Shown here: piece by piece, positions 1 through 64,000 of the stretch | Layout: every line of letters begins with the position of its first letter | Numbering within the stretch: the stretch's first letter is position 1 | Assembly: GCA_965200975.1 (NCBI GenBank) | Contig: OZ241740.1 | Location: 1,996,244-2,060,243 of the forward strand | Source: Dehalococcoidia bacterium | GTDB lineage: Bacteria > Chloroflexota > Dehalococcoidia > Lucifugimonadales > Australimonadaceae | Reading direction: 5' to 3' | DNA: 64,000 nt | Notes under the pieces: generated by a model | What the model was told of the DNA's origin: nothing | The model's input: the letters and a program-made list of their open reading frames with translations, nothing else | The model's database searches: none | Position numbers and translations under genes: made by a program

Positions 1-711
<711 letters not shown>

Positions 712-877
712 CGCGGAACCTCGCCTTCAGCCCATTCTAGCAGGCGGGGGCGGCGCTCCCGGAAGGAGCATCGCAATCGCTCAGAGCGCGTCCGGAAGCG
801 CACCCCCTGCCCCCCGTCGGGCGCGCAATGTCCGGAAGCAAACGCAGAGCTTCCCGCTGGGCTAGAATGCCGCCACT

Positions 878-1795
878 ATGCGAATCGACGTTCACGCCCA
901 CTACATCCCAGCCTCTCTGCCCGAGATCGCGAACCGGCGCGGCGGCTTCGGCCCCGCCGCCAATATGCGCGACAGTATGTCCGACCTCGACCGGCGCATC
1001 GCCGATATGGACGAGCGCGGCATCGACGTCGAGCTCGTCTCCGCGCCGCCCTACGTGCAGAACGCCGACCCCGACGTCTGCCGGCGGATGAACGACGCCA
1101 CCGCCGAGGCGATAGCCGGTTCGGCGCGGTTCATCGGCCTCGCCACGCTGCCGATGCAAGAGCCGGAGACGGCTGCCGCCGAGCTCGAGCGGTGCGTGCG
1201 GGAGCTGGGCTTTCGGGGGTTGGAGATCCTTACGAACGTGCACGGCGAGAACCTGCACGCGCCGCGCTTTGCGCCCCTCTACCGCAAGATGGAGGAGCTC
1301 GACGTTGCAGCGTTCGTGCATCCGCAGAACGTGCTCGGCGCCGACCGGCTCGGCCAGTTCTTTATGAACAACATCATCGGCAACCCGAGCGACACCGCCG
1401 TCGCCGCAGGCTGCCTGATCTTCGGCGGCGTGCTGGCGGAGATGCCCGCGCTCCGGTTCGTCCTCGCGCACGGCGGCGGCACGTGCCCGCTGCTGCGCGG
1501 ACGCTGGGAACACGCCTGGCGGCAGCATCTGGTGGAGGACGCCGCCATCACCCGCCCGCCGTCGGAGTACTTCCGTAAGCTCTACTTCGACACCCTGACG
1601 CACAGCGGCCCCGCGCTCAGCTACCTGGTGGAGACGGTAGGGCCGGAGCGCCTGATGCTCGGAAGCGACTACCCGTTCGGCATGGGCGACTACACCCCGC
1701 CGGCGAGCGTGCAAGCCCTCCCCCGCCTAACCGACGCCGAACGCGACGCCATCTACAGCCAAAACGCCATCCGCGTATTCGGCCTCGACCTCTAA
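878..1795 (+). CDS. amidohydrolase family 2 (ACMSD-like metal-dependent hydrolase/decarboxylase)
   Basis: ORF 878..1795. It starts RIDVHAHYIP (metal-binding HxH), has HGGG mid-protein and GSDYPFG near the C-terminus. Confidence 0.8.
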   Translation: MRIDVHAHYIPASLPEIANRRGGFGPAANMRDSMSDLDRRIADMDERGIDVELVSAPPYVQNADPDVCRRMNDATAEAIAGSARFIGLATLPMQEPETAAAELERCVRELGFRGLEILTNVHGENLHAPRFAPLYRKMEELDVAAFVHPQNVLGADRLGQFFMNNIIGNPSDTAVAAGCLIFGGVLAEMPALRFVLAHGGGTCPLLRGRWEHAWRQHLVEDAAITRPPSEYFRKLYFDTLTHSGPALSYLVETVGPERLMLGSDYPFGMGDYTPPASVQALPRLTDAERDAIYSQNAIRVFGLDL

Positions 1796-1843
1796 GCAGC
1801 GCACCCCGCCCCGCCTGCGGCTGCCAGAGCGCGGCTGCCCCTT

Positions 1844-2050
1844 GGCTGCCAGGGGGTCTGGGGGAGCGGACGCTCTCCCAGCTGCTACGCAACACCGGCG
1901 CCCCGCCCATAACAGCCCCCAGCTGCTACGCAACACCGGCGCCCCCGCCTGCTCAGAGGCGCCCCCACGCAACAGCTCGCCTGCCCAGAGCACGCCGCCT
2001 TGTCGACAACTCCCGGGAGAGAGTTCTCTCCCCCGGACCCCCTCATTATT
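1844..2050 (+). repeat. REPIN/MITE-like element, copy A (contains an internal ~40-bp duplication)
   Basis: Left end ggctgccAGGGGGTCTGGGGGAGCGGACGCTCTCCCAGCTGCTACGC. Right end CTCCCGGGAGAGAGTTCTCTCCCCCGGACCCCCTCATTATT. The two ends are inverted copies of each other and each is itself a hairpin. Confidence 0.9.
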
Positions 2051-2114
2051 GCTCCTGCTGCGCGCTTGCTCCTGCTGCGCGCTCGCGCCTGCTTAGGGAC
2101 GCCGCCCGCCAGAC

Positions 2115-2279
2115 GGCTGCCAGGGGGTCTGGGGGAGCGGACGCTCTCCCAGCTGCTACGCAACACCGGCGCCCCCGCCTGCTCAGAGGCGCCCCCACGC
2201 AACAGCTCGCCTGCCCAGAGCACGCCGCCTTGTCGACAACTCCCGGGAGAGAGTTCTCTCCCCCGGACCCCCTCATTAT
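2115..2279 (+). repeat. REPIN/MITE-like element, copy B
   Basis: Near-identical to 1920-2050 over ~165 bp, with the same terminal hairpins. Confidence 0.9.
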
Positions 2280-2343
2280 GTATTGCAGCGCGCCCGCGCT
2301 TGCTGAGGGCGCGCGCGGTGGGGAATTCCTTGGTTGCAGACTG

Positions 2344-2374
2344 TTGACAGCGGCAACCGGATAACTCGTATACT
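2344..2374 (+). promoter_or_regulatory. sigma70-type promoter of cassette 1
   Basis: TTGACA (2344-2349), 19-nt spacer, TATACT (2369-2374). The same arrangement sits at the same place upstream of cassette 3 and resembles the rpmH promoter at 41389. Confidence 0.6.
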
Positions 2375-2497
2375 ATTGCCCCCGTTGGGCGTTTTGCCCG
2401 GCGGCGCCTCGCCGGATAGAGGGCGGGGCGCGGCGGTCTGCGATAGCCGTTCAGGAGGGCGAACGCTTCCTGCGGCGATCAGGAAAGGAGGAGCGCG
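2375..2497 (+). promoter_or_regulatory. conserved ~120-nt 5' leader of cassette 1 with covarying hairpins
   Basis: Alignable with 4943-5060. GCGCCTCGCC..GGCGGGGCGC and CAGGAGG..CTTCCTG stems change compensatorily in copy 3. Ends in the RBS GGAAAGGAGG. Confidence 0.4.
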
Positions 2498-3396
2498 ATG
2501 AGTGCGCTTTCGAGTGTTCGTCCCGTTCGGTTGGTTGCCCTGCTGGCTGCGCTACTCGCGCTCGTCTCACTCGGCATCCCCCCCCCGCACACGCAGCGTA
2601 TGAGGACTGCCCGGGGAGCACGTGCACGATAGCGGTCGATGACTCCACGGACGTCCTCACGATCACCTACACAGACACAGACCACAACGGTGTAACGACG
2701 ACATTGACGGCGTCGGTGACGTTCACCAATGACTCAGGCGACCCCGGTTGGGAGAATCCGACATTCACAGGGGGGCTGAGGCTTCCTGCTCAGACTCCTC
2801 CCTATGAATTTGGCGATCTGCCCTCCAACCGTTGGTTGTACTCCAACGAAGTCTACTTCTACGAGAACAACGACCGGTTCTACATTCGGCGCGGCGGCTA
2901 TAACAGCGTGGGCATCAACGGCGGCTATAACAGCGTGGGCATCAACGGCGACTATAACGCTGAGACCGGCAACGTCGATTTCCTCGTCATCGGCACCGAT
3001 CCCGACCAGACCTTCACCGTATCCGGAACCCCGGCCACCCCGCCCTCGACCCTCGACCTCGGCACGTGCACGGTGAGCTCCGGTGGCGAGAGCGGCAACT
3101 GGTGCACCACCAACACGCCGAAGATCACCGTCACCTACGACGACAACGATACGTCGAGCGTCAACCTGCGGATATGGGGGCGCAAGCCGTCCTACAACCC
3201 GGCTAGCATCAAGCGCGCCTCTAACGGCGGACACATAGGCATACCCGGGTGGCGGAGCAGCGTCCGCACGATAACGTTCTCGCGCAACGGCTACGAGGAC
3301 GTTAAGGTGGACTTCTCGGTGGACTACCGCAACGACTTGGATCCCCCCTTGCACGGCAGCAGGTTCGTTCTCTCGGCTTGGGAGCGCGACTACTAG
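2498..3396 (+). CDS. secreted protein, paralog 1 (signal peptide and mature domain in different frames at a C9 tract)
   Basis: ATG 2498 with RBS gives MSALSSVRPVRLVALLAALLALVSLGIPPP, then stops at 2630-2632. The mature frame is open from the C-run through ORF 2704..3396. One extra C would give ...PPPPAHA|AYEDC, an AxA cleavage site. Confidence 0.7.
2893..2946 (+). repeat. perfect 27-bp tandem duplication inside paralog 1
   Basis: ggcggctataacagcgtgggcatcaac occurs twice back to back (GGYNSVGIN x2), followed by a diverged third unit. Confidence 0.95.
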
Positions 3397-3432
3397 CAAG
3401 CGCGCAAGCGCACAAGCAGCAACGAGTAGAGA

Positions 3433-3469
3433 GGGGCGGGGGCCATGCGTGGCCCCCGCCCTTTCTTTG
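3433..3469 (+). terminator. Rho-independent terminator of cassette 1
   Basis: GGGCGGGGGCCA-tgcg-TGGCCCCCGCCC followed by TTTCTTTG. Confidence 0.85.
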
Positions 3470-3497
3470 CGCCCCGCGCGGCTGGCGGCTGCCCCTT

Positions 3498-3662
3498 GGC
3501 TGCCAGGGGGTCTGGGGGAGCGGACGCTCTCCCAGCTGCATCGCAACACCGGCGCCCCGGCTGCTCAGAGGCGCCCCCACGCAACAGCTTGCCTGCCCGG
3601 AGCACGCGCGCTTGTCGACAACTCCCGGGAGAGAGTTCTCTCCCCCGGACCCCCTCATTATT
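3498..3662 (+). repeat. REPIN/MITE-like element, copy C
   Basis: Same two terminal hairpins and core as copies A and B. Confidence 0.9.
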
Positions 3663-3740
3663 GTTTGCTGCGCGCCCGCGCTTGCTCCCTCGTTATTTGC
3701 TTGCTCCGCGCCCGCGCTTGCGCCGCCTCGTTATTGCCCC
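3663..3740 (+). repeat. iterated sub-terminal motif array (GCGCTTGC..CCTCGTTATT)
   Basis: cgcgcttgctccctcgttatt and cgcgcttgcgccgcctcgttatt follow directly after the ..CCCCCTCATTATT end of copy C. Confidence 0.7.
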
Positions 3741-3792
3741 CTGCGCAAAGCGCCCCTCCGTGGCCCAGAGCGCCCGCTCTCCCGGCGCGCTG

Positions 3793-3822
3793 TTGACAGG
3801 GGCGCGTGGAGGCTGGTATAAG
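3793..3822 (+). promoter_or_regulatory. sigma70-type promoter of cassette 2 (extended -10)
   Basis: TTGACA (3793-3798), 18-nt spacer, TGG-TATAAG (3814-3822). Confidence 0.6.
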
Positions 3823-3938
3823 AATCCCCCCGCTGGGGCGGCCTGTCTCGCGGGGATCCTTGCCGGAAAGGGCGAGGAGCGACAGCGATTCCGTTCCGGG
3901 AGGCGGGCGCCCCCCGCGACAGATAAGAAGGAGTGCCA

Positions 3939-4489
3939 ATGAGTTCGCTTCTGAGCATTCGTCCCGTCTGGTTGGTCGCCATGCTGCTGCGCTGCTCGCG
4001 CTCGCCTCGCTCGGCATTGGCGCCCTCCTCTCCCCCGCCGCGCATGCGCAATCGGCGACCGTCATCGACGGTCAGGGCCGCAGCAGCATAGAGCTTCCCC
4101 CCATCAAGCCCCTGCCCCGCGGCGGCGTCCTCGACCTCGGCTCGTGCACGGTGCCCGTCCCCGGCGTGCACGGTAACGCCTACGAGTGCACCACCGACAC
4201 GCCGACGATCAGCGTCACCTACTTCAACGACGAGTCCCGGGTCTCGAGCGTCGATCTGCGGATATACGCCGGCAAGCCGTCGTACAACCCGGCCAGCAGG
4301 AGGTACGCTCCTCGCGGGCGTATTTGGATACCCGGGTGGGGGAACAGGGTCCGCACGATAACGTTCTCGCACCGCGACCTCCCGAACATTCTCGTGAACT
4401 TCAGGGTGTCCCGCAGCTGCGACGACGATGGCAACTGCAAGCCCGTCCTCACGGTTTGGGAGCAGCAAAGCAACTTCTGGTACCGGTAG
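3939..4489 (+). CDS. secreted protein, paralog 2 (short form; 1-nt frame break inside the signal peptide)
   Basis: RBS AAGGAG plus ATG 3939 gives MSSLLSIRPVWLVA, then goes off frame. The mature frame (ORF 3806..4489) reads ..AAALLALASLGIGALLSPAAHA|QSATV. Alignment to copy 1 shows one nucleotide missing near 3980. Confidence 0.65.
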
Positions 4490-4517
4490 AAGCGCAAGCG
4501 CAACCTACAGCAAGAGA

Positions 4518-4554
4518 GGGGCGGGGGCCACGCAACACCCCCGCCCCCTTTTTG
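4518..4554 (+). terminator. Rho-independent terminator of cassette 2
   Basis: GGGGCGGGGG-ccacgcaaca-CCCCCGCCCC followed by TTTTTG. Confidence 0.85.
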
Positions 4555-4584
4555 CGTCCTGCCCACAACGCCAAGCGGGTGCGG

Positions 4585-4622
4585 AGAATAACGGGGGGGG
4601 GATAACGAGGGCGCGGGGGGAG
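4585..4622 (+). repeat. iterated sub-terminal motif array (ATAACG(A)GGGGG)
   Basis: gagaataacggggggggg, gataacgagggcg and gagaataacgaggggg stacked in front of copy D. Confidence 0.65.
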
Positions 4623-4859
4623 AATAACGAGGGGGTCTGGGGGAGCGGACGCTCTCCCAGCTACAACGCAACACCCCCGCCTCGCCCATAACAGCCCCCT
4701 GCGCAACCGCGCTCGGCGCTGCCCCCGGCTGCCAGGGGGCGCCGCCCGGACGGCTGCCCCCCGCTGCAACGGCAATGAGCGCTGTCTGCTGTTGTATGGG
4801 CGGCGCCGGCTGCCGACACTCCCGGGAGAGAGTTCTCTCCCCCAGACCCCCTCGTTATT
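4623..4859 (+). repeat. REPIN/MITE-like element, copy D (long variant, subfamily II core)
   Basis: Ends AATAACGAGGGGGTCTGGGGGAGCGGACGCTCTCCCAGCTAC ... CTCCCGGGAGAGAGTTCTCTCCCCCAGACCCCCTCGTTATT. The core differs from copies A-C and matches inverted copy E. Confidence 0.85.
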
Positions 4860-4911
4860 CTTCCTCCGCAACCGCGCTTGCGCCCCGCGGGAATTCCCTG
4901 CTTGCAGACTG

Positions 4912-4942
4912 TTGACGGCGGCAACGGGAGGACTCGTATACT
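4912..4942 (+). promoter_or_regulatory. sigma70-type promoter of cassette 3
   Basis: TTGACG (4912-4917), 19-nt spacer, TATACT (4937-4942). The flanking box gaattccctgcttgcagactg is conserved with cassette 1. Confidence 0.6.
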
Positions 4943-5060
4943 AATTGCCCCGTTGGGCGTTTTGCCCGGCGGGCGCCTCGCCTGACAGGGCGAGGCGCGG
5001 CGTCTGCGGCGCCGTTCAGGGGGCGGGCGCTCCCTGCGGCAGTAAGAAAGGAGGAGCGCG

Positions 5061-5884
5061 ATGAGCGCGCTTTCGAGTGTTCGTCCCGTTCGGTTGGTTG
5101 GCCTGCTGGCTGCGCTACTCGCGCTCGTCTCATTCGGCATTTTCACCCCCCCCCCGCGTATGCAGCGTTTACAGACTGCGACAATGAGTCGGGGAGCACG
5201 TGCACGCTAGCGATAAGCGGCGAAACCCTCACGATCACCTTCACCGATGGTGAGACGGCGGCGGTGACGTTCACCACTACCGCAGGCGCCCCCGATTGGA
5301 AAGATGAGACCCTCTCATCGGGTCTGAGTGAAGTGGATTTTTCCACCCTGAGCCGCACACCGCCTATAAAGCTGTTGGGAAACGACGAAGTCTACTTCTA
5401 CAAGAACAACAACCGGTTCTACATTCGGCGCGGCGGGTATCACAGCGTGCGCATCGACGCCGACGAGGACAACAACACCTTCAAGTTCCTCGTCCGCAAC
5501 ATCGGGGAGACCATCACCATAAACGGCTACCCGGACACGATCCTCGACATAACCAATTGCGAGGGCCCCAATGCGCCCGAATGCACCTCGAACAAGCCGA
5601 CGATCAGCGTCGCTTACGCCAACGGCTTTACCTCGAGCGTCCGGTTGCGGGTGCACAGAGGCAAGCCCTCCTATATTCCGAGCAGCCGTAGCCCCGCCTT
5701 TGGCGGAGGATCCATCAGCATACCCGGGTGGGGCAGGAGCATCCGCACGGTAACGTTCTCGCACTCCCTCTTTAAGGACGTCAAGGTGGATTTCGCCGTG
5801 GACTACCGCTGTGATCGGGACTCGGACGGCAAACGCACCAATTGCGGGTACAGGGTCTCGGCCTGGAAGAGCGACAGCCAGTAA
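5061..5884 (+). CDS. secreted protein, paralog 3 (signal peptide and mature domain in different frames at a C10 tract)
   Basis: ATG 5061 gives MSALSSVRPVRLVGLLAALLALVSFGIFTPPP, then stops at about 5208. The mature frame is open through ORF 5264..5884. One extra C would give ..TPPPPAYA|AFTDC. Confidence 0.7.
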
Positions 5885-5914
5885 GCGCGCAAGCGCAAGC
5901 AATGCAACGAGAGA

Positions 5915-5947
5915 GGCGGGGGCCTTGCGTGGCCCCCGCCCTTTTTG
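5915..5947 (+). terminator. Rho-independent terminator of cassette 3
   Basis: GGCGGGGGCC-ttgcgt-GGCCCCCGCC followed by CTTTTTG. Confidence 0.85.
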
Positions 5948-6009
5948 CGCCCTGCGCGCCCTGCGCGCCCGCGCCTGCGCTTGGCAGCCGAGTGCTGGCG
6001 GGGAGGAGG

Positions 6010-6177
6010 AAATAACGAGGGGGTCCGGGGGAGAGAACTCTCTCCCCCGGGAGTTGTCGGCAAGTCGGCGCCCCTCAAACAGCAGACAGCGCTCATACGT
6101 TGCGCAGGGGCTGCTATGGGCGGGGCGGTTGCGTTGCAGCTGGGAGAGCGTCCGCTCCCCCAGACCCCCTCGTTATT
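6010..6177 (-). repeat. REPIN/MITE-like element, copy E (inverted, subfamily II core)
   Basis: AAATAACGAGGGGGTCCGGGGGAGAGAACTCTCTCCCCCGGGAG ... CAGCTGGGAGAGCGTCCGCTCCCCCAGACCCCCTCGTTATT. The core is the reverse complement of the copy D core. Confidence 0.85.
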
Positions 6178-6250
6178 CTCCCCCCGCCGCCCCTGCCCCC
6201 CCTCATTATTGCTTGCTCCCCCCGCCGCCCCTGCCCCTCGTTATTCTTCT
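6178..6250 (+). repeat. iterated sub-terminal motif array
   Basis: cccgccgcccctgccccccctcattatt and ccgccgcccctgcccctcgttatt follow copy E. Confidence 0.6.
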
Positions 6251-6346
6251 CTCCTCCTCCCCGCCAGCGATCGGCTGCCATCTCCCCCGAAGGCGGCAGC
6301 CGTATCGGGTATACTCGCGGCATTCCCTTTGGAGCGTGGAGGCGGT

Positions 6347-7285
6347 ATGGCGGATTTGGAGAAGCGCGCACTGGGCCGCACGGGCATCGACATCACCGTT
6401 CTCGGCTACGGCGCGATGGAGCTGCGCGGCGCCCCCCGCGGACGCGATCTGTCGGAGGACGACGCGGGGAGCATCCTCAACGCCGTCCTCGACCTGAGCG
6501 TCAACTTCATCGATACGTCTATCGACTACGGGGTGAGCGAGGAGCGCATCGGGCGCCATATCGCGCGCCGCCGCGGCGAGTACTTCCTCGCCAGCAAGTG
6601 CGGCTGCCTCGTCGGCTGGGAGCCCGATCCCGGGCGCGACCGCGGCGGCCCCCACGTCTACACCAAGGAGAATATCGTCGCGGGGATCGAGCAGAGCCTG
6701 CGGCGCCTGAACACCGACTACATCGACCTGCTCCAGGTGCATATGACGCCGTCGCGGCAGGCGCTGGAGGAGAACGACGTCGTCGGCACGATGACCGAGC
6801 TGCGCGACCAGGGCAAGATCCGGTTCCTCGGAATGTCCGGCGCGATACCCAACCTCGCCGACCATATCGCGATGGGCGCATTCGACGCGTTCCAGATCCC
6901 CTACTCCGCCTCCCAGCGCGAGCACGAGAGCCTCATCTCCGCAGCCTCCGCAGCCGGCGCCGGCGTCATCATCCGCGGCGGCGCGGCGCGCGGAGCCCCC
7001 AGCGGCGATCAGCGCGCCGCCCAGCGCAATCCCGAACTCCTCGACGTCTGGGAGCGCGCCGGGATGGACGAGCTCCTCGACGAGGGGCAGTCCCGCATGG
7101 AGTTCGTCATTCGCTTCACCGAAACGCACCCGGATATGGACACCAACATCGTCGGCACGATCAACCCCGCGCACCTGGAGGCGAACCTCGCCGCCGCCGC
7201 CAAGGGGCCGCTGCCGGCGGACGTGTACGACGAGGCGAAACGCCGCCTCGCCGACGCAGGAACAGCCCCTCAAGCCCTCGCATAA
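6347..7285 (+). CDS. aldo/keto reductase
   Basis: In-frame ATG 6347 within ORF 5945..7285 gives MADLEKRALGRTGIDITVLGYGAMELRG...IDTSIDYG. The upstream part of the ORF reads through repeat DNA. Confidence 0.85.
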   Translation: MADLEKRALGRTGIDITVLGYGAMELRGAPRGRDLSEDDAGSILNAVLDLSVNFIDTSIDYGVSEERIGRHIARRRGEYFLASKCGCLVGWEPDPGRDRGGPHVYTKENIVAGIEQSLRRLNTDYIDLLQVHMTPSRQALEENDVVGTMTELRDQGKIRFLGMSGAIPNLADHIAMGAFDAFQIPYSASQREHESLISAASAAGAGVIIRGGAARGAPSGDQRAAQRNPELLDVWERAGMDELLDEGQSRMEFVIRFTETHPDMDTNIVGTINPAHLEANLAAAAKGPLPADVYDEAKRRLADAGTAPQALA

Positions 7286-7289
7286 CGGC

Positions 7290-8168
7290 ATGACGACCAC
7301 CGTAGGCATCCTCAGCGCAGGCGATATGGGCGCCGCCATCGGCGCCGCGCTCACGGCGGGCGGCGTCGACGTCGCCACGAGCCTCGAGGGCCGCAGCAGC
7401 CTCACCCGTCTGCGCGCGGACGAGGCCGGCATCCGCGACGCGGGAAGCGTCCGCGCGCTCGTCGAGCAGTGCGGCGTACTGCTCTCCGTCCTCGCGCCGT
7501 CGGAAGCCGTCGCGGTGGCGGAGCGCGTCGCCGGCGCGATGGCCGAGAGCGGAGCGCGGCCCGTGTTCGTCGAGTGCAACGCCGTCGCCCCGCAGACAGT
7601 CCAGCGGATCGCCACGCTCATCCTCGATACGGGCGCGCCGGTCATCGACGCGGGAATCATCGGCGCGCCCCCCAAGCCCGGGTCGCGCACGACGCTCTAC
7701 TGCTCCGGCCCCGATACGTCGGCGTTCGAGAAGCTCGGCGAGCACGGGCTCGACATCCGGAACGTCGGGCCGCGCATCGGGCAGGCGTCCGGCCTCAAGA
7801 TGGTGTACGCCGCATCGACCAAGGGGACGACCGCGGTGTGGACGGAGCTGCTGGTGGCGGCGGAGGCGATGGGCCTGAAAGAGGCGCTGCTCGCCGAGTT
7901 CGGCGGCGCGCCCGACCCCGCGCGTCATATGCAGGGCGCCACGGAGATGCCGCGGCGCGCCCGGCGGTGGGTCGGCGAGATGGAGGAGATCGCCGCCACG
8001 TTCGAGCATCTCGGCCTCACCCCCAGAATTCTGCTAGGGGCGGCGGATATGTTCCGCCTCGTGAGCGACACGCCGCTCGCCGACCAGACCTCGCGCGAGC
8101 CCGACCCGGAGCTCGGCGAGATGCTCCGCGTCCTCGCGCTGTGGGCCGCCGGCGCGGCGCGGCCTTAG
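7290..8168 (+). CDS. NAD(P)-binding oxidoreductase, 6-phosphogluconate/3-hydroxyisobutyrate dehydrogenase-like (DUF1932-type C-terminus)
   Basis: ORF 7290..8168 with an N-terminal VGILSAGDMGAAIG Rossmann motif. Confidence 0.65.
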   Translation: MTTTVGILSAGDMGAAIGAALTAGGVDVATSLEGRSSLTRLRADEAGIRDAGSVRALVEQCGVLLSVLAPSEAVAVAERVAGAMAESGARPVFVECNAVAPQTVQRIATLILDTGAPVIDAGIIGAPPKPGSRTTLYCSGPDTSAFEKLGEHGLDIRNVGPRIGQASGLKMVYAASTKGTTAVWTELLVAAEAMGLKEALLAEFGGAPDPARHMQGATEMPRRARRWVGEMEEIAATFEHLGLTPRILLGAADMFRLVSDTPLADQTSREPDPELGEMLRVLALWAAGAARP

Positions 8169-8172
8169 GCGA

Positions 8173-9468
8173 ATGCGGAGCGCTCCCGTGCCCGATCCTG
8201 AGCCGGAAGAGAGCCGCTCGCAGCGCTCCGTCGCCGCCAGCATCCTCGCAGTTCCCGCGCTCTTCTGTGCGTTCGCGCGCCGCCCTCGCAATCACCCCAC
8301 CTACCTCGGCTACACCAACGGGTTCGTCTACGGGTTCGGCATGGGCGCGTCGACGATCCTCTTCCCCCTCTACGCCATCGACCTCGACATCCGCCTCTCC
8401 GGGCAGGGGATCATCGTAGCCGCCCCGGGCGTGGCGATGATTCTGCTGCGGCTCGTCGGCGGCGCTATGTCCGACCGGTTCGGCGAGCGGCTTATCCTCC
8501 GGTTCAGCTTCACCACCGTAACGATTGCGTCAGTGATGGCGGCGTTCTCGGCCACCATCTGGCCGCTGCTCGCGGCGCAGCTGTTCAACGGAGCGTCGCG
8601 CTCGGTCTACTGGTCGGCGGCGCAGTCGTACATCAGCCGCAGCGCGGAGGGCGAGGCGGGCAAGGTGATGGGCCGGCAGCTCAGCTTCGAATCGAGCGGC
8701 GGCATCATCGGCGGCGTCATCGCCGGAGTCTTCGCCGGAAGCGTCGGCTACACCGAGGCGTTTCTGATGACTGCGGGAGCGACGGCGTTCGGCTTCCTCA
8801 TCACCTCGTCGCTGCCGTCGCTGCCGCGCAAAGACCAGGTCCGCAGCTTCAAGGCGAGCCTGGCGCCCGCGAAGACGATGCTCGTGAAGCGGACGCTTCT
8901 GCACGCGCATCTCGTGGCGTTTACGAGCGCCGCCTACGTGGGACTCCTGGGCGGGCTGTTCATCGCGTTCTTCCGCGAGGTTGGCTACAACGAGGGGGGC
9001 ACCGCCCTGGTCATCCGGCTCAACAGCATCGGCGTCAGCCTGCTCTCGTTCTTCTTCGGCATCCTGCTCGCGCGGCTGGGCGCGAATCGCACGGCGGCGC
9101 TCGGCATCACGCTCACCGGGCTCCTCGCCGCGGGAGTCGGCCTCACCGGCGACGTCCCCGTCCTGCCGGTCGCGTTCATGGCGCTCACCGGCATGACGTT
9201 CGGCGGGCTGCGCTCGCTCTACCCCACGCTCGCGGCGGAGAACAGCGCTCCGAACCAGCGGGCGATGGCGCTCTCGGTCGTCGGGCTCTACTGGGCTATC
9301 GGCATCTTCCTCTCGCCGCTCCTCTTCGGGTTCATCGCCGAGGGCACGAGCATCGAGACGTCGATCTACATCTTCAGCGGCTTCACCATCATCGCCGGCC
9401 TCCTCTCGCCGCTGCTCTACCGCTACGGCCGCGCCGGCGTCGAGCAGCCGGAGGAAGCGAAGTCCTGA
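8173..9468 (+). CDS. MFS transporter (start uncertain)
   Basis: ORF 8173..9468. About 12 hydrophobic segments and an MSDRFGERL-like loop 2-3 motif. Confidence 0.75.
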   Translation: MRSAPVPDPEPEESRSQRSVAASILAVPALFCAFARRPRNHPTYLGYTNGFVYGFGMGASTILFPLYAIDLDIRLSGQGIIVAAPGVAMILLRLVGGAMSDRFGERLILRFSFTTVTIASVMAAFSATIWPLLAAQLFNGASRSVYWSAAQSYISRSAEGEAGKVMGRQLSFESSGGIIGGVIAGVFAGSVGYTEAFLMTAGATAFGFLITSSLPSLPRKDQVRSFKASLAPAKTMLVKRTLLHAHLVAFTSAAYVGLLGGLFIAFFREVGYNEGGTALVIRLNSIGVSLLSFFFGILLARLGANRTAALGITLTGLLAAGVGLTGDVPVLPVAFMALTGMTFGGLRSLYPTLAAENSAPNQRAMALSVVGLYWAIGIFLSPLLFGFIAEGTSIETSIYIFSGFTIIAGLLSPLLYRYGRAGVEQPEEAKS

Positions 9469-9497
9469 GCAAGGACCAGGACAGAAACGGAGCAGAT

Positions 9498-9716
9498 ATG
9501 TCTTACGTCGTTTACGAATACAAACCCAGCAATTACGCGACGGCTCACCGGGCGGACTGCCGCTTTGTCAGGCAGCACGGGGGTGTGAGCAAGAATCCGG
9601 GCGATGTCCAATATCACGAACCTTTCGATACGCCCGAGGAGGCGCGCAGCAAACTCCTCAGTCTCAATAAGCGACACACCAAGGTTTGCTCAGTCTGTAG
9701 TCCTTTTCAGTTGTAG
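9498..9716 (+). CDS. small hypothetical protein (low-GC orphan)
   Basis: ORF 9498..9716. GC is visibly lower than its surroundings. It has a Cys pair at the C-terminus (CSVCS). No family recognised. Confidence 0.45.
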   Translation: MSYVVYEYKPSNYATAHRADCRFVRQHGGVSKNPGDVQYHEPFDTPEEARSKLLSLNKRHTKVCSVCSPFQL

Positions 9717-9732
9717 CCCTTGGCGATGTCCC

Positions 9733-11217
9733 CTACTCCTCGCACTCCTGTAGCAGCGCGTCGAGGATGCGCGCCATCGCCTCGGTGTCGCGGCGACAGT
9801 AGGCGAGGAGCGCGCTGCGGATCGCGGCGCGCTCCTCTTCCGGCGTTTCCGGCGCCGTCATGCGGAGGTACGATGCCGCGGCAGCCTCGCCGTCCGCGAT
9901 ATCCAGGTCGCCGTAGCCGAACCCGGGAACGAGCGCGGGCAGCGCCGATTTGAGAGAGAAGCTTCCGCGAAATCCCGGGTGGTAGTAGCCGCCGCGGACT
10001 ATCGCCAGCAAGTCGACGATGCGGCCTGCGAGGGCGAGCAGCCCGTCGCTGTATTCGGGGAACGTCCCGGCGAGATTCCGCAGAATCCTCCCCTCATAGT
10101 CGGAGTAGGCGAGGATGGGCCCCTCGGCAGGCGCCGCGTCGAGCAGGCTTGCCGCGAACCGCTCGCGCGGGTCGTCGCCGTCCGTGTTGAGGAACTCGCA
10201 GTGTTCGAGCTCGCCCTGCGCGTCGCGCACATGAAGCGACCACTGAAAGGGGACCGTCTGGAACGGCCTCGCGCCGGGGTAGACGGGAAGGATCGCCATA
10301 AACGTTTCGAAGTCGAGAAAGCCGACGGGCAGGCCAAGCGCCCGCAGCTGCGGCCCAAGCTCGGGGCCGACGAAGGGGCGCCCCGTTGCGACGCTCTCCC
10401 GCACGCGGCGCTGTAGCGCGTTGAGGCCGGGGAAGTCCGGCGGAATCGCGGCGATGTCGCCTACTTGCGCCTCCTGTAGCTGGCGCCACAGTTGAGGGCG
10501 CAGGCCCGGCAGCTCGCGCACCGGATGCTCGGGTTCGCCGGCGTGGCAATGCCCGAAGAACGGGCACCGGTACGGCGACCTGCACTGCGGGCCGGTCGGG
10601 ATATCCGGCGGCGCCTCCCGCTCCAGCGTCTCCCACATCGACGGCAGGTCGCCGGCGATCTGCTCGGCGAGGAGCGCCCGAACGCTCTCCGTTACGTCGG
10701 CGAGCGTGAAGAGTTGGAGCAGGTCGTACTCGCCGCCCTGATAGACGTGCTCCTTGTTGAGGTGCATCAGAAACACGTTGTCGACGGCTACGCCGGCACC
10801 CTCGACGACGTACGTCTGGATAGCCGCGTCCGTCCTGTGCTGGGCCTTGACGCTGCCGGTCGACTTGACTTCGATGAGATCGAAGCCGCCGCCGGCGTTG
10901 GGCGCGAGAATGTCGACGCGCACCCGGATGCCCTCGAAAGCGAAGGCCGCCTCGAAGAGCGGCGCGGGCGCCGGCTCGGCCAGGAGCGCGCGCGTCCGCT
11001 CGACCGCCTGATCGTGTTCGAGGTGCGACTCGTCGACGAGCACGCCGTCGGGCCACCGCCGCCGCGCCGTCTCGCCGACGACGTCCCCCATATCGAACCG
11101 CGCCTGCTGCCCCGCGTCGACCGGATCGGCGAGCCCCCAGTGGTAGCTCTCCAGATAGAGCCTCTTCAGACACTGCAGGCCGTACTGAAACCGCGATTTC
11201 GAGAGCGAGAGGGGCAT
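9733..11217 (-). CDS. DUF2779-type protein (PD-(D/E)XK / Cas4-like nuclease with Cys cluster)
   Basis: ORF starts MPLSLSKSRFQYGLQCLKRLYLE and has the CRSPYRCPFFGHC cluster. Its start overlaps the upstream stop (TGATG). Confidence 0.65.
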   Translation of the reverse strand: MPLSLSKSRFQYGLQCLKRLYLESYHWGLADPVDAGQQARFDMGDVVGETARRRWPDGVLVDESHLEHDQAVERTRALLAEPAPAPLFEAAFAFEGIRVRVDILAPNAGGGFDLIEVKSTGSVKAQHRTDAAIQTYVVEGAGVAVDNVFLMHLNKEHVYQGGEYDLLQLFTLADVTESVRALLAEQIAGDLPSMWETLEREAPPDIPTGPQCRSPYRCPFFGHCHAGEPEHPVRELPGLRPQLWRQLQEAQVGDIAAIPPDFPGLNALQRRVRESVATGRPFVGPELGPQLRALGLPVGFLDFETFMAILPVYPGARPFQTVPFQWSLHVRDAQGELEHCEFLNTDGDDPRERFAASLLDAAPAEGPILAYSDYEGRILRNLAGTFPEYSDGLLALAGRIVDLLAIVRGGYYHPGFRGSFSLKSALPALVPGFGYGDLDIADGEAAAASYLRMTAPETPEEERAAIRSALLAYCRRDTEAMARILDALLQECEE

Positions 11218-13346
11218 CAGGCGAGCGGACTCTCCGCCGCTCCTTCTCCGTTTCCCTCTCCGCTTCCTGCTCCGTTCGCGGCGTTACCGGGAGAAGACTC
11301 GCCGGCCTCTCCTTTGGCCGGAGCGTCGCCCGCGGAGAGCGAGGCCGCCAGTTCGACGAAGAAATCGAGCGCGCCGGGGTTGGCGAGGGCGTCCATGCTC
11401 GCCGCCTGCTCGGGGCGCGCGCCATTGAGTATCTTCTTCACCGGAACCTCGAGCTTCTTGCCGTTCAGCGTCCGTGGCGCTTCCGGTATCCGCCAGGTCT
11501 CGTCGGGAACATGGCGGGGCGACAGGTTCGACCGGATGGCTGCGTCTATCTTGCGCTTCATCGCATCGTCGAGCGCATGGCCCTCGCGCATCACGACGAA
11601 CAGCAGCAGCTTCCCCTCCGCGCCCAGCCGCGTCGTATCGATGACGAGGCTGTCGAGCACCTCCGGAATGTCCTCGACGACGCGGTAGAACTCGCTGGCG
11701 CCCATGCGCACGCCGCTGCGGTTGAGCGTCGAGTCCGACCGCCCGTAGATGACGCACGCGCCCTCCCCGGTGACCTTGAGCCAGTCGCCGTGGCGCCACA
11801 CGTCCGGGTAGACGTCGAAGTAGCTCTCGTGCAGCCGCTTGCCGTCCTCGTCGCTCAGGAATCGAACGGGCATCGACGGCATCGGTTCGGTGACCACCAG
11901 CTCGCCTACTTCGCCGACGACCGGCTCGCCGTCCTCCCCGAAGCTCTCGACCTTGCAGCCGAGGCAGCGGCACTGTATCTCGCCGGCGCGCACCGGCAGC
12001 GTCGGGCCGCCCCCGATGAACGCGGTGAGGACATCGGTGCCGCCGCTGACGGAGGCGAGCAGCAGATCGCGCTTGACGCGCTCGTACACCCACGCGAACC
12101 CCTCGGGCGGAAGCGGCGCGCCGGTCGAGCCAATGGCGCGCATCGCGCTCAAGTCGAGCTCGCGTCCCGGCTCGACGCCCGCCTTCATGCAGCCGAGGAT
12201 GTACGGCGCGCTCACGCCGAAGCACGTCGTGCGGGTCTGCTCGGCCATGCGCCAGAGCGCGTACATATCGGGATGGGCCGGGCTGCCGTCGTACAGCACA
12301 ATCGTCGCGCCGAGCAGCAGCCCGCTCACGACGATGTTCCACATAATCCAGCCCGTGGTGCTGAACCAGAAGAAGCGGTCGCCCTCCTTGATGTCGAGGT
12401 GGAACGACAGCAGCTTGAGATGTTCGAGCAGCGCGCCTCCATGACCGTGCACGATCGCCTTGGGCGCCCCTGTCGTGCCCGACGAGTACACCACCCACAA
12501 CGGATGGTCGAACTCCACCGGCTCGAACGCGAGCTCGATTCCCGGCGTCAGCAGCTCGTCCCACAGCATGGCGTCGCGCAGCGCGCCAATGTCCGGAGCG
12601 GCGGAGAGGCGCGGAAGCACTACCGTCTTGCGGAGCGTCGGCAGCGCCTGCTGGATCTCCGCCACGGCGCCGAGCGCGTCGAACGGCTTCCCCCCGTAGG
12701 TGTAGCCGTCCACTGTGAGCAGCGCCTTCGGAGCGAGCTGCTGAAACCGCTCGATAACGCTCCGCGCGCCGAACTCCGGCGGGCAGCTCGACCACGTCGC
12801 GCCGATGGCTGCCGTTGCAAGCGCCGCCGCCGCCGCCTCGGCTACATTCGGCATATACGCGACGACCGCGTCGCCCCTGGCGACGCCGAGTCCGCGCAGA
12901 CCGGCGGCGATCTCCGCGGCGCGCGCGTAGAGCTGCGCCCTCGTCCACTCGACCGTAGCGCCCGATTCGTGCACGGCTATGAGCGCCGGGGCGCCGTCGC
13001 GGCGCGCGAGGGCGTACTCCGCGTAGTTGATTCGCGAGCCGGCGAACCAGCGCGCGCCCTCGACCCGCGTTCCGTTCGGCCCTGGCGCCAGCGCGCGCTC
13101 GTACGGACGCTTCGACTGCACGCCGAAGTACTCCCACACCGTCTCCCAGAACGCCCCGACATCCGCCACCGACCACCGCCACAGCTCCTCGTAGCCGTCG
13201 AACTGCAGCCCGCGCGTCTCGCCCAACCACCGCTCGTAGGCGGCGAGGTTGCTGGCGGCCTTACGGCTCTCGGACGGCGTCCACAGAAGAACGCCCTCTT
13301 CGATGAGGTTGGACGCGTTGGACGCGGAGGCCGGCTGCTCAGTCAC
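11217..13346 (-). CDS. acetoacetate-CoA ligase (acetoacetyl-CoA synthetase)
   Basis: ORF 11217..13490. Likely GTG start at 13346 with GAGGA upstream. Matches include LWTPSE..AASNLAAYERWL..YEELWRWSV and the AMP-binding core YSSGTTGAPK. Confidence 0.85.
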   Translation of the reverse strand: MTEQPASASNASNLIEEGVLLWTPSESRKAASNLAAYERWLGETRGLQFDGYEELWRWSVADVGAFWETVWEYFGVQSKRPYERALAPGPNGTRVEGARWFAGSRINYAEYALARRDGAPALIAVHESGATVEWTRAQLYARAAEIAAGLRGLGVARGDAVVAYMPNVAEAAAAALATAAIGATWSSCPPEFGARSVIERFQQLAPKALLTVDGYTYGGKPFDALGAVAEIQQALPTLRKTVVLPRLSAAPDIGALRDAMLWDELLTPGIELAFEPVEFDHPLWVVYSSGTTGAPKAIVHGHGGALLEHLKLLSFHLDIKEGDRFFWFSTTGWIMWNIVVSGLLLGATIVLYDGSPAHPDMYALWRMAEQTRTTCFGVSAPYILGCMKAGVEPGRELDLSAMRAIGSTGAPLPPEGFAWVYERVKRDLLLASVSGGTDVLTAFIGGGPTLPVRAGEIQCRCLGCKVESFGEDGEPVVGEVGELVVTEPMPSMPVRFLSDEDGKRLHESYFDVYPDVWRHGDWLKVTGEGACVIYGRSDSTLNRSGVRMGASEFYRVVEDIPEVLDSLVIDTTRLGAEGKLLLFVVMREGHALDDAMKRKIDAAIRSNLSPRHVPDETWRIPEAPRTLNGKKLEVPVKKILNGARPEQAASMDALANPGALDFFVELAASLSAGDAPAKGEAGESSPGNAANGAGSGEGNGEGAAESPLA

Positions 13347-13558
13347 GGCGGGGTCCTCGCGGGCAGTACTCGCGGCGGCAGCGGCGCCGCGGCGGACTTC
13401 CGAGCATAGCGCATCCTGAGGGCGTGGGGGAGGGCGTCGCGCGAGTCCCCGCGGAAGCGGCGCTTCCCGATCCCCGCGCCAACCCCCCACGCGCGCCCTT
13501 CGTCAGGAGCGCGGGGCGAGGCGTACAATAAGGAGCGTCGCGCAAGGAGGCCGCGCAA

Positions 13559-14516
13559 ATGCTCCCCAGGCAGCTCACATTCGTCACCCTCGGGCTCGCA
13601 GCGTCCGCCGCGCTCGTCCTGCTCGCATTCGCCGCGTGCAGCAATCCAACGCCGACGCCTACCTCCGCGCCGCCAACGCCGACTCCGACAGCCACGCCGA
13701 CGGCAACCCCGTCTCCTACGCCGACGCCTACGCCGACGCCTACGCCGACGCCTACGCCGACGCCTACGCCGGCGCCGACTCCCACCCCTACGCTCGCGCC
13801 TGCCCCCGCTCCAACGCCGACGCCAACACCGGCGCCGGAGCAGACAGAATCGCCGGAACCTCCAGGCGCCATCGACGACCTCGTGATCACCGACGCCACT
13901 ACGATGGCCGACATCGTGAGCGCGCTCTCCGAGGAGGAAGCCTCCTGCGTCAGAGAGGCCGTCGGCCCCGAACAGTTCGACGCGGCGCAGGACACGCCTC
14001 TGGCGGAGCTCGGCCCCGAAGTTGGCGCCCTTTCCCACGCACTGCCTCGCTCCTGAGGCCGCCGTCAGCCTCGGCATCGCTATGATGTCGACGCAGACCG
14101 GCGGGCTCACCCCCGAGTCGCGCGACTGCCTCCAAACCCTTGGAATGGAGCAGCCCAGCGTCTTCGGCGTCGGCGAACCCCCGGAAGACCCCTCCGCCCT
14201 CTTCTCCGCAGCCTTACGCTTGCAGCTCTGCCTCACCGACGAGGAAGCCGCGAACCTCCTCGGCGCCGACGGAGTGGACGGAGAAGCGTTGCGGTGCCTG
14301 GTCGACCAGATGGGCGGCGAGGACGCGCTCACCGCCCTCTTCTCCGACGACCTGGACCTCGCCGGGCTGCTCAGCCTCTTCGCCGCAGCCGAGGAGTGCG
14401 GCGTGAGCTTCGCGCCCGAAGGCGCCTCGCCAAACAGCATCGCGCCCAACGGCATGTCCGACGGCATGACGCTGGACAGCATGGCGCCGGAAGGCGCCGC
14501 GCCCGACTCCCCCTGA
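13559..14516 (+). CDS. lipoprotein with long Pro-Thr linker; frame break near 14015-14030
   Basis: Lipobox LLAFAAC, then a (TP)n linker. ORF 13559..14056 and ORF 14022..14516 share a repeated x-C-(L/V)-x-x-E helical motif and read as one gene if one indel is corrected. Confidence 0.65.
13718..13765 (+). repeat. perfect 12-nt tandem repeat (acgccgacgcct x4) encoding TPTP
   Basis: Four exact units, embedded in a longer degenerate PT-coding tract at about 13650-13840. Confidence 0.9.
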
Positions 14517-14630
14517 GAACTCCCTCCGGGGGACGCGCCCGGCGGCGGCGTCCTCTCTCTCCTCCCGTCGGGGGGAATCGCCTGAACCCGCCCCAGCCAA
14601 GCGCCCCTAACCCCCAGGGGGCGGCGCCCC

Positions 14631-14801
14631 GGCTGTGGCCGCCAGGGGGTCTGGGGGAGCGGACGCTCTCCCAGCTGCTACGCAACACCCCCGCCGCGCC
14701 TGCTTAGAGGCGCCCCCACGCAACAGCTTGCCTGCCCAGAGCACGCGCGCTTGTCGGCAACTCCCGGGAGAGAGTTCTCTCCCCCGGACCCCCTCATTAT
14801 T
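14631..14801 (+). repeat. REPIN/MITE-like element, copy F
   Basis: Same terminal hairpins and subfamily I core. Confidence 0.9.
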
Positions 14802-14882
14802 CGCTCCTCCCCCCGCTCGCGCTTGCCCCCTCGTTATTGCTCGCGGCGCGCCCCGCCTGCCAGAGCGCGCCGCCCGCCGGAT

Positions 14883-15015
14883 GGCTGCCAGGGGGTCTGG
14901 GGGAGCGGACGCTCTCCCAGCTGCTACGCAACACCGGCACCGCGCCTGCTCAGAGCACGCCGCCTTGTCGACAACTCCCGGGAGAGAGTTCTCTCCCCCG
15001 GACCCCCTCATTATT
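14883..15015 (+). repeat. REPIN/MITE-like element, copy G (core-deleted short form)
   Basis: Both terminal hairpins are intact. The core is about 35 bp shorter than in copy F. Confidence 0.85.
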
Positions 15016-15100
15016 TGCTCCTCTCCCCACTCGCGCTTGCTCCCCTCGTTATTCTTCCTCCCCGCTCGCGCTTGCCCCCCCCTCGTTGTATTGCTGCGCG
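15016..15100 (+). repeat. iterated sub-terminal motif array
   Basis: ctcgcgcttgctcccctcgttatt and ctcgcgcttgcccccccctcgttgtatt follow copy G. Confidence 0.7.
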
Positions 15101-15164
15101 CGCTCCCTGGGCAGCGTGACAATTGGCGGTTGCGCGGGGCGCTTGGACGCTGGATGCTGCGGGT

Positions 15165-15503
15165 ATGTCGCTCGAACATGCTCGCGAAATGCGATCGAAT
15201 CCGACGGAGGCGGAGGCTGCGCTGTGGCAGCGTCTGCGGCGGAACAGGCTCGACGGCATCCACTTCAGGCGGCAGGCGTTGCGCGGGCGGTACATCGTCG
15301 ACTTCCTTGCTCCGAAGGCCCGGCTGGTTGTCGAGATCGACGGCGGGCAGCACGGGGGCGCGTACGACGCCCAGCGGGACCGCGCTCTGCAGCGGATGGG
15401 GTATACGGTGCTGCGGTTCTGGAACAACGAGGCGCTCACGAACGTAGAAGGAGTGCTGGAGGTCATTCGCCGCGCAGCGCACCCCGAGGGCGAGGGGCAA
15501 TAA
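15165..15503 (+). CDS. DUF559 endonuclease-domain protein (Vsr-like PD-(D/E)XK)
   Basis: In-frame ATG 15165 of ORF 15123..15503: MSLEHAREMRSNPTEAEAALWQRLRR..FRRQ...YIVDF...VVEIDGGQH...VLRFWNNE. Confidence 0.85.
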   Translation: MSLEHAREMRSNPTEAEAALWQRLRRNRLDGIHFRRQALRGRYIVDFLAPKARLVVEIDGGQHGGAYDAQRDRALQRMGYTVLRFWNNEALTNVEGVLEVIRRAAHPEGEGQ

Positions 15504-15536
15504 CGAGGGGGGCGGAGGACATTAACGAGGGGGCGA
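15499..15536 (+). repeat. iterated sub-terminal motif array (AATAACGAGGGGG x3)
   Basis: caataacgagggggg, cattaacgaggggg and aaataacgaggggg; the last one is the true end of copy H. Confidence 0.7.
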
Positions 15537-15703
15537 AATAACGAGGGGGTCTGGGGGATCGGACGCTCTCCCAGCTGCTACGCAACACCGCCGCCCCCGG
15601 CTGCTCAGAGGCGCCCCCACGCAACCGCTTGCCTGCCCCAGAGCACGCGCGCTTGTCGACAACTCCCGGGAGAGAGTTCTCTCCCCCGGACCCCCTCATT
15701 ATT
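15537..15703 (+). repeat. REPIN/MITE-like element, copy H
   Basis: AATAACGAGGGGGTCTGGGGGATCGGACGCTCTCCCAGCTGCTACGC ... CTCCCGGGAGAGAGTTCTCTCCCCCGGACCCCCTCATTATT. Confidence 0.9.
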
Positions 15704-15923
15704 TTCTCCTCTCCGCGCTCGCGCTTGCTTAGGGGGCAGCAGCGCGATGGGCGTGCGGCGTGAGGGGGGTTCCCAAAGCAGGCGGAATGGTGCAACCTTA
15801 GGGCGAGCCCCGTTGAGAGGCAGCGCCCACCCTCACGGCGCTCACCCTCGCGGCGCTCATCGACCGTTCGCATTGTCGGCGCCGCACTAATGGCTTAGCC
15901 TGCCGCCGGAGGAGCTTCAGCAT

Positions 15924-16346
15924 ATGCCCGACACCATTATCACCGCCGCGATGCAGGCAGCCGTCGGCGCGAAAGGCGAGGAGCGGCAGGCTGTCGTCGA
16001 ACGCGGCGCCATCGAACGGTTCGCCGCCGCCATCGGCGACGATAACCCGCTCTTCCCCGACATCGCCCCGCCCACGTTCCTCCGCTCGATCGGCCGCGCC
16101 ATCCCCGCCCTGCCCGACGGCGACGCCGTGCCGCGCGCGCTCGACGGCGGCAGCGAGTGGACCTACGGCCCGCCCGTCCGCGCCGGCGACTCCATCGCAT
16201 ACTCCACCCAGCTCGAGGCGCTCGTGGAGCGCCAGGGACGCATGGGCCCGATGCTCATCGCCACCTATTTCACCCAGTACGTGAACCAGCGCGGCGAGGT
16301 AGTAGCCACCCAGCGCAACACCACTATCAGGATGCCGGAAGCATGA
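15924..16346 (+). CDS. MaoC-N / FAS1-like dehydratase domain protein
   Basis: ORF 15924..16346, ...ERGAIERFAAAIGDDNPLF. ATGA overlap with the next gene. Confidence 0.7.
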   Translation: MPDTIITAAMQAAVGAKGEERQAVVERGAIERFAAAIGDDNPLFPDIAPPTFLRSIGRAIPALPDGDAVPRALDGGSEWTYGPPVRAGDSIAYSTQLEALVERQGRMGPMLIATYFTQYVNQRGEVVATQRNTTIRMPEA

Positions 16347-16765
16347 CCTCCCGCCCTACCCTGCAAAGCGTCGCCCCCGGAGACGAACTGCCCGCGCTCG
16401 TAAAGCGCCCCACCACGCGCCAGCTCGTGATGTACGCGGGCGCCTCCGGCGACTTCTACGAAATCCACTACGACCAGGAGTTCGCGCGGGCGCAGGGACT
16501 CCCCGGCGTCATCCTCCACGGCGCCCTCAAGAGCGCCTTCCTCGGCCAGCTCGTAACCGACTGGGCCGGCGCCGACGGCGCGCTCCGGTCGCTCTCCGTC
16601 CGCTACCGCGAAATGGACGCTCCCGGCGACGCGCTCGCCTGCAAGGGCGTCGTCGCCGGGAAGGACGAGGAGGCCGGCACGGTGCGCTGCGAGATCTGGA
16701 TCGAGAACGACGCCGGCGTCAAGACCACCACCGGCGAGGCCGTCGTCGCCCTTCCCGCATCCTGA
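16343..16765 (+). CDS. MaoC-like (R)-hydratase domain protein
   Basis: In-frame ATG 16343 of ORF 16157..16765: ...LVMYAGASGDFYEIHYDQEFARAQGLPGVILHG. Confidence 0.8.
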   Translation: MTSRPTLQSVAPGDELPALVKRPTTRQLVMYAGASGDFYEIHYDQEFARAQGLPGVILHGALKSAFLGQLVTDWAGADGALRSLSVRYREMDAPGDALACKGVVAGKDEEAGTVRCEIWIENDAGVKTTTGEAVVALPAS

Positions 16766-16835
16766 CGCCCCCGCGCCGGGAGATTCTCTCCAGGCCTTCC
16801 GCGCTACCGCGCCCCCTTCGCGCTCCATTTCCTCT

Positions 16836-18128
16836 ATGATGGCGCCATACCCGATGCGCGGAGGTGAGGAGATGCGCCTCGTCCTCGAACATGCCGCTCT
16901 CTTGCTGGTCGATGTCCAGCGCGACGCCCTTCATCCCGACGGCGCTATGGCCCGCGCGGGCGAGGCGCCAAGTCCCGCCGAGACCTCCCGCCTCGTCGAC
17001 GCGTGGACGAGCCTCGCCCGCCTTATGCGCGAAGCCGGCCGCCCTGTGGTCTGGGTGAAAACCTGCCTGCGCCCCGACTTCGCCGACAGCACGCACGCCC
17101 CGCTTTGGCTGGAGCGCCGGCGCGCCCAAACCGGCCCGTTCTTCATCGAGGGATCGTGGGGCGCCGAGCTTATAGACGGCCTCCCCGCCGAACCGGACGG
17201 CTACGTCGTCGTCAAGAAGGGCCACAGCGCCTACGACAACACCCACCTCGACCGGCTCCTCACGAACCTCGGCGCCGCCCAGTGCATCGTCGCCGGCGGC
17301 GGAGTCGCCGACTCGATCGCCGAGACCGCGCGCACCGGCGGACGGCTCGGGTACGAGCAGTTCGTCGTGCAGGATGCGCTCTACCCTCCCGACGCCGCCA
17401 AACTGCACGCCCCCCGCAAGCAGGCCGAAGTCGTCTCGCTCTCCGACGTGTTCGACGCCGCGTCCGCCGCGCCCGAACCCGCGCGGCCCAGCCCGGACTA
17501 CGCGATGGTGCTCGTGGATATGCAGAACGACTTTATGAACGCAGAGCGTCCGCACGTCCTCTACGGACTCAGCGACCCTATGCCCGAAGAGAAGCGGCTG
17601 AACGTCGTCGAAAACACGCAGAGGCTGAGCGCCGCGATGCGCGAACGCGGCTGGCCTGTCGTCTACGTGCGCGTCGTCCGCCGGCAGGACAACTCCGACG
17701 ACGTGCACAGCAGGACTCACCGCCGCGCCCGAACCCTGCCGCCCGGCGTAACGCACTGCGCCTACGGCACATGGGGCGCCGAGATGGTCGACGAGCTGCT
17801 TCCGGAGAGCAGCGACTATGTAGTGGAGAAGAAAGGTGGCAGCGGCTTCGGCTACACGCCCCTCCACCGCATCCTCCGCAACCTGAACGCCCGGCGCCTC
17901 CTGATGACGGGCGGCGCCGTCACCGGCTGCGTTTGGGCCACCGCGCTCGACGGCGTCGCGCTCGGCTACGACATCACCGTCGTCGCCGACGCAACCTATC
18001 CGCCGGACTCGCCCGACCTCGGAGCGCTCGCCGAGTGGTGCGCCGTCCGCCCTGCCGGCGACGTGCTCGCAGACCTGGGAGTCCTCTCGTCCGACGCGGA
18101 AGCGCGCCAAGAAGCGCGAGGAGCCTAG
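16836..18128 (+). CDS. tandem isochorismatase-family (cysteine hydrolase) domains
   Basis: Two copies of the family signature: LLLVDVQRD and MVLVDMQNDF. Start uncertain. Confidence 0.75.
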   Translation: MMAPYPMRGGEEMRLVLEHAALLLVDVQRDALHPDGAMARAGEAPSPAETSRLVDAWTSLARLMREAGRPVVWVKTCLRPDFADSTHAPLWLERRRAQTGPFFIEGSWGAELIDGLPAEPDGYVVVKKGHSAYDNTHLDRLLTNLGAAQCIVAGGGVADSIAETARTGGRLGYEQFVVQDALYPPDAAKLHAPRKQAEVVSLSDVFDAASAAPEPARPSPDYAMVLVDMQNDFMNAERPHVLYGLSDPMPEEKRLNVVENTQRLSAAMRERGWPVVYVRVVRRQDNSDDVHSRTHRRARTLPPGVTHCAYGTWGAEMVDELLPESSDYVVEKKGGSGFGYTPLHRILRNLNARRLLMTGGAVTGCVWATALDGVALGYDITVVADATYPPDSPDLGALAEWCAVRPAGDVLADLGVLSSDAEARQEARGA

Positions 18129-18156
18129 GGAAAGAGGGACGGGACGCGCCGGGAGT

Positions 18157-18702
18157 CTAGGAAGAGGGCCGGGGCGGAAGCGCCTCCCACTCCTCGCGGG
18201 TGATCTCCATGCGAATGAAGTCGCGGCCCGCGCGGCGCAGGGGCCCCACCTCGCGGAACCCGCAGCCGGCGAACGCACGGCGCGCCCGCGCGTTCCACTC
18301 CAGCGTGTGCAGGTAGAGCATCCGCATCGACTCCATCCTGAAGCACTCCCCAATGAGCAGCTGCAGGGCCTCCCGCCCGTACCCGCCGTCCCAGTAATCG
18401 CGGTCGCCGAGCAGGATTCCCACCTCGCACCGCCCTTGCACAGTGTCTATGTCGTACACCATGCAGTTGCCGATGTGCCGCCCGTCGAGGGTGTCGATGC
18501 CGTACCGGCGCACCCACGGCGTCGGATGGGCCAGCTCGCTCCGGTAGTCCCGCAGGTAATCGTGCAGCGGCTGCCGCAAGGGAGGCGCCGCGTCGAGTTC
18601 CGCCAGCTCAGGGTCGGCCCGCCAGCGGTGATCGTCCTCGCCGTCCTCTATCTGCTTGGCGCGGATAACGACCTTCACTCCCCGGGCGACAGGGTCAGCC
18701 AC
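18157..18702 (-). CDS. GNAT family N-acetyltransferase
   Basis: ORF with ..WDGGYGREALQLLI...LEWNARARRAFAGCGFRE. Confidence 0.8.
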   Translation of the reverse strand: MADPVARGVKVVIRAKQIEDGEDDHRWRADPELAELDAAPPLRQPLHDYLRDYRSELAHPTPWVRRYGIDTLDGRHIGNCMVYDIDTVQGRCEVGILLGDRDYWDGGYGREALQLLIGECFRMESMRMLYLHTLEWNARARRAFAGCGFREVGPLRRAGRDFIRMEITREEWEALPPRPSS

Positions 18703-19144
18703 CGCCGCCCTCCCGCTGTTCGAGCGCGTCGATAGCGCGCAGCAGCACCTCGCGCTCCGTCTTGTGGGTCAGCAGCTGCAGAGCGCGCTCCGCCGTCGCC
18801 CACTCCACGACGTCGAACTCCGGGTCGTGGCCGTCGAACGAGCCGCCGCGCTCGGCCATCAGGAAGAAGTAGACGCGCTTGTGGATGCGCTGCTCGCGCC
18901 GCTCGAACCAGTACTCGATATGCCCGAGCGGAGCCTCGATGGCGACCTGCAGCCCCGTCTCCTCGCGCACCTCGCGCAGCGCCGTCTGCTCGATAGTCTC
19001 GCCGTCGTCGGGCGTCCCTTTGGGAAGCGCCCACAAGCCCGCCCCCACGCGTCCGCAGATAGCCACCTTCAGGCCGTCGGCGCCGTCGTTGTACACGACG
19101 CCTCCCGCCGAGACAGCTTCAGCGACGATCCTCTTGCGCGCCAC
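18695..19144 (-). CDS. NUDIX hydrolase
   Basis: Nudix box LPKGTPDDGETIEQTALREVREETGL. Confidence 0.9.
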   Translation of the reverse strand: MARKRIVAEAVSAGGVVYNDGADGLKVAICGRVGAGLWALPKGTPDDGETIEQTALREVREETGLQVAIEAPLGHIEYWFERREQRIHKRVYFFLMAERGGSFDGHDPEFDVVEWATAERALQLLTHKTEREVLLRAIDALEQREGGGG

Positions 19145-19147
19145 CGG

Positions 19148-20083
19148 CTACTCGTCCTCCTCGGACAGCGCGAGCATCGTGAAGTCCATAACGTCGCTGT
19201 CCATCACGGCGAGCGCCTCCTCCGCAGCCTCGCTCACTGCGCTCTCCCCGGTCTCGACGTACCGCAGCAGCAGCTTCCTGGCCGCGGCGCCCCCGACTCC
19301 CCCGATCGCATAGACTGCGGCGACGGCCACCTGCAGGTCGCCGTCGCTCACTAGCTCATGCAGATGCGGCAGCGACTCCGGGTCGGCGATGCTGCGCGCG
19401 GCGTTGGCGGCCTCGAAACGCATGGCCGGATCGTCGCTGCGCATCTCGTCGACCACCAGCGGCAGCCATGCGGAGTCGCAGGTGCGTCCCATAGCGTACA
19501 GCGCGCTCTGCCGGAACTCGGCGTCGTCGCGCTCGTAGGCCCAGCGCACCCAGTCTCCCACGCCCGCGCCGGCCAACGGAGCGATAGCCTCGAGCGCGCG
19601 GCGGCGCACGAGCGTCTCCTCGTCCTCATCCCTCAGCGCGCGGAGCAGCGCGTCCCGCAGCCGGCTTCCGTCGCGCTCTATCAGCTTGCCAGCCTCCGCA
19701 AGGTCGACGAAATGGCCGAGGGTCGTGGCGGCGGCGGCGCGCGCCTCCGGCGACTCGTCCGCGTCGAGCATCCCCAGGAGCGGAGTGATCACCAGACGAT
19801 CGTCGGTCTCCCACAAGCCTCCGGCGGCGGCGGCCCGCACCTGCGCCTCGTCGTCCTGCAGCGCCGCGCAGAGCACCGGCACGAAATCGAACTCGATGTT
19901 CTCTTCCGCCAGCCCGGCGACGCCCTCGACGATCTGGAGCCGGCGCTCCGCAGGAATGTCGGGCCAGGCGTCCCGCAGCTCCGCCTGAGCGTCTGCAAGA
20001 AGCCCGCTCAGCTTGCCGAGCAGCGACGGCTTCAGCTCTTTCTCCGGGCTGATCAGGTCGTCGATGACTGCGCCGAGGCTCAT
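19148..20083 (-). CDS. HEAT-repeat protein
   Basis: Repeated D..VR..A..AL helical units throughout the ORF. Confidence 0.6.
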   Translation of the reverse strand: MSLGAVIDDLISPEKELKPSLLGKLSGLLADAQAELRDAWPDIPAERRLQIVEGVAGLAEENIEFDFVPVLCAALQDDEAQVRAAAAGGLWETDDRLVITPLLGMLDADESPEARAAAATTLGHFVDLAEAGKLIERDGSRLRDALLRALRDEDEETLVRRRALEAIAPLAGAGVGDWVRWAYERDDAEFRQSALYAMGRTCDSAWLPLVVDEMRSDDPAMRFEAANAARSIADPESLPHLHELVSDGDLQVAVAAVYAIGGVGGAAARKLLLRYVETGESAVSEAAEEALAVMDSDVMDFTMLALSEEDE

Positions 20084-20086
20084 GGA

Positions 20087-21420
20087 CTACCCCTTCGCCG
20101 AGACGGAAACGCCTCCGACCGCGATGGCCGGCGCGTACAGCCCGCCTCGAATCCAACGCCCCTCGCTGCCGATGGCGATGACATCGTTCAACGCCTTGTA
20201 GGCGTTGCCGGAGATCATCGTGTTCTTCACCCGGCCCGCCACTCTGCCGCGCTCCACCTTGTAACCGAGCAGCACATTCGCGTTGAAGTCCCCGCCCAGC
20301 ACGTTGCTCTGCCCCGCCCCAAGCAGCGCCTCGACGATCAGCGCCTCCTCCATACCGGCGATCATATCGTCGAACGCCGTGTCGCCTTCGCCCATCAGCA
20401 GCACCGACGCCGACGGCCCCGGCAACGACCCCAGCCCGCGCTCTCCCGAGCCCGTGCTCTCTGCGCCCGCCTGCCCCGCCGTCTGCAGGTCGTACAGGAA
20501 CGTGCGGGCGACTCCCGCCTCGACAAGCGGCAGGCGCCGGCTCGCTACGCCCTCGTCGTCTGCCGGACGGCTCGACGGCGAGCGCTGAGTGGTCGCGTCG
20601 TCCGTCAGGCTGAACCGCTCGTCGACGATGCGCTCGCCGAGCCGTCCGATGAGCGGCGACGTCCCCTGCAGCGCCGCCTTGCCGCTAAGCCCCGCGAGCA
20701 GCGGCGCCAGCAGCACGCGCGACACCGCTTGCGGCATCAGTATCACGGGCATCGTCTTCGTGTCGGCCTGAACCGTCTCGCGCGCCCATTCCAGCTGCCG
20801 CAGCACCGACGCGACGATCTCCGACGCGTCGGTCACGGCGGCGATCGACGAAACGCTTTCGGACGTGAACAGCATATCCTCGCCCCGGATGACCGTGGCC
20901 TCGAACCCCGCGCCCGCCCGCGAACGGACGTAGCTCACGCCGCCGCCCTCGCTGTTCAGCAACGCAATGCGCGAAGTCGATTTGGAGACGCCGCCCTCGA
21001 CCTGCGCCTCCGTCGAGGCGGCCCGCAACTCGGCGATAACGCGCTCGCCCAGCGCGACCATCTCCTCGAGGCTCATCCCCTCCACCGAATCGTCGTAGAC
21101 CGCAACCTCCGGGCAGGACTGCGGGCCGGGAAAGTCGAACCGCGCCTCGGCGCCGAACGGCGCAGTCTCGAGCGCCGCGTCCACCAACGCCTGCGGCGCC
21201 TCCAGGTTCGAGGTCGAACTGAACCCGATGCGCCCGTCCTTGATGAGGCGGAGCGCAACTCCTGCCGCGTCGTTCGCGTCCACGCCCTTGACGGCGTTCG
21301 CCTCGAAATGCACCGGCGTCGAGGAGGACTCCACGTAGAAGACCTCGGCCTGATCGGCGACGGCGGAGGCTAGTTCGAGAATGCGCCCGGCGACGGCGGG
21401 GATGTCGGCGTGGGAAGCGA
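20087..21420 (-). CDS. pmbA: TldD/PmbA family metalloprotease partner (PmbA-like); start unresolved
   Basis: C-terminal ~445 aa of ORF 20087..21604 match the family layout. No ATG/GTG/TTG lies between the tldD stop (21424) and the conserved N-terminus. Confidence 0.75.
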
Positions 21421-21423
21421 TGA

Positions 21424-22800
21424 CTACGCCCCTCCTATCAGGCACTGCCGAATGCGGATGTGCGGGCTGCCGTTCGAGACCGGCAGGGGGCTCTGCCCCG
21501 CCTTGCCGCAGCCGCCCCCCTCGTTCATCCCCAAATCGCCGGCGATGGCGTCGATGTTGTGCAGCGTCGAGAACACGTTGCCCGACAGCATCACCGGGCG
21601 GCACAGTTCGGCGATTCGTCCGTTGCGTATGCGGTAGGCCTCGCCGGCGGAGAAGGTGAACATCTCCATCGACGTCATGCCGCCGTACCAGTTCTTCACG
21701 TACAGGCCGTCCTCTACGTCGGCGAACAGATCCTCGACGCTCGCCTCGCCCGGCACGATGAACGTATTGGTCATCCGCACGATAGGCGCGAACCGGTAGT
21801 TGAGCGCCCGCGCGTTGCCGGTGGGCCGCTCGCCGAGTTTCGCCGCCGTCTCCCGCGAGTGAAGCCGCCCCACCAGCACGCCCTCGCGAATGAGGTCGGT
21901 CTCCTGCCCCTGCACCCCCTCGTCGTCGTACACGTACGAGCCGCGCAGGGTCGCGCTGGGCACGGTCGCGCCGTCCTTCACGTTCAGGTGCGCGCCGCCG
22001 AACCGCTTGCCGGGCTTCATCAGCTCCTGCAGCCGCGGCTCAGCGTAGATATGGTCAGCCTCTGAAAGGTGCCCGAACGCCTCGTGGATGAACACGCCCG
22101 CGAGAATCGGGTCGAGCACCACGGTGTACTCCCCGCCCTTCACCTCCGGAGCGTCGAGCAGGGCGACGGCCTTCTCGGCGACCTCTCGCGCGTCTTCCTG
22201 CAGACCCATCACGAACGCGAAATCGCCCAGGCTGCCCAGACTAATGCCGTACTGCTGCACGTCGGCCCCGTTGCGCGCCTGCGCATTGAGCCGCAGGTTC
22301 ACGTCGATCCGCTCCTGGTCGACGTACGACCCCTCGGAGTTCGCATACACCATCCGGCGCCGCGCGTCGGCGTAGCCCACGCTCGCCGACTGCACTCCCG
22401 GCGTATCCATAATGATGCCGACGTACTCATCGAGCACGCCCTTCTTGTCGGCGAGCGTCAGCGCCGTCGGGTCTTGCCCTACGACCGGCGGAACGTAGTC
22501 GACGACCGAGGGGACTTCGGCAAGCTCGATGCGCTCGCCGCCGATCACGCGCGCCTGCTCCACCGCCTGCCGCGCCTTGGCCTCGATCTCGTTCAGGTCG
22601 TTGAACGAGGCGAAGCCCCAGCCGCCGCCCGCGAGGGCGCGAACGTTGCCGCCGAGCCCGCTGCTGCGCCCGATCTCTTCGAGTTCGCGCCCGCGGTGCC
22701 GGATGTGCGACGACGCGCCCTCCTCGATGTGCACCTCGACGTACTGCCCGCCCGCCGCCTTCAACGCAGCCTCGACGCGTTCGCGGATGCGCTCGTCCAT
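21424..22800 (-). CDS. tldD: TldD family metalloprotease
   Basis: In-frame ATG 22800 of the 1052-aa ORF gives MDERIRERVEAALKAAGGQYVEVHIEE...HEAFGH. The rest of that ORF is antisense to the MMPL gene. Confidence 0.88.
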   Translation of the reverse strand: MDERIRERVEAALKAAGGQYVEVHIEEGASSHIRHRGRELEEIGRSSGLGGNVRALAGGGWGFASFNDLNEIEAKARQAVEQARVIGGERIELAEVPSVVDYVPPVVGQDPTALTLADKKGVLDEYVGIIMDTPGVQSASVGYADARRRMVYANSEGSYVDQERIDVNLRLNAQARNGADVQQYGISLGSLGDFAFVMGLQEDAREVAEKAVALLDAPEVKGGEYTVVLDPILAGVFIHEAFGHLSEADHIYAEPRLQELMKPGKRFGGAHLNVKDGATVPSATLRGSYVYDDEGVQGQETDLIREGVLVGRLHSRETAAKLGERPTGNARALNYRFAPIVRMTNTFIVPGEASVEDLFADVEDGLYVKNWYGGMTSMEMFTFSAGEAYRIRNGRIAELCRPVMLSGNVFSTLHNIDAIAGDLGMNEGGGCGKAGQSPLPVSNGSPHIRIRQCLIGGA

Positions 22801-22944
22801 GCCTGCCCCCGGGGGAGATGTCCCTGTCGGCAGTCTAACCAAGAGCGCCGGGCACGGGCAACGGAACGCATCCCCGCGCCTGCGCGAGTATGCTATGCTA
22901 TGATTGGAGCGGCATAGCGCCGTAGAGAAGGAGCAGCGCCCACG

Positions 22945-25179
22945 ATGACCGAGCGACTCGCACGATTCTGCACACGACGGCCCTGGCTCACAGTCGCCGT
23001 ATGGATAGTGGCGTTGGTTGTGTTCATCGGCGTCGCCGGGCAGTTCCTCGCATCCGGGTCGACAACCGAGTTCCGGCTCGGCAGTTCGCAGCCCTCCACC
23101 CAGGCGGCGGAGCGGCTTACTCAGTTCGGCTCCGACACCCCCGTCGAAGTCGTCGTCGTGAAGTCCGCCAGCGGCGCGACCGTGGACGACCCGGCGTTCG
23201 CCGCCAAAGTCGAGGCGCTCGCCGCGGAGATCGAGGCGCTCGGCCCCGAAATAATCGCTCGGGCAGACACCTATTACCGGATCGCCGCTATCGCCCAGCA
23301 GACGGGCGACGCAGCGCTCGTCGGCCAGGCCGCCCTCATGCTGTCCGCCGACCGCACCTCCACCCTGCTGTTCATCAGATTCGCCGGCGACAAGGAGAGC
23401 GCGCTCGATCACATCGAGGACATGCTCCACATCGTGGAGGAGGCGCGGGGCGATCCCGCGTTCGATGTGCGCCAGATCGGCGTCACCAGCATCAACTACG
23501 AGAACAACGAAATCGCCGTCCACGACCTGGAGCAGGGAGAGCGCGTCGGCATCCCCGTGGCGCTGCTGGTGCTGCTGCTGCTGTTCGGCTCCGTCGTCGC
23601 GGCGCTCATCCCCATCATCGTCGCCGTCATCTGCATCCTCATCACGCTCGGCGTCGTGGCCGTCATCGGGCAGTTCCACCAGGTGGTCGTCTTCGCGCAA
23701 CTCGGCGCCACGATGATCGGCCTGGCTGTCGGCATCGACTACGCCCTCCTCATCATCTCCCGCTACCGCGAGGAGATAAATAGCGGCAAGGAAAAGATCG
23801 AGGCCATCGCGCGCGCCGGCGGCACGGCGGGCCGCACGGTGCTGTTCAGCGGCGTCACTGTCGTCATCGCCCTCAGCGGGATGTTCGTCATTCCGTTCAA
23901 CTTCTACCAAACGCAGGCGCTGGCGATGATCATCGTCGTCACGCTCACCATTGTGGCGATGCTCACCCTCCTCCCGGCCGTGCTGGCGATACTTGGGGGA
24001 AAGGTGAACGCGCTCCGCATCCCCATCGTTGGGCGCTCCATCGAGCGGGTCAGCGCCGACCAGGAGGAGGGCGGGTTCTGGAACACCGCCACCCGCATCG
24101 TCATGCGCTTCCCCGTCATCAGCCTCCTTCTCGTCGGCGTTCCGATGGTCGCGCTCGCCGTGTTGTACGTTACGACGAACGAGACCGGCCTCGCCGGAAC
24201 CGACCAGGCGCCTGAGGGGTCCAACCAGCGCTTGGCCTTCGAGTTGATCGAGCAGGAGTTCCCCGCCGGCCTCGGCCTCATCGCGCCCATCGACGTCGTG
24301 CTCGAGGGCGACGTCAACAGCCCGGAGGGCCAGGCCGCCATCCAGCGCATTGTTGCGGCCATCCAGGCCGACTCGCGCTTCCCCGCTCCGCCGCTCCTCA
24401 ATCCGAGCCCCAACGGCGCCTCCATGCTGCTCTCCGTCTCCATCCCGGGGTCGGTCACGTCGAGGGAGAACATCGACACGCTCATCGACCTGCGCGACCG
24501 GGTCATTCCCGAGGCCGTGGACGGCGCGAACGTGCAGGCGTACATCGGCGGCAACATGGCGGAGGGCGCCGACGTGATCCACGTCGTGAACACCTACCAG
24601 CCGTACGTGTTCGCCTTCGTGCTCGCGTTCAGTTTCGTCGTGCTGATGGTCGTCTTCCGGTCGATCGTCATCCCCATCAAAGCCGTGTTTATGAACCTCC
24701 TCTCCGTAGGAGCTACCTACGGAATCCTGGTGCTGGTGTTCCAGCAGGGCTGGCTGATCGACATCCTTGGCTTCCAGCGCGCGGACACCATCGAGGCCTG
24801 GCTACCGCTCTTCCTCTTCTCCATCCTGTTCGGGCTGTCGATGGACTACCACGTGTTTATGCTTAGCCGCATCAAGGAGCGGTACGACCACACCGGCGAC
24901 AACCGCGAGGCGGTCGCCTACGGCCTGCGCTCCACCGCCAGCCTCATCACCGGCGCCGCGCTCATCATGGTCGCCGTGTTCGGCGCATTCGCCTCCGGCC
25001 AGAGCCTCAACAACCAGATGCTCGGCTTCGGCCTCGCCGTCGCCATCCTGCTCGACGCCACCCTCGTGCGGTCGGTGCTCGTCCCCGCGTCGATGGAACT
25101 CCTCGGCAAAGGCAACTGGTACCTCCCGCCGTTCCTCAATTGGCTGCCCCGGATCGATGTCGAAGGCGAAAGCCACTAG
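22945..25179 (+). CDS. MMPL/RND-superfamily membrane transporter
   Basis: 744 aa with two 6-TM bundles, each with a large loop. Typical motifs DYALLIISRYREE and GLSMDYHVFMLSRIKE. Confidence 0.85.
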   Translation: MTERLARFCTRRPWLTVAVWIVALVVFIGVAGQFLASGSTTEFRLGSSQPSTQAAERLTQFGSDTPVEVVVVKSASGATVDDPAFAAKVEALAAEIEALGPEIIARADTYYRIAAIAQQTGDAALVGQAALMLSADRTSTLLFIRFAGDKESALDHIEDMLHIVEEARGDPAFDVRQIGVTSINYENNEIAVHDLEQGERVGIPVALLVLLLLFGSVVAALIPIIVAVICILITLGVVAVIGQFHQVVVFAQLGATMIGLAVGIDYALLIISRYREEINSGKEKIEAIARAGGTAGRTVLFSGVTVVIALSGMFVIPFNFYQTQALAMIIVVTLTIVAMLTLLPAVLAILGGKVNALRIPIVGRSIERVSADQEEGGFWNTATRIVMRFPVISLLLVGVPMVALAVLYVTTNETGLAGTDQAPEGSNQRLAFELIEQEFPAGLGLIAPIDVVLEGDVNSPEGQAAIQRIVAAIQADSRFPAPPLLNPSPNGASMLLSVSIPGSVTSRENIDTLIDLRDRVIPEAVDGANVQAYIGGNMAEGADVIHVVNTYQPYVFAFVLAFSFVVLMVVFRSIVIPIKAVFMNLLSVGATYGILVLVFQQGWLIDILGFQRADTIEAWLPLFLFSILFGLSMDYHVFMLSRIKERYDHTGDNREAVAYGLRSTASLITGAALIMVAVFGAFASGQSLNNQMLGFGLAVAILLDATLVRSVLVPASMELLGKGNWYLPPFLNWLPRIDVEGESH

Positions 25180-25199
25180 GCAGGGAAGAGGAGCCGTTC

Positions 25200-26576
25200 A
25201 TGGCGCAAACCAAACCGCGCGTCAAGAAGGGGTACACGCTCCCGCCCGGGCTCGTAGACCTCAAGAACCCGATCGCGCACATCCGCCGCGTCGCCTCGCC
25301 GTTCGACGTGTTCACGATGGCGCAAGAGCACGGCGACTTCGTCATCTGCCTCACGAAACCAGCGCTCACCTACGCCGTCTACCACCCCGACATCATCCAG
25401 GACATCCTGGAGAACCAGCGCCACGCCGTCGTGCGCGCCGCCAATAAGACCGGCCACACAATCATCCAAACGCTCGGTTACTCCCTCCTCACCCTCGACG
25501 GCGAGCCGGAACAGCAGATGCGACGCGTGGTCGAGCCCGCGTTCCACCAAGACGTCATCGCAGGGCTCGCAACGGCAATGACCGGCGTCGCCGACAGCAT
25601 CCAGTCGCAGTGGACGGACGGCGCTACGGTCGATATGAAAGCGGCGATGGAGGATATGGTGCTCCGCATCGTCGCTCGGAGCCTCCTCGGCAACGACATC
25701 GAAGACGACACCCTCTTCCACCAAACCATCTACACCGTCAGCAGGCACGTCACCACGCGCTCGCTAATGCCGCCAGGCCTCTCGTCGCTGATGTACAAAC
25801 TGCCGCTGCCCTGGTCGCGCAAGGTCAAACGCGAGGTCGCGCGGTTCGACCGCATTACCTACGACCTCATCCGCCGCCGCCGCGAAGCAGGCGCGCGGAC
25901 GGAAGCCCCTGCCCTCGTCGATATGCTTATGCAGGCGGCGGACCCCGACACCGGCGAGCAACTGGACGACACGGCCATCCGAAGCGAAATCGGCGTGTCG
26001 CTCCTCACCGGCCACCACATCCTCGCAACCTCGCTGATGTGGCTATGGAACTCGTTCGCCGCCTACCCCGAAGCAGCCGCCGCAGTCTACGACGAGGTCG
26101 ACAACGTCGTCGGCGACCGCCTCCCCACCCTCGACGACGTGCCGAACCTGACAGCCACGAACCGCTTCATCCTCGAATCGCTACGCCTCTCCCCCTCGTT
26201 CTATATGACCTTCCGTATGACGAACCAGGAGACCACGATCGGCGGCTACGCCGTGCCCCCCAACTCGTTCGTCGTCATCCCCATGATGTGGGTCCAGCGC
26301 GACCCACGCTGGTGGGACGAGCCGGAAGAGTTTCGCCCCGAGCGATGGCAGCCCGGCTTCCGCGAATCGCTCCATCCCTACGCCTACATCCCCTTTCACA
26401 CTCCTGCCCCCTCCGGCTGCCTCGCCGAACACTACGCGATGACGGCGATGACGCTGTCCGTCGCGGCCATAGCCCGGCGCTGGCGCGTACGCCTGCAAGG
26501 CGCGCCGCCTAAAATGTGGTACTCGTTCAACCGCTCCATCAAAGGCTCGTTCCCCTTGACCCTCGAAAGGCGTTAG
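25200..26576 (+). CDS. cytochrome P450-like protein with atypical Cys-ligand loop
   Basis: In-frame ATG 25200. ESLRL (ExxR) is present. The heme loop reads FHTPAPSGCLA instead of the canonical FxxGxRxCxG. Confidence 0.7.
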   Translation: MAQTKPRVKKGYTLPPGLVDLKNPIAHIRRVASPFDVFTMAQEHGDFVICLTKPALTYAVYHPDIIQDILENQRHAVVRAANKTGHTIIQTLGYSLLTLDGEPEQQMRRVVEPAFHQDVIAGLATAMTGVADSIQSQWTDGATVDMKAAMEDMVLRIVARSLLGNDIEDDTLFHQTIYTVSRHVTTRSLMPPGLSSLMYKLPLPWSRKVKREVARFDRITYDLIRRRREAGARTEAPALVDMLMQAADPDTGEQLDDTAIRSEIGVSLLTGHHILATSLMWLWNSFAAYPEAAAAVYDEVDNVVGDRLPTLDDVPNLTATNRFILESLRLSPSFYMTFRMTNQETTIGGYAVPPNSFVVIPMMWVQRDPRWWDEPEEFRPERWQPGFRESLHPYAYIPFHTPAPSGCLAEHYAMTAMTLSVAAIARRWRVRLQGAPPKMWYSFNRSIKGSFPLTLERR

Positions 26577-26606
26577 CGCGTAGTCTCTCCAAAGAAGGTC
26601 GCACTC

Positions 26607-27803
26607 ATGACAACCACAGCGAAAACAACCCATTCCGGCACGGTTATGCCGACCGACTACATCGCCGGCTATGACGACGCATACGCTCGCGACCCGGAGC
26701 TGACCGACAGGTACGTCGAGCACGCATGGATCGGCGACCCCCTCGCCGACGCGATGACCGACGCCCTCGCGGAACTCCCCCACGAAGAGGCCAACCGCAT
26801 AACCACCGCCGCAATGAACGAGGAGTACGACCAGATCAAGGACGCCCCGAAAGAGGTGTTCGAGTTCTTCGAGTCGTACAAGGACACTCCCGCCTGGCTC
26901 GACAAGAGCAAGTTCACCCCCGGCTACCGCCTCTTCCACCGCAACAGCACCACCGTGCTCGCCTCAATGCTCGGCGGCGTGCTCATCGAGGGGTTCTCGA
27001 CCAACATCGCCCAGTCGTTCTTCATCACCGGCCGCCTGCGCGAAATGGGCATCCGCCGCCTCAAGCAGAATAACCGCCAGCTCATCGAAATCTTCCTCCC
27101 CGGCGGGCTCGACCGCCAGGGCGACGGCTGGAAACTCAGCGTCCGCCTCCGGCTCGTCCACTCCCGCGCCCGGCGACTCCTCGCCAAATCCGACGAGTGG
27201 GACTACGACTCGTGGGGAGTGCCCCTCTGCTCCGCCCATATGGGCTTCGCCGTAACAGCCTTCTCCGCCCGCTGCGTCGACCACGCCAAAACCCTCGGCG
27301 CATCCTTCACCAAAGAAGAAGAGACCGGGTTCATCGACACCTGGCGCTACGCCGCATGGCTTATGGGCATACCCGACTCCATCCTTTACACGGACAAGGA
27401 GAACGCCCTCCACCTGTGGCGCCTCGGCGCCATCATCGAGCCCCCGCCCGACATCGCATGCATCGCTATGGCGAACTCGCTCATCAGCTGCGCCCCCATC
27501 GTGCTGGGAATCGAAGACTCCACCGGCCGCAAAGACCTCGCATCCTATATGTTCAGCATGTCCCGCGCCCTCATCGGCAACGAGCTGGCCGACCAACTCC
27601 GGTTCGACCAGTCGCGCAGGCTCGGCAAGATATCGTTCTTCCGCGCCCAGATCCGCTACAACCGCATTATGGGCAAGCTGTTCCCCAACCGCCTGATCAA
27701 GAACAATGCGATGGCCGGCCTGTTCGACGTCGCTCACTACCAGGACGACCTCGCCTACCACCTCCCCGACACCGTCCACGCCGAACACTCATCCAACTGG
27801 TAG
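26607..27803 (+). CDS. DUF2236 / MpaB-type oxygenase family protein
   Basis: ORF 26607..27803; ...RLVHSRARRLL...W..PLCSAHMGF... layout typical of the family (recognised from memory). Confidence 0.6.
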   Translation: MTTTAKTTHSGTVMPTDYIAGYDDAYARDPELTDRYVEHAWIGDPLADAMTDALAELPHEEANRITTAAMNEEYDQIKDAPKEVFEFFESYKDTPAWLDKSKFTPGYRLFHRNSTTVLASMLGGVLIEGFSTNIAQSFFITGRLREMGIRRLKQNNRQLIEIFLPGGLDRQGDGWKLSVRLRLVHSRARRLLAKSDEWDYDSWGVPLCSAHMGFAVTAFSARCVDHAKTLGASFTKEEETGFIDTWRYAAWLMGIPDSILYTDKENALHLWRLGAIIEPPPDIACIAMANSLISCAPIVLGIEDSTGRKDLASYMFSMSRALIGNELADQLRFDQSRRLGKISFFRAQIRYNRIMGKLFPNRLIKNNAMAGLFDVAHYQDDLAYHLPDTVHAEHSSNW

Positions 27804-27892
27804 CCTGATCACTCCTGAAGGAGCCTCCGTCGCCCAGCGCCTTCCCTCATCGGGATAGCACGACAGGGCGGCGGAAACGCAGGCGCCCCGCC

Positions 27893-28189
27893 TCACGCCA
27901 TCGCCAGAACCCCCGCCGCCTCGAGCAGCCACCACGCCAGCGACGTGAGGCCCGCGCTCCCGCCGACTACGGCAACGTCCCGGCGGCTCGGACGCCAGCG
28001 CCCATCGTCCCCGCCGAACGGGCGCAGCGGCGGGTCGAGCAGCGCCCGCTCGATGTTCCGCAAACGCGCGTCGATCGCCTCCAGCTTCGCCGTCCACACC
28101 TTGTCCGTCAGATCATGCGCCGTGGCGTGCGCCTCCCGCCCCGCCTCGAGCGACGCCAGCCTCTCGCGCTGCGTCAACGCCGCCGTCAT
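27893..28189 (-). CDS. small phage-associated membrane protein (C-terminal TM)
   Basis: ATG 28189 overlaps the upstream stop (ATGA). MTAALTQRERL...coiled segment...VAVVGGSAGLTSLAWWLLEAAGVLAMA. Confidence 0.5.
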   Translation of the reverse strand: MTAALTQRERLASLEAGREAHATAHDLTDKVWTAKLEAIDARLRNIERALLDPPLRPFGGDDGRWRPSRRDVAVVGGSAGLTSLAWWLLEAAGVLAMA

Positions 28190-29004
28190 GCCGCCCCCAA
28201 ACGGTACGGCTCCAGCAGCATCCGCACGTCCGTGTCCAGGCCCGGCCCCACGTAGAACGGCTCGAACGCCGGTGCCCGAGTCCATATCCGCGCCGCATTG
28301 ATCAGCGCCGCCCGCTCAACCGGCGCCGGCCACCGCACAATCGAGACAGCCGCATTGTCCGCATGCGCCAACGGCCTCGTCCCGTTCAATCCCCGCGTCA
28401 CGGTCAGCGTCTGCGACGACGCCCCGGCGACTAGCATTCGCTCCGCCCCGACGGCGATAGTCTGCCCCGCCGCAAAGTCCGCCGCCCGGTCGACGCTCAG
28501 AGCCTCCGCTGTGCTGCCCACTGCCCCGTCGAGCAGCGAGCCCGAGGGCTCCAGGCGCTCCCGGTACCCCCACAGCCCGGCGATGCGCACTCGGGCCTGA
28601 CCCCGCGAGAACTGCGTCCGCGGCCCCGGCGCTCGAGCGCGCACTGCGTTGTAGGGCGTCCCCCAGTGCGCGGTGGGCGCGGCGTTCAGCGGCAGCAGCT
28701 GATACGCCGACTCCTCCCAGACCGTCTCGTACTCGCCGTCGTCGTTCTCGTCGGTCGCCAGCGACGTAACCGCTATGAGGTCGGGCACGGTCAGCAGGCC
28801 GTCGCCGCTGCCGTCGAAGTAGCGCTCCGCCGTAATCGCGTAGAAGTGCCGGTTGCAGTAGTTGTCCACCGCCTCCGACGCCGCCAGGAGCAGCTGAAAC
28901 AGCGCCGTATCCGCCGAAAGGCCGCTTGCCGGATCGTCAAGCAGCGACGGGTCTTTCAGTTTGCTGAGGTCGCCGTACAGCGACCGGTGCGCCTCGATTG
29001 CCAT
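28186..29004 (-). CDS. phage head-tail connector (gp6-like) protein with C-terminal extension
   Basis: N-terminal ...ALFQLLLAASEAVDNYCNRHFY resembles the gp6-like connector motif. It sits downstream of the capsid gene. Confidence 0.5.
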   Translation of the reverse strand: MAIEAHRSLYGDLSKLKDPSLLDDPASGLSADTALFQLLLAASEAVDNYCNRHFYAITAERYFDGSGDGLLTVPDLIAVTSLATDENDDGEYETVWEESAYQLLPLNAAPTAHWGTPYNAVRARAPGPRTQFSRGQARVRIAGLWGYRERLEPSGSLLDGAVGSTAEALSVDRAADFAAGQTIAVGAERMLVAGASSQTLTVTRGLNGTRPLAHADNAAVSIVRWPAPVERAALINAARIWTRAPAFEPFYVGPGLDTDVRMLLEPYRLGAA

Positions 29005-29007
29005 GCC

Positions 29008-29469
29008 CTAACGCTCCTCGGTGTACTCGACTATCAGCTTGTGCGACGTCGCCGGCGCATACGTCCACCGTATGCTTAGCGGCTCGTTCCGGGCGCCCGC
29101 CGGCCCCGCGCCCCGCCCCCAGGTGCGCGTCGACCCTTGCCCCACGTCCGACACTCGCACGATAGCCACCGCCTTCCTCTCATTCGCTCCGATGCTGGCG
29201 CCCTCGCCAAAGTAGAGCTCGCAAAAGTGCAGGCCGTCGCTCGTAGTCTGGACGATCGTGAGGTTGATGAGCCGCAGCCGCTTCCCTCGCGAGGGCCGAA
29301 GCAGCGTCTGCCGGTCGGTCGACCGCCCCGGGTCGCTGAAGAAGAGCGACATCGTGTCCGAAAGGTCTTCCAGGTAGCCCGGGGTGTACCGGCGCAGCCC
29401 ATCCTGCCGGGCGGAACGCGGACGCACCGCAGGCGTGTATTCGCTTCTCGGTCTCGGTTGTGTCGTCAT
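29008..29469 (-). CDS. hypothetical phage protein
   Basis: In-frame ATG 29469 of ORF 29008..29664: MTTQPRPRSEYTP...LINLTIVQTTSDGLHFCELYFGEG. No family recognised. Confidence 0.5.
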   Translation of the reverse strand: MTTQPRPRSEYTPAVRPRSARQDGLRRYTPGYLEDLSDTMSLFFSDPGRSTDRQTLLRPSRGKRLRLINLTIVQTTSDGLHFCELYFGEGASIGANERKAVAIVRVSDVGQGSTRTWGRGAGPAGARNEPLSIRWTYAPATSHKLIVEYTEER

Positions 29470-29471
29470 CG

Positions 29472-29509
29472 CAAATGAAAAGCCCTCCGGCCTTCTCGAC
29501 CGGAGGGCT
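29472..29509 (-). terminator. Rho-independent terminator after the alpha/beta hydrolase gene
   Basis: The minus strand reads AGCCCTCCGG-tcgagaag-CCGGAGGGCT followed by TTTTCATTT. Confidence 0.8.
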
Positions 29510-29575
29510 CTCCCTCCCTTGATTCTGTGCTGTGCAGCAGCGCGCGTGCGCGTGCGATCGTTGCCCCGCCGCTCT

Positions 29576-30391
29576 CTACGCCAGCAGGAACTCCAGCGCC
29601 ATCTTGTTGAACTGCTCCGCCGCCTGCTGCGGCAGCATATGACCAACTCCCTCGAACGGCGCAAGCCGCGCGCCGGGGATCGCCGCAGCCGTCTGCTCCC
29701 CCATCTCGAACGCGTTCGTCTGGTCGTCCGTGCCCCAGCACACCAGCGTCGGCGCCTTGATGCGCGGCATCCGCCGCAGCGTGTTGTAGCGCGTGCGCGT
29801 GTCCGGATTCGTCATGTGCCGCATCACGCCCGCGAACGCCTCCGCGTGCCCCGGCAGCGAGTTCTTCCGAATGTACGGCGCCGCCACCTTCTCGAGGTTC
29901 ACCGTGCCTTCCGGGAACCGGTTCGCGAACTGCTCCCGGATCTGCTCTTCCGTCGGGACCTTGAACTCCACCATATTCTGCAGAGGACGCGTCGCCGTTC
30001 CCCCGCCTGCAACGTTCACCACCTTGTTTACGCGCTCCGGGCTCTCGTACGAAAGCAGCGTCACGATCCAGCCGCCCATCGAGTGGCCAATGAAGTTCGC
30101 CCGCTCTATGCCGAGAACATCCATCAACTCCCGAACATGGTCCACCAGGTACGCAAACGAGAACTCTTGCTGAAACACGTCGCCTACGCCCCAGTTCAGA
30201 CAGTCGATCGCGAACACGTGAAAGTGCTCCGACAATGGCCCGATGTTGCGCACCCACGACTCGCAGCCGCTCGTCCATCCCGCCCCGTGGATCAGGATCA
30301 CCGGGAATCCCGCGCCGGCTTCCCAATAGCGCGTCTTCCCGTGCGTCATCTCAGCGTACTTCTCCGTCCACACTCTCTCGGCAGTCGTCAT
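29576..30391 (-). CDS. alpha/beta hydrolase (meta-cleavage-product hydrolase-like)
   Basis: In-frame ATG 30391: MTTAERVW...VILIHGAGW...FIGHSMGG (nucleophile elbow GxSxG). Confidence 0.85.
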   Translation of the reverse strand: MTTAERVWTEKYAEMTHGKTRYWEAGAGFPVILIHGAGWTSGCESWVRNIGPLSEHFHVFAIDCLNWGVGDVFQQEFSFAYLVDHVRELMDVLGIERANFIGHSMGGWIVTLLSYESPERVNKVVNVAGGGTATRPLQNMVEFKVPTEEQIREQFANRFPEGTVNLEKVAAPYIRKNSLPGHAEAFAGVMRHMTNPDTRTRYNTLRRMPRIKAPTLVCWGTDDQTNAFEMGEQTAAAIPGARLAPFEGVGHMLPQQAAEQFNKMALEFLLA

Positions 30392-30577
30392 ACGCGCTCC
30401 CCTTGCAGCATTTTGTTGCGGTCGCCGGACGCATAACGCCGCGCCCCGGCGACCGTCTGCTAGCTTACACCAACCCGCGCGCACGCCTCCTCCCCCGGAG
30501 GGCGCGGAGGAGCGCTTGCTCCCCCGCGCCGCTTCCCCGCAACGGAGAAGACCCCGCCGCCCGGCGCGGCGACCGCC

Positions 30578-31903
30578 CTACGACCGCGCGATGTTGTACT
30601 GCAGCGCCGTATGCGTCGCCGTCGACCGGCTCCCCGTGCGCTCCGCAAACGCCGCGCGCATGCTCACCACCATCACGTTCTGACGCTTCTGGATATCCCG
30701 CTCCGTCTCGATCAGCAGCTCCCGCCTGAACCCCTTCCGCCACTGCGTGCGGTTCACCAGAAGCAACCGCCCCTTGTTCGACACGTTCCCCGCCGCCGTC
30801 ACCTTGCCGTCCGTGTCCGCCTCCTGCAGCTGCTCCGACACGATAACCGGCGTCCCTTCCACAGCTCCAAGCTGACCGGTCAGCAGCGTCGCGTGCGGCC
30901 CCAGCTTGTCCACCGTCTGGAAACCCTCGATTCCCACCGCCGCAATGTACGTGTTCACGTCCGTCACGAATGCAAGCTCCGACGGACGAAGCCCGTACTT
31001 CCCTATCTTCCGGCGCAGCTCATTGAACATATCGACCGACGCCGCGGCGTTATGGTTGTTCCGCATACTCGTGTTGTCCACAAGCGGCAGATGCAGGAGC
31101 CCGTCGAACCCGATGAGGAAGTGCGCCGAGCCCGCCGTCGTTTTCGCCAGCGTCCCACCGTCGTAGTTGACGTTCCCCGTCGTCGACTGGTCGGCGTTGA
31201 GGATGACGTCGTCGAGCACCTGAGCCGCGTTCCGCAGCAGCGTCGACCTCACCTCGGCCATCATCGCCGCCACGGAGTCCTCATCCAACTCATACGCCCA
31301 CGGCACCATCCCCACCAGCTCGTGAGCCGTAAGCGTCTGCTTCGCCGTCTTCAGGTCCGTCGCAGTCGCCGCGGTGTTCGCCGCGCCCGGGTACCAGTTC
31401 ACATCTCCCAGCTCCAGCGGAATGTCGAACGGGTTCGAGGGCATCGTCACCGTGTCGAACAGCGACGCCACCGCAGCCTCCGCGTTCACGTCCGCCCACA
31501 ACTGACGCGCCGCCTCCTGCGGCACCAGCTCGTCCCCCGCCCCTGCCGTCGTCGAGTCCATCGCCTTCGCGACGCTCTCCTCCCACGCCCGCAGCGACCG
31601 GGGATCGTAGTCCTGCGGACGGGCCTGCTGAGCCGCCAGCAGGCTCCGGGCGATCGCCACGTCCACCAGGTCGAAACCGTCGAACTTCCCGCCCCGGACG
31701 CGCGCCCGATCGTTCGTCGGACGTCCCAGCAGCGCCTCCCGGCGCGACGCGCGGTCGCGGTCGAGCGTGCGGCGGACCTCGCTCGCCAGCCGTTCCTGCT
31801 CCTCCCGCACGAGCGACAACTCGCGCGTGATCGGGTCGATCCGCTCCCGCACGAACTCCTGCGTCTGCACTATCTCCCGCTGCACTTCTTCGATCACCGT
31901 CAT
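30578..31903 (-). CDS. HK97-family phage major capsid protein with N-terminal coiled-coil (delta-like) domain
   Basis: ATG 31903 with RBS GGGGAGGA. Coiled-coil N-terminus, then ...ELVPQEAARQLWADV...PSNPFDIPL...AYELDEDS. Confidence 0.85.
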   Translation of the reverse strand: MTVIEEVQREIVQTQEFVRERIDPITRELSLVREEQERLASEVRRTLDRDRASRREALLGRPTNDRARVRGGKFDGFDLVDVAIARSLLAAQQARPQDYDPRSLRAWEESVAKAMDSTTAGAGDELVPQEAARQLWADVNAEAAVASLFDTVTMPSNPFDIPLELGDVNWYPGAANTAATATDLKTAKQTLTAHELVGMVPWAYELDEDSVAAMMAEVRSTLLRNAAQVLDDVILNADQSTTGNVNYDGGTLAKTTAGSAHFLIGFDGLLHLPLVDNTSMRNNHNAAASVDMFNELRRKIGKYGLRPSELAFVTDVNTYIAAVGIEGFQTVDKLGPHATLLTGQLGAVEGTPVIVSEQLQEADTDGKVTAAGNVSNKGRLLLVNRTQWRKGFRRELLIETERDIQKRQNVMVVSMRAAFAERTGSRSTATHTALQYNIARS

Positions 31904-32056
31904 ACGTCCTCCCCTACCTGTTGTTCTCTGCACTCGTCGCCGTCCCGGCCTTCTCTTCCGCCCTCCCCTCTGCGCGTCTGGGCCTGTTTCGTCTCGTCCG
32001 CCTCGCCCTCCTGTCTGTTCCCCTCACCCCCAACACGCCGCCCGCCGGCGAGCGGA

Positions 32057-32761
32057 CTACGCCACCAACCGCCGAAGCCGGCGAAGCTCCGCAATCAGCC
32101 GGCGCGCCGCTTCCGGATCGATCGAGTCCGGCGAGGGATCGAACGTGAATATCGACCGCAGCCGCGGCGCCGACACGACTCCGCCGTCGAGCGCCCGCGC
32201 CAGCGCGCCCGGGTTCGCCGGCACCGGCGCCGCGCTCAGCTCCAGCAGCTCCTGGCTCGTGTACTCGATCCCCTCGACCCCGCCGTCGCGCCCCTTCCGG
32301 AACGTGAACGCCCGCGGACGAAACCCGACGCTCACCGCCCGCAGAAACCGCTGCCGGTACAGCGTCTCCACCTCTCGCGCGAACTCTGTCGGCGCAAACT
32401 CGAGCGTCGCCACCAAGCGGCTCCCGTCGACGCCCACCCACGAACTCCGGCCTATCGGCGTTCGCGTGTAGTCGTGCGCCCACAGAAACACCGGGTTCCG
32501 CTTGTACGCCCGCAGATCCCAGCCGTCCGCCCGCACTACGTCCCCCAGACGGTCCACCGTCTCGTCCGACGCCACCACCGTCAGCGGACGCTCCTCGTTC
32601 GGCGACGATGCGTGGTTCACCACGAACTTCTGCACCACGGGAGCGTCGGCCATCCCCCGCCGGTACGCATCCAGCGACTCGTACAGCCGCTCACGCTCCC
32701 ACCGCTCCCGGTCGCTCTCCGACGGCGTCCCGCCGCCTGCCGACATCGTCGTACCCCTCAT
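32057..32761 (-). CDS. HK97-family prohead protease
   Basis: ...VFLWAHDYTRTPIGRS...LRAVSVGFRP.. typical of the prohead serine protease. RBS GGAGGA upstream. Confidence 0.85.
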   Translation of the reverse strand: MRGTTMSAGGGTPSESDRERWERERLYESLDAYRRGMADAPVVQKFVVNHASSPNEERPLTVVASDETVDRLGDVVRADGWDLRAYKRNPVFLWAHDYTRTPIGRSSWVGVDGSRLVATLEFAPTEFAREVETLYRQRFLRAVSVGFRPRAFTFRKGRDGGVEGIEYTSQELLELSAAPVPANPGALARALDGGVVSAPRLRSIFTFDPSPDSIDPEAARRLIAELRRLRRLVA

Positions 32762-32934
32762 CTGCGCTCCTCCATCAGTTGATCGGCTGACTACCCAGCC
32801 ACTTCGACGGCAAACAAAAACCCCGGCCCTCTCGAAAGGGGCCGGGGCTCATCCCCGACGCATCATCGGGCTCCTCGCCCGACGCAACCCAGCATACGTC
32901 CTTGAATGTCAGTTACGCAACAGCATTATGTCGC
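32692..32934. repeat. 243-bp direct repeat, left copy (protease 5' end + RBS + terminator hairpin)
   Basis: Matches 34143-34386 with a handful of mismatches and one 1-nt indel. Confidence 0.95.
32811..32847 (-). terminator. Rho-independent terminator (inside the left direct repeat)
   Basis: The minus strand reads CCCCGGCCCC-tttcgaga-GGGCCGGGG followed by TTTTTGTTTG. Confidence 0.8.
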
Positions 32935-32959
32935 GCTTACTCGTCCGTCCGCGCCGATG

Positions 32960-33229
32960 TCAAATCACTCCCTTCTCACGGAGAAGGGTCAGGTAGCCCT
33001 CGCGGCCCAGCGTGCAGGCAATTGCGTCGCGCAGTTGATCGTCGCTCAACTTCATCTGCTGGCGGATGCTGTGCTGCATCGGCAAGTCCCCGGAGGACTT
33101 CCATGAACGACGAGTGCGCGCTACGACTTTGCCGTCGACTTCGAGCCACGCGAACCGGTGATCGCCTGCTCTCGTCTGGTACCCAAACTTATTGACCAGC
33201 AGGTCGAACTCACGTGCTGAGAGTGGCAT
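32960..33229 (-). CDS. HicA-like toxin candidate
   Basis: ..EFDLLVNKFGYQTRAGDHRFAWLEVDGKVVARTRRSWKSSGDLP.. resembles the HicA pattern (G[SD]H ... H..gdl). Overlaps the upstream ORF by 20 nt. Confidence 0.4.
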   Translation of the reverse strand: MPLSAREFDLLVNKFGYQTRAGDHRFAWLEVDGKVVARTRRSWKSSGDLPMQHSIRQQMKLSDDQLRDAIACTLGREGYLTLLREKGVI

Positions 33230-33623
33230 CGGCCCTGCGGAGCTTGCGGTTGAGCGTAGCCTTCACGGCTGCCAGGTCGGCGCCAAGCCGGCCCTGCTCG
33301 GCCTCAAGCGTGAAGTAGAGTTGGGCAATTGCCGCCTGCAAGTCAGCGAGCGCCGCCGACACGCTGTCGCCGAACCCGAACTCTTTCAATTCCTCAGCTT
33401 CAACAACGACCGAACCAGCTTCCTCCTTCCAGGCGACCTCGAACGGTTCGACTACTCGCAAGCGGCCGTCACGGAGACTTCCCAAGGCGAACTCCCGGGG
33501 AAGCGGGGCCGCCTCGTACGGAGGAATAGCGGGTTCTACCATCTGGCCGAGGGGCGGATTTGAGGAACCTTGGGCGTTCTCATCGTCCAACTGCGGCGGG
33601 AGGGACTCAATGCGGGCTACCAT
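33210..33623 (-). CDS. HicB-like antitoxin candidate
   Basis: ..FEVAWKEEAGSVVVEAEELKEFGFGDSVSAALADLQAAIAQLY.. resembles the HicB N-terminal domain. The C-terminus is coiled-coil, not an obvious HTH/RHH. Confidence 0.4.
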   Translation of the reverse strand: MVARIESLPPQLDDENAQGSSNPPLGQMVEPAIPPYEAAPLPREFALGSLRDGRLRVVEPFEVAWKEEAGSVVVEAEELKEFGFGDSVSAALADLQAAIAQLYFTLEAEQGRLGADLAAVKATLNRKLRRADATLST

Positions 33624-33635
33624 GTTGCCTCCTCC

Positions 33636-34064
33636 TTACTTCTTTGGAACGGCGGGGCGCTGAACGGCATCGAAAAAAGTGGAGCCCAAGAACATCTGAT
33701 TGGCCCATATTTGAAACTCGTACCGGCCTGCCTCAGGGATGGGGACTGGCGAGAAGTCGACGAGGTAATCCGACGAAGCCAATCGATCACCGAAGTTCAT
33801 CTCTCCTTCAGCGCTGGTAAGAATCTCACCTGTACCTGTTCTGACGTACCTGATACTTACAGCATATCGCCCCTCGGCATCGGTAAGCTTAAGGTACACA
33901 GAGACTGGGCGCTTGGTCGGGAATTTATGGACGTTTACTCTGACGAAGATGCCTACCAGGTTCTTCTTCCCTGTGCTGGGATCGACCACGGCAGCATCGC
34001 ATACCAAGGCGGCTACCAGGAATGGCGTTACCTGGCTGAACGGCTGCTCCTCATCCTCGGACAT
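33636..34064 (-). CDS. hypothetical beta-rich protein (reminiscent of DUF6941-type proteins, low confidence)
   Basis: ORF with RBS AAGGAGG. ...PFLVAALVCDAAVVDPSTGKKNLVGIFVRVNVHKFP...; lower GC. Confidence 0.5.
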   Translation of the reverse strand: MSEDEEQPFSQVTPFLVAALVCDAAVVDPSTGKKNLVGIFVRVNVHKFPTKRPVSVYLKLTDAEGRYAVSIRYVRTGTGEILTSAEGEMNFGDRLASSDYLVDFSPVPIPEAGRYEFQIWANQMFLGSTFFDAVQRPAVPKK

Positions 34065-34142
34065 CTCTCAGTGCCTCCTTACCTTGGGTTTTACCATCGC
34101 ACCCCTCGCCGGTCAATTTGCCCCCCTGCCGCTACCCCAAGC

Positions 34143-34386
34143 CACGCTCCCACCGCTCCCGGTCGCTCTCCGACGGCGCCCCGCCGCCTGCCGACATCGT
34201 CGTACCCCTCATCTGCGCTCCTCCATCAAGTTGATCGGCTCACTACCCAGCAACTCCGCCGGCAAACAAAAACCCCGGCCCTCTCGAAAGGGGCCGGGGC
34301 TCATCCCCGACGCATCATCGGGCTCCTCGCCCGACGCAATCCAGCATACGTTCTTGAATGTCAGCTACGCAACAGCATTATGTCGC
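34143..34386. repeat. 243-bp direct repeat, right copy (carries a truncated protease 5' fragment)
   Basis: Matches 32692-32934. The protease fragment reads MRGTTMSAGGGAPSESDRERWER and is fused to GLG-stop. Confidence 0.95.
34264..34300 (-). terminator. Rho-independent terminator (inside the right direct repeat)
   Basis: Same hairpin and T-run as 32811-32847. Confidence 0.8.
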
Positions 34387-34422
34387 AGATAATAATCGCG
34401 GCGGCCAGTAAATCCAGACCGT

Positions 34423-34746
34423 TTACCCCGCAAGCTTGTCCTCGAGATCTTGTATCTGCCGCTCCAACGCCACCTCATGGTTCTTCAACCGGACCATAGC
34501 ATCTCCGTCGTCGCGATCGTACGCCCGCCAGAACTCTGTATCCACAGCCTCCTGCCTTGTGCGCAGAACGAACAACTCGTTCTCGATGTTGCTCTGCTCC
34601 TCCCACCGCTCCCGCAAGTGCGGGAATAGTCTGCGGAGGAAGAACCGGGCAATAGCTGTCGTCTGCGGCCATAGGCCAACGCGAAGGATCGCGAACATAA
34701 TGCCGAAGGCGATCAGCGTCGCCAGTACTGTCTGAACAGCCTCCAT
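34423..34746 (-). CDS. membrane-anchored coiled-coil protein
   Basis: ATG 34746 with RBS GAGGAGAG. MEAVQTVLATLIAFGIMFAILRVGLW (TM), then a coiled coil. ATGA overlap with the upstream ORF. Confidence 0.55.
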   Translation of the reverse strand: MEAVQTVLATLIAFGIMFAILRVGLWPQTTAIARFFLRRLFPHLRERWEEQSNIENELFVLRTRQEAVDTEFWRAYDRDDGDAMVRLKNHEVALERQIQDLEDKLAG

Positions 34747-35018
34747 CACTTCTCTCCTCTCGAAATACGCCGAGCTTCCTCTTGGGCCTCGCGCTGCACT
34801 CGCTTCCTCCACGCCTCTTGTTTGCTGTCGTGCACAACTGTGACGATTGCGATAACCAGCGCCGTTGCGATAGCAGCCCAGACGGTCCACATGCCTGTCG
34901 GTTCGATTCCGAACATCACTTGCCTTCCCTTCTTCTCTTGGCCGGGAAGGATCCCACGGCGCCACGCTTCGTTCACCAGATAATCGTAGAGCTCCTGATC
35001 GTCAACCATCCTCGACAC
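34746..35018 (-). CDS. small single-TM protein
   Basis: ORF 34746..35018 with a central TM, WTVWAAIATALVIAIVTVV. Lower GC. Confidence 0.5.
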   Translation of the reverse strand: MSRMVDDQELYDYLVNEAWRRGILPGQEKKGRQVMFGIEPTGMWTVWAAIATALVIAIVTVVHDSKQEAWRKRVQREAQEEARRISRGEK

Positions 35019-35031
35019 GGACGTCAGCCAC

Positions 35032-35060
35032 TTGACAACGATCGGTGCGTCTGCTATAGA
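35032..35060 (+). promoter_or_regulatory. sigma70-type promoter of the GIY-YIG gene
   Basis: TTGACA (35032-35037), 17-nt spacer, TATAGA (35055-35060), then RBS AGGAGG before ATG 35102. Confidence 0.55.
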
Positions 35061-35101
35061 TGACAGGGTAGTTCAAATCCCAAAACAGCAGGAGGCGCCT
35101 G

Positions 35102-35407
35102 ATGGGCATATTCAATCGAGGTAGGCCTAGCCGCCAGTCTCCACCAAAAGCTCCAGGGGAGTATCGGATCCGCGATAAGGATACCGGGAAGATTAAGTAC
35201 ATCGGCGAGACCAACAATCTGAGCCGACGAGTTAAAGAACACAATCGCGGAAGCTTCCCTTCCAAGGATAATGTGGCCGAATGGCAGCGAGCTGACCGCG
35301 ACAGCACATCCCAGGAGCGCCGGCTGCATGAGAAGCGCAAGATTGATCAGCACCAGCCGCCCATGAACCAGCGGCGGGGAGGCGGCGGCAGGATAGCGGA
35401 CCGCTAG
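35102..35407 (+). CDS. free-standing GIY-YIG nuclease
   Basis: PGEYRIRDKDTGKIKYIGETNNLSRRVKEH contains the GIY...YIG...R motifs. Opposite strand to the phage genes; low GC. Confidence 0.8.
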   Translation: MGIFNRGRPSRQSPPKAPGEYRIRDKDTGKIKYIGETNNLSRRVKEHNRGSFPSKDNVAEWQRADRDSTSQERRLHEKRKIDQHQPPMNQRRGGGGRIADR

Positions 35408-35666
35408 CTGCAGAGGGTGCGAGGCGACAGACAAAGCCCTTAAACCAACGAGGCCGGAGTGATTCCGGCCTCTGCCTCGTTCGCACATTTTGCCAATCTG
35501 CGCCTTAGTCCGGCGCACCTGTTCGCAGAGTTCCTTGGCCTGTCCTGTTTCGCTCATCCTTGGCTGAAGCGGGCTTTGCCTCCTCAAGATGCCTCAGTAG
35601 CAGATCTGCGGCCCCGATCAGGCGTATATCCCGCCCGCCTGCGCCAGTCGCCCTCTCCCCCTGCCA

Positions 35667-36842
35667 CTACCCCAAGCCACGCTCTGCGCGCGCCTCCTCG
35701 ACCGTCATGATCCCCGCCCGCACGAGCTCCACCTGACGCCGAGTCCGCTCCGTTTCCGTCTCCGACAACGCCTCAATCGACCCCAGGTCGAACCCTACCC
35801 GCAAGCCTTGCGCCTGCGGCCCCAGCCGCGGCAGCAGGCTCTCGTTCATCGCTCCCGCCAGAAACGTCAGCTCCGGCACAACCGTCTTCTCCCAGAACAT
35901 CCGGCGCGCCTCCCGCACATTGTTCAGCGTCGCGTGCGAGAAGTCCTCCAGCAACGGAAGCGGAACGCCATACACCCGCGCCACTCCCTCCAGCGCCCAG
36001 CGCAACCCCGAAAGCCACTCCATATCCCGCTGGTTCAATCCCAGGCGGTGCACCTCCCAGCCTTCCCCCGTCACTATCGGACGCTGCGCCCGCGACGTCC
36101 CCACGTGCCGCGCCTCCAGCCGCGAATAGAAGTCCGACACCTGATCGTCCGTCACCGGCCCCCGCGCCCGGAACACCAGGTCCTGCGGCTGCGCCCCGTT
36201 GCGGAAGAACTCCCGGTTGAACCGCAGCGCGTCCATCCCCATATCCGCCGTCAAGCGCGCTGCCGCCAGCGGCGCAAACCCGGCATACTCCTCCAGCGGA
36301 TTGAAGTACCGGAACCACACCACTTCCTCCGGAAGCAACGCCGACTCCTGCCCGTTCTCTTCGTAGACGAACCCCGCCACGTAACGCGACGAGTCCCGCA
36401 CCACCCGCACCCGGTCCGGACGCAGCGCCCACAGCTCGTCCGGCGTCCCCGCCCCGCCCTCCGAGCGCCCCAACCGCCAGAACGCCGCTCCCCACAGGCA
36501 CAGGTGCGTCTCCGTCGCAATCAACAGATCGCTCCGGCTCCACCAGCCGTTCACCCGGTCGAGCAGACGCTGCACCGGATGCTCCGGCCCAACCCAACGC
36601 TCGACCCCCGCAGCGTCCGTCCTGCGCACTTGCAACGGCGGACGCGACACCGCCTCCGCCCGCAGCTTCACCGCCGCGTACACGTCGACGCTGCGCGCGT
36701 AGTACTCCCCGTACGCAGACGACTGCCACTCCGGCCCAACCCCCGCGTCGCCCGAAACTCTCCGCAGCGCGGCCGGCGGCCGGCCAGCCCGCGCCTGCGC
36801 TCCCGCATTCCCGCCCAACAGACCACGCAACGTCCCCAGCAT
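35667..36842 (-). CDS. HK97-family phage portal protein
   Basis: In-frame ATG 36842 with RBS GAGGAGGA. ...YGEYYARSVDVYAAVKLRAEAV...LIATETHLCLWGAAFW.... Confidence 0.85.
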   Translation of the reverse strand: MLGTLRGLLGGNAGAQARAGRPPAALRRVSGDAGVGPEWQSSAYGEYYARSVDVYAAVKLRAEAVSRPPLQVRRTDAAGVERWVGPEHPVQRLLDRVNGWWSRSDLLIATETHLCLWGAAFWRLGRSEGGAGTPDELWALRPDRVRVVRDSSRYVAGFVYEENGQESALLPEEVVWFRYFNPLEEYAGFAPLAAARLTADMGMDALRFNREFFRNGAQPQDLVFRARGPVTDDQVSDFYSRLEARHVGTSRAQRPIVTGEGWEVHRLGLNQRDMEWLSGLRWALEGVARVYGVPLPLLEDFSHATLNNVREARRMFWEKTVVPELTFLAGAMNESLLPRLGPQAQGLRVGFDLGSIEALSETETERTRRQVELVRAGIMTVEEARAERGLG

Positions 36843-36897
36843 CGAACATCCTCCTCGCTCATTCCCTCCACCACTTATCCCCGGCGGCAAAGACCTC

Positions 36898-36936
36898 CCA
36901 GGGGGTCTGGGGGAGCGGACGCTCTCCCAGCTGCGC
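36898..36936 (+). repeat. solo REP-like hairpin (left-end type) between terminase and portal
   Basis: CCAGGGGGTCTGGGGGAGCGGACGCTCTCCCAGCTGC is identical to the left ends of the full elements. Confidence 0.9.
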
Positions 36937-37135
36937 CCCAGCCCTCACTATCGCCGCAGCAGCCGCGCCCCGAGCCACGCCCACCAGCTCGCAGCCCATG
37001 CAGCCCCTAGCGCAACAGCCTCCCACGGAAGCCCCAGATAACTCGCCGCCAGAACCGGCGCCAGCGGCGCCGCTCCCAGCGCCGCAAACACCGCGCAAAG
37101 CTCCGCCCCCGCCTTCACTCCGCCCTTCCCTCGAA

Positions 37136-38475
37136 TCACATCCACACCTCCATCGACGGAGGACTCATGAACGCAAGCGCCAGCGCGTCCGCCTTGTCCG
37201 GCGACGGCAGCCCCGCCTTTCGCAACTCCTCCTTGCTCACTAGCCGGATACGTCCTCCGCTCTCGATCCTGTACCGCAACGACAACAGCTGACCAACGAG
37301 CTCCGGGTCGTCCGGCAGCGCAATCTCCTCCTCCGCCATCCGGCGCCGCAACTCCCAGAAGATCTCCGCCCGCAGGTCCTCGAAACGCTCTTTCAGACGC
37401 GCCCGGCCTCCCGCCTGCACGCCGATCACCGGCGCCCCCAACTCCTTCAAACGGTCCACCACGCCGCCGCCGACCCCCGCCTCGTCCACGAACACCGCCA
37501 CCACCTCTTGCGCATTCACCGCCTCGTTCACTTCCGCCGCTATCCGCATCGTGTCCACTCCCCGGTACACCGCCATCCTCTCGACCCGCGGCCCCCGGCG
37601 CAGACACAGCACCGTCTTGTCGTTGCCGAACCGCGCAACGTCCCCCCCCCATAATCAGGAACGCCCCCTCCGAACGGGCGGCTCCCCGCCCCCAGCGCGC
37701 CACTGCCGCGTCCAACTGCTTGCGCGACACCAGCGAGTCGTCCAGAGCCTCGGGAAACTGCCCCAGCACCGCAATCACATACCGGGAGTCGTCCTCTCCC
37801 CACTCCCGCCGGCGCTCATCCACATCCTCCGGAGTCAGCATCCCCGGCACAGCGTCGGGGCGGCCCGCAACCAGGTTCGGCGTGTCGAACGCCGAGATCG
37901 CCACCCGCGAGTACAGCGCGCTCTTCGAGTGATGCGAGTCGTAGAACTCCCCCGTCAGCGACAACGGGTTGCCGGTGAACAGCAGCCGCTTCGGGTTCAG
38001 CCGCTTCAGAGCGTCGAGGTGGCCCTGCCCCACCGCGTGAGCCTCCGTAACCACCACCAGCAACTCCGGCGAGTGAAACCCCTGCAGGTTGTACGGATGG
38101 TCCGTCGCGAACCCCAGCGCAAACCGCTCGTCGTTCACCACGTACTTCGACGCGTGCATCTTCCCGCTCAGGCTTCGGCCAGCCAGCGCATACGCCAGCC
38201 GAAGCTCCCGCCACACCACCTCCTCCACCTGCCGCTGCGTCGGCCCCGTCACGATCGCCTTCGACTGCAAGCGCGTCTCTATCCACCACAGCACTACCCG
38301 GGCCGCAGCCCAGTCCTTCCCCCGATCCGTTGCATCCCACCACCGACACCCGCCGGTTCGCCGCCACTCGCTCCAGCACTTCCGACTGCTTCCCGTACGG
38401 TCTCCCTCCTTCCCCCAGCACATCCTCCACAAACCCCACCGGATCGTCCGCGTACTGCTCCAGCGCCAGCCCCAT
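37136..38475 (-). pseudogene. terminase large subunit, broken by two frameshifts in G-runs
   Basis: Three ORF pieces. 38475->~38322: ..VVGCNGSG. ~38320->37650: KDWAAARVVLWWIE...GFHSPELLVVVTEAH. 37648->37136: DVARFGNDKTV...VFVDEAGVGGG...SPDKADALALAF. Confidence 0.85.
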
Positions 38476-38503
38476 GAACCCTCCGCCCCTCAGCGTTCAG
38501 CCT

Positions 38504-38656
38504 TCAGTTCCGCAATCGCCCCTCCTCGCACCACGTGTGCTTGCAGAACGGGCACATGAGCACCGCATGCCCTTCCTCCGCAAGCCTGCTCAGCTCCCGC
38601 ATCCCCCGCGCAGCGCAGCGCGGACAGCGCACCTTCTCACGCACTACTGGAGGCAT
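38504..38656 (-). CDS. 50-aa zinc-ribbon protein
   Basis: RBS AAGGAGGGG plus ATG 38656: MPPVVREKVRCPRCAARGMRELSRLAEEGHAVLMCPFCKHTWCEEGRLRN (CxxC...CxxC). Too short for the ORF track. Confidence 0.5.
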   Translation of the reverse strand: MPPVVREKVRCPRCAARGMRELSRLAEEGHAVLMCPFCKHTWCEEGRLRN

Positions 38657-38915
38657 AACCTCGCCCCTCCTTTCCTTTCCCCCGCAGGGCTGCCGCGCCG
38701 GGATGCCCGGCTAGCCCGTGTCGGAGCTCCTTCCCTTCCGCCCGCAAGAGCTGCCCCACTTGGCAATCCTTACGACATGTTCTAGTATCCCTACTGTCAG
38801 ATTAATAACACTATCCCGCCACGGCCCGCCACCGCGCAACCGCCTTCTGTCGCGTCCCCGCGCCGACATCTCCCCGTTGCGCGCTCCCCCAAGCCTCGGA
38901 CAAACTCCAGGAAGG

Positions 38916-39287
38916 ATGCACGCCATGACCACCAGCCCCCAGAACGATCTCGCCGCCTTCCTCAAACGATGGCTCGACGACAAGAAGATGGCGCCCCTCG
39001 CCCTCTCCCGCAGGGCAGGCGTCCCTCACGCCATCCTCAGCGGACTCTTCAACCACGGCAACATCCCTCGCCCTTCCACCCTCCGAAAGCTCGCCGCCGC
39101 TATGGGCATCCCTGTCGGACAACTCCTCGTCGCCGCCAACTACCTCGACGAGGAGGAGTACCAAAACCCCATCCGCGAGACCGACCTCGCCCGCCTCTAC
39201 GAGATCGGCGACCTCACCTCCAACGAATGGGAACAGGTGCGCGACTTCGCCCGCTACGTCCGCGGCAAACGCCGGGCCGAGCCGTAA
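38916..39287 (+). CDS. XRE-family HTH regulator (cI-like)
   Basis: ..LALSRRAGVPHAILSGLFNHGNIPRPSTLRKLAAAMGIPVGQLL. Divergent from the structural genes. Start at 38916 or 38925. Confidence 0.8.
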   Translation: MHAMTTSPQNDLAAFLKRWLDDKKMAPLALSRRAGVPHAILSGLFNHGNIPRPSTLRKLAAAMGIPVGQLLVAANYLDEEEYQNPIRETDLARLYEIGDLTSNEWEQVRDFARYVRGKRRAEP

Positions 39288-39291
39288 CCCC

Positions 39292-39721
39292 TTGCGCGCC
39301 TTCCATCTCGGCAGAGCCATCGCTCAGCGCGAGGGCATCGACTACGACGCAGACCTCGGCCCGCTCCTCGCCAAACTCGGACTCGAGGTCATCCCCTGGC
39401 GCTTCGACGGACGCGTCCGCGAGTTCATCTTCGAAGGCGCCATCGGCGTCGAGGAATCACTCCCCGCCGACTGGCGCCGGTGGGTGACCGCCCACGCCGT
39501 CGGGCACCACCTGCTCCACACCGGCGCAAGCCTCTACCTCGCAACATGGCGGGGAGTCAGCCGGCGCAAGGACGAACGCCAGGCCGAAGAGTTCGCCGCA
39601 GGACTTCCTCGTCTCTCCCTCCGCCGCCGCCAACGCCGGCGAACTCGCCATCGCCCGTCGCTGCAACATCCCCCGCGAAAAAGCCCGCTGGCTCCTCGCC
39701 AACCTCCACAACCCCGCCTAA
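39292..39721 (+). pseudogene. ImmA/IrrE-like metallopeptidase, frame-broken and with HAxxH in place of HExxH
   Basis: ..WVTAHAVGHHLLH...QAEEFAAGL, then a frame change at about 39605 into LVSPSAAANAGELAIARRCNIPREKARWLL, stop 39719-39721. The rest of ORF 39292..40668 is antisense to tlyA. Confidence 0.65.
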
Positions 39722-39888
39722 CCACAATCCCCAAACCCCTCTCTCGCCCCCACTCCCCCACTCCAACCCCCGCGCTTTACCCCTCGCCGCGCTTTACCCC
39801 CCTCCCTCCCGCAGCGGGGGGAGGGTTGGGGAGAGGGGCAGAGAGGGGCAGCTCCGCCACTCCAACCCCCTGCGCTTTACCCCACAAC

Positions 39889-40674
39889 CTACGCCCGCAG
39901 CGCCACGAAAAACTCACGGTTCCCCGCATCCCCGGTCAGACGCGACGCGCGCACCCCCAGCACCCGCAGACCCTCGCCTATCCCCCACAGGCAGAATCCC
40001 CCCACAACCTGCGCATGCGTCGCCGGCGACCGCACAACGCCCCGCGCTCCCGCAGCGCCGCGGCCCGCCTCGAATTGCGGCTTCACCAGCACGACCGCCA
40101 AACCCGGACGCCGCAGGTGACGCAGCGCCTCCGGCAGCACCAACCGCAACGAAATGAACGAAACGTCCGCAACAACAAGGTCCGCCTGCTCCGGCAACTC
40201 GAACGGCGCCCGGGCGTTCACTCCCTCCCGAAACGACACCCGCTCATCCCGCCGAAGCCGCTCCGCCAGCTGACCCCGCCCCACGTCGACTGCATACACG
40301 CGCCGGGCGCCCGCCTGCAGCAGGCAGTCCGTGAACCCTCCCGTCGACGCGCCGACGTCCAGCGCCGTCAGACCCCGAACATCGATCCGGAAGTCCTCGA
40401 GCGCCCCCGCGAGCTTGTCCCCTCCACGGCCCACGAACCGCCGCCGCTCCGCCAGCCGCACATCGGCGTCCGCAGGCAACAGCTGCCCCGGCTTCTCGAC
40501 GCGTCCGTTGGGCAGCAGCGCCTCGCCGGCAAGAATCATCGCCCGCGCCGACTCGCGCGACCGCGCCAGCCCCCGGCTCACCAGCAGCTGATCAGCCCGC
40601 TCCCGCCTCACCCGCAACCTCCTCGCTGCGCCTGCTCCCCGAACTATAACGAGGAGAAGACTAGTTAGTATCAC
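39889..40674 (-). CDS. tlyA: TlyA-family rRNA 2'-O-methyltransferase (start uncertain)
   Basis: ..RADQLLVSRGLARSRESARAMILAG (S4) ...FVGRGGDKLAGAL...ALDVGASTGGFTDCLLQAGA. Confidence 0.88.
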   Translation of the reverse strand: MILTSLLLVIVRGAGAARRLRVRRERADQLLVSRGLARSRESARAMILAGEALLPNGRVEKPGQLLPADADVRLAERRRFVGRGGDKLAGALEDFRIDVRGLTALDVGASTGGFTDCLLQAGARRVYAVDVGRGQLAERLRRDERVSFREGVNARAPFELPEQADLVVADVSFISLRLVLPEALRHLRRPGLAVVLVKPQFEAGRGAAGARGVVRSPATHAQVVGGFCLWGIGEGLRVLGVRASRLTGDAGNREFFVALRA

Positions 40675-40814
40675 GCCGGCTGCGCCACGCCCCGGAAGCG
40701 CCCGTCCCGGCAGGTATCCCTGAACGCTGCCAACACGATAAGCTCTGAACCGATTCTGAGCAGACAGGAAGCCGCGCCCTCAATGCGAAACCCACGATTC
40801 TCCGGTTCTCCGGC

Positions 40815-41303
40815 TTGAGGATTCCCCCCTGCATTGCAGCCGCTGCGTCGGCGCTCGCCGCCCTCTTGCTCGCCGCCTGCTCGACTTCCTCTGACGGCGC
40901 CCCTCTCTCGCCGGCCGCCGCTGCCGGCCAACCCCTGTTCGCCGCAAACTGCGCGGTCTGCCACGGGATAGGCGGTGAAGGCCAGCCCGACTGGCACATC
41001 AAGCGGAGCGACGGCACGCTGCCCGCGCCGCCTCTGAATGGCGACGGGCACACGTGGCACCATGGGGACGGCCTGCTGTACCGCATCATCAGCCAGGGCG
41101 GGAGCATACTCGAAAGCCCCGATGTTCCCGGATTCAAGAGCGGCATGCCAGCCTTCGGCGACCGGCTCAGCCACGACGAAATCATCGCTGTGCTCGCCTA
41201 CGTCAAAAGCCACTGGAGCGGCAAGACTGTCAGGGGCCTCTCTATCAGTGAAGCGCAGGCCCTGGCAAGCGAAAACGACCCCTTCCCGCCCAGCGGAGGG
41301 TAG
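40815..41303 (+). CDS. lipoprotein c-type cytochrome
   Basis: Lipobox LLLAAC, heme motif CAVCHG, distal MPAF. Confidence 0.8.
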   Translation: MRIPPCIAAAASALAALLLAACSTSSDGAPLSPAAAAGQPLFAANCAVCHGIGGEGQPDWHIKRSDGTLPAPPLNGDGHTWHHGDGLLYRIISQGGSILESPDVPGFKSGMPAFGDRLSHDEIIAVLAYVKSHWSGKTVRGLSISEAQALASENDPFPPSGG

Positions 41304-41388
41304 CCAATTCGCCCACGCTGCCCCCGGCGCCGGCAGCGCCGCGCCTTCGGCGTCTCGCCCGCCCGACGCTTACCGCTCTCCCGGCGGT

Positions 41389-41418
41389 TTGACACTCAGG
41401 GCAAGCCGCCGGTATACT
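41389..41418 (+). promoter_or_regulatory. sigma70-type promoter of rpmH
   Basis: TTGACA (41389-41394), 18-nt spacer, TATACT (41413-41418). Confidence 0.6.
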
Positions 41419-41458
41419 CGCCACTCGTATATCGTTACCTCATTCGGAGATTTGCGTC

Positions 41459-41596
41459 GTGCCGAAACGCACTTGGCAACCCAAGAAACGGCGCCGTCAG
41501 CGGCGGCACGGCTTTATGGCCCGTATGCACACCCCGGGCGGACGCAGAGTGCTGAGCGCGCGGCGCCTCAAGGGCCGTCGCCGGCTTGCGGTCTAG
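41459..41596 (+). CDS. rpmH: 50S ribosomal protein L34
   Basis: GTG 41459 with GGAGA upstream: [45 protein letters not shown]. Too short for the ORF track. Confidence 0.93.
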
Positions 41597-41621
41597 ACCC
41601 TCCGGTTCGGCGCCTTCACCT

Positions 41622-42014
41622 ATGGCAGCCCAAACCATCCGGCGAGAACAACGACTCCGTCGGTTCCGGGACTTCAAAACCCTCCGCAAACGCGGCGCCG
41701 CCCGCGCGCACCCTTTGATCGTCCTCCGCGCCGCCCCCAACGAACTCCCCTACTCCCGCTTCGGCTTCGTCGTCTCCAAACGCGTCTCCAAACTTGCCGT
41801 CATCCGGAACCGCGTCCGCAGGCGCATGAAGGAGACCGTCCGGCGCCTCTCCTGGCCTGACGGCTGGGACTTGCTCATCATCGCCCGCGGCGGCGCCGGC
41901 GCAGCCCCCTTCAGCGACCTCCGCGACGCCATCGTGCGCCTCGCCGTGCGCCTCGGGCTCCTCCCCAAACAACCAGCAGCCCCCGCCCTCGCCGGAGCAG
42001 ACAGCGATGCGTAA
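41622..42014 (+). CDS. rnpA: RNase P protein component
   Basis: In-frame ATG 41622: ..[24 protein letters not shown]...[26 protein letters not shown]. Confidence 0.88.
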
Positions 42015-42261
42015 AGCTGCTCTCGCCGCCATAACCCTCTACCAGCGCGCCCTCTCCCCCTACATGCCCGGCGCCTGCCGCTACTCCCCCACCTGCTCGC
42101 ACTACGCCCACCAGGCCATCCGCCTCCATGGACTGCCAAAAGGCGCATGGCTCGCCGTCAAACGCCTCGCCCGCTGCAACCCCTGGGGCGGCATGGGTTA
42201 CGACCCTGTTCCCCTGCCCCACGCCGCCAACAACAACCACGCCGGCGTCAGCTCAGCCTAG
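42007..42261 (+). CDS. yidD: membrane protein insertion efficiency factor YidD
   Basis: ..[45 protein letters not shown]. Confidence 0.92.
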
Positions 42262-42320
42262 CCGAGCCGGCCCGCTCCCGCTCAGGCCCCAGCGCCCGCG
42301 CGGGAAGCAAGGATGCACAG

Positions 42321-43487
42321 TTGAATCGGACCCTACCCCGCCCCGCTCTCCTGCGGGGCCCGCTGCTCGCACTCATCGTTCTGCTCGGCGCAGCCCTCCT
42401 CCTCGCCGGTTGCGCCCAGAACCGCAGCGCCGCAACCCAAAGCTGGTCAGGCGTCGCCATCTCCGACGGCACCCTCTTCGTCGGCACCAGCGGAGGTCAG
42501 CTCATCCAGCTCGCCGCCGACACCGGCATCGCCCGCTACGCCCCCTTCGACGTCCCTGAAGCCGACGACGGCCAGGGATTCCCCGCCCTCTACGGCGCCC
42601 CGGCTGTCGACGGCGGACGCGTCGTCGCCGGCGCCTACAACGGCGTCGTCGTCTCCGTCAGCGCAGACGGACTAGGCGCCCCTATCCGCTTCGAGATCGA
42701 CGGCAACCCCCTCACCAAAGGCATCGCCGGCTCCGTTGTCCCCGGCAACGGCGTCCTCGCCGTCGCCGCCTCCGAAGACGCCGACCAGGGCAGGCTCTAC
42801 GTCCTCGACAGCTCCTCTCTCACCGAAAACTGCCGCTACCCCGCCCGCAACGAACCTCCCATCGGCCAGCTGTGGACTACCCCCGTCGTACGAGGAAACA
42901 TCGCCTACTTCGGCGACCTCAGCCAGCGCGTCCACGCCGTAAACCTCACCGACTGCCGACCCGTATGGAGCCAGCCCGCCGAACTCGGCGGCGCCATCGT
43001 CGCTCTCCCCGCCATCGCCCGCGGCAACCTCTACGTCGGCGCGTTCGATCAGACCTTCTACGCCATCGACCTCGCCAGCGGAGGCGTAACCCGCCTCTTC
43101 AGCGCCGACAACTGGTTCTGGGCCGGCGCAGTCACCGACGGCGACCGCCTCTACGCCCCCAATATGGATGGCAACGTCTACGCCTACGACATCGCCGGCA
43201 ATAACGTTGTCTGGGCCTACCCCAACGAGACCGCCGAACCCATCCTCTCTACCCCCGTCATCGTCGAAGGCCAGCTCGTCTACGCCTCCGACACCGGCGT
43301 TATGACCGTCCTCCGCGCCTCCGACGGCGTCCGCGAATGGGACCGCCGCGTCGGCGACACCGTCCGCGCGCCAATCGCCGCCGACGGCGACATCGTCTAC
43401 CTCCACGCCCTCGACGAAACCGTCGCCGCCGTCGACCTCCGAACCAAACAACTCGCCTGGGAACGTAATCTGAACGACGTGCGCTAG
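42321..43487 (+). CDS. PQQ-like beta-propeller lipoprotein
   Basis: Probable TTG start 42321 with AAGGA upstream. Lipobox LLLAGC. Repeated ..G.LYA.D..tG...W.. blades. Confidence 0.7.
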   Translation: MNRTLPRPALLRGPLLALIVLLGAALLLAGCAQNRSAATQSWSGVAISDGTLFVGTSGGQLIQLAADTGIARYAPFDVPEADDGQGFPALYGAPAVDGGRVVAGAYNGVVVSVSADGLGAPIRFEIDGNPLTKGIAGSVVPGNGVLAVAASEDADQGRLYVLDSSSLTENCRYPARNEPPIGQLWTTPVVRGNIAYFGDLSQRVHAVNLTDCRPVWSQPAELGGAIVALPAIARGNLYVGAFDQTFYAIDLASGGVTRLFSADNWFWAGAVTDGDRLYAPNMDGNVYAYDIAGNNVVWAYPNETAEPILSTPVIVEGQLVYASDTGVMTVLRASDGVREWDRRVGDTVRAPIAADGDIVYLHALDETVAAVDLRTKQLAWERNLNDVR

Positions 43488-43552
43488 CATCAAGCCCCTC
43501 CCACCCAACGGGAAGGACGCCTGCACGCAGAAGGCAACAGCGAACAGCAACG

Positions 43553-44494
43553 ATGGAACTCCTCTCGCTCCTCTGGAACGAAGTCATCACCAAACCGATG
43601 ACCAATAGCCTCCTGGTTCTCTACGCCGTCCTCGGCGCCAACCTCGGCATCGCCATCATCGCCTTCACCATCATCGTCCGGGGCCTTACCTACCCCCTCG
43701 TCGTCCGCCAGCTCCGGCAGATGAAACGCCTCCAAAGCCTCCAGCCGCGCGTCCGCGAGATCAACGAAAAGCATAAGAACAACCCCCAGCTCCGCGGCCA
43801 GGAGACGATGAAGCTCTACCGCGAAATGGGCGTCAACCCCGTCGGATGCCTCGGCCCTCTTGTCATACAGATGCCCATCTTCATCGGCCTCTTCTGGGCC
43901 ATCAACAACGTCCTCCCCTTCACTCCCGAGAACCTCGCCGGACTCTCCAGCAAACTCTACGGATGGCTCCCCTTCCTCGACGCCATCGTCCCCGTCAACC
44001 GCAACTTCATCGGCCTCGACCTCGCCCTCGACCCTATGCGCGACGGCAGCGTCCTCGGCTTCACCCTCGTCGGCCTCTCCGGCGTCAGCATGTACGTCCA
44101 GCAAAAGATGAGCCAGGTCCCCTCCACCGACCCCTCTCAGCAAAGCACCCAGCGCATGATGCTGTTCATGTTCCCCGTCATGTTCGGCATGTTCAGCCTC
44201 TTCTTCCCTCTCGGTCTCGTCATCTACTGGGTCGCCTCTACGCTCATCGGCATTGTTATGCAATATTTCATCTCCGGCTGGGGCGGCCTCCGCTCCCAGG
44301 ACCAGCCTGCATCCCCCGCCCCCTCCAGGCTTGGCCCTTCCCTCAACCTTGCCCCGCCGGACAAGGAGCCAGGCGATGGAACACCCGCAGGACCGGAGCA
44401 TCGTCCGAACGGCCAAGACCGTGGAGGAGGCGATCGAGCTCGCAACCCTCGAACTCGGCGTCGGCCGCGACGAAATCGAGGTCGACGTCCTTAA
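43553..44494 (+). CDS. yidC: membrane insertase YidC (short form, basic C-terminal tail)
   Basis: ..IIAFTIIVRGLTYPLVVRQLRQMKRLQSLQPRV..MKLYREMGVNPVGCLGPLVIQMPIFIGLF. The 3' end overlaps jag by 119 nt. Confidence 0.88.
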   Translation: MELLSLLWNEVITKPMTNSLLVLYAVLGANLGIAIIAFTIIVRGLTYPLVVRQLRQMKRLQSLQPRVREINEKHKNNPQLRGQETMKLYREMGVNPVGCLGPLVIQMPIFIGLFWAINNVLPFTPENLAGLSSKLYGWLPFLDAIVPVNRNFIGLDLALDPMRDGSVLGFTLVGLSGVSMYVQQKMSQVPSTDPSQQSTQRMMLFMFPVMFGMFSLFFPLGLVIYWVASTLIGIVMQYFISGWGGLRSQDQPASPAPSRLGPSLNLAPPDKEPGDGTPAGPEHRPNGQDRGGGDRARNPRTRRRPRRNRGRRP

Positions 44495-45077
44495 CCCGGG
44501 TCGCGCAGGCATTCTCGGCATCGGCGCCGAATCCGCCAGAGTCCAGGTCCGCCTCATCGAAGGCGACGACGGCCACGCCCGCGCCGCTCTCAACATCATC
44601 ACCCGTATCCTCGACGCCCTCGACGTCGACGCCTCCTCCTCCATACTCTCCGCAGAGCCCGACCAGCCCTCCATCATCGACATCCAGGGCGACGACGCAG
44701 GGCTCCTCATCGGACGGCGCGGCGAAACCCTTCGCGCCCTCCAATTCGTCGCCAACCTCATTCTCAACCAGGGCGAATCACGCTCCGCAAGCGTCATCGT
44801 CGACGTCGCCAAATACCGCGAACGCCGCGAGCGCCAGCTTCGCGACGTCGCCCGGAGAATGGCCCAGCGCGCTATCAACAACCGCGCCAGCGTCGACCTC
44901 GAACCCATGAGCCCCGCCGACCGCCGCATCATTCACGTAACCCTCGCCGACGTCCGGGGCGTCCGCACCGAAAGCTTCGGCGAAGGCAACAGACGCGCCG
45001 TAACCATCTCCCCCACCGGCGAAATCCGCCCCTCCGCCGGGGGCGACCAGGCCCCCGGGAGGCGCCGACGCCGGTAG
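44376..45077 (+). CDS. jag: Jag/KhpB RNA-binding protein (Jag-N, KH, R3H)
   Basis: In-frame ATG 44376 with RBS AAGGAG. ..AKTVEEAIELATLELGV..DEIEVDVL...GRRGETLRALQ...ERRIIHVTL. Confidence 0.85.
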   Translation: MEHPQDRSIVRTAKTVEEAIELATLELGVGRDEIEVDVLNPGRAGILGIGAESARVQVRLIEGDDGHARAALNIITRILDALDVDASSSILSAEPDQPSIIDIQGDDAGLLIGRRGETLRALQFVANLILNQGESRSASVIVDVAKYRERRERQLRDVARRMAQRAINNRASVDLEPMSPADRRIIHVTLADVRGVRTESFGEGNRRAVTISPTGEIRPSAGGDQAPGRRRRR

Positions 45078-45156
45078 CAGCTCCTCCCAACCCGCCCTAG
45101 CCCTATGCCCTCCGGAGACGCCAACGCTAGGCAGTAGCCCCTCCTAACCCCGCCCT

Positions 45157-46041
45157 ATGCCCTCCGAAATCCCGCCAGAGTCAAAACCCAACGGCGACAG
45201 CCGCGACCCTGACCACGAGCGCCCCGCAGACCCGCCTTTCCGCCCCGCAGGCCTCCCGCCTGAGTCCCGCCTCGCCGACAGGCGCAAGCTCCTCCTCACC
45301 CTCGGCGCCCCCTACGCCCTCCTCCTCCTCGCATCGCTCGCCGCCTGGCCATGGCGCGCGCTCGACATCCCCGGCGTCATCGGAACGCTCCCTCTCCTCA
45401 GCTTCCTCTTCCTCGCCGCCGCCGTCGCCAGCTCCACCATCGCCCTCAGACGACGCCTCCCCCTCAACATGATCACCTGGCTCCCCGCCGGACAGGGCGC
45501 CATCGTCCTGCTCGCCACCGGACTCTTCGCCGCCGGCCCGCAAGACCAGCTCGCCGGCCTCGCCTTCCTCATCGCCTACGGCGTCATCTTCCTCATCGTC
45601 CTCGCCGTCTCCACCGCGGTCGCCTCCCATAGCGGCCCTCTCGCCATAAGCTTTATGGCCTTCTTCATCTTCACCCAGGCGGCGCGCTTCCCCGTATTCG
45701 AAGCCGACGCCCCCGCCCCGCTCGAACTAGCGACCGCCCTCACCGCCGCCGCCGCCCTCCTCGCCGCCGCCGAGATCGCCCTCATCGCCTGGCTTGCCCG
45801 GCGGCTCGTCGAAGCCGCCGACGTCTCCGCCATGCGCTCCGCCCTCGCCATCGTCGCGCTCGTCATCGCCCACGGCGCCCTCGCCTCCTGGCAAGACCCT
45901 ACCCTCAACGGCGTCCTCTCTCTTACAACCGCCGCCGAACAGTTCGTCCGCTGGCTCCTCCTCATCGGCATCCAGCTCGGCATGGCCGCCGTCCTCATCC
46001 GCTTCCGCCGCGCCCAAGTCCGCGAAATGGAGCAGGGGTAG
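45157..46041 (+). CDS. polytopic membrane protein, unknown function
   Basis: ORF 45157..46041 with about 7 hydrophobic segments. No family recognised. Confidence 0.5.
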   Translation: MPSEIPPESKPNGDSRDPDHERPADPPFRPAGLPPESRLADRRKLLLTLGAPYALLLLASLAAWPWRALDIPGVIGTLPLLSFLFLAAAVASSTIALRRRLPLNMITWLPAGQGAIVLLATGLFAAGPQDQLAGLAFLIAYGVIFLIVLAVSTAVASHSGPLAISFMAFFIFTQAARFPVFEADAPAPLELATALTAAAALLAAAEIALIAWLARRLVEAADVSAMRSALAIVALVIAHGALASWQDPTLNGVLSLTTAAEQFVRWLLLIGIQLGMAAVLIRFRRAQVREMEQG

Positions 46042-46186
46042 CGGGACATCCCCGCTTGCGCACGTCAGCCGCAAAGCGTCATTCGACCTCGTCAACCGTG
46101 AGGCGCGGGCAGCGCCCGCTTCCCCCACTCCCCTAACCTCCCGACCCGCTACAATCCCCCAAACGCCGCTCCACTGGAGGCGCCCT

Positions 46187-46937
46187 ATGGACACCGGCCT
46201 CGACGGGAAAGTCGTCCTCATCACCGGCGCCGGACGCAACATCGGACGCGCAACCGCCCTGGATGTTCGCCGAAGAGCGCGCGCGCCTCGTCCTCGCCAC
46301 CCGCCGAAGCGCGGACCGCCTGGAACAGACTGCCGCCGACTGCCGCGCACTCGGCGCCGAGGCAATTACAACCCTCTGCGACGTCGCCGACGAGCAGCAG
46401 GTCAACGCTATGATCGAAACCGCCCAAACAGCGTTCGGCGGCGTCGACATCCTCGTCAACAACGCCGCCAACCGCATCCAGGGCCCCTTCCTCCAAAGCA
46501 GCGCGGAGGACTGGCGCGCCACCGCCGCCGTCAACCTCGACGCCGTCATCTTCGCCTCCCGCGCCGCCCTCCCCGGTATGATCGACCGCGGCTGGGGACG
46601 CATCATCAACTACTCCGGCGTCTCCGCCTACCGAGGAGGCGGCGCCCTCAAAGCCGCCGTCAAGCTCGGCGTCGTCGGCCTCACCAGGGGACTCGCCCGC
46701 GAGTTCGGCAAGCACGGCGTCACCGTCAACGCCATCGCCCCCAGCTCCATCGAGGGCGAACGCGACCCCGGAACAGAGCGCGACGTCGACATCGCCGGCG
46801 TCGACCCCAAGCTACCCATCCCGCGGTTCGGCGCGCCCGAAGAAGTCGCCGCGCTCGTCGTCTACCTCTGCAGCAAGCACGCCGGCTACGTCACCGGCCA
46901 GACCTTCCACATCAACGGCGGCGAGATCTTGCAATAA
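46187..46937 (+). CDS. short-chain dehydrogenase/reductase, frame break near 46258
   Basis: RBS GGAGG plus ATG 46187 gives MDTGLDGKVVLITGAGRNIGRATAL, then goes off frame. ORF 46263..46937 continues FAEERARLVLATRRS...NNAA...YSGVSAYRG..ALKAAVK. Confidence 0.8.
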
Positions 46938-46969
46938 CCCCTCGCCCAACCCGCACCGGAGCAACCCCT

Positions 46970-48277
46970 ATGACCACCCCAACCCCCTTCGACGCCCTCG
47001 CCTCATACATCGCATCTGCCCTCGAACGCCCCCTCCCCCCTGCCATCCTCGAAAAGACCAAACACCACGTCCTCGACACCATCGCCGCGATGATCACCGG
47101 CTCGCGCCTCAAGCCCGGCGAAGCCGCCATCGACTTCATCCGCTCGCAAGGCGGCGTCCCCGAGTCCGCCGTCGTCGGCTCCAACGTCGTAACTACCGCC
47201 ATCAACGCCGCTATGGCCAACGGAATGCTCGCCCACTCCAACGAAACCGACGACTCCCACGCGCCGTCCCTCACGCACCCCGGCTGCGCCGTCGTCCCCG
47301 CCGCGCTCGGCTACGACGTCGGATCGCGCATCGCCCGCCTTATGGGCGGCATCGACGCGCGCGGAATGCACGGCCACGCAACGCACACCATCGGCCCAAT
47401 GTTCGGCGCCGCAGCAGCAGCTGCCGCGCTCGTCGGGCTCGACCCCCGGGGCGTCCGCTACGCCCTCGCCTACACCGCGCAGCAGGCCTCCGGCGTCACC
47501 TCATGGGCCCGCGACTCCGAACACATCGAAAAGTCGTTCGTCTTCGGCGGCAACGGCGCGCGCTGCGGCGTAACATCCGCCCTCTTCGTCGCCTCCGGAA
47601 TGACCGGCGAGGAGAACGCCTTCGACGGCGAAAACGGCTTCCTCGACGTCTTCTGCCCCCGCCGCGACGAGTTCCCCCAGTGGGTCGCCTCTCTCGGCGA
47701 GCACTACGAAATCAGCCTCACCAACATCAAGAAGTTCTCCGTCGGCTCCCCCATCCAGGCCGCCGCCGAGGCGATGACCTCCCTCGTAACCGAGCACAAC
47801 ATCCAGCCCGCCGACATCCTCGACGTCGAAGCGCTCCTGCCTCCGCAAGGCGCAGGCATCGTCAACGGACGCCACATGCCCGACGTCAACCTGCAGTACT
47901 GCATGGCCGCCATCGCCCTCGACGGCGGCAAGCTCACCTTCCAGGCCACGCACACCTACGAGCGAATGAGCGACCCCGCCATCGTCGACTTTATGGCCAA
48001 AGTCCGCCTCACCCCCAACCCCGAGTTCGCAGCCCTCGAACGGCAACGCCCCGCAACCGTCCGCATCCGCACTGCCGGCGGCGTCCTCGAACGGCACGTC
48101 CCCGCCGTCCGCGGCACTCTCGACAGCCCAATGACCACCGAGGAAGTCGACGCCAAAGCGCTCGACCTCATCGGCAGCGTCTACGGCGAAACCCGCGCCC
48201 GCGACCTCGTAGCCGCCGTCCGCAACCTCGACGCAACCCCCGCCGCCGCGCTCCGCCCACTGCTCACCGAGGAATAG
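46970..48277 (+). CDS. MmgE/PrpD family protein
   Basis: In-frame ATG 46970 of ORF 45794..48277. ..HVLDTIAAMITGS...AHSNETDDSH..SLTHPG. Confidence 0.8.
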   Translation: MTTPTPFDALASYIASALERPLPPAILEKTKHHVLDTIAAMITGSRLKPGEAAIDFIRSQGGVPESAVVGSNVVTTAINAAMANGMLAHSNETDDSHAPSLTHPGCAVVPAALGYDVGSRIARLMGGIDARGMHGHATHTIGPMFGAAAAAAALVGLDPRGVRYALAYTAQQASGVTSWARDSEHIEKSFVFGGNGARCGVTSALFVASGMTGEENAFDGENGFLDVFCPRRDEFPQWVASLGEHYEISLTNIKKFSVGSPIQAAAEAMTSLVTEHNIQPADILDVEALLPPQGAGIVNGRHMPDVNLQYCMAAIALDGGKLTFQATHTYERMSDPAIVDFMAKVRLTPNPEFAALERQRPATVRIRTAGGVLERHVPAVRGTLDSPMTTEEVDAKALDLIGSVYGETRARDLVAAVRNLDATPAAALRPLLTEE

Positions 48278-48285
48278 CAGCGCCA

Positions 48286-49635
48286 ATGTGGACACACCTC
48301 CGGCGCGACATCGCAATTTGGGACTGGCGGCTCTACCTGTCCATACTGCTCTTCCTTGGCCTGCCGAGCCTCTACCAACTCTACCGCGTCCAACTCATCG
48401 GAAACGAGCTCCCCGACGCAGGGAGCCTCGCTATTGTGTCGCAGTGGCAATTCGTCGGACTCGTCATCGAGGTCTTTCAAGAAGCCAGCGTCCTCGCCAT
48501 TTTCTTCTTTCTCGGCTCCCAAATACGGAACTCGGCAGAAATCCAACTTGACAGGGCAAAGAGCGTCTTCGCATTCATCTTCCTCGCCTCCCTGGTATTC
48601 GCTGTTGCAGTGTTCATCTTCCGCGGCGCCTTCATTTCGCTCATCGGCACGCCGTCAGACATCCAGGAGCAGACGCGCGCATATCTGGGAATCAGCATCT
48701 TTAGCGTCCCGTTCACCGTGCTCGCCGCAGCCATTATTGTCCTGTTCGAGTCGCTCGGCCTCCGCGCTATCGTCTTCGTTATGGCCGCCGCAAACGTCGC
48801 GCTCCGCTTTCTGCTCGATACGCTCTTCTTCGGCGGACACGCATTCTCGCTGCAAGTAGACGTTGTAGGCGTAGGCTGGGCGACGCTGCTGGCAAGCCTC
48901 GCGCTCTTCCTGATCGGCGCTGCGCTGCTATTCCGCGCCAAGAGCATCCCCTTCGCCGCATTGACCACTCTGCCGTCGTTCGCGGATATGCGCGTGTACC
49001 TGCGCGTAGGTCTCGGCAGCGGAGCGGATAGCCTCATCCGAAATGTGTTCTACTTCTTTATGATAATTCGCATCGTAAACACCATCGGCTCCACCGAAAT
49101 CGGCGGCTATTACCTCGCCGTACAGATACTGTGGAGCTTCATGCTCGTCCCCGTTCTCGCCCTCGGCGACTCCGCCAAAGCGCTCGTCGCAAACGCCGCC
49201 GGCGACATCGCCCGAATACGGACGCTCTGGCGCGCCTCGATGGTCATTACCGCCAGCATGATGCTTGTCTGGGTTGCGCTCGCCCCAATGTTCAGCGGAT
49301 TCGCAAATGCGCTAAGCAGCGACCCAGAAACGGTGCAATGGGCTGTCACCGCATTCGGAATTCTCTTCGTCCCCTACGTGCTCCTCTCATTCAATATGGT
49401 GATGGACAGCTTCTTCTACGGAACGGGCCGCACCAAGTACCTCGCCTATCAGTCCCTCATCACGAACGGAACCGTCTACGCCGCAGCATTCCTGCTCTAT
49501 ATCGCCGACGTATGGAACCCCACATTCGAGAGCGTAATGCTCCTCTTTGCCCTCGGCATAGTGGTCGACTCGTTCCTAACCGTCCTCTTCCTCGTAAAGA
49601 CGCTCTATCTCGACCACTCTGCGCTTTCGCGCTAA
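48286..49635 (+). CDS. MATE-like polytopic efflux/flippase family membrane protein
   Basis: In-frame ATG 48286. About 12 TM segments. GC visibly lower than its neighbours. Confidence 0.55.
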   Translation: MWTHLRRDIAIWDWRLYLSILLFLGLPSLYQLYRVQLIGNELPDAGSLAIVSQWQFVGLVIEVFQEASVLAIFFFLGSQIRNSAEIQLDRAKSVFAFIFLASLVFAVAVFIFRGAFISLIGTPSDIQEQTRAYLGISIFSVPFTVLAAAIIVLFESLGLRAIVFVMAAANVALRFLLDTLFFGGHAFSLQVDVVGVGWATLLASLALFLIGAALLFRAKSIPFAALTTLPSFADMRVYLRVGLGSGADSLIRNVFYFFMIIRIVNTIGSTEIGGYYLAVQILWSFMLVPVLALGDSAKALVANAAGDIARIRTLWRASMVITASMMLVWVALAPMFSGFANALSSDPETVQWAVTAFGILFVPYVLLSFNMVMDSFFYGTGRTKYLAYQSLITNGTVYAAAFLLYIADVWNPTFESVMLLFALGIVVDSFLTVLFLVKTLYLDHSALSR

Positions 49636-49687
49636 CCGCCGCCACGCTCCGCCCTCTGCTGACGGGAGGCTGAGGCTGCCGGACGCC

Positions 49688-51520
49688 CTAACGCAGCCCC
49701 TCCCGCTCCGCATAGCCGCGTATCGCCTCGATAAATCGCGCGCCGTACCGTTCGAGCTTCGCCGGACCAACCCCAGGGATGCGCGCAAACTCCTCAACGC
49801 TCCGCGGCGCTGCCGCCGCCATATGCCGCAGCGCCGCGTCGGCGAACACCATGAACGCAGGGACGCCCTCCGCATCCGCCAGACGCTTCCGCAGCGCGCG
49901 CAGCTCCTCGAAGAGGCCCGCGTCGAACGCCGCCTCTTCCGTCGACTTCGCGCCTCCGCCGCGCGGCGCCCGCGTCCTCGCGGACGCCGCAGGCCGGGGA
50001 AGGCTGAGCGACTGCCGCTCCTTTAGGAACTCCGACCCTTCCGACGTCAGCGAGAGCGTCGCGTACCCATCGCTGCTCTGCGCCAGCAAGCCTCGCGCCG
50101 CCAGGCGCCCAATGATTTCCCGTATCTGCGGCTCGGTGAAGTCCCGGACTATGCCGTACACGCTCAGCCGATCGTGCCCCAACTCCGCAATCCGCTTGCC
50201 CTTACTCCCAAGCAGCACACGAGCAATGTAGGCGGCCCCGAATCTCCCACCCGTCCGCGCAACTGCCGAGAGCGTCTTCCGCGCGATCTCCGTCGCGTCG
50301 AACTCCTCCCGCATGTCGAGGCACACGTCGCACGCCCCGCAACTCTCGTGCGGCCACTCCTCCCCGAAGTATTCGAGCAACGCCCGGCGGCGGCACACGG
50401 GGAGCTGGGCGAACTCCACCATCCTGGCGAGCTTCTGTTGCGCGTTCTCGCGCTCCCTTGCATCCTGGATCTGTCCGATGAAGTGGTCTTGCCGGCGCTT
50501 GTCGGCGTACGAGAAGAAGAGCACGCAGTCGCTCGGCAGCCCGTCCCTGCCGGCGCGCCCCGTCTCCTGATAGTAGCCCTCGAGCGACTTCGGCATGCTG
50601 TAGTGCGCAACCAGCCGAATGTTCGGCTTGTCGATGCCCATGCCGAAAGCGATCGTCGCAACGATAATCGGCGTCGCCCCGCCCAGAAACGACTCCTGCG
50701 TCCGCCGGCGCGTTTCGGCTTCGAGCCCCGCGTGATACGGACGCGCCCGGAACCCCGCGGCGTTCAGCTCCTCCGCCAACTCCTCGGTCTCCCTCCGCGA
50801 GGAGCAGTAGACGATAGCCGACGCCCCCGGACGCTCTCGCAGCAGCCCGGCAAGCTGCTCCAACGCGCCTTCCTTTGGCCTCACCGTGTACGTGAGGTTC
50901 GACCGGTTGAAGCTCGATACGAACTCGCGCCCCTGACGCAGGCGCAGCTGCTCGATGATGTCTTCCCGCACCCGCTTGGTCGCCGTCGCCGTGAGCGCAA
51001 TAACCGGCGTCTCCGGGAACTCCTCACGCAACTGCAGCAGATTGCGGTAGTCGGGACGGAACTCGTGGCCCCACTCCGAAATGCAGTGCGCCTCGTCGAT
51101 AGCGATGAGGCTGAGCTTTACGCCCCGCAGGAATTTGACGAACCCCGGCATGCCGATCCGCTCCGGCGCCGCATACAGCAGCTTTGCCCGCCCCGCGCGC
51201 ACTCGCGCCAGCGCCTCCCCCGCCTCCTGGAAAGAGAGCGTACTGTTGATGAACTCCGCCGCCACCCCCTTGGCGTTCAGCGCGTCCACCTGGTCCTTCA
51301 TCAGCGCAATCAACGGCGAGACCACCAGCGTCACGCCGGGAAGCATCAGCGCCGGCAGCTGATAGCAGAGCGACTTGCCTCCGCCGGTAGGCATCAGCGC
51401 CAGGGTGTCGCGCCCCGAAAGCATGTTGTCGACGATCTCTCTCTGCAGCGGACGAAAACCCTCATGCCCAAACCAGCGCCTGAGGCTATCCGGCAGCAAA
51501 GCATCGTCGACTGCGCTCAT
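49688..51520 (-). CDS. recQ: ATP-dependent DNA helicase RecQ
   Basis: ..FRPLQREIV...MPTGGGKSLCYQLPA...IDEAHCISEWGHEFRPDY..., Zn-binding Cys cluster, C-terminal HRDC. Confidence 0.95.
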   Translation of the reverse strand: MSAVDDALLPDSLRRWFGHEGFRPLQREIVDNMLSGRDTLALMPTGGGKSLCYQLPALMLPGVTLVVSPLIALMKDQVDALNAKGVAAEFINSTLSFQEAGEALARVRAGRAKLLYAAPERIGMPGFVKFLRGVKLSLIAIDEAHCISEWGHEFRPDYRNLLQLREEFPETPVIALTATATKRVREDIIEQLRLRQGREFVSSFNRSNLTYTVRPKEGALEQLAGLLRERPGASAIVYCSSRRETEELAEELNAAGFRARPYHAGLEAETRRRTQESFLGGATPIIVATIAFGMGIDKPNIRLVAHYSMPKSLEGYYQETGRAGRDGLPSDCVLFFSYADKRRQDHFIGQIQDARERENAQQKLARMVEFAQLPVCRRRALLEYFGEEWPHESCGACDVCLDMREEFDATEIARKTLSAVARTGGRFGAAYIARVLLGSKGKRIAELGHDRLSVYGIVRDFTEPQIREIIGRLAARGLLAQSSDGYATLSLTSEGSEFLKERQSLSLPRPAASARTRAPRGGGAKSTEEAAFDAGLFEELRALRKRLADAEGVPAFMVFADAALRHMAAAAPRSVEEFARIPGVGPAKLERYGARFIEAIRGYAEREGLR

Positions 51521-51547
51521 CCTCTCCTTCCGCCTGACTGAAAAGGC

Positions 51548-53203
51548 TTACCGCCCTTCCTGAACGTCGAACACTGTCTCCGAGTACGGCGCAGGATCGA
51601 TGAACGCCTCGACCACGCTCGGCCCGTCGAGCGAGAGCGCCCAGCCCATCGCGGAGCGAAACTCCTCCGGCGTCCTCACCGCGCGGACAGGAACGCCAAA
51701 ATAGTGCGCCGGCGCGTCCGGCTGCTCTCCCAGAAACGCTCCTGACGACCCTAACGACCCGCGCTCCTGCTTCACCTTCATCAGGCTGAGCCAGCCGTCG
51801 TTCAGCACCACGATGGGCGCGCGCAAGCCCAAACGCCGCGCCGTCGCCAGCTCCCCCACCGTCATTTGAAAGCAACCGTCTCCCACAACCCCTACAACCG
51901 TGCGCTCCGGACGCGCCAGCTTGGCCGCATACGCTGCCGGCATTCCGTACCCCATCGACGACCACCCGTTAGTCGCCAGCGCCGTGTGCGGGTAGTCCGT
52001 CGTCCACTGCGTCGCTATCTGATGCGTGTGCGCTCCAACGTCGTAGGCGATGACTCCGTCCTCCGGCAGCAGCGCCCGCAGCTCGTCGAGCACATGATGC
52101 GCAGCCATCCCGTTGGCGGCAGGCCGCAAAGCTGCGGCAAGCCTCCGCCGGTGCTCCTCCCACTCTGCAGGACGCCAGCTGTTGCGCGCCGGCCTCGTCT
52201 CGCCCAGCGCCTCGATGATCGCGTCGATATCCCCCGCAGCCTCGTAAGCCGGATTCGCCCGCTCCCCCGGCTGCGCTGCGTCCGGACTCAGATGCGCCGT
52301 CGGCGTCGCTTTCGCCCAGTCCTCGTAGTCGATCTCCACCGGGTCGAACCCCACCGCAATCAGCAGGTCCGCCCGGTCGATCATCCGTTGCACGTCCGTC
52401 CGGCGCGCGCGCCCCATCACTCCCAGATTCGCCGGATGCGAGTCCGGCAGAAACCCTTTCGCATGCAGCGTGGACACCCATGGGACGCGCTGCGCCTCGA
52501 TGAACCGCAGCAGCCTCTCCGGACGCCGCGCCCGCGTGAACGCAAGCCCCACCGCAACCATCGGACGCTCCGCGCCCTCGAGCAGCCGCTCGACCTGCTC
52601 GGCCATATCGCCCGGCGGAGGCGGAAGCGCGTCCGGCGTCCGCGGCGCGAGCGCCTCCTCCGACGCCGGCGCCGTCCCTACGTCCTCGGGGAAGTCGAGA
52701 TGCACGGGCCCCGGCGGCTCGCTCGACGCAATGCGGAACGCGCGCTCCACCGCCCCGGCGACGTCGCCCTCCTCGACCAGTATCGACGCCTTCGTAATGG
52801 GAGCGAACAGCGCCTGGTGATCGATCCACATCTGCGTGCGCCTGCCCATCAGACGCCTCGCGTAGTCGCACGTGATGGCCACAACAGGCGACCGGTCGAG
52901 GTACGCCCCGCCGACTCCCGTCGCGAGGTTCGTCGCCCCGGGGCCCACTGTCGACACGCACACTCCCGGCGTTCCGGTAAGGCGCCCTGCCGTCTCGGCC
53001 ATGAATCCGGCGGACGTCTCGCTCGCCGTCAACACGAAATCGACGCTGCCGCTCTTCCGCAGCGCCTCGATAAGCGGCAGCACCGGGCCGCTCGGCACCC
53101 CAAACACCCACCGCACGCCGGCGCGCTCCAGCATACGGACAACCAGCTCAACGTTGTTCACAAGCAGCAATCCTACCGCACCCCGCCGCCAACGCGCTCG
53201 CAC
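51548..53203 (-). CDS. thiamine-diphosphate enzyme, acetolactate-synthase-like (start uncertain)
   Basis: ..VRMLERAGVRWVFGVPSG...GPGATNLATG...GDGCFQMTVGELATA...NDGWLS. Confidence 0.8.
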   Translation of the reverse strand: MRARWRRGAVGLLLVNNVELVVRMLERAGVRWVFGVPSGPVLPLIEALRKSGSVDFVLTASETSAGFMAETAGRLTGTPGVCVSTVGPGATNLATGVGGAYLDRSPVVAITCDYARRLMGRRTQMWIDHQALFAPITKASILVEEGDVAGAVERAFRIASSEPPGPVHLDFPEDVGTAPASEEALAPRTPDALPPPPGDMAEQVERLLEGAERPMVAVGLAFTRARRPERLLRFIEAQRVPWVSTLHAKGFLPDSHPANLGVMGRARRTDVQRMIDRADLLIAVGFDPVEIDYEDWAKATPTAHLSPDAAQPGERANPAYEAAGDIDAIIEALGETRPARNSWRPAEWEEHRRRLAAALRPAANGMAAHHVLDELRALLPEDGVIAYDVGAHTHQIATQWTTDYPHTALATNGWSSMGYGMPAAYAAKLARPERTVVGVVGDGCFQMTVGELATARRLGLRAPIVVLNDGWLSLMKVKQERGSLGSSGAFLGEQPDAPAHYFGVPVRAVRTPEEFRSAMGWALSLDGPSVVEAFIDPAPYSETVFDVQEGR

Positions 53204-53275
53204 TTTTTGTCCGCTCTCCCGGCAGCGCGCCGGCGCTCACGGTTGCGGTATGCTTGCCGCGCAAAGGAGGCGCGC

Positions 53276-53683
53276 ATGAATCCCCTCACCCTCGACGAAT
53301 CCCTCCGAATGCTGACCGCCGGACGCGCCAAAGCCGAGCAGCTCGGCGTGCGCGTCAGCATCGCCGTGCTCGACCCCCGCGGCGACATCGTCGCCCTTCA
53401 CCGTATGGACGGCGCCCTCTGGCGAAGCGTCCCTATCTCTCAGGGGAAGGCTGCCGCCTCCGCCGCATGGGACGCCCCCAGCGGCGACCTCCGCGACCGC
53501 TGGGACCAGCCCGTCGTCCGCGCCCTCTCGATGATGGAGAACGGACGCATCATCCCCTGGCAAGGCGCCCTCCCCGTACGGCGCCCCGACGGAACTATGA
53601 TCGGCGCCATCGGCGTCAGCGGCGCTCGCCCCAACGAAGACGAGGAGGTGGCGGCGGCTGGCCTCGCCGCGCTCGAATCATGA
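53276..53683 (+). CDS. GlcG/HbpS-like heme-binding (DUF336) protein
   Basis: In-frame ATG 53276. ..VSIAVLDPRGDIVALHRMDGA...SQGKAAASA...GAIGVSGARPNEDEE. Confidence 0.8.
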   Translation: MNPLTLDESLRMLTAGRAKAEQLGVRVSIAVLDPRGDIVALHRMDGALWRSVPISQGKAAASAAWDAPSGDLRDRWDQPVVRALSMMENGRIIPWQGALPVRRPDGTMIGAIGVSGARPNEDEEVAAAGLAALES

Positions 53684-54756
53684 CCGAAAGCTTCAAAATC
53701 AAGGAAGAAGACGCCGTCCGCGTCGACCCCGCCCCGCTCCGCGAGGCCGTCGTCGCCCTCTTCGAAAAGGTCGGCGTACCCCCCGAAGACGCCCGCATCG
53801 GCGCCGACGTCATCATCTCCGCCGACCTCCGCGGCGTCGACAGCCACGGCGTCTCCAATATGCTCAAGGTCTACCTCGACCGCTACGCCGACGGAACGCA
53901 GAACCCCACCCCCGACTGGAAGATCGTGCGTGAACGTCCGTCCTCCGCAAACATCGACTGCGACCGCGGACTCGGCATCATCCTCGCCCCCAAGGCGATG
54001 CGCATCGCCATCGAAAAAGCCCGCCACTCCGGCGTCGGCGTCGTCACCCTGTTCAACAGCGGACACGTAGGCATGGCCGCCTACCATGCAATGCTCGCCC
54101 TCGAACACGACATGATAGGAATGTGCATGACCGCCGCCGGCCCCGCCGTCCTCCCCACGTTCGGACGCGTCCCCCGGCTGGGAACCAACCCCATCGCCAT
54201 TGCCGCGCCCGCAGGCGCCGAGCGCGCCTGGGTGTTCGATATGGCCACCAGCGTCGTCCCCGTCAACAAGGTGCGCAACGCCCGCCGAATGGGGACGCTT
54301 CTCCCCCCCGGCCTCATCGCCGACGAGGAAGGGACGCCCATTATGCAGCCCACCCTCGCCCCCGAGAACTTCCAACTCCTCCCCCTCGGAACAGACCGCG
54401 ACGCCGGCTCCCACAAGGGCTACGGACTCGCGGTCGCGGTCGACATCCTCTGCTCCGTCCTTGCCGGCGCCGACTTCGGCATCCGCGCCGGACGCCTCCA
54501 CTTCCGCCACTACGTCGCCGCCTACAACATCGACGCCTTCAGCGACGTCGGCGAGTTCAAGGCTCGCATGGACGACTTCATCCGCGAACTGAACGCCACC
54601 CCGCCGGCGGCTGGCCACGAGCGCGTCCTCGTCGCAGGCCAACCGGAATGGGAAGCGCTCGACGAACGCTCCACCCGCGGCATCCCCCTCCACCGCGACG
54701 TAGTAGAATGGCTCCGCAGCGTCTGCGCCGAACTCAACGTCCCCTGCGAGATCTGA
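53680..54756 (+). CDS. Ldh2-family malate/L-lactate/ureidoglycolate-type dehydrogenase
   Basis: ATGA overlap with the upstream stop. ..ADLRGVDSHGV...LFNSGHVGMAAYH... Confidence 0.85.
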   Translation: MTESFKIKEEDAVRVDPAPLREAVVALFEKVGVPPEDARIGADVIISADLRGVDSHGVSNMLKVYLDRYADGTQNPTPDWKIVRERPSSANIDCDRGLGIILAPKAMRIAIEKARHSGVGVVTLFNSGHVGMAAYHAMLALEHDMIGMCMTAAGPAVLPTFGRVPRLGTNPIAIAAPAGAERAWVFDMATSVVPVNKVRNARRMGTLLPPGLIADEEGTPIMQPTLAPENFQLLPLGTDRDAGSHKGYGLAVAVDILCSVLAGADFGIRAGRLHFRHYVAAYNIDAFSDVGEFKARMDDFIRELNATPPAAGHERVLVAGQPEWEALDERSTRGIPLHRDVVEWLRSVCAELNVPCEI

Positions 54757-54792
54757 AGATCCCCGCCACAGCGCACGCCAAGGAGCGCACCT

Positions 54793-55251
54793 ATGCCCGG
54801 ACTACCAATCCCAGACAGCATGGAAGAACACCTCATCTATATCGGCATGGGAAAGTCTCTCAAAACGCGCTTGGAACAGATCATCAAAGACGTGGACCTG
54901 GCCACTCCAAGCGATATCGACTCCAAAAGCAAAAGGCATCCCGCTGCGACAGAGCGCGTAGCCGTAAAGATGGGATGTCGGCTAGAAGTCTCGTGGGCGG
55001 AGACGGTAAGCCACGACAGTGCAAAAGCTCATAAAGCGGCTCTCATCCATGAGTACGTCAAACAGCACAGCTCCTTGCCGTGGATTGAGAGCCCAGAGGG
55101 GCGCGTTCTCGGCAACCACCAAACTCCAAAACTCCGGCAGGAGCCTGTATCCGACCTCGATTGGTCAGACTGGACTGAGATGCGGGAATCTAACATAGCC
55201 CGCATCCCCGAAAACCCTGGGGTCTACCGCGTTCGAGCGCTATGCCCGTAG
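54793..55251 (+). CDS. low-GC hypothetical protein with degenerate GIY-YIG-like N-terminus
   Basis: PGLPIPDSMEEHLIYIGMGKSLKTRLEQ has the YIG...R spacing of GIY-YIG, with GLP in place of GIY. The C-terminus ends ..IPENPGVYRVRALCP. Confidence 0.5.
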   Translation: MPGLPIPDSMEEHLIYIGMGKSLKTRLEQIIKDVDLATPSDIDSKSKRHPAATERVAVKMGCRLEVSWAETVSHDSAKAHKAALIHEYVKQHSSLPWIESPEGRVLGNHQTPKLRQEPVSDLDWSDWTEMRESNIARIPENPGVYRVRALCP

Positions 55252-55267
55252 CGCACACCTCAGCCGA

Positions 55268-55343
55268 CGCCCTCTGGCGAAGCGTCCCTATCTCTCAGGG
55301 CAAGGCCGCCTGCGCCGAACTCAACATCCCCTGCGAGATCTGA
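55268..55343 (+). repeat. mosaic duplicate: glcG-internal fragment fused in frame to the last 33 bp of ldh2
   Basis: 55268-55310 matches about 53411-53455. 55311-55343 matches 54724-54756 with one mismatch. Confidence 0.9.
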
Positions 55344-55377
55344 CGCGGAACGCAATCTCGCAGCTCCTCAGGAGCTC

Positions 55378-55416
55378 CCCAGGGGGTCTGGGGAAGCGGA
55401 CGCTCTCCCAGCTACG
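55378..55416 (+). repeat. solo REP-like hairpin
   Basis: CCCAGGGGGTCTGGGGAAGCGGACGCTCTCCCAGCTACGCC. Confidence 0.9.
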
Positions 55417-55575
55417 CCCAAGCGCTCATGCCCCCACGACGCTTGCCCATTGCCCCATGCTCCCCGCGATTGATACGCTGCCCATCGCGACAGCCCCCCC
55501 CCGACGTGAAGCCATACCCCCACTTACGAGTGAGATGAGCCCAATTACCTCCGCATCGATGCGAAAGCAGGCCCC

Positions 55576-56559
55576 ATGAAAGCTGCATGGTATGAGCGGT
55601 ACGGCCCCGCGCGCGAGGTGCTGCAGACCGGCGAACTGCCAGACCCAGAGCCCGCGCCCGGCGAGGCGCTGGTGCGCGTCCGCGCGTCCGGCGTGAACCC
55701 GTCCGACTGGAAGGCGCGCACCGGGTCGCGCGGCCCGCAGATGCCCTTCCCGTTCGTCGTGCCTCACAGCGACGGCGCAGGCGAGATCGTCGCCGTCGGC
55801 CCGGACGTCGACCCCGCCCGCATCGGGCAGCGCGTCTGGCTGTTCGAGGGGCAGTGGCAGCGCCAGTTCGGCACGGCGGCGGAACTCATCGCGCTCCCCG
55901 CCGAGCACGCCGTCCCCCTTCCCAACGGCGTGAGCTTTACCGAAGGCGCCTGCATCGGCATTCCGGCAATGACCGCTCACCGCTGCCTCTTCGCATCCGG
56001 CCCCGTCACCGGCATGACCGTTCTCGTCACCGGCGGCGCAGGCGCTGTCGGGCACTACGCCATTCAATTCGCCAAGTGGGCCGGCGCCGCCGTCATCGCG
56101 ACCGTCAGCTCCGATGAGAAGGCCGCGCGCGCCGTCTCTTCCGGCGCCGACCACACCGTGAACTACCGCGCCGAGGATGTCGCGGCGCGCGTCCTCGACA
56201 TCACCGCCGGCAACGGAGTCGATCGCATCGTCGAGGTCGATTTCGGCGGCAACCTCTCCGTAACCAGGCAGGTGATCGCGCTGAACGGCGCCGTCGGCTG
56301 CTACGCCTCCACGGGCGACCGCGAACCGGCGGTCGAGTACCAGGCCTTCTCCCGCAAGAACGCCACCGTGCATTTCGTGCTCGTCTACTCCGAACCCGAG
56401 GCTGCTAAACGCCACGCGGTCGATGACATCGCCAAGGCGAGCGCCGACAACGCGCTGACGCATCCCGTAGCCGCCGCGATGCCGCTCGAAGAGATCGCCG
56501 CCGCCCACGAACTGCAGGAGAGCAACTCCGCTATCGGCAACATCATCCTCACGTTGTGA
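55576..56559 (+). CDS. NADPH:quinone reductase-like medium-chain dehydrogenase
   Basis: MKAAWYERYG..LVRVRASGVNPSDWK...VLVTGGAGAVGHYAIQ. Confidence 0.85.
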   Translation: MKAAWYERYGPAREVLQTGELPDPEPAPGEALVRVRASGVNPSDWKARTGSRGPQMPFPFVVPHSDGAGEIVAVGPDVDPARIGQRVWLFEGQWQRQFGTAAELIALPAEHAVPLPNGVSFTEGACIGIPAMTAHRCLFASGPVTGMTVLVTGGAGAVGHYAIQFAKWAGAAVIATVSSDEKAARAVSSGADHTVNYRAEDVAARVLDITAGNGVDRIVEVDFGGNLSVTRQVIALNGAVGCYASTGDREPAVEYQAFSRKNATVHFVLVYSEPEAAKRHAVDDIAKASADNALTHPVAAAMPLEEIAAAHELQESNSAIGNIILTL

Positions 56560-56668
56560 GCGCAACCGGCGCCGTCAGCGCCGAGCAGGCAGCCTCCCGC
56601 GTCTGCTCCCCCAAACCCCGCCCCGGCTACGCCGGAGAAGCCGCGCAGCCCCGCCCCAAACGCGTAGA

Positions 56669-57808
56669 ATGCCCTTGCCCGCTATGACCAATCCGCCCCC
56701 GCCACGAACCTACGCCGAGTCCGGCGTCGACACCGAGGCCGCAGCCGCCGGCCTCTCCGGTCTCCTCGCGTTCGTCCGCGAGACCCGCGCCTTCCGCAAC
56801 GGCGCCGGCGAACAGCTCGTCCCCAACGGCTTCTTCGCCTCCGTACTGCGCCTCGCAAACGCCCTCTCCCTCGCCGTCTCCACCGACGGCGTCGGCTCCA
56901 AAAGCGTCCTCGCCCAACTCACCGGCGACTTCGAGTCCATCGGGTGGGACTGCGTCGCCGTCAACGTCAACGACGTCGTCTGCGTCGGCGCCGAGCCCAT
57001 CGCTCTCCTCGACTACATCGCCCTCCAGTTCCCTCACCCCGACCTGCTCGCCGGGCTCGGAAAGGGGATGCGCGACGCCGCCGAACGCGCCGGCGTCGTC
57101 ATCGCCGGCGGCGAACTCTCCCAGCACCCCGACACCCTCGCCGGCCCCCGCCCAGGCTATGCGTTCGACATCTCCGGAACCTGCGTCGGACTCCTCGACA
57201 ACGCAGCCCCCATCACCGGCGACCGCGTCGCGCCGGGCGATCTGGTCATCGGCCTGCCCAGCAACGGCGTCCACGCCAACGGGCTCACCCTCGCGCGCCA
57301 GGTGCTGATGTCCGGCGGCGCAGACGACGCCGCGCGCTTCCTCCCGGAGTGCGGACGCTCCGTCGGCGAGGAGCTGCTCCGCCGAACCCGCATCTACGTC
57401 CCCGAAGCGCTCGCCCTGCTCCAGGCCGGGATCGACGTCCACGGCCTCGCCCACATTTCGGGCGACGGACTCCTCAACCTCCTGAGGCTCGACGCCGAGG
57501 TCGAGTACCGCCTCGACGCGCTCCCGGCCCCGCCGCCGGTGTTCGAAACGATACAGCGCGACGGAAACGTCGATCTCGCCGAGATGCACCGCGTCTACAA
57601 TATGGGCGTCGGCTTCTGCGCAGTCGTCCCCGAAGCCCAGGCCGCCGCAGCCCTCGAAGCCATCAGCGCAGCCGTCCCCCCCAACGAAGAAGCACCGGCG
57701 GACTCCGCCGTCGTCATCGGCGTCGTTCGCGAGGGCCCGCGGCGCGTCGTCCTGCCCGCGCAAGGGCTCGTAGGCGCCGATGGGGCATTCCGCCCGGCGG
57801 ATTCCTAG
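56669..57808 (+). CDS. purM: AIR synthase (PurM)-like protein
   Basis: ..YAESGVD...STDGVGSKS...GWDCVAVNVNDVVCVGAEPIALLDY. Confidence 0.7.
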   Translation: MPLPAMTNPPPPRTYAESGVDTEAAAAGLSGLLAFVRETRAFRNGAGEQLVPNGFFASVLRLANALSLAVSTDGVGSKSVLAQLTGDFESIGWDCVAVNVNDVVCVGAEPIALLDYIALQFPHPDLLAGLGKGMRDAAERAGVVIAGGELSQHPDTLAGPRPGYAFDISGTCVGLLDNAAPITGDRVAPGDLVIGLPSNGVHANGLTLARQVLMSGGADDAARFLPECGRSVGEELLRRTRIYVPEALALLQAGIDVHGLAHISGDGLLNLLRLDAEVEYRLDALPAPPPVFETIQRDGNVDLAEMHRVYNMGVGFCAVVPEAQAAAALEAISAAVPPNEEAPADSAVVIGVVREGPRRVVLPAQGLVGADGAFRPADS

Positions 57809-57895
57809 CCCCGCGACGCATCCGCGTGTAGAATCGCCTTCCCCGGCCCCGCCCCGCAAAGCGCTTGGCCGCCCACATCAGACCGGAGCCCTCAG

Positions 57896-58849
57896 ATGGC
57901 CCTCTACGAAGAACTAAAGATCTTCTCAGGCAACTCCAACCGCCCCCTCGCATCGAGAGTCGCCGAATACCTCGACATCCCCCTCGGCCAAAACGACGTA
58001 TTCAAGTTCAGCAACGACAACACGTTCGTCCGCATCCGCGAGAACATCCGCCAGCGCGACGTCTTCCTCATCCAGTCATTCTCCCTGCCCGTGAACGACC
58101 ACGTCATGGAGATGCTGATTATGATCGACGCCGCCAGGCGCGCCTCCGCCGGACGCATCACCGCCGTCATCCCCTACTACGGCTACGGACGCACCGACAA
58201 GAAAGACCAGCCCCGCGTCCCCATAACCGCAAGGCTTATCGCCGACCTCCTCACGACCGCAGGCGCCGACCGCGTCCTCACCATGGATCTCCACGCCGGG
58301 CAGATACAAGGCTTCTTCAACATCCCCGTGGACGAGCTCACCGCCCTTCCCATCATCGTCAACCACTTCCAGGATATGGCCCTCGATAACCCCGTCGTCG
58401 TCGCCGTCGACATCGGCATCTCCAAGCGCGCCCGCGATATGGCCGAACGGCTCGGCGCCCCCCTCGCCATCATCGAAAAACGCCGCACCGGCAACGAAGA
58501 CCAGACCGAACTCCTCAACATCATCGGCGACGTCCAGGGCAGAACCGCCATCCTGATGGACGACGAAGTGGACACCGGCGGCTCGATGGTAAGCGCCGCC
58601 GACGCGCTGATAGACTCCGGCGCCCTTGCCGTCTACTCCTCTTCCACTCACGCCGTCCTCTCCGGCGGCGCCGTAGCCCGATTCCAGGCCAGCCACATAC
58701 AGCACCTCGTCTGCACCGACACCATCGACCTCCCCGAGGAGAAACGCGACGGGTTCGTCGAGACCGTCTCCGTCGCCGAAGTCCTCGGCGAGGCCATCCA
58801 CCGCATCCACAGCGGCATGTCCGTCGGCGCAATGTTCGATAAACACTAG
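57896..58849 (+). CDS. prs: ribose-phosphate pyrophosphokinase
   Basis: MALYEELKIFSGNSN..LA...YYGYGRTDKK...MDLHAGQIQGFF...DDEVDTGGS. Confidence 0.95.
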   Translation: MALYEELKIFSGNSNRPLASRVAEYLDIPLGQNDVFKFSNDNTFVRIRENIRQRDVFLIQSFSLPVNDHVMEMLIMIDAARRASAGRITAVIPYYGYGRTDKKDQPRVPITARLIADLLTTAGADRVLTMDLHAGQIQGFFNIPVDELTALPIIVNHFQDMALDNPVVVAVDIGISKRARDMAERLGAPLAIIEKRRTGNEDQTELLNIIGDVQGRTAILMDDEVDTGGSMVSAADALIDSGALAVYSSSTHAVLSGGAVARFQASHIQHLVCTDTIDLPEEKRDGFVETVSVAEVLGEAIHRIHSGMSVGAMFDKH

Positions 58850-58851
58850 CT

Positions 58852-59340
58852 ATGCCCGACGACCGCGCATACGCCCGCCACGACCTCGGCGCCTGCGCCC
58901 TGGTCGAACCCGAGTACGTCGGCGTCCCCGGCCGCCGCACGTTCCGCCTCTACGCCAGCGGCGAGAACGGCGCCGCCCTCCTCTGGCTCGAAAAAGAAGA
59001 ACTCTACGAACTCGCCCTCACCATCAAACGAATGCTCGGCTCCCCCGTCCGCGAGACCGGCGAGCCCGTCGTCAGCGCCAGCGCAAACGCCCGCGCCGAC
59101 TTCAACCACAAGGTCACCAGCCTCTCCCTCGGCCACGACCGCCAGTCCGGACGCTATATGATCCTCGCCCAGGTGTCCGAAGAAGAAGACGACGCCATCG
59201 CTATGTGGGCCGACCGCGACGTGATGGAATGGCTCGCCGACCGCGCCTTCGAAGTGCACGACGCCGGCCGCGCTCGCTGCGTCCTCTGCGGAGCCCCTAC
59301 CCGCGAAGGCAAGACCCACGCCTGCCCACGCGCCAACTGA
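58852..59340 (+). CDS. DUF3090-type protein
   Basis: ORF 58852..59340 with a C-terminal CVLCGAP...HACPR Zn-like motif. Paired with the SCO1664-type gene, as is commonly seen (from memory). Confidence 0.55.
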   Translation: MPDDRAYARHDLGACALVEPEYVGVPGRRTFRLYASGENGAALLWLEKEELYELALTIKRMLGSPVRETGEPVVSASANARADFNHKVTSLSLGHDRQSGRYMILAQVSEEEDDAIAMWADRDVMEWLADRAFEVHDAGRARCVLCGAPTREGKTHACPRAN

Positions 59341-60116
59341 TGCCCCTCTACGCCCGCTACCCCCGCGAGCAGATCGCAACGGGCCGCCACGACATCCTCC
59401 CGTCAGACCCGGACGCTGAGCAGTTCCTCCGCAACGCCCGCATCGGCGACGGCTGGCTCCACCCCGACGCCTCGAACTACACGTTCGTCGTCGAACTGGA
59501 GTCCGAAGGATGCGCCGCGCACGGGGTCTACAAACCCCGCGCCGGGGAAGCCCCCCTGTGGGACTTCCCTCGCGGCTCCCTCTACCGCCGCGAATGCGCC
59601 GCCTACGAGCTCGGCAAAGCGCTCGGATGGGGCCTCATCCCCCCAACCGTCGAGCGCGAGGGCGAAGCCGGCGAAGGCTCCCTGCAACTGTTCGTGCCCC
59701 ACGACGCCGACTCCAACTTCTTCACCTTTCGCGACGAACGCGAGGAAGAATGCCTGCGCCTCGCCGTGTTCGACGTCATCGCCAACAACGCCGACCGCAA
59801 GGGCGGCCACTGCTTCGTCGGCCCCGACGAACGCGTCTGGGCCGTCGACAACGGCCTCACCTTCAACGCCGACTACAAGCTCAGGACCGTAATCTGGGAC
59901 TTCAGCGGACGCCGCACGCCGGACGCGCTGCTCGCCGACGCAGCCCGCGTTGCAGACGACCTCGCGTCGGGCGCCGGGCCGCTGGCGCGCGCGCTCGCCC
60001 CCATGCTCGACGAGTCCGAGACCGATGCGCTCCTCGACCGCCTGCGCAGCCTCGCCGACGACCCGCATCTCCCCTCGCCGCGCTCCCGCCGCGACTTACC
60101 CTGGCCCTGGATCTGA
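59340..60116 (+). CDS. SCO1664-family PI3/4-kinase-like protein
   Basis: TGATG coupling. ..HGVYKP..GE.PLWDFP...FDVIANNADRKGGH...DNGLTF. Confidence 0.6.
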   Translation: MPLYARYPREQIATGRHDILPSDPDAEQFLRNARIGDGWLHPDASNYTFVVELESEGCAAHGVYKPRAGEAPLWDFPRGSLYRRECAAYELGKALGWGLIPPTVEREGEAGEGSLQLFVPHDADSNFFTFRDEREEECLRLAVFDVIANNADRKGGHCFVGPDERVWAVDNGLTFNADYKLRTVIWDFSGRRTPDALLADAARVADDLASGAGPLARALAPMLDESETDALLDRLRSLADDPHLPSPRSRRDLPWPWI

Positions 60117-60149
60117 ATCCCCCAAAAGGGACGGCGACGGAGAAAGCTG

Positions 60150-61094
60150 CTATCCGGGACGCCGGAGCGTCGGAGGAGGCGCAGGCTGACTCCTGCCCAG
60201 CAACTGCCCCACTCGCCGCTGCAGCGCGCGCATAGGATACGTGCGCGGCGTGATGCCCGATGTGATGTGCTCGACGACGGGCGGTTTCCCGAGCACCATC
60301 GCCCCGCGCCAGCCGCGCAACTCGCTGGGCCGCGGACTCCGATGAGGGTCGGGGGAGAACGTGTCGAACGGCCCCCACTGCTTCGTTCGGGGATCCCACA
60401 GATACACCGCGCCTCCCGCTTCCCGAACCAGCAGCGCGCCAGCCGCCAGGTCCCACACCATCGGCCCGTTGAACACAACGTAATCGAACACCCCGCGGAC
60501 GGCCATCGCCTGCTCGAACCCTGCGCTGCCGGTCGACCGCAAGTCCCCGAGTCTCCGCCGCAGATGCCGGCCCTGCCTGAACATCCGCAGAAAATAGCCG
60601 GGCGCCGACGCCATCCGCCGGGGAGGGTCGAGTCCCTCGAGAACTATCGGGCGGCCGTCTTCGTACGCGCCGCCCCCGCTCCTGCCATGGAGCACGCGGC
60701 CCTCGGCGCTGCCGATGCGCGGAATGTAGATGGCCGCAGCCACGGGCCGGCCCTGCTCCAGCGCAGCCACCATCGCCGCGAACACCGGCAGCCCGTGCAG
60801 AAAGTTCGTCGTTCCGTCGAGCGGATCAACAACCCACGTAATCTCCCGGGCCTCGTCCGAGTCCGACTCCGTCTCCTCCGTAACCACGCCGTGCTCGGGA
60901 AAGCGCTCCGCTATGCGCGCGCGGAGGAACTCGTCCGCAGCCTGGTCGGCCTCCGTCACCGGATTGCGATTGTTGGCCGACTTGTAATCGACGGCAAGGG
61001 GACGGTCGAAGTAGTCGAGAAGCAACGCCCCGGCGCCGCGGATAAGGTCGGCGGCCTGCCGCTCTAGATCTTGGAGCTGGGCGTCGTCGAGCAT
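60150..61094 (-). CDS. inositol monophosphatase family protein
   Basis: In-frame ATG 61094. ..NPVTEADQAADEFL...VVTEETE...WVVDPLDGTTNF. Confidence 0.88.
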   Translation of the reverse strand: MLDDAQLQDLERQAADLIRGAGALLLDYFDRPLAVDYKSANNRNPVTEADQAADEFLRARIAERFPEHGVVTEETESDSDEAREITWVVDPLDGTTNFLHGLPVFAAMVAALEQGRPVAAAIYIPRIGSAEGRVLHGRSGGGAYEDGRPIVLEGLDPPRRMASAPGYFLRMFRQGRHLRRRLGDLRSTGSAGFEQAMAVRGVFDYVVFNGPMVWDLAAGALLVREAGGAVYLWDPRTKQWGPFDTFSPDPHRSPRPSELRGWRGAMVLGKPPVVEHITSGITPRTYPMRALQRRVGQLLGRSQPAPPPTLRRPG

Positions 61095-61230
61095 CGGACT
61101 CCTGCGTGTGCGCCGCCCGATTGTACACCCCCGCGGCGCCTCTCCGCCGCCAGGGTGGTAATCTCTGACTTGCGCGAGAGCAGCCCCCACGGCGGGACGG
61201 AAGCAGAACGGAAGCAGAGAGGAAGCGTCA

Positions 61231-62307
61231 GTGCGCGAGCACAAGGTAATCGTCATCGAAGGCGACGGCATCGGCCCCGAGCTCGTGGGAGCAGCCCTCG
61301 CGGTGCTCCGCGCCGTCGAACAGACGGCGGGAACGTTCCGCCTCGATATCGAGTTCCACCGGGGCGGCGCCGCCCTCTACAGCGAGACCGGCGTCAATCT
61401 CTCCCCGGAATCCCTGGCGGCAATCAAGGCAGCCGGCGCCACAATGAAGGGGCCGGTGGGCCTGCCAAGCGTCCGGCTTCCCGACGGCACCGAGGCCGGC
61501 GTGCTCGGCGGCGTGCTCCGCATCGGACTCGACACTTACGCCAACGTGCGCCCCGTGCGGCTGCTGCCCGGCGTCCCCGCCTCGCTCAAGGCCGAGCCGG
61601 GAGAGATCGACTACGTAATCGTCCGCGAGAACACCGAGGGCCTGTACTTGTCCAGAGGAAAGGGCGTGCAGACCGATACGGCGGCGGCGGACACTCTGCT
61701 CGTAACCCGCAAGGGAGTGGAGCGCGTGGCCCGGCGGGCGTTCGAACTGGCCGCTCAGCGCAACGGCGCTCCCGCCGACGGCGTGCGGCGCGTGACCTGC
61801 GTCGACAAGGCGAACGTGCTCCCTTCGATGGCGTTCTTCCGGCGCGTCTTCGATGAAGTTGGCGAGGAGTACCCCGGCGTCCAGCGGGAGCATCTCTACG
61901 CCGACGCTGCGGCGCAAGCCCTGGTCGCGGGCCCCCAACACTTCGACGTGCTCGTCATGGAAAACTTCCTCGGCGACATCCTCAGCGACCTGGGCGGAGG
62001 AACGGTCGGCGGCATCGGCCTCTGCCCGTCAGGCAATATCGGCGACGAACACGCGTACTTCGAGCCTATCCACGGCTCCGCGCCCGATATCGCAGGACAG
62101 GACAAAGCTAACCCTGTTTCGCAGACGCTCTCCGTCGCGATGATGCTGGACCACCTCGGCGAAACGGCGGGCGCGGAACTCGTGCGGCGAGCTGTGGCGG
62201 AATCGCTCGCAACCGGACGCCTGCAGATAGGAGAGCGCGGCCAGCCTGTCGGCGGCACGGCCAAGGCTGGCGAAACCATCGCCAACGTCGCCCGCCAGCT
62301 GGACTAA
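61231..62307 (+). CDS. isocitrate/isopropylmalate/tartrate dehydrogenase family protein
   Basis: ..IVIEGDGIGPE...VRENTEGLY...NFLGDILSDL...GSAPDIAGQDKANP. Confidence 0.88.
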   Translation: MREHKVIVIEGDGIGPELVGAALAVLRAVEQTAGTFRLDIEFHRGGAALYSETGVNLSPESLAAIKAAGATMKGPVGLPSVRLPDGTEAGVLGGVLRIGLDTYANVRPVRLLPGVPASLKAEPGEIDYVIVRENTEGLYLSRGKGVQTDTAAADTLLVTRKGVERVARRAFELAAQRNGAPADGVRRVTCVDKANVLPSMAFFRRVFDEVGEEYPGVQREHLYADAAAQALVAGPQHFDVLVMENFLGDILSDLGGGTVGGIGLCPSGNIGDEHAYFEPIHGSAPDIAGQDKANPVSQTLSVAMMLDHLGETAGAELVRRAVAESLATGRLQIGERGQPVGGTAKAGETIANVARQLD

Positions 62308-62489
62308 CCCACCCCACACCAACCAGGGGGTCTGGGGGAGCGAACGCTCTCCCAGTTTGCGTAGATATCGTTCGTCTGAAAGTACCGCAGCGCGGCGAAT
62401 GCCCGGATGCGCCGGACCTCCGGGTCGCCCTTGCCGGGCAACTCTGCGCCGCCCCAGAACTGCTTACGCGGGTCAATCTTCTCCGTCAC
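62304..62489 (-). CDS. small paralog P3 (C-terminus replaced by repeat DNA)
   Basis: MTEKIDPRKQFWGGAELPGKGDPEVRRIRAFAALRYFQTND.. aligns with P1 and P2 up to the repeat junction. Confidence 0.4.
   Translation of the reverse strand: MTEKIDPRKQFWGGAELPGKGDPEVRRIRAFAALRYFQTNDIYANWESVRSPRPPGWCGVG
62323..62357 (+). repeat. solo REP-like hairpin truncating small ORF P3
   Basis: CCAGGGGGTCTGGGGGAGCGAACGCTCTCCCAG. Its antisense translation forms the C-terminus (NWESVRSPRPPG) of ORF 62304..62489. Confidence 0.9.
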
Positions 62490-62679
62490 CTTGCTTGCTC
62501 CGGAGATATTCGCCGATGCGTTCCTCGGCCTTGCGAAACACCGTGATGTCCTCAGTCCGGTTGTACTCAGCGTGCGCCTCTCGCCGGATCTGATTTACCA
62601 CGGGGTCGCCTTCGCTAGCTAAGCTGGTGGCTGGCTCCCCCCCCCAGCGCAGCCCCGGGTCCCAGTGTTTCTCCGTCAT
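62473..62679 (-). CDS. small paralog P2
   Basis: MTEKHWDPGLRWGGEP..GDPVVNQIRREAHAEYNRTEDITVFRKAEERIGEYLRSK. ATGA overlap with P1. Confidence 0.5.
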   Translation of the reverse strand: MTEKHWDPGLRWGGEPATSLASEGDPVVNQIRREAHAEYNRTEDITVFRKAEERIGEYLRSKQGDGED

Positions 62680-62888
62680 TCGCCCTTGCTCCGCAAGTAT
62701 TCCGCGACGCGCTCCTCGCCCTTGTCAAGCTCGGCCGTATCGCGCGTCCGGTAGAACCGGTCCGCAGCTTCGCCGCGGATGCGCCGGACCTCCGGGTCAA
62801 CTTTGCTCGGCCAATCGAACGCCGGAGCTATCCAACGCTCCATCCGGCGGCGCTCTCGTTCCTCGTCCTCGCGGTCTTTATCTACCAT
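62676..62888 (-). CDS. small paralog P1
   Basis: ..WPSKVDPEVRRIRGEAADRFYRTRDTAELDKGEERVAEYLRSKGE. Confidence 0.5.
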   Translation of the reverse strand: MVDKDREDEERERRRMERWIAPAFDWPSKVDPEVRRIRGEAADRFYRTRDTAELDKGEERVAEYLRSKGE

Positions 62889-62889
62889 C

Positions 62890-63144
62890 TCAGCCTCCTC
62901 GCTTCTTCTTCGCCCGCTTCCGTCGAGCGACCGCTCGTTCAGCCCGCTCCCGCGCTTCCGGGAGGGGCATCTCGGGCGGGATCTTCTCCTTGCGCGGCCA
63001 GAGTCCGAGCTCGTGCAGCTTGTCCGTCCGCCGCTCGAGCTGGAGCTGGACGATGGCCTCCATAAACGCCTCCCGCCGGTCGGCCTGTGCCTTCGACGTG
63101 AAGTAGACGCGCTTGCCGTCCCGTATGACGAACGACGGGTTCAC
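62890..63144 (-). CDS. 84-aa hypothetical basic-tailed protein
   Basis: GTG start 63144. MNPSFVIRDGKRVYFTSKAQ...RRKRAKKKRGG. No family recognised. Confidence 0.45.
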   Translation of the reverse strand: MNPSFVIRDGKRVYFTSKAQADRREAFMEAIVQLQLERRTDKLHELGLWPRKEKIPPEMPLPEARERAERAVARRKRAKKKRGG

Positions 63145-63258
63145 GACGACCTCCTCGGGAGAATGCCGAGCTCTTCGAGCAGCGTCCGGTCTCCGGTGTC
63201 ACGCCAGAGCCGCCACGCCTCACGCTGTTCGGGACGAGAGGTCTTCTCTGGAGCCCGC

Positions 63259-64000
63259 CTAGGGGTCGGTGCGCGGAGAACCGCGCCGTCCGCTGTCGTC
63301 CACCTTCCGCAGTTCGCGCGGAAGCACGAATTCGACGTTCTCCTCGCTCACCTGCACGGTCTCCACCGAGTCGGGCTTCAGGAAGTCGATAACCTGCTCA
63401 ACCAGCGCTTCCGGCGTGGACGCGCCGGAGGTGATGCCGACCCGCTCTTTGCCCTCTATCCAGGCAGGATCGATATTCGACGCGTCGGGTATCAGGTAGG
63501 CGGGCAGGCCTGCAAGCTCCGCAACCTCGCGCAAGCGGTTGCAGTTGGAGCTGTTCTCCGCGCCCACGACCAGCACGAGCTCGACGCGCTTCGCCAGCTC
63601 CTTTACCGCATCCTGGCGGTTCGTTGTCGCGTAGCAGATGTCGTTCCGCGCCTCCAGCGCAGGGAAACGCTCCCTCAGAACGCCGATAACCTCTCTGGTG
63701 TCGTCGACCGAGAGCGTAGTCTGCGTGAGAGCGACCACCCGCTCCGGGTTGGCGACCTCCACACGCTTCGCCTCGCCCATGTCGTTCACAAGAGCCGAAG
63801 CATCGGGCGACTGCCCCATCGTGCCGACGACCTCGGGGTGGCCCTCATGGCCAATCACGAGAACGGAGTACCCCTCCCGAGCGAACTTCTTGGATTCGAG
63901 ATGCACCTTGGTCACGAGCGGGCACGTCGCGTCGATGACGTTCAGCCCTCGCTCAGCCGCAGCGCTCCAAACCTTGGGCTCGACCCCATGGGCGCTGAAG
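63259..64000 (-). CDS. ispH: 4-hydroxy-3-methylbut-2-enyl diphosphate reductase, C-terminal part (runs off window end)
   Basis: ..ATCPLVTKVHLE...VIGHEGHPEV...TTLSVDDT...ICYATTNRQ...NSSNCNRL. The reading frame stays open to 64000. Confidence 0.92.
   Translation of the reverse strand, partial: FSAHGVEPKVWSAAAERGLNVIDATCPLVTKVHLESKKFAREGYSVLVIGHEGHPEVVGTMGQSPDASALVNDMGEAKRVEVANPERVVALTQTTLSVDDTREVIGVLRERFPALEARNDICYATTNRQDAVKELAKRVELVLVVGAENSSNCNRLREVAELAGLPAYLIPDASNIDPAWIEGKERVGITSGASTPEALVEQVIDFLKPDSVETVQVSEENVEFVLPRELRKVDDSGRRGSPRTDP

What the first reader, a model, noticed from the sequence alone, without database searches (positions are those of the whole stretch)
32692..35683. Portal-protease junction is a nested insertion hotspot bounded by 243-bp and 27-bp direct repeats
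A 243-bp segment (terminator hairpin, RBS and the first ~23 protease codons) occurs at 32692-32934 and again at 34143-34386. In the right copy the protease fragment ends ..ERWER and is fused to GLG-stop plus cggcagggggg. That same 27-nt string (CCCCCTGCCRCTACCCCAAGCCACGCT) forms the 3' end of the portal gene at 35657-35683 and also occurs at 34121-34148. The crossover sits on the shared heptamer GAGCGTG. The simplest reading involves two related phages. Each would have carried a different cargo between portal and protease, and illegitimate recombination stacked both cargos (34387-35666 and 32935-34142) while regenerating an intact protease.
Basis: seen in the sequence. Interest (0 to 1): 0.65.

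Follow-up and report, generated by a model that had tools for sequence, protein, structure and literature searches.

The report
Recombination scar stacking two gene cargos
Between the portal and protease genes of a tail-less, phage-derived head-gene island in a Dehalococcoidia genome, two unrelated accessory-gene blocks sit in tandem, joined by a scar that shows a misaligned recombination between two variants of the island; it is a clean example of a known process, not a new kind of system.

Summary
The protease-fragment::portal-tail junction is also present in independent short-read unitigs, so it is not an assembler artefact.

The repeat is more than a terminator plus RBS. It is a regulatory cassette found upstream of the protease in all but one of the relatives examined: promoter-like hexamers, a leader, a strong terminator-like hairpin, the RBS and the protease start. 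Its upstream edge is the family's cargo/backbone boundary. Its downstream edge is the crossover on the heptamer GAGCGTG.

In Dehalococcoidia/Chloroflexota relatives the portal-protease gap ranges from about 0.17 kb (empty) to 3.7 kb, with different cargos. One relative carries cargo B directly after an intact portal gene.

The best explanation is one out-of-register, microhomology-mediated (homology-facilitated illegitimate) recombination between two strain-level variants with different cargos.

- The element is a tail-less, integrase-less head-gene island. It sits at the same chromosomal locus in three genomes and is under purifying selection, so it is not an evident phage.
- The cargos are tandem, not nested.

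This is a known kind of event, and interest is moderate.

The parts
35667..36842 (-). Portal gene (391 aa; the longest ORF extends to 36890). It ends ...ARAERGLG*.
   Evidence: Pfam Phage_portal 1e-65; 77-91% aa identity to portals of Dehalococcoidia/Chloroflexota MAGs; the exact product was called on Logan contig L031.
35657..35683 (-). 27-nt portal tail (AGCGTGGCTTGGGGTAGTGGCAGGGGG on the minus strand): the last codons, the stop and 10 nt beyond. This is the original copy.
34387..35656 (.). Cargo A. It holds a 101-aa stand-alone GIY-YIG nuclease domain (35102-35407, + strand, convergent with the portal), a hairpin at 35450-35472, and two translationally coupled small genes on the minus strand (34746-35018, 90 aa; 34423-34746, 107 aa). 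GC is 54-62%, against 67-72% in the backbone.
   Evidence: Pfam GIY-YIG 1.3e-7; match to the UvrC N-terminal domain 1yd6 over residues 14-89; composition. The 107-aa protein has no homologue among 5.8 billion proteins other than itself.
34143..34386 (-). R243 right copy (244 nt). It carries the conserved GCGACA edge; -35-like TTGCGT (34367-34372); -10-like TATGCT (34343-34348); a leader hairpin (34318-34334); the GGGGATGAG motif; a terminator-like hairpin with T-run (34263-34299); the RBS (34218-34224); and the first 23 protease codons.
34132..34212 (-). Chimeric 26-codon ORF MRGTTMSAGGGAPSESDRERWER|GLG*: protease N-terminus fused to the portal C-terminus. The crossover heptamer GAGCGTG is at 34143-34149.
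   Evidence: The junction is contained in short-read unitig L027 at 100% identity.
34122..34148 (-). Second copy of the 27-nt portal tail (26/27 identical). It is a relic of the donor island's portal 3' end.
32935..34121 (-). Cargo B. It has its own promoter-like site, TTGACC (34111-34116), 14 nt, then TGGTAAAAC (34088-96), i.e. 17 nt to the TAAAAC -10-like hexamer. It then carries a DUF6941 protein (33636-34064), a 137-aa gene (33210-33623) and an overlapping 89-aa gene (32960-33229).
   Evidence: Pfam DUF6941 7e-15. The same gene order follows a real portal gene in L030, and the 137+89 pair follows the portal in L002/L003. The promoter hexamers are conserved in L030. The AlphaFold model (pLDDT 88.6) is an Ig-like beta-sandwich.
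32692..32934 (-). R243 left copy (243 nt), the working upstream region of the protease: -35-like 32915-32920; -10-like 32891-32896; leader hairpin 32866-32882; terminator-like hairpin with T-run 32811-32847; RBS 32767-32773; protease ATG at 32761; heptamer 32692-32698.
   Evidence: The same cassette architecture lies upstream of the protease in L001, L005, L014, L017-L022.
32057..32761 (-). Intact prohead protease (S78, 234 aa).
   Evidence: Pfam Peptidase_S78; about 80% identity over the full length to the L001 and L005 proteases.
27893..39700 (-). The island that hosts the junction. On the + strand: C1-type HTH (38718-39287) and an M78 peptidase-like gene. On the - strand: a 50-aa Zn-ribbon ORF, TerL (37136-38432, two frameshifts), portal, cargos, protease, HK97 capsid (30578-31933), esterase (29576-30484), a 153-aa gene, a head-tail adaptor (28186-29004) and a 130-aa gene. 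It has no tail, lysis, integrase or replication genes.
   Evidence: Flanking host genes are syntenic with L001/L002.

Best explanation
The region is the scar of one out-of-register recombination between two closely related (at least 96% identical) variants of the same tail-less head-gene island. Variant X carried portal - cargo A - cassette - protease. Variant Y carried portal - cargo B - cassette - protease.

Proposed event. DNA of Y paired with X through the homologous cassette/protease/capsid backbone, which served as the anchor. Its other end was joined illegitimately on a 7-bp GC-rich microhomology, GAGCGTG. That heptamer occurs by chance both at the end of the portal gene (..AER|GLG*) and at protease codons 22-23 (..WER|ERL). 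This is homology-facilitated illegitimate recombination; between two co-resident copies it would be an unequal crossover.

Product: portal_X - cargo A - cassette_X - protease'(1-23)::portal_Y'(GLG*) - cargo B - cassette_Y - intact protease. This explains every boundary:
- The repeat starts at GCGACA because that is where backbone homology between islands with different cargos begins.
- The repeat ends at the crossover.
- The 27-nt repeat is the donor's portal tail.

Why this site (inferred). The portal stop and the cassette are less than 20 nt apart in the empty-site relative. The cassette appears to restart expression of protease and capsid with its own promoter-like element, terminator-like hairpin and RBS. 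DNA of any content and orientation can therefore sit there without polar effects.

Shown: the repeats, the junction, read-level support, the family-wide variable gap, the conserved cassette, and a cargo-B-after-portal relative.

Inferred: the order of events, the DNA-entry route, promoter and terminator activity, and cargo function (unknown; a GIY-YIG nuclease, small membrane-like proteins, a DUF6941 beta-sandwich, a possible two-gene module).
For: - Repeats and junction.
- Read-level support. The chimeric junction and both cargo/cassette joints are present in Logan k=31 unitigs from several sequencing runs. L027 equals window 34172->32858 at 100% identity. It begins 30 nt (k-1) before the first base that differs between the two copies and ends where the copies become identical. 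L031 equals 36923->34310. A 7-nt overlap cannot create a k=31 join.
- Backbone breaks. Homology to relatives breaks exactly at the portal stop (35667) and resumes at protease codon ~12 or later (blastn). The gap is about 0.17 kb in L021 and up to 3.7 kb in L001, with unrelated contents.
- Cassette. It is conserved in 9 relatives although the surrounding non-coding DNA has diverged. The terminator-like hairpins fold at -31 to -53 kcal/mol, z -3.1 to -7.6.
- Copy differences. The 9 differences between the two window copies all avoid the hexamers, hairpins and RBS. A rough chance estimate is (155/243)^9, about 0.02.
- Donor-type arrangement exists. L030 has portal, 120 nt, DUF6941, then the 137-aa gene. 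L002/L003 have portal, then the 137+89-aa pair.
- Foreign origin. Cargo GC is 54-62% against 67-72% in the backbone.
- Chromosomal, allelic setting. Host genes on both sides are syntenic with L001/L002 at 73-89% aa identity.
- Established knowledge (mine, not tested here). HFIR in naturally transformable bacteria joins foreign DNA at 3-10-bp GC-rich microhomologies next to a homologous anchor. Phage mosaicism by illegitimate recombination and morons are also established.
Against: - No relative with cargo A alone was found. Cargo A's 107-aa protein is an orphan, so variant X is inferred only from the window itself.
- No other family member shows a comparable duplicated-cassette scar, so this is a single event, not a recurrent mechanism.
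- Short-read unitigs confirm each junction but cannot phase the two R243 copies. The A-then-B order rests on the long contig alone.
- The window's TerL has two homopolymer frameshifts, so the assembly may carry indel errors.
- Promoter and terminator activity of the cassette is predicted only. The -35/-10 hexamers match the sigma-70 consensus poorly: my own count is 7 of 12, below the scan's threshold of 9, and the scan found no promoter-like site. The terminator stem shows no covariation.
Confidence: 0.75

Rival explanations
1. Two-step origin within one island. First, a microhomology-mediated tandem duplication of the segment from the portal tail to protease codon 23 (replication slippage or unequal sister exchange on GAGCGTG). 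Later, the cargo in one copy was replaced by homologous recombination with a variant island.
For: The junction and repeats would be the same. Variant islands with other cargos exist.
Against: It needs two rare events instead of one. The replacement would require a homologous crossover in the portal-tail homology, which is only 27-43 nt (D4). It also gives no particular reason for the 3.7% divergence spread along the whole R243, including its promoter-distal part.
Confidence: 0.1
2. Campbell-type route. In the donor island a circle [portal tail - cargo B - cassette - protease'] looped out on the GAGCGTG microhomology. It then integrated into the recipient by a single homologous crossover within the 243-bp cassette. 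This yields the same product.
For: Integration of a circle through a homologous segment produces exactly a direct repeat of that segment around the insert, and the circle junction would be the observed chimera.
Against: It requires transfer and survival of a non-replicating 1.45-kb circle. No excision or integration functions are present in the island or the cargos. The sequence cannot distinguish it from the main model.
Confidence: 0.07
3. Assembly artefact: two strain haplotypes (A-only and B-only) were concatenated by the assembler, or a repeat was expanded.
For: The source is evidently a metagenome-assembled chromosome: the exact cargo proteins are on a 2.38-Mb contig. TerL has two frameshifts in G-runs, typical of long-read indel errors. 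The two R243 copies differ as two alleles would.
Against: The diagnostic chimeric junction (protease codon 23 joined to the portal tail) lies inside conservative k=31 unitigs from independent runs at 100% identity. The only sequence shared by the joined partners is 7 nt, far below any assembler's overlap. Unitig ends fall exactly where two genuine repeat copies would create branches.
Confidence: 0.03
4. Cargo insertion by a dedicated mobility mechanism. One version is a site-specific recombinase acting on the 27-mer as an att site. Another is a transposon with target duplication. A third is homing driven by the cargo-A GIY-YIG nuclease, whose double-strand break was repaired with a mismatched template.
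For: A GIY-YIG nuclease gene sits in cargo A between two conserved genes, as free-standing homing endonuclease genes of phages do (the comparison rests on my own knowledge). The site is hit repeatedly in the family.
Against: - There is no integrase, transposase or terminal inverted repeat in either cargo.
- The sequence after the portal stop differs in every relative, so there is no conserved att site.
- A 243-bp target duplication fits no known transposon.
- The GIY-YIG protein is only the 101-aa catalytic domain, with no DNA-binding domain. Its closest family member lies beside a host gene outside the island in L018.
- A break-triggered version is compatible with the main model rather than a rival to it.
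Confidence: 0.05

Closest known systems
Morons and mosaic joints of tailed phages, as in lambdoid phages and mycobacteriophages (my own knowledge; not tested against those genomes here)
   Same: Accessory gene blocks with deviating GC and their own promoter-like signals are inserted between two genes that are adjacent in relatives. The joints lie at gene boundaries. New joints form on a few bases of microhomology. Selection keeps only products in which the essential genes stay intact.
   Different: The out-of-register product retained both parental cargos plus a duplicated 243-nt regulatory cassette and a gene-fragment fusion. Such intermediates are expected but are rarely seen preserved. The host element is a tail-less chromosomal island in Dehalococcoidia, not a known phage.
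Homology-facilitated illegitimate recombination (HFIR) in bacterial transformation (mechanism mentioned in PMC6382021 and PMC8116780; details are my own knowledge)
   Same: There is one homologous anchor (cassette, protease and beyond) and one illegitimate joint at a short GC-rich microhomology (7 bp). The result is integration of foreign DNA next to the anchor.
   Different: Nothing is known about DNA uptake or recombination in this uncultured lineage. The donor could equally have been a second copy in the same cell. No experiment was possible.
Accessory and defence-gene hotspots of prophages and satellites, such as P2/P4-type hotspots (my own knowledge)
   Same: A fixed intergenic position in a conserved element carries different cargo in each genome. 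Cargos include a defence-like NsnB/AriA-type ATPase in L026 and TA-like pairs.
   Different: None of the window's own cargo proteins matches a known defence family (PADLOC gave only two weak GIY-YIG hits). The hotspot lies inside the head-gene operon, between portal and protease.
Capsid-forming PICIs (bioRxiv 10.1101/2025.02.11.637232; PMC10085698) and gene transfer agents
   Same: The island encodes TerL, portal, protease, HK97 capsid and a head-tail adaptor, but no tail or lysis genes. Its genes are under purifying selection (dN/dS 0.04-0.25). It is syntenic in three genomes.
   Different: No integrase, replication or small-terminase gene was recognised. Nothing indicates induction or packaging. 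In some genomes the genes are scattered. Membership of either class is not established.

Membership tests
Moron-type accessory insertion | Lies between two genes that are adjacent in related elements | tested here: met
   L021 has the portal stop, about 18 nt, the cassette, then the protease (about 0.17 kb, no gene). Other relatives have 0.7-3.7 kb of unrelated genes.
Moron-type accessory insertion | Base composition differs from the backbone | tested here: met
   GC is 53-62% in the cargos against 67-72% in the portal, protease and capsid genes.
Moron-type accessory insertion | Own promoter and terminator | tested here: inconclusive
   Cargo B is preceded by TTGACC-N17-TAAAAC with an upstream TG, conserved in L030. 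Each cargo is followed by a copy of the terminator-like hairpin. The consensus scan found no sigma-70 site, and there are no expression data.
Illegitimate / homology-facilitated illegitimate recombination joint | Joint on a few bases of microhomology between otherwise unrelated sequences | tested here: met
   GAGCGTG (7 nt) is shared by the portal 3' end and protease codons 22-23. The sequences differ on both sides of it.
Illegitimate / homology-facilitated illegitimate recombination joint | Extended homology (anchor) on one side only | tested here: met
   There are 243 nt at 96.3% identity plus the downstream protease on one side. On the other side there is only the 27-43-nt portal tail.
Illegitimate / homology-facilitated illegitimate recombination joint | Parental arrangements exist | tested here: inconclusive
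   The portal-then-cargo-B arrangement was found (L030, L002/L003). A cargo-A-only parent was not found.
Illegitimate / homology-facilitated illegitimate recombination joint | Dependence on RecA and DNA uptake | not testable with these tools
   The lineage is uncultured and no experiment was possible.
Site-specific recombination cassette (integron- or integrase-type) | Recombinase gene in or next to the element | tested here: not met
   No integrase or recombinase appeared in the Pfam, PHROG, NCBIfam or PADLOC scans of the island and cargo proteins.
Site-specific recombination cassette (integron- or integrase-type) | Conserved attachment sequence at cargo boundaries across the family | tested here: not met
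   The sequence after the portal stop differs in every relative. The 27-mer occurs only in the window.
Transposable element insertion | Transposase, terminal inverted repeats, short target duplication | tested here: not met
   There is no transposase in cargo A or B and no terminal inverted repeats. The duplication is 243 nt. True IS insertions occur in relatives L016 and L018 and look different.
Free-standing GIY-YIG homing endonuclease | GIY-YIG catalytic domain plus a DNA-binding domain | tested here: not met
   The protein is 101 aa and covers only the catalytic domain (Pfam; UvrC N-terminal domain 1yd6). The L018 homologue is also about 100 aa and lies next to a host gene.
Capsid-forming PICI | Head and packaging genes without tail genes | tested here: met
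Capsid-forming PICI | Integrase, regulatory and replication modules; helper-dependent induction | tested here: not met
   Only a C1-type HTH and an M78 peptidase-like gene flank the head genes. No integrase or primase was found in the window or in relatives. Induction is not testable.
Gene transfer agent / domesticated head module | Vertical inheritance at a fixed locus with purifying selection | tested here: inconclusive
   Synteny on both sides was found in the window, L001 and L002, and dN/dS is 0.04-0.25. Other relatives have different contexts. Tail genes and particle production were not assessable.
Assembly artefact | Junction absent from raw-read level data | tested here: not met
   The junction is contained in k=31 unitigs from independent runs.

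The most novel reading that the evidence does not exclude
The island may be a domesticated, vertically inherited tail-less head module (GTA- or cf-PICI-like) of Dehalococcoidia. On this reading the portal-protease gap is a dedicated cargo dock. The conserved promoter/terminator cassette acts as a portable insulator and recombination handle. Out-of-register exchange between cassette-bearing alleles then stacks, and later deletes, accessory modules, much as an integron does but without a recombinase.
Probability: 0.12. Interest if true: 0.7.

Novelty: new member of a known kind. Interest (0 to 1): 0.38.

Why it matters
Models of phage mosaicism propose that new gene combinations arise from rare, sloppy, out-of-register joins, and that almost all such products are lost. 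Here one product is preserved with both parental cargos, the duplicated regulatory cassette and the gene-fragment fusion still legible. A parent-like relative and read-level confirmation are also available. It therefore serves as a clean natural example.

It also maps a permissive cargo site, and a conserved regulatory cassette, in a previously undescribed family of tail-less head-gene islands of Dehalococcoidia. That family may deserve study in its own right.

Nothing here changes current understanding of the mechanisms.

Tried and rejected
- Phage GenBank records: blastn of the 7.9-kb head region found no match.
- IMG/VR viral contigs: no cassette pattern and no portal relative.
- JGI metagenome contigs: no cassette pattern.
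- Rfam: nothing at gathering thresholds in the whole window. Only sub-threshold sRNA-like hits (E 0.09-0.26) fell on the cassette.
- tRNA genes as possible att sites: none.
- Cargo function: PADLOC, NCBIfam, PDB sequence searches and permissive Pfam scans gave no function for the cargo proteins beyond GIY-YIG and DUF6941. My guess that the 89-aa protein is HicA-like found no support.
- DUF6941 fold search: only generic Ig-like beta-sandwich matches, TM 0.4-0.5.
- Duplicated-cassette or portal-tail scars in relatives' gaps: none found; only LRR repeats and chance matches.
- Terminator stem: no compensatory changes, so covariation gives no structural proof.
- Cargo-A homologues: none beyond the source population.
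- Literature: searches found no description of these Dehalococcoidia islands.
- The protease's exact sequence is not on record, so the source contig could not be fetched directly.

Full report
**1. Observation**

All relevant genes run on the minus strand: TerL (37136-38432), portal (35667-36842), S78 protease (32057-32761) and HK97-type capsid (30578-31933).

- The repeat finder and a direct alignment confirm a long direct repeat at 32692-32934 and 34143-34386.
- The copies are 243 and 244 nt. They differ by 8 substitutions and one T/TT indel, giving 96.3% identity.
- The 27-mer at the portal 3' end (35657-35683) recurs at 34122-34148 with one mismatch. Neither it nor any 3-mismatch variant occurs elsewhere in the window or in 100 shuffles.
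- Read on the coding strand, the right copy ends in a 26-codon ORF, MRGTTMSAGGGAPSESDRERWER|GLG*. This is protease codons 1-23 joined to the last three portal codons, the stop and the first nucleotides of the portal's downstream region.
- The join lies in GAGCGTG, which is present at 35678-35684, 34143-34149 and 32692-32698.

**2. Not an assembly artefact**

The exact cargo proteins are on record on a 2.38-Mb contig and on short Logan contigs from several sequencing runs.

- L027 (SRR33960550) is 100% identical to window 34172->32858. It starts 30 nt (k-1 for k=31) before the first base that distinguishes the fusion from the true protease. It runs through the chimeric junction and all of cargo B. 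It stops 77 nt into the left R243 copy, where the two copies become identical.
- L031 (SRR33960552) matches 36923->34310 with one mismatch. It covers the portal, cargo A and the first 77 nt of the right copy, with that copy's own variants.
- Unitigs make no joins without a shared 30-mer, and the joined partners share only 7 nt. The junction therefore exists in reads.
- The unitigs cannot show the phase of the two copies. That rests on the long contig.

**3. What the element is**

The head genes belong to an island of about 11.5 kb (about 27.9-39.7 kb).

- On the + strand it carries a C1-type HTH repressor-like gene and an M78 peptidase-like gene.
- These are divergent from a 50-aa zinc-ribbon ORF, TerL, portal, protease, capsid, an esterase/lipase, a 153-aa gene, a head-tail adaptor and a 130-aa gene.
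- No tail, lysis, integrase or replication gene is present. The other large ORFs scanned in the 64-kb window are housekeeping-type genes.
- Portal homologues at 66-89% identity are all from Dehalococcoidia/Chloroflexota MAGs.
- In L001 and L002 the island lies between the same host genes as in the window: yidC/rnpA/FtsJ on one side and PmbA-TldD/HEAT/NUDIX on the other. Host proteins are 73-89% identical.
- The head genes have dN/dS of 0.04-0.25, with dS near saturation.

So this is an old, selectively maintained, tail-less head-gene island rather than an evident phage. Whether it is a satellite, a GTA-like element or a slowly decaying prophage is open.

**4. The hotspot**

Nucleotide homology between the window and L001, L005 and others runs up to the portal stop codon (35667). 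It resumes only at about protease codon 12. Gap contents across 12 loci:

| Locus | Portal-protease gap |
|---|---|
| L021 | about 0.17 kb, no gene |
| L022 | a 165-aa gene |
| L005, L014 | DUF7700 on the opposite strand |
| L018 | a weakly RelE-like / DUF2283 pair plus DUF7700 |
| L016 | DUF7700 plus an IS, which deleted the cassette |
| L025 | a 50-aa gene plus a GNAT acetyltransferase |
| L001 | the L025 genes plus a 783-aa LRR protein |
| L026 | a 156-aa gene plus an NsnB/AriA-like ATPase |
| window | 2.9 kb (cargo A plus cargo B) |

In L017, L019, L020 and L006-L013 the island is split at this same point.

**5. What R243 is**

Upstream of the protease, nine relatives share one architecture although the sequence between the motifs has diverged:

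- G(C/T)GACA;
- 8 nt, then GTTGCGT;
- 17-18 nt, then TAnnCTG;
- a variable leader that usually forms a hairpin;
- the invariant CGGGGAYRAG;
- a 9-13-bp GC stem followed by a T-run;
- GGAGG and ATG.

The hairpins fold strongly (-31 to -53 kcal/mol; z -3.1 to -7.6). No Rfam family matches. The stem is conserved in sequence and shows no covariation.

I read this as a promoter-like element with a leader terminator. It would be a regulated restart point for protease and capsid expression. This is inference: the hexamers are weak by sigma-70 standards, and the consensus scan did not flag them.

Two facts matter for the finding:
- Both window copies begin exactly at GCGACA. That is the cargo/backbone boundary seen when L021 (empty site) is compared with L022 (occupied site).
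- The nine differences between the copies all fall outside the hexamers, hairpins and RBS. A rough chance estimate is about 0.02.

**6. The donors**

- L030 carries a genuine portal 3' end (87% identical to the window's). About 120 nt later come a DUF6941 gene (73% identity) and the 137-aa gene, which is cargo B directly after a portal.
- L002 and L003 carry the portal followed by the 137- and 89-aa pair (61% and 88% aa identity).
- Cargo B's upstream TTGACC-N17-TAAAAC is conserved in L030.
- The portal tail attached to cargo B in the window is 26/27 identical to the window's own portal tail. It is unlike L030's. The donor was therefore a strain-level variant of the same island. This fits the 96% identity of the two cassettes.
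- Cargo A's 107-aa protein has no homologue outside the source population, so an A-only relative was not found.

**7. Mechanism**

The most economical account is a single out-of-register exchange between variant X (cargo A) and variant Y (cargo B). It was anchored by the homologous cassette, protease and capsid. It was closed on the chance heptamer GAGCGTG, which both genes contain because both encode Glu-Arg there.

For a chromosomal island this is the signature of homology-facilitated illegitimate recombination. For two co-resident copies it is an unequal crossover.

The product keeps an intact protease behind a complete cassette, so it is viable. The 26-codon fusion ORF and the second cassette are by-products. 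The site tolerates any cargo, in either orientation, because the cassette lies less than 20 nt from the portal stop and appears to make downstream expression independent of read-through (inferred).

Direct repeats of 243 bp placed 1.45 kb apart should delete cargo B by homologous recombination. The arrangement is therefore probably recent or selected (inference).

**8. Rivals**

- A duplication followed by cargo replacement needs two events and a crossover in only 27-43 nt of homology.
- A loop-out circle integrating through the cassette gives the same product and cannot be separated from the main model by sequence.
- An assembly artefact is contradicted by the unitigs.
- Site-specific, transposon or homing mechanisms lack a recombinase, a conserved att site or inverted repeats.
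- The GIY-YIG protein is a bare 101-aa catalytic domain. Its nearest relative sits beside a host gene in L018. A nuclease-induced break could still have triggered the event.

**9. Comparison with known systems, and novelty**

This behaves like a moron/accessory-gene hotspot, with a mosaic joint made by illegitimate recombination. Both are long known. What is less common is the preservation of the out-of-register product with both cargos, plus a parent-like relative and read-level support.

The island resembles the packaging module of capsid-forming PICIs or a GTA, but it fails or cannot be tested on their other defining features. I rate the finding as a new member of a known kind, with moderate interest.

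The more novel reading is a domesticated head module with a recombinase-free cargo dock. It is not excluded but is unsupported beyond synteny and purifying selection.

**10. Cargo function**

Function remains unknown.
- Cargo A: a GIY-YIG nuclease domain and two small, coupled, hydrophobic-segment proteins.
- Cargo B: a DUF6941 protein and an overlapping 137/89-aa pair without family matches. The DUF6941 protein has a confident Ig-like beta-sandwich model with only generic matches.
- A defence or addiction role is a guess. It rests on the defence-like and TA-like occupants of the same site in relatives.

Noticed in passing
window 37136-38432 (frameshifts near 38310 and 37648): The large terminase gene is broken by two frameshifts relative to the intact 421-444-aa genes of relatives. 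Both lie in G homopolymers (GGGGG and a run of nine G). This is either long-read indel error or a real pseudogene, which would mean the island can no longer package DNA in this genome.
   Followed up: partly
window 1846-1874, 2117-2145, 3500-3528, 14639-14667, 14885-14913, 36895-36923, 55376-55404, 62320-62348: A dispersed repeat with core CTGGGAGAGCGTCCGCTCCCCCAGACCCCCTGG occurs 8 times, always on the minus strand. It is hairpin-forming and REP-like. Five copies share about 80-100 nt of extended homology. One copy lies inside the island, between TerL and the portal.
   Followed up: partly
window 27893-39700; loci L001, L002, L005, L014, L016: The head genes form a tail-less, integrase-less island. 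It lies at the same chromosomal locus in the window, L001 and L002, with dN/dS of 0.04-0.25. This may be a domesticated (GTA- or satellite-like) module in Dehalococcoidia.
   Followed up: partly
L006-L013 (portal at 10001-11180 in most): Intact portal genes stand alone among host genes (L013) or apart from the other head genes (L006-L012). They still show dN/dS of about 0.10 between each other. A lone portal under purifying selection is unexplained.
   Followed up: partly
window 29576-30484: An alpha/beta-hydrolase (esterase/lipase) gene is conserved at 87-90% aa identity between the capsid and head-completion genes in all complete islands. This is an unusual fixed member of a head-gene operon.
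   Followed up: no
window 38504-38656: A 50-aa ORF with two CxxC pairs (zinc-ribbon-like) lies just upstream of TerL and is conserved in L002. It is a candidate small regulator of the island's promoters. Any link to the cassette is speculation.
   Followed up: no
window 32848-32856 and 34300-34308; same position in L001, L005, L014, L017-L022: The motif CGGGGAYRAG immediately 5' of the terminator stem is almost invariant across the family. It could form a small hairpin (GGGG/CCCC) that competes with the terminator's 5' arm. It may be an antitermination or protein-binding site.
   Followed up: partly
L016 7448-9813; L018 6680-8347: IS elements have hit the same region in relatives. In L016, an IS-like pair of ORFs (527 and 345 aa) replaced the cassette up to the protease start. 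In L018, a transposase-like ORF (555 aa) truncated the portal gene.
   Followed up: no
L001 11239-14625 versus L025 3382-4147: L001's cargo equals L025's cargo (a 50-aa gene plus a GNAT acetyltransferase) with a 783-aa leucine-rich-repeat protein added on the portal side. This is a second case of cargo stacking at this site, but it has no duplicated scar.
   Followed up: partly
window 39292-40668: The 458-aa ORF is probably not one gene. Only its first ~104 residues (M78 peptidase-like) are conserved. Residues ~206-415 run antisense to a conserved FtsJ-like host gene (39889-40674, minus strand).
   Followed up: partly
L026 3673-5509: In this relative the portal-proximal cargo is an NsnB/AriA-like AAA ATPase (PADLOC 2e-44) with a 156-aa partner (weak PIN hit). 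This is a defence-system candidate at the hotspot.
   Followed up: no

What the first reader, a model, noticed from the sequence alone, without database searches (positions are those of the whole stretch)
54757..55343. Low-GC GIY-YIG-like insertion followed by an in-frame mosaic of two upstream host genes
Directly after the ldh2 stop lies a ~460-bp low-GC ORF. Its N-terminus has YIG...R spacing (LIYIGMGKSLKTRL) and its last residues read PGVYRVRAL, like the start of another GIY-YIG domain. It is followed by 76 bp made of a glcG-internal piece (about 53411-53455) fused in frame to the last 33 bp of ldh2 (54724-54756, one mismatch). The insertion is thus flanked by a 33-bp direct repeat of the ldh2 3' end. 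This looks like a repair or duplication scar of a nuclease-associated insertion, and a solo repeat hairpin sits 35 bp further on.
Basis: seen in the sequence. Interest (0 to 1): 0.55.

Follow-up and report, generated by a model that had tools for sequence, protein, structure and literature searches.

The report
Permuted GIY-YIG gene insertion with repair scar
A small foreign gene sits just after the ldh2 stop codon and was sealed in by a sloppy repair that copied bits of two neighbouring host genes; the gene belongs to an undescribed family in which the GIY-YIG nuclease domain is circularly permuted.

Summary
Window 54757-55343 (587 bp) is an insertion between ldh2 and a Zn-alcohol-dehydrogenase gene. 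These two genes are 8-36 bp apart in relatives L005, L007 and L008. Independent short-read assemblies reproduce all three novel junctions, so misassembly of the junctions is excluded.

The insert has three parts:
- A compositionally foreign cassette (GC3 0.63 against 0.83-0.87 in the host genes) with its own Shine-Dalgarno site and a 152-aa ORF.
- 43 nt copied from glcG, 1855 bp upstream.
- A 34-nt duplicate of the ldh2 3' end.

The ORF is full length. It belongs to a rare, unannotated family of about 150-aa proteins that always start with the YIG strand and end with "WSxW...PGVYRIRA". Profile comparison shows the family is collinear with tandem two-domain GIY-YIG proteins, running from the YIG strand of domain 1 to the GIY strand of domain 2. 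That makes it a circular permutant.

Catalytic residues are degenerate, and the window copy has Lys in place of the metal-binding Glu. The mosaic tail is best read as a non-coding scar of illegitimate repair, by template switching or by duplication followed by deletion. Which enzyme made the break is not known.

The parts
53276..53683 (+). glcG (HbpS-like) host gene; donor of the 43-nt filler (53413-53455)
   Evidence: Pfam PF03928, E 6.5e-32. Repeat D2. BLAST 53413-53451 against 55268-55306 at 97.4%.
53680..54756 (+). ldh2 host gene; its last 34-37 nt (54720/54723-54756) form the left copy of the direct repeat
   Evidence: Pfam Ldh_2, E 2.2e-104. Repeat D1, 35/37. Both variable positions carry the state seen in relatives.
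54757..54792 (+). Cassette leader with Shine-Dalgarno AAGGAG (54780-54785), 7 nt before the ATG. A GGAGCG motif is shared with the leaders of family genes in L056, L057 and L060.
   Evidence: Sequence. Comparison of upstream regions.
54793..55251 (+). ORF152: full-length member of a circularly permuted GIY-YIG-like family. YIG strand at residues 14-18, Arg26, Lys81 in the Glu position, WSDW at 124-127, GIY strand (PGVYRVRA) at 142-149.
   Evidence: phmmer gave 41 hits, 21 at E<=1e-10. Alignment A1. AF2 pLDDT 94.6. hhalign A1 against the tandem GIY-YIG alignment A4: probability 98.3%, E 1.2e-14, 133 columns. Re-permuted A2 against P0035: 98.3%, 125 columns. GC3 0.634.
55252..55267 (+). Cassette trailer of unknown origin, up to the junction with the glcG piece
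   Evidence: No match elsewhere in the window. AGCGCAC recurs at 54770, 54783 and 55250 (sequence).
55268..55310 (+). Filler copied from glcG 53413-53455, same orientation, 1855 bp upstream. Mismatches at 55301 and 55307.
   Evidence: It shares the lineage-specific CCTATCTCT with the window's glcG but keeps the ancestral GGC where the functional gene now has GGG.
55310..55343 (+). Right copy of the ldh2 3' end including TGA (one mismatch at 55325), contiguous with the native 3' flank
   Evidence: Junction reproduced in L062-L064.
55242..55343 (+). 33-aa mosaic ORF (MPVAHTSADALWRSVPISQGKAACAELNIPCEI). Judged a by-product of the scar, not a gene.
   Evidence: No such product is on record in the gene collection. 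No family hit.
55331..55363 (+). Hairpin CTGCGAGAT-N15-ATCTCGCAG formed by the end of the right ldh2 copy and the native 3' flank
   Evidence: Fold. The region as a whole is not more stable than shuffles (z -0.49).
55379..55413 (+). Solo copy of a 35-nt interspersed (REP-like) repeat. It is part of the host spacer, not of the insertion.
   Evidence: At least 11 copies in the window at 94-97% identity.
55576..56559 (+). Zn-dependent alcohol dehydrogenase gene, the ancestral downstream neighbour of ldh2
   Evidence: Pfam ADH_N / ADH_zinc_N. Adjacent to ldh2 in L005, L007 and L008.

Best explanation
A single-gene cassette of about 511 bp (54757-55267) of foreign composition was inserted at a break immediately after the ldh2 stop codon.

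The gene. It encodes a 152-aa protein of an undescribed family that is a circular permutant of the GIY-YIG nuclease domain. The protein runs beta2(YIG)-alpha1-alpha2-beta3-alpha3, then a linker, then the 'WSxW' helix and beta1(GIY). This order is what results if a tandem two-domain GIY-YIG protein is cut between the GIY and YIG strands of both domains.

The canonical active site is degenerate in the family. In this copy the Glu is replaced by Lys81 and there is no conserved Asn. The protein is therefore more likely a DNA-binding or otherwise non-canonical derivative than an active homing nuclease. This is inferred.

Expression. The gene has a strong SD and no detectable promoter of its own, so it is probably co-transcribed with glcG-ldh2. 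This is inferred.

The tail. The 76-bp tail is a non-coding scar of how the break was sealed. DNA synthesis, or joining with almost no homology, went from the cassette to a 43-nt stretch of glcG 1.85 kb upstream. It then went back to ldh2, 34 nt before the point of departure. This duplicated the ldh2 3' end. It is a microhomology-mediated template-switch or filler-DNA type event.

Shown: the anatomy, the derived state, the foreign composition, the family and its permutation, and the origin of the filler in this lineage.

Inferred: the repair mechanism, the lack of nuclease activity, and the non-functionality of the 33-aa mosaic ORF.
For: - Anatomy and repeats.
- Empty site in relatives.
- Independent assemblies of all three junctions.
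- Foreign composition.
- Family: exhaustive phmmer found about 40 relatives, most about 150 aa and aligned end to end.
- Fold confidence: AF2 pLDDT 94.6, pTM 0.88, with secondary-structure order E-H-H-E-H...H-E.
- Permutation, test 1: the native family profile aligns collinearly to tandem GIY-YIG proteins from the YIG of domain 1 to the GIY of domain 2 (probability 98.3%, E 1.2e-14, 133 columns).
- Permutation, test 2: the artificially re-permuted profile aligns to single-domain P0035 over 125 columns (E 2e-14). The native order aligns over only 36 columns.
- Relatives are true GIY-YIG: P0047 and P0052 pass the Pfam PF01541 cutoff and P0035 passes PF19239. The P0035 model has order E-E-H-H-E-H. 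Its top four PDB matches are UvrC GIY-YIG 1yd6 (prob 1.00, TMt 0.68), T4 EndoII 2wsh (two chains) and 2lwf.
- Direct PDB sequence search: the family profile's best PDB sequence hit is T4 EndoII, at the YIG-Arg helix (E 0.016-0.022).
- Degenerate active site.
- Age and origin of the filler: it carries lineage-specific bases and one ancestral base that the functional gene has lost, so it was copied in this lineage and not recently.
- Junction glcG/ldh2 has only 1-4 nt of imperfect microhomology (sequence).
Against: - No donor copy of the cassette is known. The closest relative anywhere is 43% identical. The left and middle junctions therefore cannot be checked for microhomology.
- A two-step history (tandem duplication, then deletion) gives the same end product.
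- Foldseek of the ORF152 model found no GIY-YIG structure. This is expected for a permutant with a sequential aligner, so the fold link rests on profile comparison. No non-sequential structure aligner was available.
- The ORF has stayed intact although the scar has diverged by about 4% from its sources. This hints that the gene has a function that I cannot name.
- 9 of 28 family members keep the Tyr/Arg/Glu/Tyr set, so nuclease activity in some members is not excluded.
Confidence: 0.6

Rival explanations
1. Two-step history. First, a tandem duplication of the segment from inside glcG (about 53413) to the ldh2 stop, with the foreign cassette captured at the new junction. Later, a deletion of about 1.27 kb inside the second copy, from glcG' to the last 34 nt of ldh2', at a short GCC-rich patch.
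For: - It gives exactly the observed order and orientation.
- Logan contig L054 runs ldh2 end, ORF152, 32-nt repeat, the rest of glcG, then the ldh2 start. That is the undeleted layout.
- In L057 two family genes alternate with two paralogous upstream genes in a tandem array.
Against: - After the repeat, L054 carries the functional gene's derived bases (GGG, GCT), not the mosaic's GGC/GCC. It is therefore not the ancestor of the mosaic.
- L054 is a 1.2-kb contig from one run. It can be a chimeric k=31 path through the 32-nt exact repeat, or a recent recombinant.
- This history needs two rare events instead of one.
Confidence: 0.25
2. Homing-type spread. The cassette is a free-standing homing-endonuclease-like gene. 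Its product, or a related active nuclease in trans, cut at the ldh2 3' end. Repair then copied the gene in and left a duplicated C-terminal piece of the target gene, as seen next to free-standing GIY-YIG/LAGLIDADG ORFs in fungal mitochondria.
For: - The gene is GIY-YIG-derived.
- The insertion is intergenic, between conserved genes, and absent from relatives.
- The layout host gene, ORF, C-terminal duplicate of host gene matches atp6 and cob in Endoconidiophora mitogenomes (PMC6279837).
- In L057 the P0009 gene is also flanked by a 23-nt, 87% repeat of the upstream gene's 3' end (z 5.8), followed by that gene's native 3' flank.
- A canonical GIY-YIG gene lies in a prophage-like island of the same window.
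Against: - The window copy has Lys at the metal-binding Glu, and the family does not conserve the YIG Tyr, Glu or Asn.
- No near-identical copies exist anywhere; the best is 43% identity among 1.8 billion representatives. This is unlike an actively homing gene.
- Flanking repeats are absent in six of the eight contexts checked.
- The family's usual home is after RCC1-repeat lipoprotein genes, not after ldh2.
- Homing does not explain the glcG filler.
- No hits in phage or plasmid collections, or in PHROGs.
Confidence: 0.12
3. Remnant of a site-specific integrative element. On this reading the 34-37-nt direct repeats are attL and attR of an element that targeted the 3' end of ldh2.
For: Direct repeats of a gene's 3' end flanking foreign DNA are typical of integrase-mediated insertion (established knowledge).
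Against: - No integrase or other recombinase is present.
- The element is only 0.55 kb.
- The glcG piece has no place in this model.
- No terminal inverted repeats were found.
Confidence: 0.02
4. Assembly artefact. On this reading the mosaic or the insertion is a chimeric join.
For: The 32-nt exact repeat is a branch point in k=31 graphs, and contig L054 takes the other exit.
Against: All three junction sequences occur at 100% identity in independent Logan assemblies from several runs. Only the connectivity across the 32-nt repeat depends on the primary 2.38-Mb assembly.
Confidence: 0.01

Closest known systems
GIY-YIG nuclease superfamily (UvrC N-terminal domain 1yd6, T4 endonuclease II 2wsh, I-TevI; Pfam PF01541, PF19239, PF20815)
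   Same: - Homologous by profile comparison through bona fide members.
- Keeps the GIY strand (PGVYRVR), the YIG strand (LIYIG), the Arg helix (KTRL) and the beta3-alpha3 unit.
- Has the same set of secondary-structure elements.
   Different: - The order of elements is rotated: YIG comes first and GIY last, preceded by a WSxW helix.
- The metal-binding Glu is E/K/R in the family and Lys in this copy.
- The Asn is not conserved, and the YIG Tyr is often Asp or Trp.
- ORF152 itself matches no Pfam GIY-YIG model at E<=1.
Tandem two-domain GIY-YIG proteins found here (P0047-P0053, about 290 aa; P0040) and single-domain P0035, all with a WxxW motif before the GIY strand
   Same: They are the closest relatives. 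ORF152 is collinear with the stretch from the YIG of domain 1 to the GIY of domain 2, including the linker and the WxxW motif.
   Different: - Those proteins keep the invariant G, Y, R, R, R, E and N of the catalytic set and have the canonical order.
- The ORF152 family has its own conserved start (M..LTIAESV.E.LVYIG) and its own stop just after GVYRIRA.
[quoted passage not shown]
   Same: The layout is the same: an intact host gene, then GIY-YIG-type ORF(s) in the spacer, then a duplicate of the host gene's C-terminal end.
   Different: - This case is a bacterial chromosome.
- The duplicate is only 34 nt.
- An extra filler from a second gene is present.
- The ORF is a permuted and probably inactive derivative.
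- No evidence of homing was found.
Microhomology-mediated template switching or filler DNA at break-repair junctions (FoSTeS/MMBIR-type events; from established knowledge, not tested here)
   Same: - Short templated pieces from nearby sequence, in the same orientation.
- A short duplication at the rejoining point.
- Junctions with 1-4 nt of homology.
   Different: The main inserted piece is a whole foreign gene whose source is unknown. The mechanism is inferred from the product only.
Circular permutation by duplication and truncation (the model proposed for permuted DNA methyltransferases and other families; from established knowledge)
   Same: Tandem-domain relatives exist, and the permuted protein equals an internal, phase-shifted slice of them.
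   Different: A full-text search of the paper library found no paper linking circular permutation to GIY-YIG. The 2006 superfamily survey does not contain the word 'permut'.

Membership tests
GIY-YIG nuclease superfamily | Detectable homology to accepted members | tested here: met
   - hhalign of family against A4: probability 98.3%, E 1.2e-14.
- A4 members P0047 and P0052 pass the PF01541 cutoff and P0035 passes PF19239.
- The P0035 model's top PDB hits are UvrC 1yd6, EndoII 2wsh and 2lwf.
- 5, 4 and 2 of 28 family members touch PF01541, PF19239 and PF20815, all below cutoff.
GIY-YIG nuclease superfamily | ORF152 itself reaches a curated family threshold | tested here: not met
   - Pfam: only DUF7508 at E 0.056, 14 bits against a cutoff of 26.
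- No hits in NCBIfam, PHROGs or PADLOC.
GIY-YIG nuclease superfamily | Canonical topology: N-terminal beta1(GIY)-beta2(YIG) hairpin followed by alpha1, alpha2, beta3, alpha3 | tested here: not met
   - In ORF152 the YIG strand is at residues 16-20 and the GIY strand at 143-150.
- P0035 has the canonical order.
- The native profile matches P0035 over only 36 columns, and the re-permuted profile over 125.
GIY-YIG nuclease superfamily | Catalytic set: Tyr (GIY), Tyr (YIG), Arg, Glu (metal ligand), Asn | tested here: not met
   - ORF152 has Y145, Y16 and R26, but K81 in the Glu column and E99 in the Asn column.
- Family counts: Glu column E14/K11/R3; YIG Tyr Y17/D5/W3; Asn column variable.
- 9 of 28 members keep Y-R-E-Y.
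GIY-YIG nuclease superfamily | Nuclease activity | not testable with these tools
   Needs purified protein and DNA substrates.
Free-standing homing endonuclease gene | Intergenic insertion between conserved genes that are adjacent in relatives | tested here: met
   ldh2 and ADH are adjacent in L005, L007 and L008. The window has the insert.
Free-standing homing endonuclease gene | Recent spread: near-identical copies at the same site in other genomes, or presence/absence polymorphism among strains | tested here: not met
   - Only the source genome and its own population (Logan contigs at 100% identity) carry it.
- The next relative is 43% identical.
- No empty-site allele with an identical ldh2 was found.
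Free-standing homing endonuclease gene | Product cleaves the insert-less target site | not testable with these tools
   The degenerate active site argues against it.
Transposon / insertion sequence | Transposase gene, terminal inverted repeats and a short target-site duplication | tested here: not met
   - No transposase is present.
- No terminal inverted repeats at 54757/55267 or 54757/55309.
- The duplication is 34 nt and is accompanied by a filler from glcG.
Integrase-mobilised element inserted in a gene's 3' end | Recombinase gene and att core repeats bounding the element | tested here: not met
   Direct repeats are present. There is no recombinase in the 0.55-kb insert, and the glcG piece is unexplained.

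The most novel reading that the evidence does not exclude
The permuted GIY-YIG family is a still-mobile selfish gene of uncultured Chloroflexota. Its normal target is the 3' end of RCC1-repeat lipoprotein genes. Its insertions, normal or ectopic as here, are made by a break-and-copy route that duplicates the 3' end of the target gene. This would be a bacterial counterpart of the fungal mitochondrial 'HEG plus C-terminal duplication' pattern, run by a nuclease fold with rotated topology. On this reading contig L054 would reflect ongoing tandem amplification or circle formation through the 32-nt repeat.
Probability: 0.12. Interest if true: 0.7.

Novelty: new variant of a known kind. Interest (0 to 1): 0.5.

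Why it matters
At the level of the locus this is an ordinary though unusually legible repair scar. It records, base by base, how a bacterial chromosome sealed a foreign gene into a break: a filler from a gene 1.85 kb away, plus a 34-nt duplication.

The more interesting result concerns the gene itself. It belongs to a small, unannotated protein family that appears to be a natural circular permutant of the GIY-YIG nuclease domain. Tandem-domain relatives show the likely evolutionary route.

Neither a full-text search of the paper library nor the 2006 superfamily survey turned up a permuted GIY-YIG domain. The fold matters for homing endonucleases, for UvrC/Slx1 repair enzymes and for engineered nucleases.

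The permuted family has also relaxed its catalytic residues and keeps a tight linkage to secreted RCC1-repeat lipoprotein genes. This points to a new, non-canonical role that could be tested.

Tried and rejected
- Word-indexed protein search with ORF152 and later with P0035 returned only the queries themselves. The exhaustive phmmer search was needed.
- The search for related loci with the family alignments failed for lack of a conserved 7-10-residue stretch.
- A degenerate P-x-x-PGVYR[IV]RA DNA pattern in IMG/VR gave three unrelated hits.
- No family match was found in phage or plasmid records, PHROGs, PADLOC or NCBIfam.
- Tested whether flanking duplication of the upstream gene's 3' end is a general hallmark of the family. 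It is significant only in the window (z 16.9) and at L057/P0009 (z 5.8), and absent in the other six contexts. It was therefore rejected as a rule.
- Tested whether L054 is the undeleted ancestor of the mosaic. This was rejected because L054 carries the functional glcG's derived bases.
- Looked for the conserved downstream 17-mer of other family loci in the window. It is absent.
- No promoter or intrinsic terminator was found in or around the insert.
- The 33-aa mosaic ORF has no record as a called gene and no family hit.
- No empty-site allele with an identical ldh2 was found.
Full report

Yes. ldh2 (53680-54756, Pfam Ldh_2, E 2e-104) ends with TGA at 54756. After a 36-nt leader carrying AAGGAG 7 nt before the ATG comes a 152-codon ORF at 54793-55251.

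The ORF has GC 0.556 and GC3 0.634. glcG, ldh2 and the downstream ADH gene have GC3 0.83-0.87.

Downstream of the ORF there are two host-derived pieces:
- 55268-55306 matches glcG 53413-53451 at 38/39.
- 55310-55343 matches the last 34 nt of ldh2 at 33/34.

The blastn-short E-values against the whole window are 4.8e-14 and 4.6e-11.

Read without gaps, the glcG-derived piece is 55268-55310 and the ldh2-derived piece is 55310-55343. The two parental sequences overlap in a 4-nt patch (55307-55310) where each matches 3 of 4. The junction therefore has 1-4 nt of imperfect microhomology and keeps both reading frames.

A copy of a 35-nt interspersed repeat, with at least 11 copies in the window, lies at 55379-55413.

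**2. Is it derived, and is it an assembly artefact?**

A scan of one genome per species found 52 loci encoding ldh2 relatives, nearly all Dehalococcoidia/Chloroflexota MAGs. In L005, L007 and L008 (77-84% identical ldh2) the stop codon is followed within 8-36 nt by the start of the same Zn-alcohol dehydrogenase that lies at window 55576-56559. The insertion is therefore derived.

Independent short-read assemblies support the junctions:
- Logan contig L053, seen in six runs, equals window 53416-55297 at 100%.
- Contigs L062-L064, from three runs, start at 55271 and run through the glcG/ldh2 junction into ADH.

These contigs stop only inside the 32-nt exact repeat, as k=31 graphs must. All three novel junctions are therefore independently assembled. 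Only the path across the repeat depends on the primary 2.38-Mb contig.

One 1.2-kb contig from another run (L054) leaves the repeat the other way, going from ORF152 into the rest of glcG and then into ldh2. After the repeat it carries the functional gene's derived bases (GGG, GCT) rather than the mosaic's GGC/GCC. It is therefore either a chimeric graph path or a recent recombinant. It is not the ancestor of the mosaic.

**3. What is the ORF?**

The word-indexed search of 5.8 billion proteins found only the ORF itself. An exhaustive phmmer search of 1.84 billion cluster representatives found 41 proteins at E<=0.001, of which 21 had E<=1e-10. Most are 138-168 aa and align from residue 3-5 to the last residues.

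The 28-sequence alignment A1 shows:
- a conserved start (M..LTIAESV.E.LVYIG);
- a conserved core (AEK.A...G..LEVSWAET...SA..EAALI.AY...HG.LPGF...G.WV.GN);
- a conserved end (L.WS.W.P......IP..PGVYRIRA, followed by 1-5 residues and the stop).

ORF152 is therefore an intact member of a real family, not a fragment. AlphaFold2 with this shallow alignment gives one compact domain with mean pLDDT 94.6 and pTM 0.88. The element order is E16-20, H23-35, H52-59, E63-70, H74-92, a small hairpin, H132-137 and E143-150.

**4. The circular permutation**

Two weaker hits, P0035 and P0040, have the same motifs in the other order: WSDW...PGVYRVR first, then IVYVG..SLRRRL.

Evidence that these relatives are GIY-YIG proteins:
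- P0035 passes Pfam's threshold for PF19239 (GIY_YIG_domain).
- The approximately 290-aa relatives P0047 and P0052 pass PF01541.
- The alignment of these canonical relatives (A4) has invariant G, Y, R, R, R, E and N, which is the catalytic set.
- A4 also shows that the 290-aa proteins carry two tandem domains, each preceded by a WxxW motif.

I ran three tests of the permutation:
- I moved the last 34-ish residues of each family member to the front (alignment A2). That profile aligns to P0035 over 125 columns (hhalign probability 98.3%, E 2e-14). The native order aligns over only 36 columns.
- The native family profile aligns collinearly to the tandem proteins. The alignment runs from the YIG strand of domain 1, through the inter-domain linker and the WxxW motif, to the GIY strand of domain 2 (133 columns, probability 98.3%, E 1.2e-14).
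- A model of P0035 (pLDDT 78) has the canonical order E-E-H-H-E-H. Its top four PDB matches are the UvrC GIY-YIG domain 1yd6 (prob 1.00, TMt 0.68), two chains of T4 endonuclease II 2wsh, and 2lwf.

The family profile's best PDB sequence hit is also T4 EndoII, at the YIG strand and Arg helix (E 0.016-0.022).

Foldseek with the ORF152 model finds nothing. This is what a sequential aligner does with a permuted small domain. I could not run a permutation-aware superposition, so the fold assignment rests on profile homology.

The tandem relatives show the likely route, which is duplication followed by truncation at both ends.

**5. Is it a nuclease?**

Doubtful for this copy. ORF152 keeps Y145 (GIY), Y16 (YIG) and R26. 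It has Lys81 in the column of the metal-binding Glu and no Asn at the canonical place.

Across 28 members the columns read as follows:

| Column | Residues |
|---|---|
| Glu (metal ligand) | E14 / K11 / R3 |
| YIG Tyr | Y17 / D5 / W3 |
| Asn | variable |
| Y-R-E-Y all kept | 9 of 28 members |

The best-conserved residues are structural, or lie in the WSxW...GVYRxR segment.

Three longer members add a C-terminal region. Two of them (P0014, P0031) were scanned, and the region weakly resembles an OGG-like glycosylase domain, below cutoff. This keeps a DNA-related role plausible. No phage, plasmid, defence-system or NCBIfam family matches the family.

**6. Where does the family normally live?**

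In the contexts I could read (L055-L060, seven gene copies), the gene sits directly downstream of a secreted lipoprotein gene. These lipoproteins have Pro/Thr-rich linkers, usually RCC1 repeats and often an Rv1352-like domain. In L055 the repeats are seen at DNA level and are not in the called frames, and L056 has no RCC1 repeats. L057 has two such pairs in tandem.

The gene is always 4-12 GC points below its surroundings. L061 is too short to judge.

The window copy is the exception, because it sits behind ldh2 with no such partner. No other family member or RCC1 motif occurs in the window. The window copy is therefore an ectopic insertion, which shows that the gene can move. However, nothing more than 43% identical to it exists in the collections, so this is not a recently spreading element.

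**7. How was the mosaic made?**

The glcG piece shares this lineage's private bases (CCT ATC TCT) with the window's glcG. It also keeps GGC where nearly all relatives have GGC and the functional gene now has GGG. It was therefore copied from this genome's own glcG, and long enough ago for the copies to differ at about 3 of 76 positions.

The right ldh2 copy is contiguous with the native 3' flank, with which its last 9 nt form a hairpin. The left copy is contiguous with the gene.

In effect, 553 nt (cassette plus glcG filler) are inserted with a 34-nt duplication of the target.

I consider a single illegitimate repair event the most economical reading. In it, the cassette is joined or copied at a break after the stop codon. 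A switch to glcG 1.85 kb upstream follows, for 43 nt. A second switch then returns to ldh2, 34 nt before the break.

The same product arises from a tandem duplication of glcG'-ldh2 with the cassette at the junction, followed by a 1.27-kb deletion. I cannot separate these two histories with the data at hand.

A homing-type origin is possible but weakly supported:
- The layout 'gene, GIY-YIG ORF, C-terminal duplicate of the gene' is known from fungal mitochondria (PMC6279837).
- A similar 23-nt repeat flanks P0009 in L057 (z 5.8).
- However, six other contexts lack such repeats, and the active site is degenerate.

Integrase or transposase models fail for lack of the enzymes and of terminal repeats.

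The 33-aa in-frame ORF is most simply a by-product. The fusion lies in a GCC-rich, codon-periodic patch, and the ORF has no relatives.

**8. Comparison with what is known, and verdict**

The locus works like a break-repair scar with filler DNA. Its anatomy resembles free-standing homing-endonuclease insertions that carry a C-terminal duplication of the host gene.

The protein is homologous to the GIY-YIG superfamily. It fails three defining features, which are the order of the GIY and YIG strands, the catalytic Glu/Asn, and curated thresholds. I therefore file it as a permuted derivative rather than as a member in good standing.

A full-text search found no paper linking circular permutation to GIY-YIG. 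The 2006 survey of the superfamily does not contain the word 'permut'.

- **Novelty:** new variant of a known kind.
- **Interest:** 0.5. The scar itself is ordinary. The permuted, catalytically relaxed GIY-YIG family and its linkage to RCC1 lipoprotein genes are the parts worth following up.

Noticed in passing
window 35102-35407 (+), with 35667-36890 (-) and 36948-38432 (-): A canonical 101-aa GIY-YIG ORF (Pfam PF01541, 32.2 bits; GC3 0.66) lies next to a phage portal gene (PF04860, E 1e-65) and a large ORF without a Pfam hit that may be a terminase. The region 33-36 kb has GC 0.59-0.62, so it looks like a prophage-like island with a free-standing GIY-YIG gene.
   Followed up: partly
window 1849, 2120, 3503, 4630, 6138(-), 14642, 14888, 15544, 36897, 55379, 62323: A 35-nt interspersed repeat, CCAGGGGGTCTGGGGAAGCGGACGCTCTCCCAGCT, has at least 11 copies at 94-97% identity. 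Some occur in pairs about 250-270 bp apart. It is a REP-like element of this genome. The copy at 36897 extends to 51 nt.
   Followed up: partly
L054 (Logan SRR33991080, 1200 bp), against window 54537-55317 and 53410-53881: This contig joins ORF152 through the 32-nt repeat to the rest of glcG and into ldh2. It is either a chimeric k=31 path or a tandem-duplicated or circular variant made by recombination between the two repeat copies.
   Followed up: partly
L057 1087-5456: Tandem array of RCC1 lipoprotein (501 aa), P0009, RCC1 lipoprotein (500 aa), P0002. The 5' 300 nt of the two lipoprotein genes are 94% identical, while the two permuted GIY-YIG genes are only 45% identical. P0009 is flanked by a 23-nt, 87% repeat of the RCC1 gene's 3' end, followed by that gene's native 3' flank.
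   Followed up: partly
L056 2075-2091, L059 5470-5486, L060 5472-5488: The 17-mer TGTGACACCCGCCCCTT lies 9-19 nt after the stop of the family gene in three loci and nowhere else in 61 loci. L056 and L060 share about 190 nt of downstream sequence, ending in ...GAATGAGAAGAAATGAGACACTTTTTTCG, that looks much better conserved than the ORFs, which are only 49% identical at the protein level. The element is absent from the window.
   Followed up: partly
window 54782-54798 against 55235-55248; also 54770, 54783, 55250: The two ends of the cassette share GAGCGC[ACC]TATGCCCG, so the ATG of ORF152 and the ATG of the 33-aa mosaic ORF lie in the same 9-mer CTATGCCCG. AGCGCAC occurs three times near the ends. 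This may be chance or a trace of how the cassette was cut out.
   Followed up: no
window 55331-55363: The last 9 nt of the right ldh2 copy (CTGCGAGAT) pair with ATCTCGCAG 15 nt downstream. The native ldh2 3' end therefore carried a hairpin that the insertion has separated from the functional gene.
   Followed up: partly
L032 about 7200-7300 and L055 2457-2569: Tandem arrays of 11-12-nt units (TTTGCGACAC... after ldh2 in L032; TGGCCTCATTT... after the family gene in L055) occur in intergenic spacers of related Chloroflexota genomes.
   Followed up: no
P0014, P0029, P0031 (376-413 aa): Some family members carry a C-terminal extension of about 230 aa after the GIY strand. In the two that were scanned (P0014, P0031) it weakly resembles an OGG-like DNA glycosylase domain (PF21790, best E 9.5e-5, below cutoff). 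P0010 and P0019 carry an N-terminal CxxC...CxxC extension.
   Followed up: no
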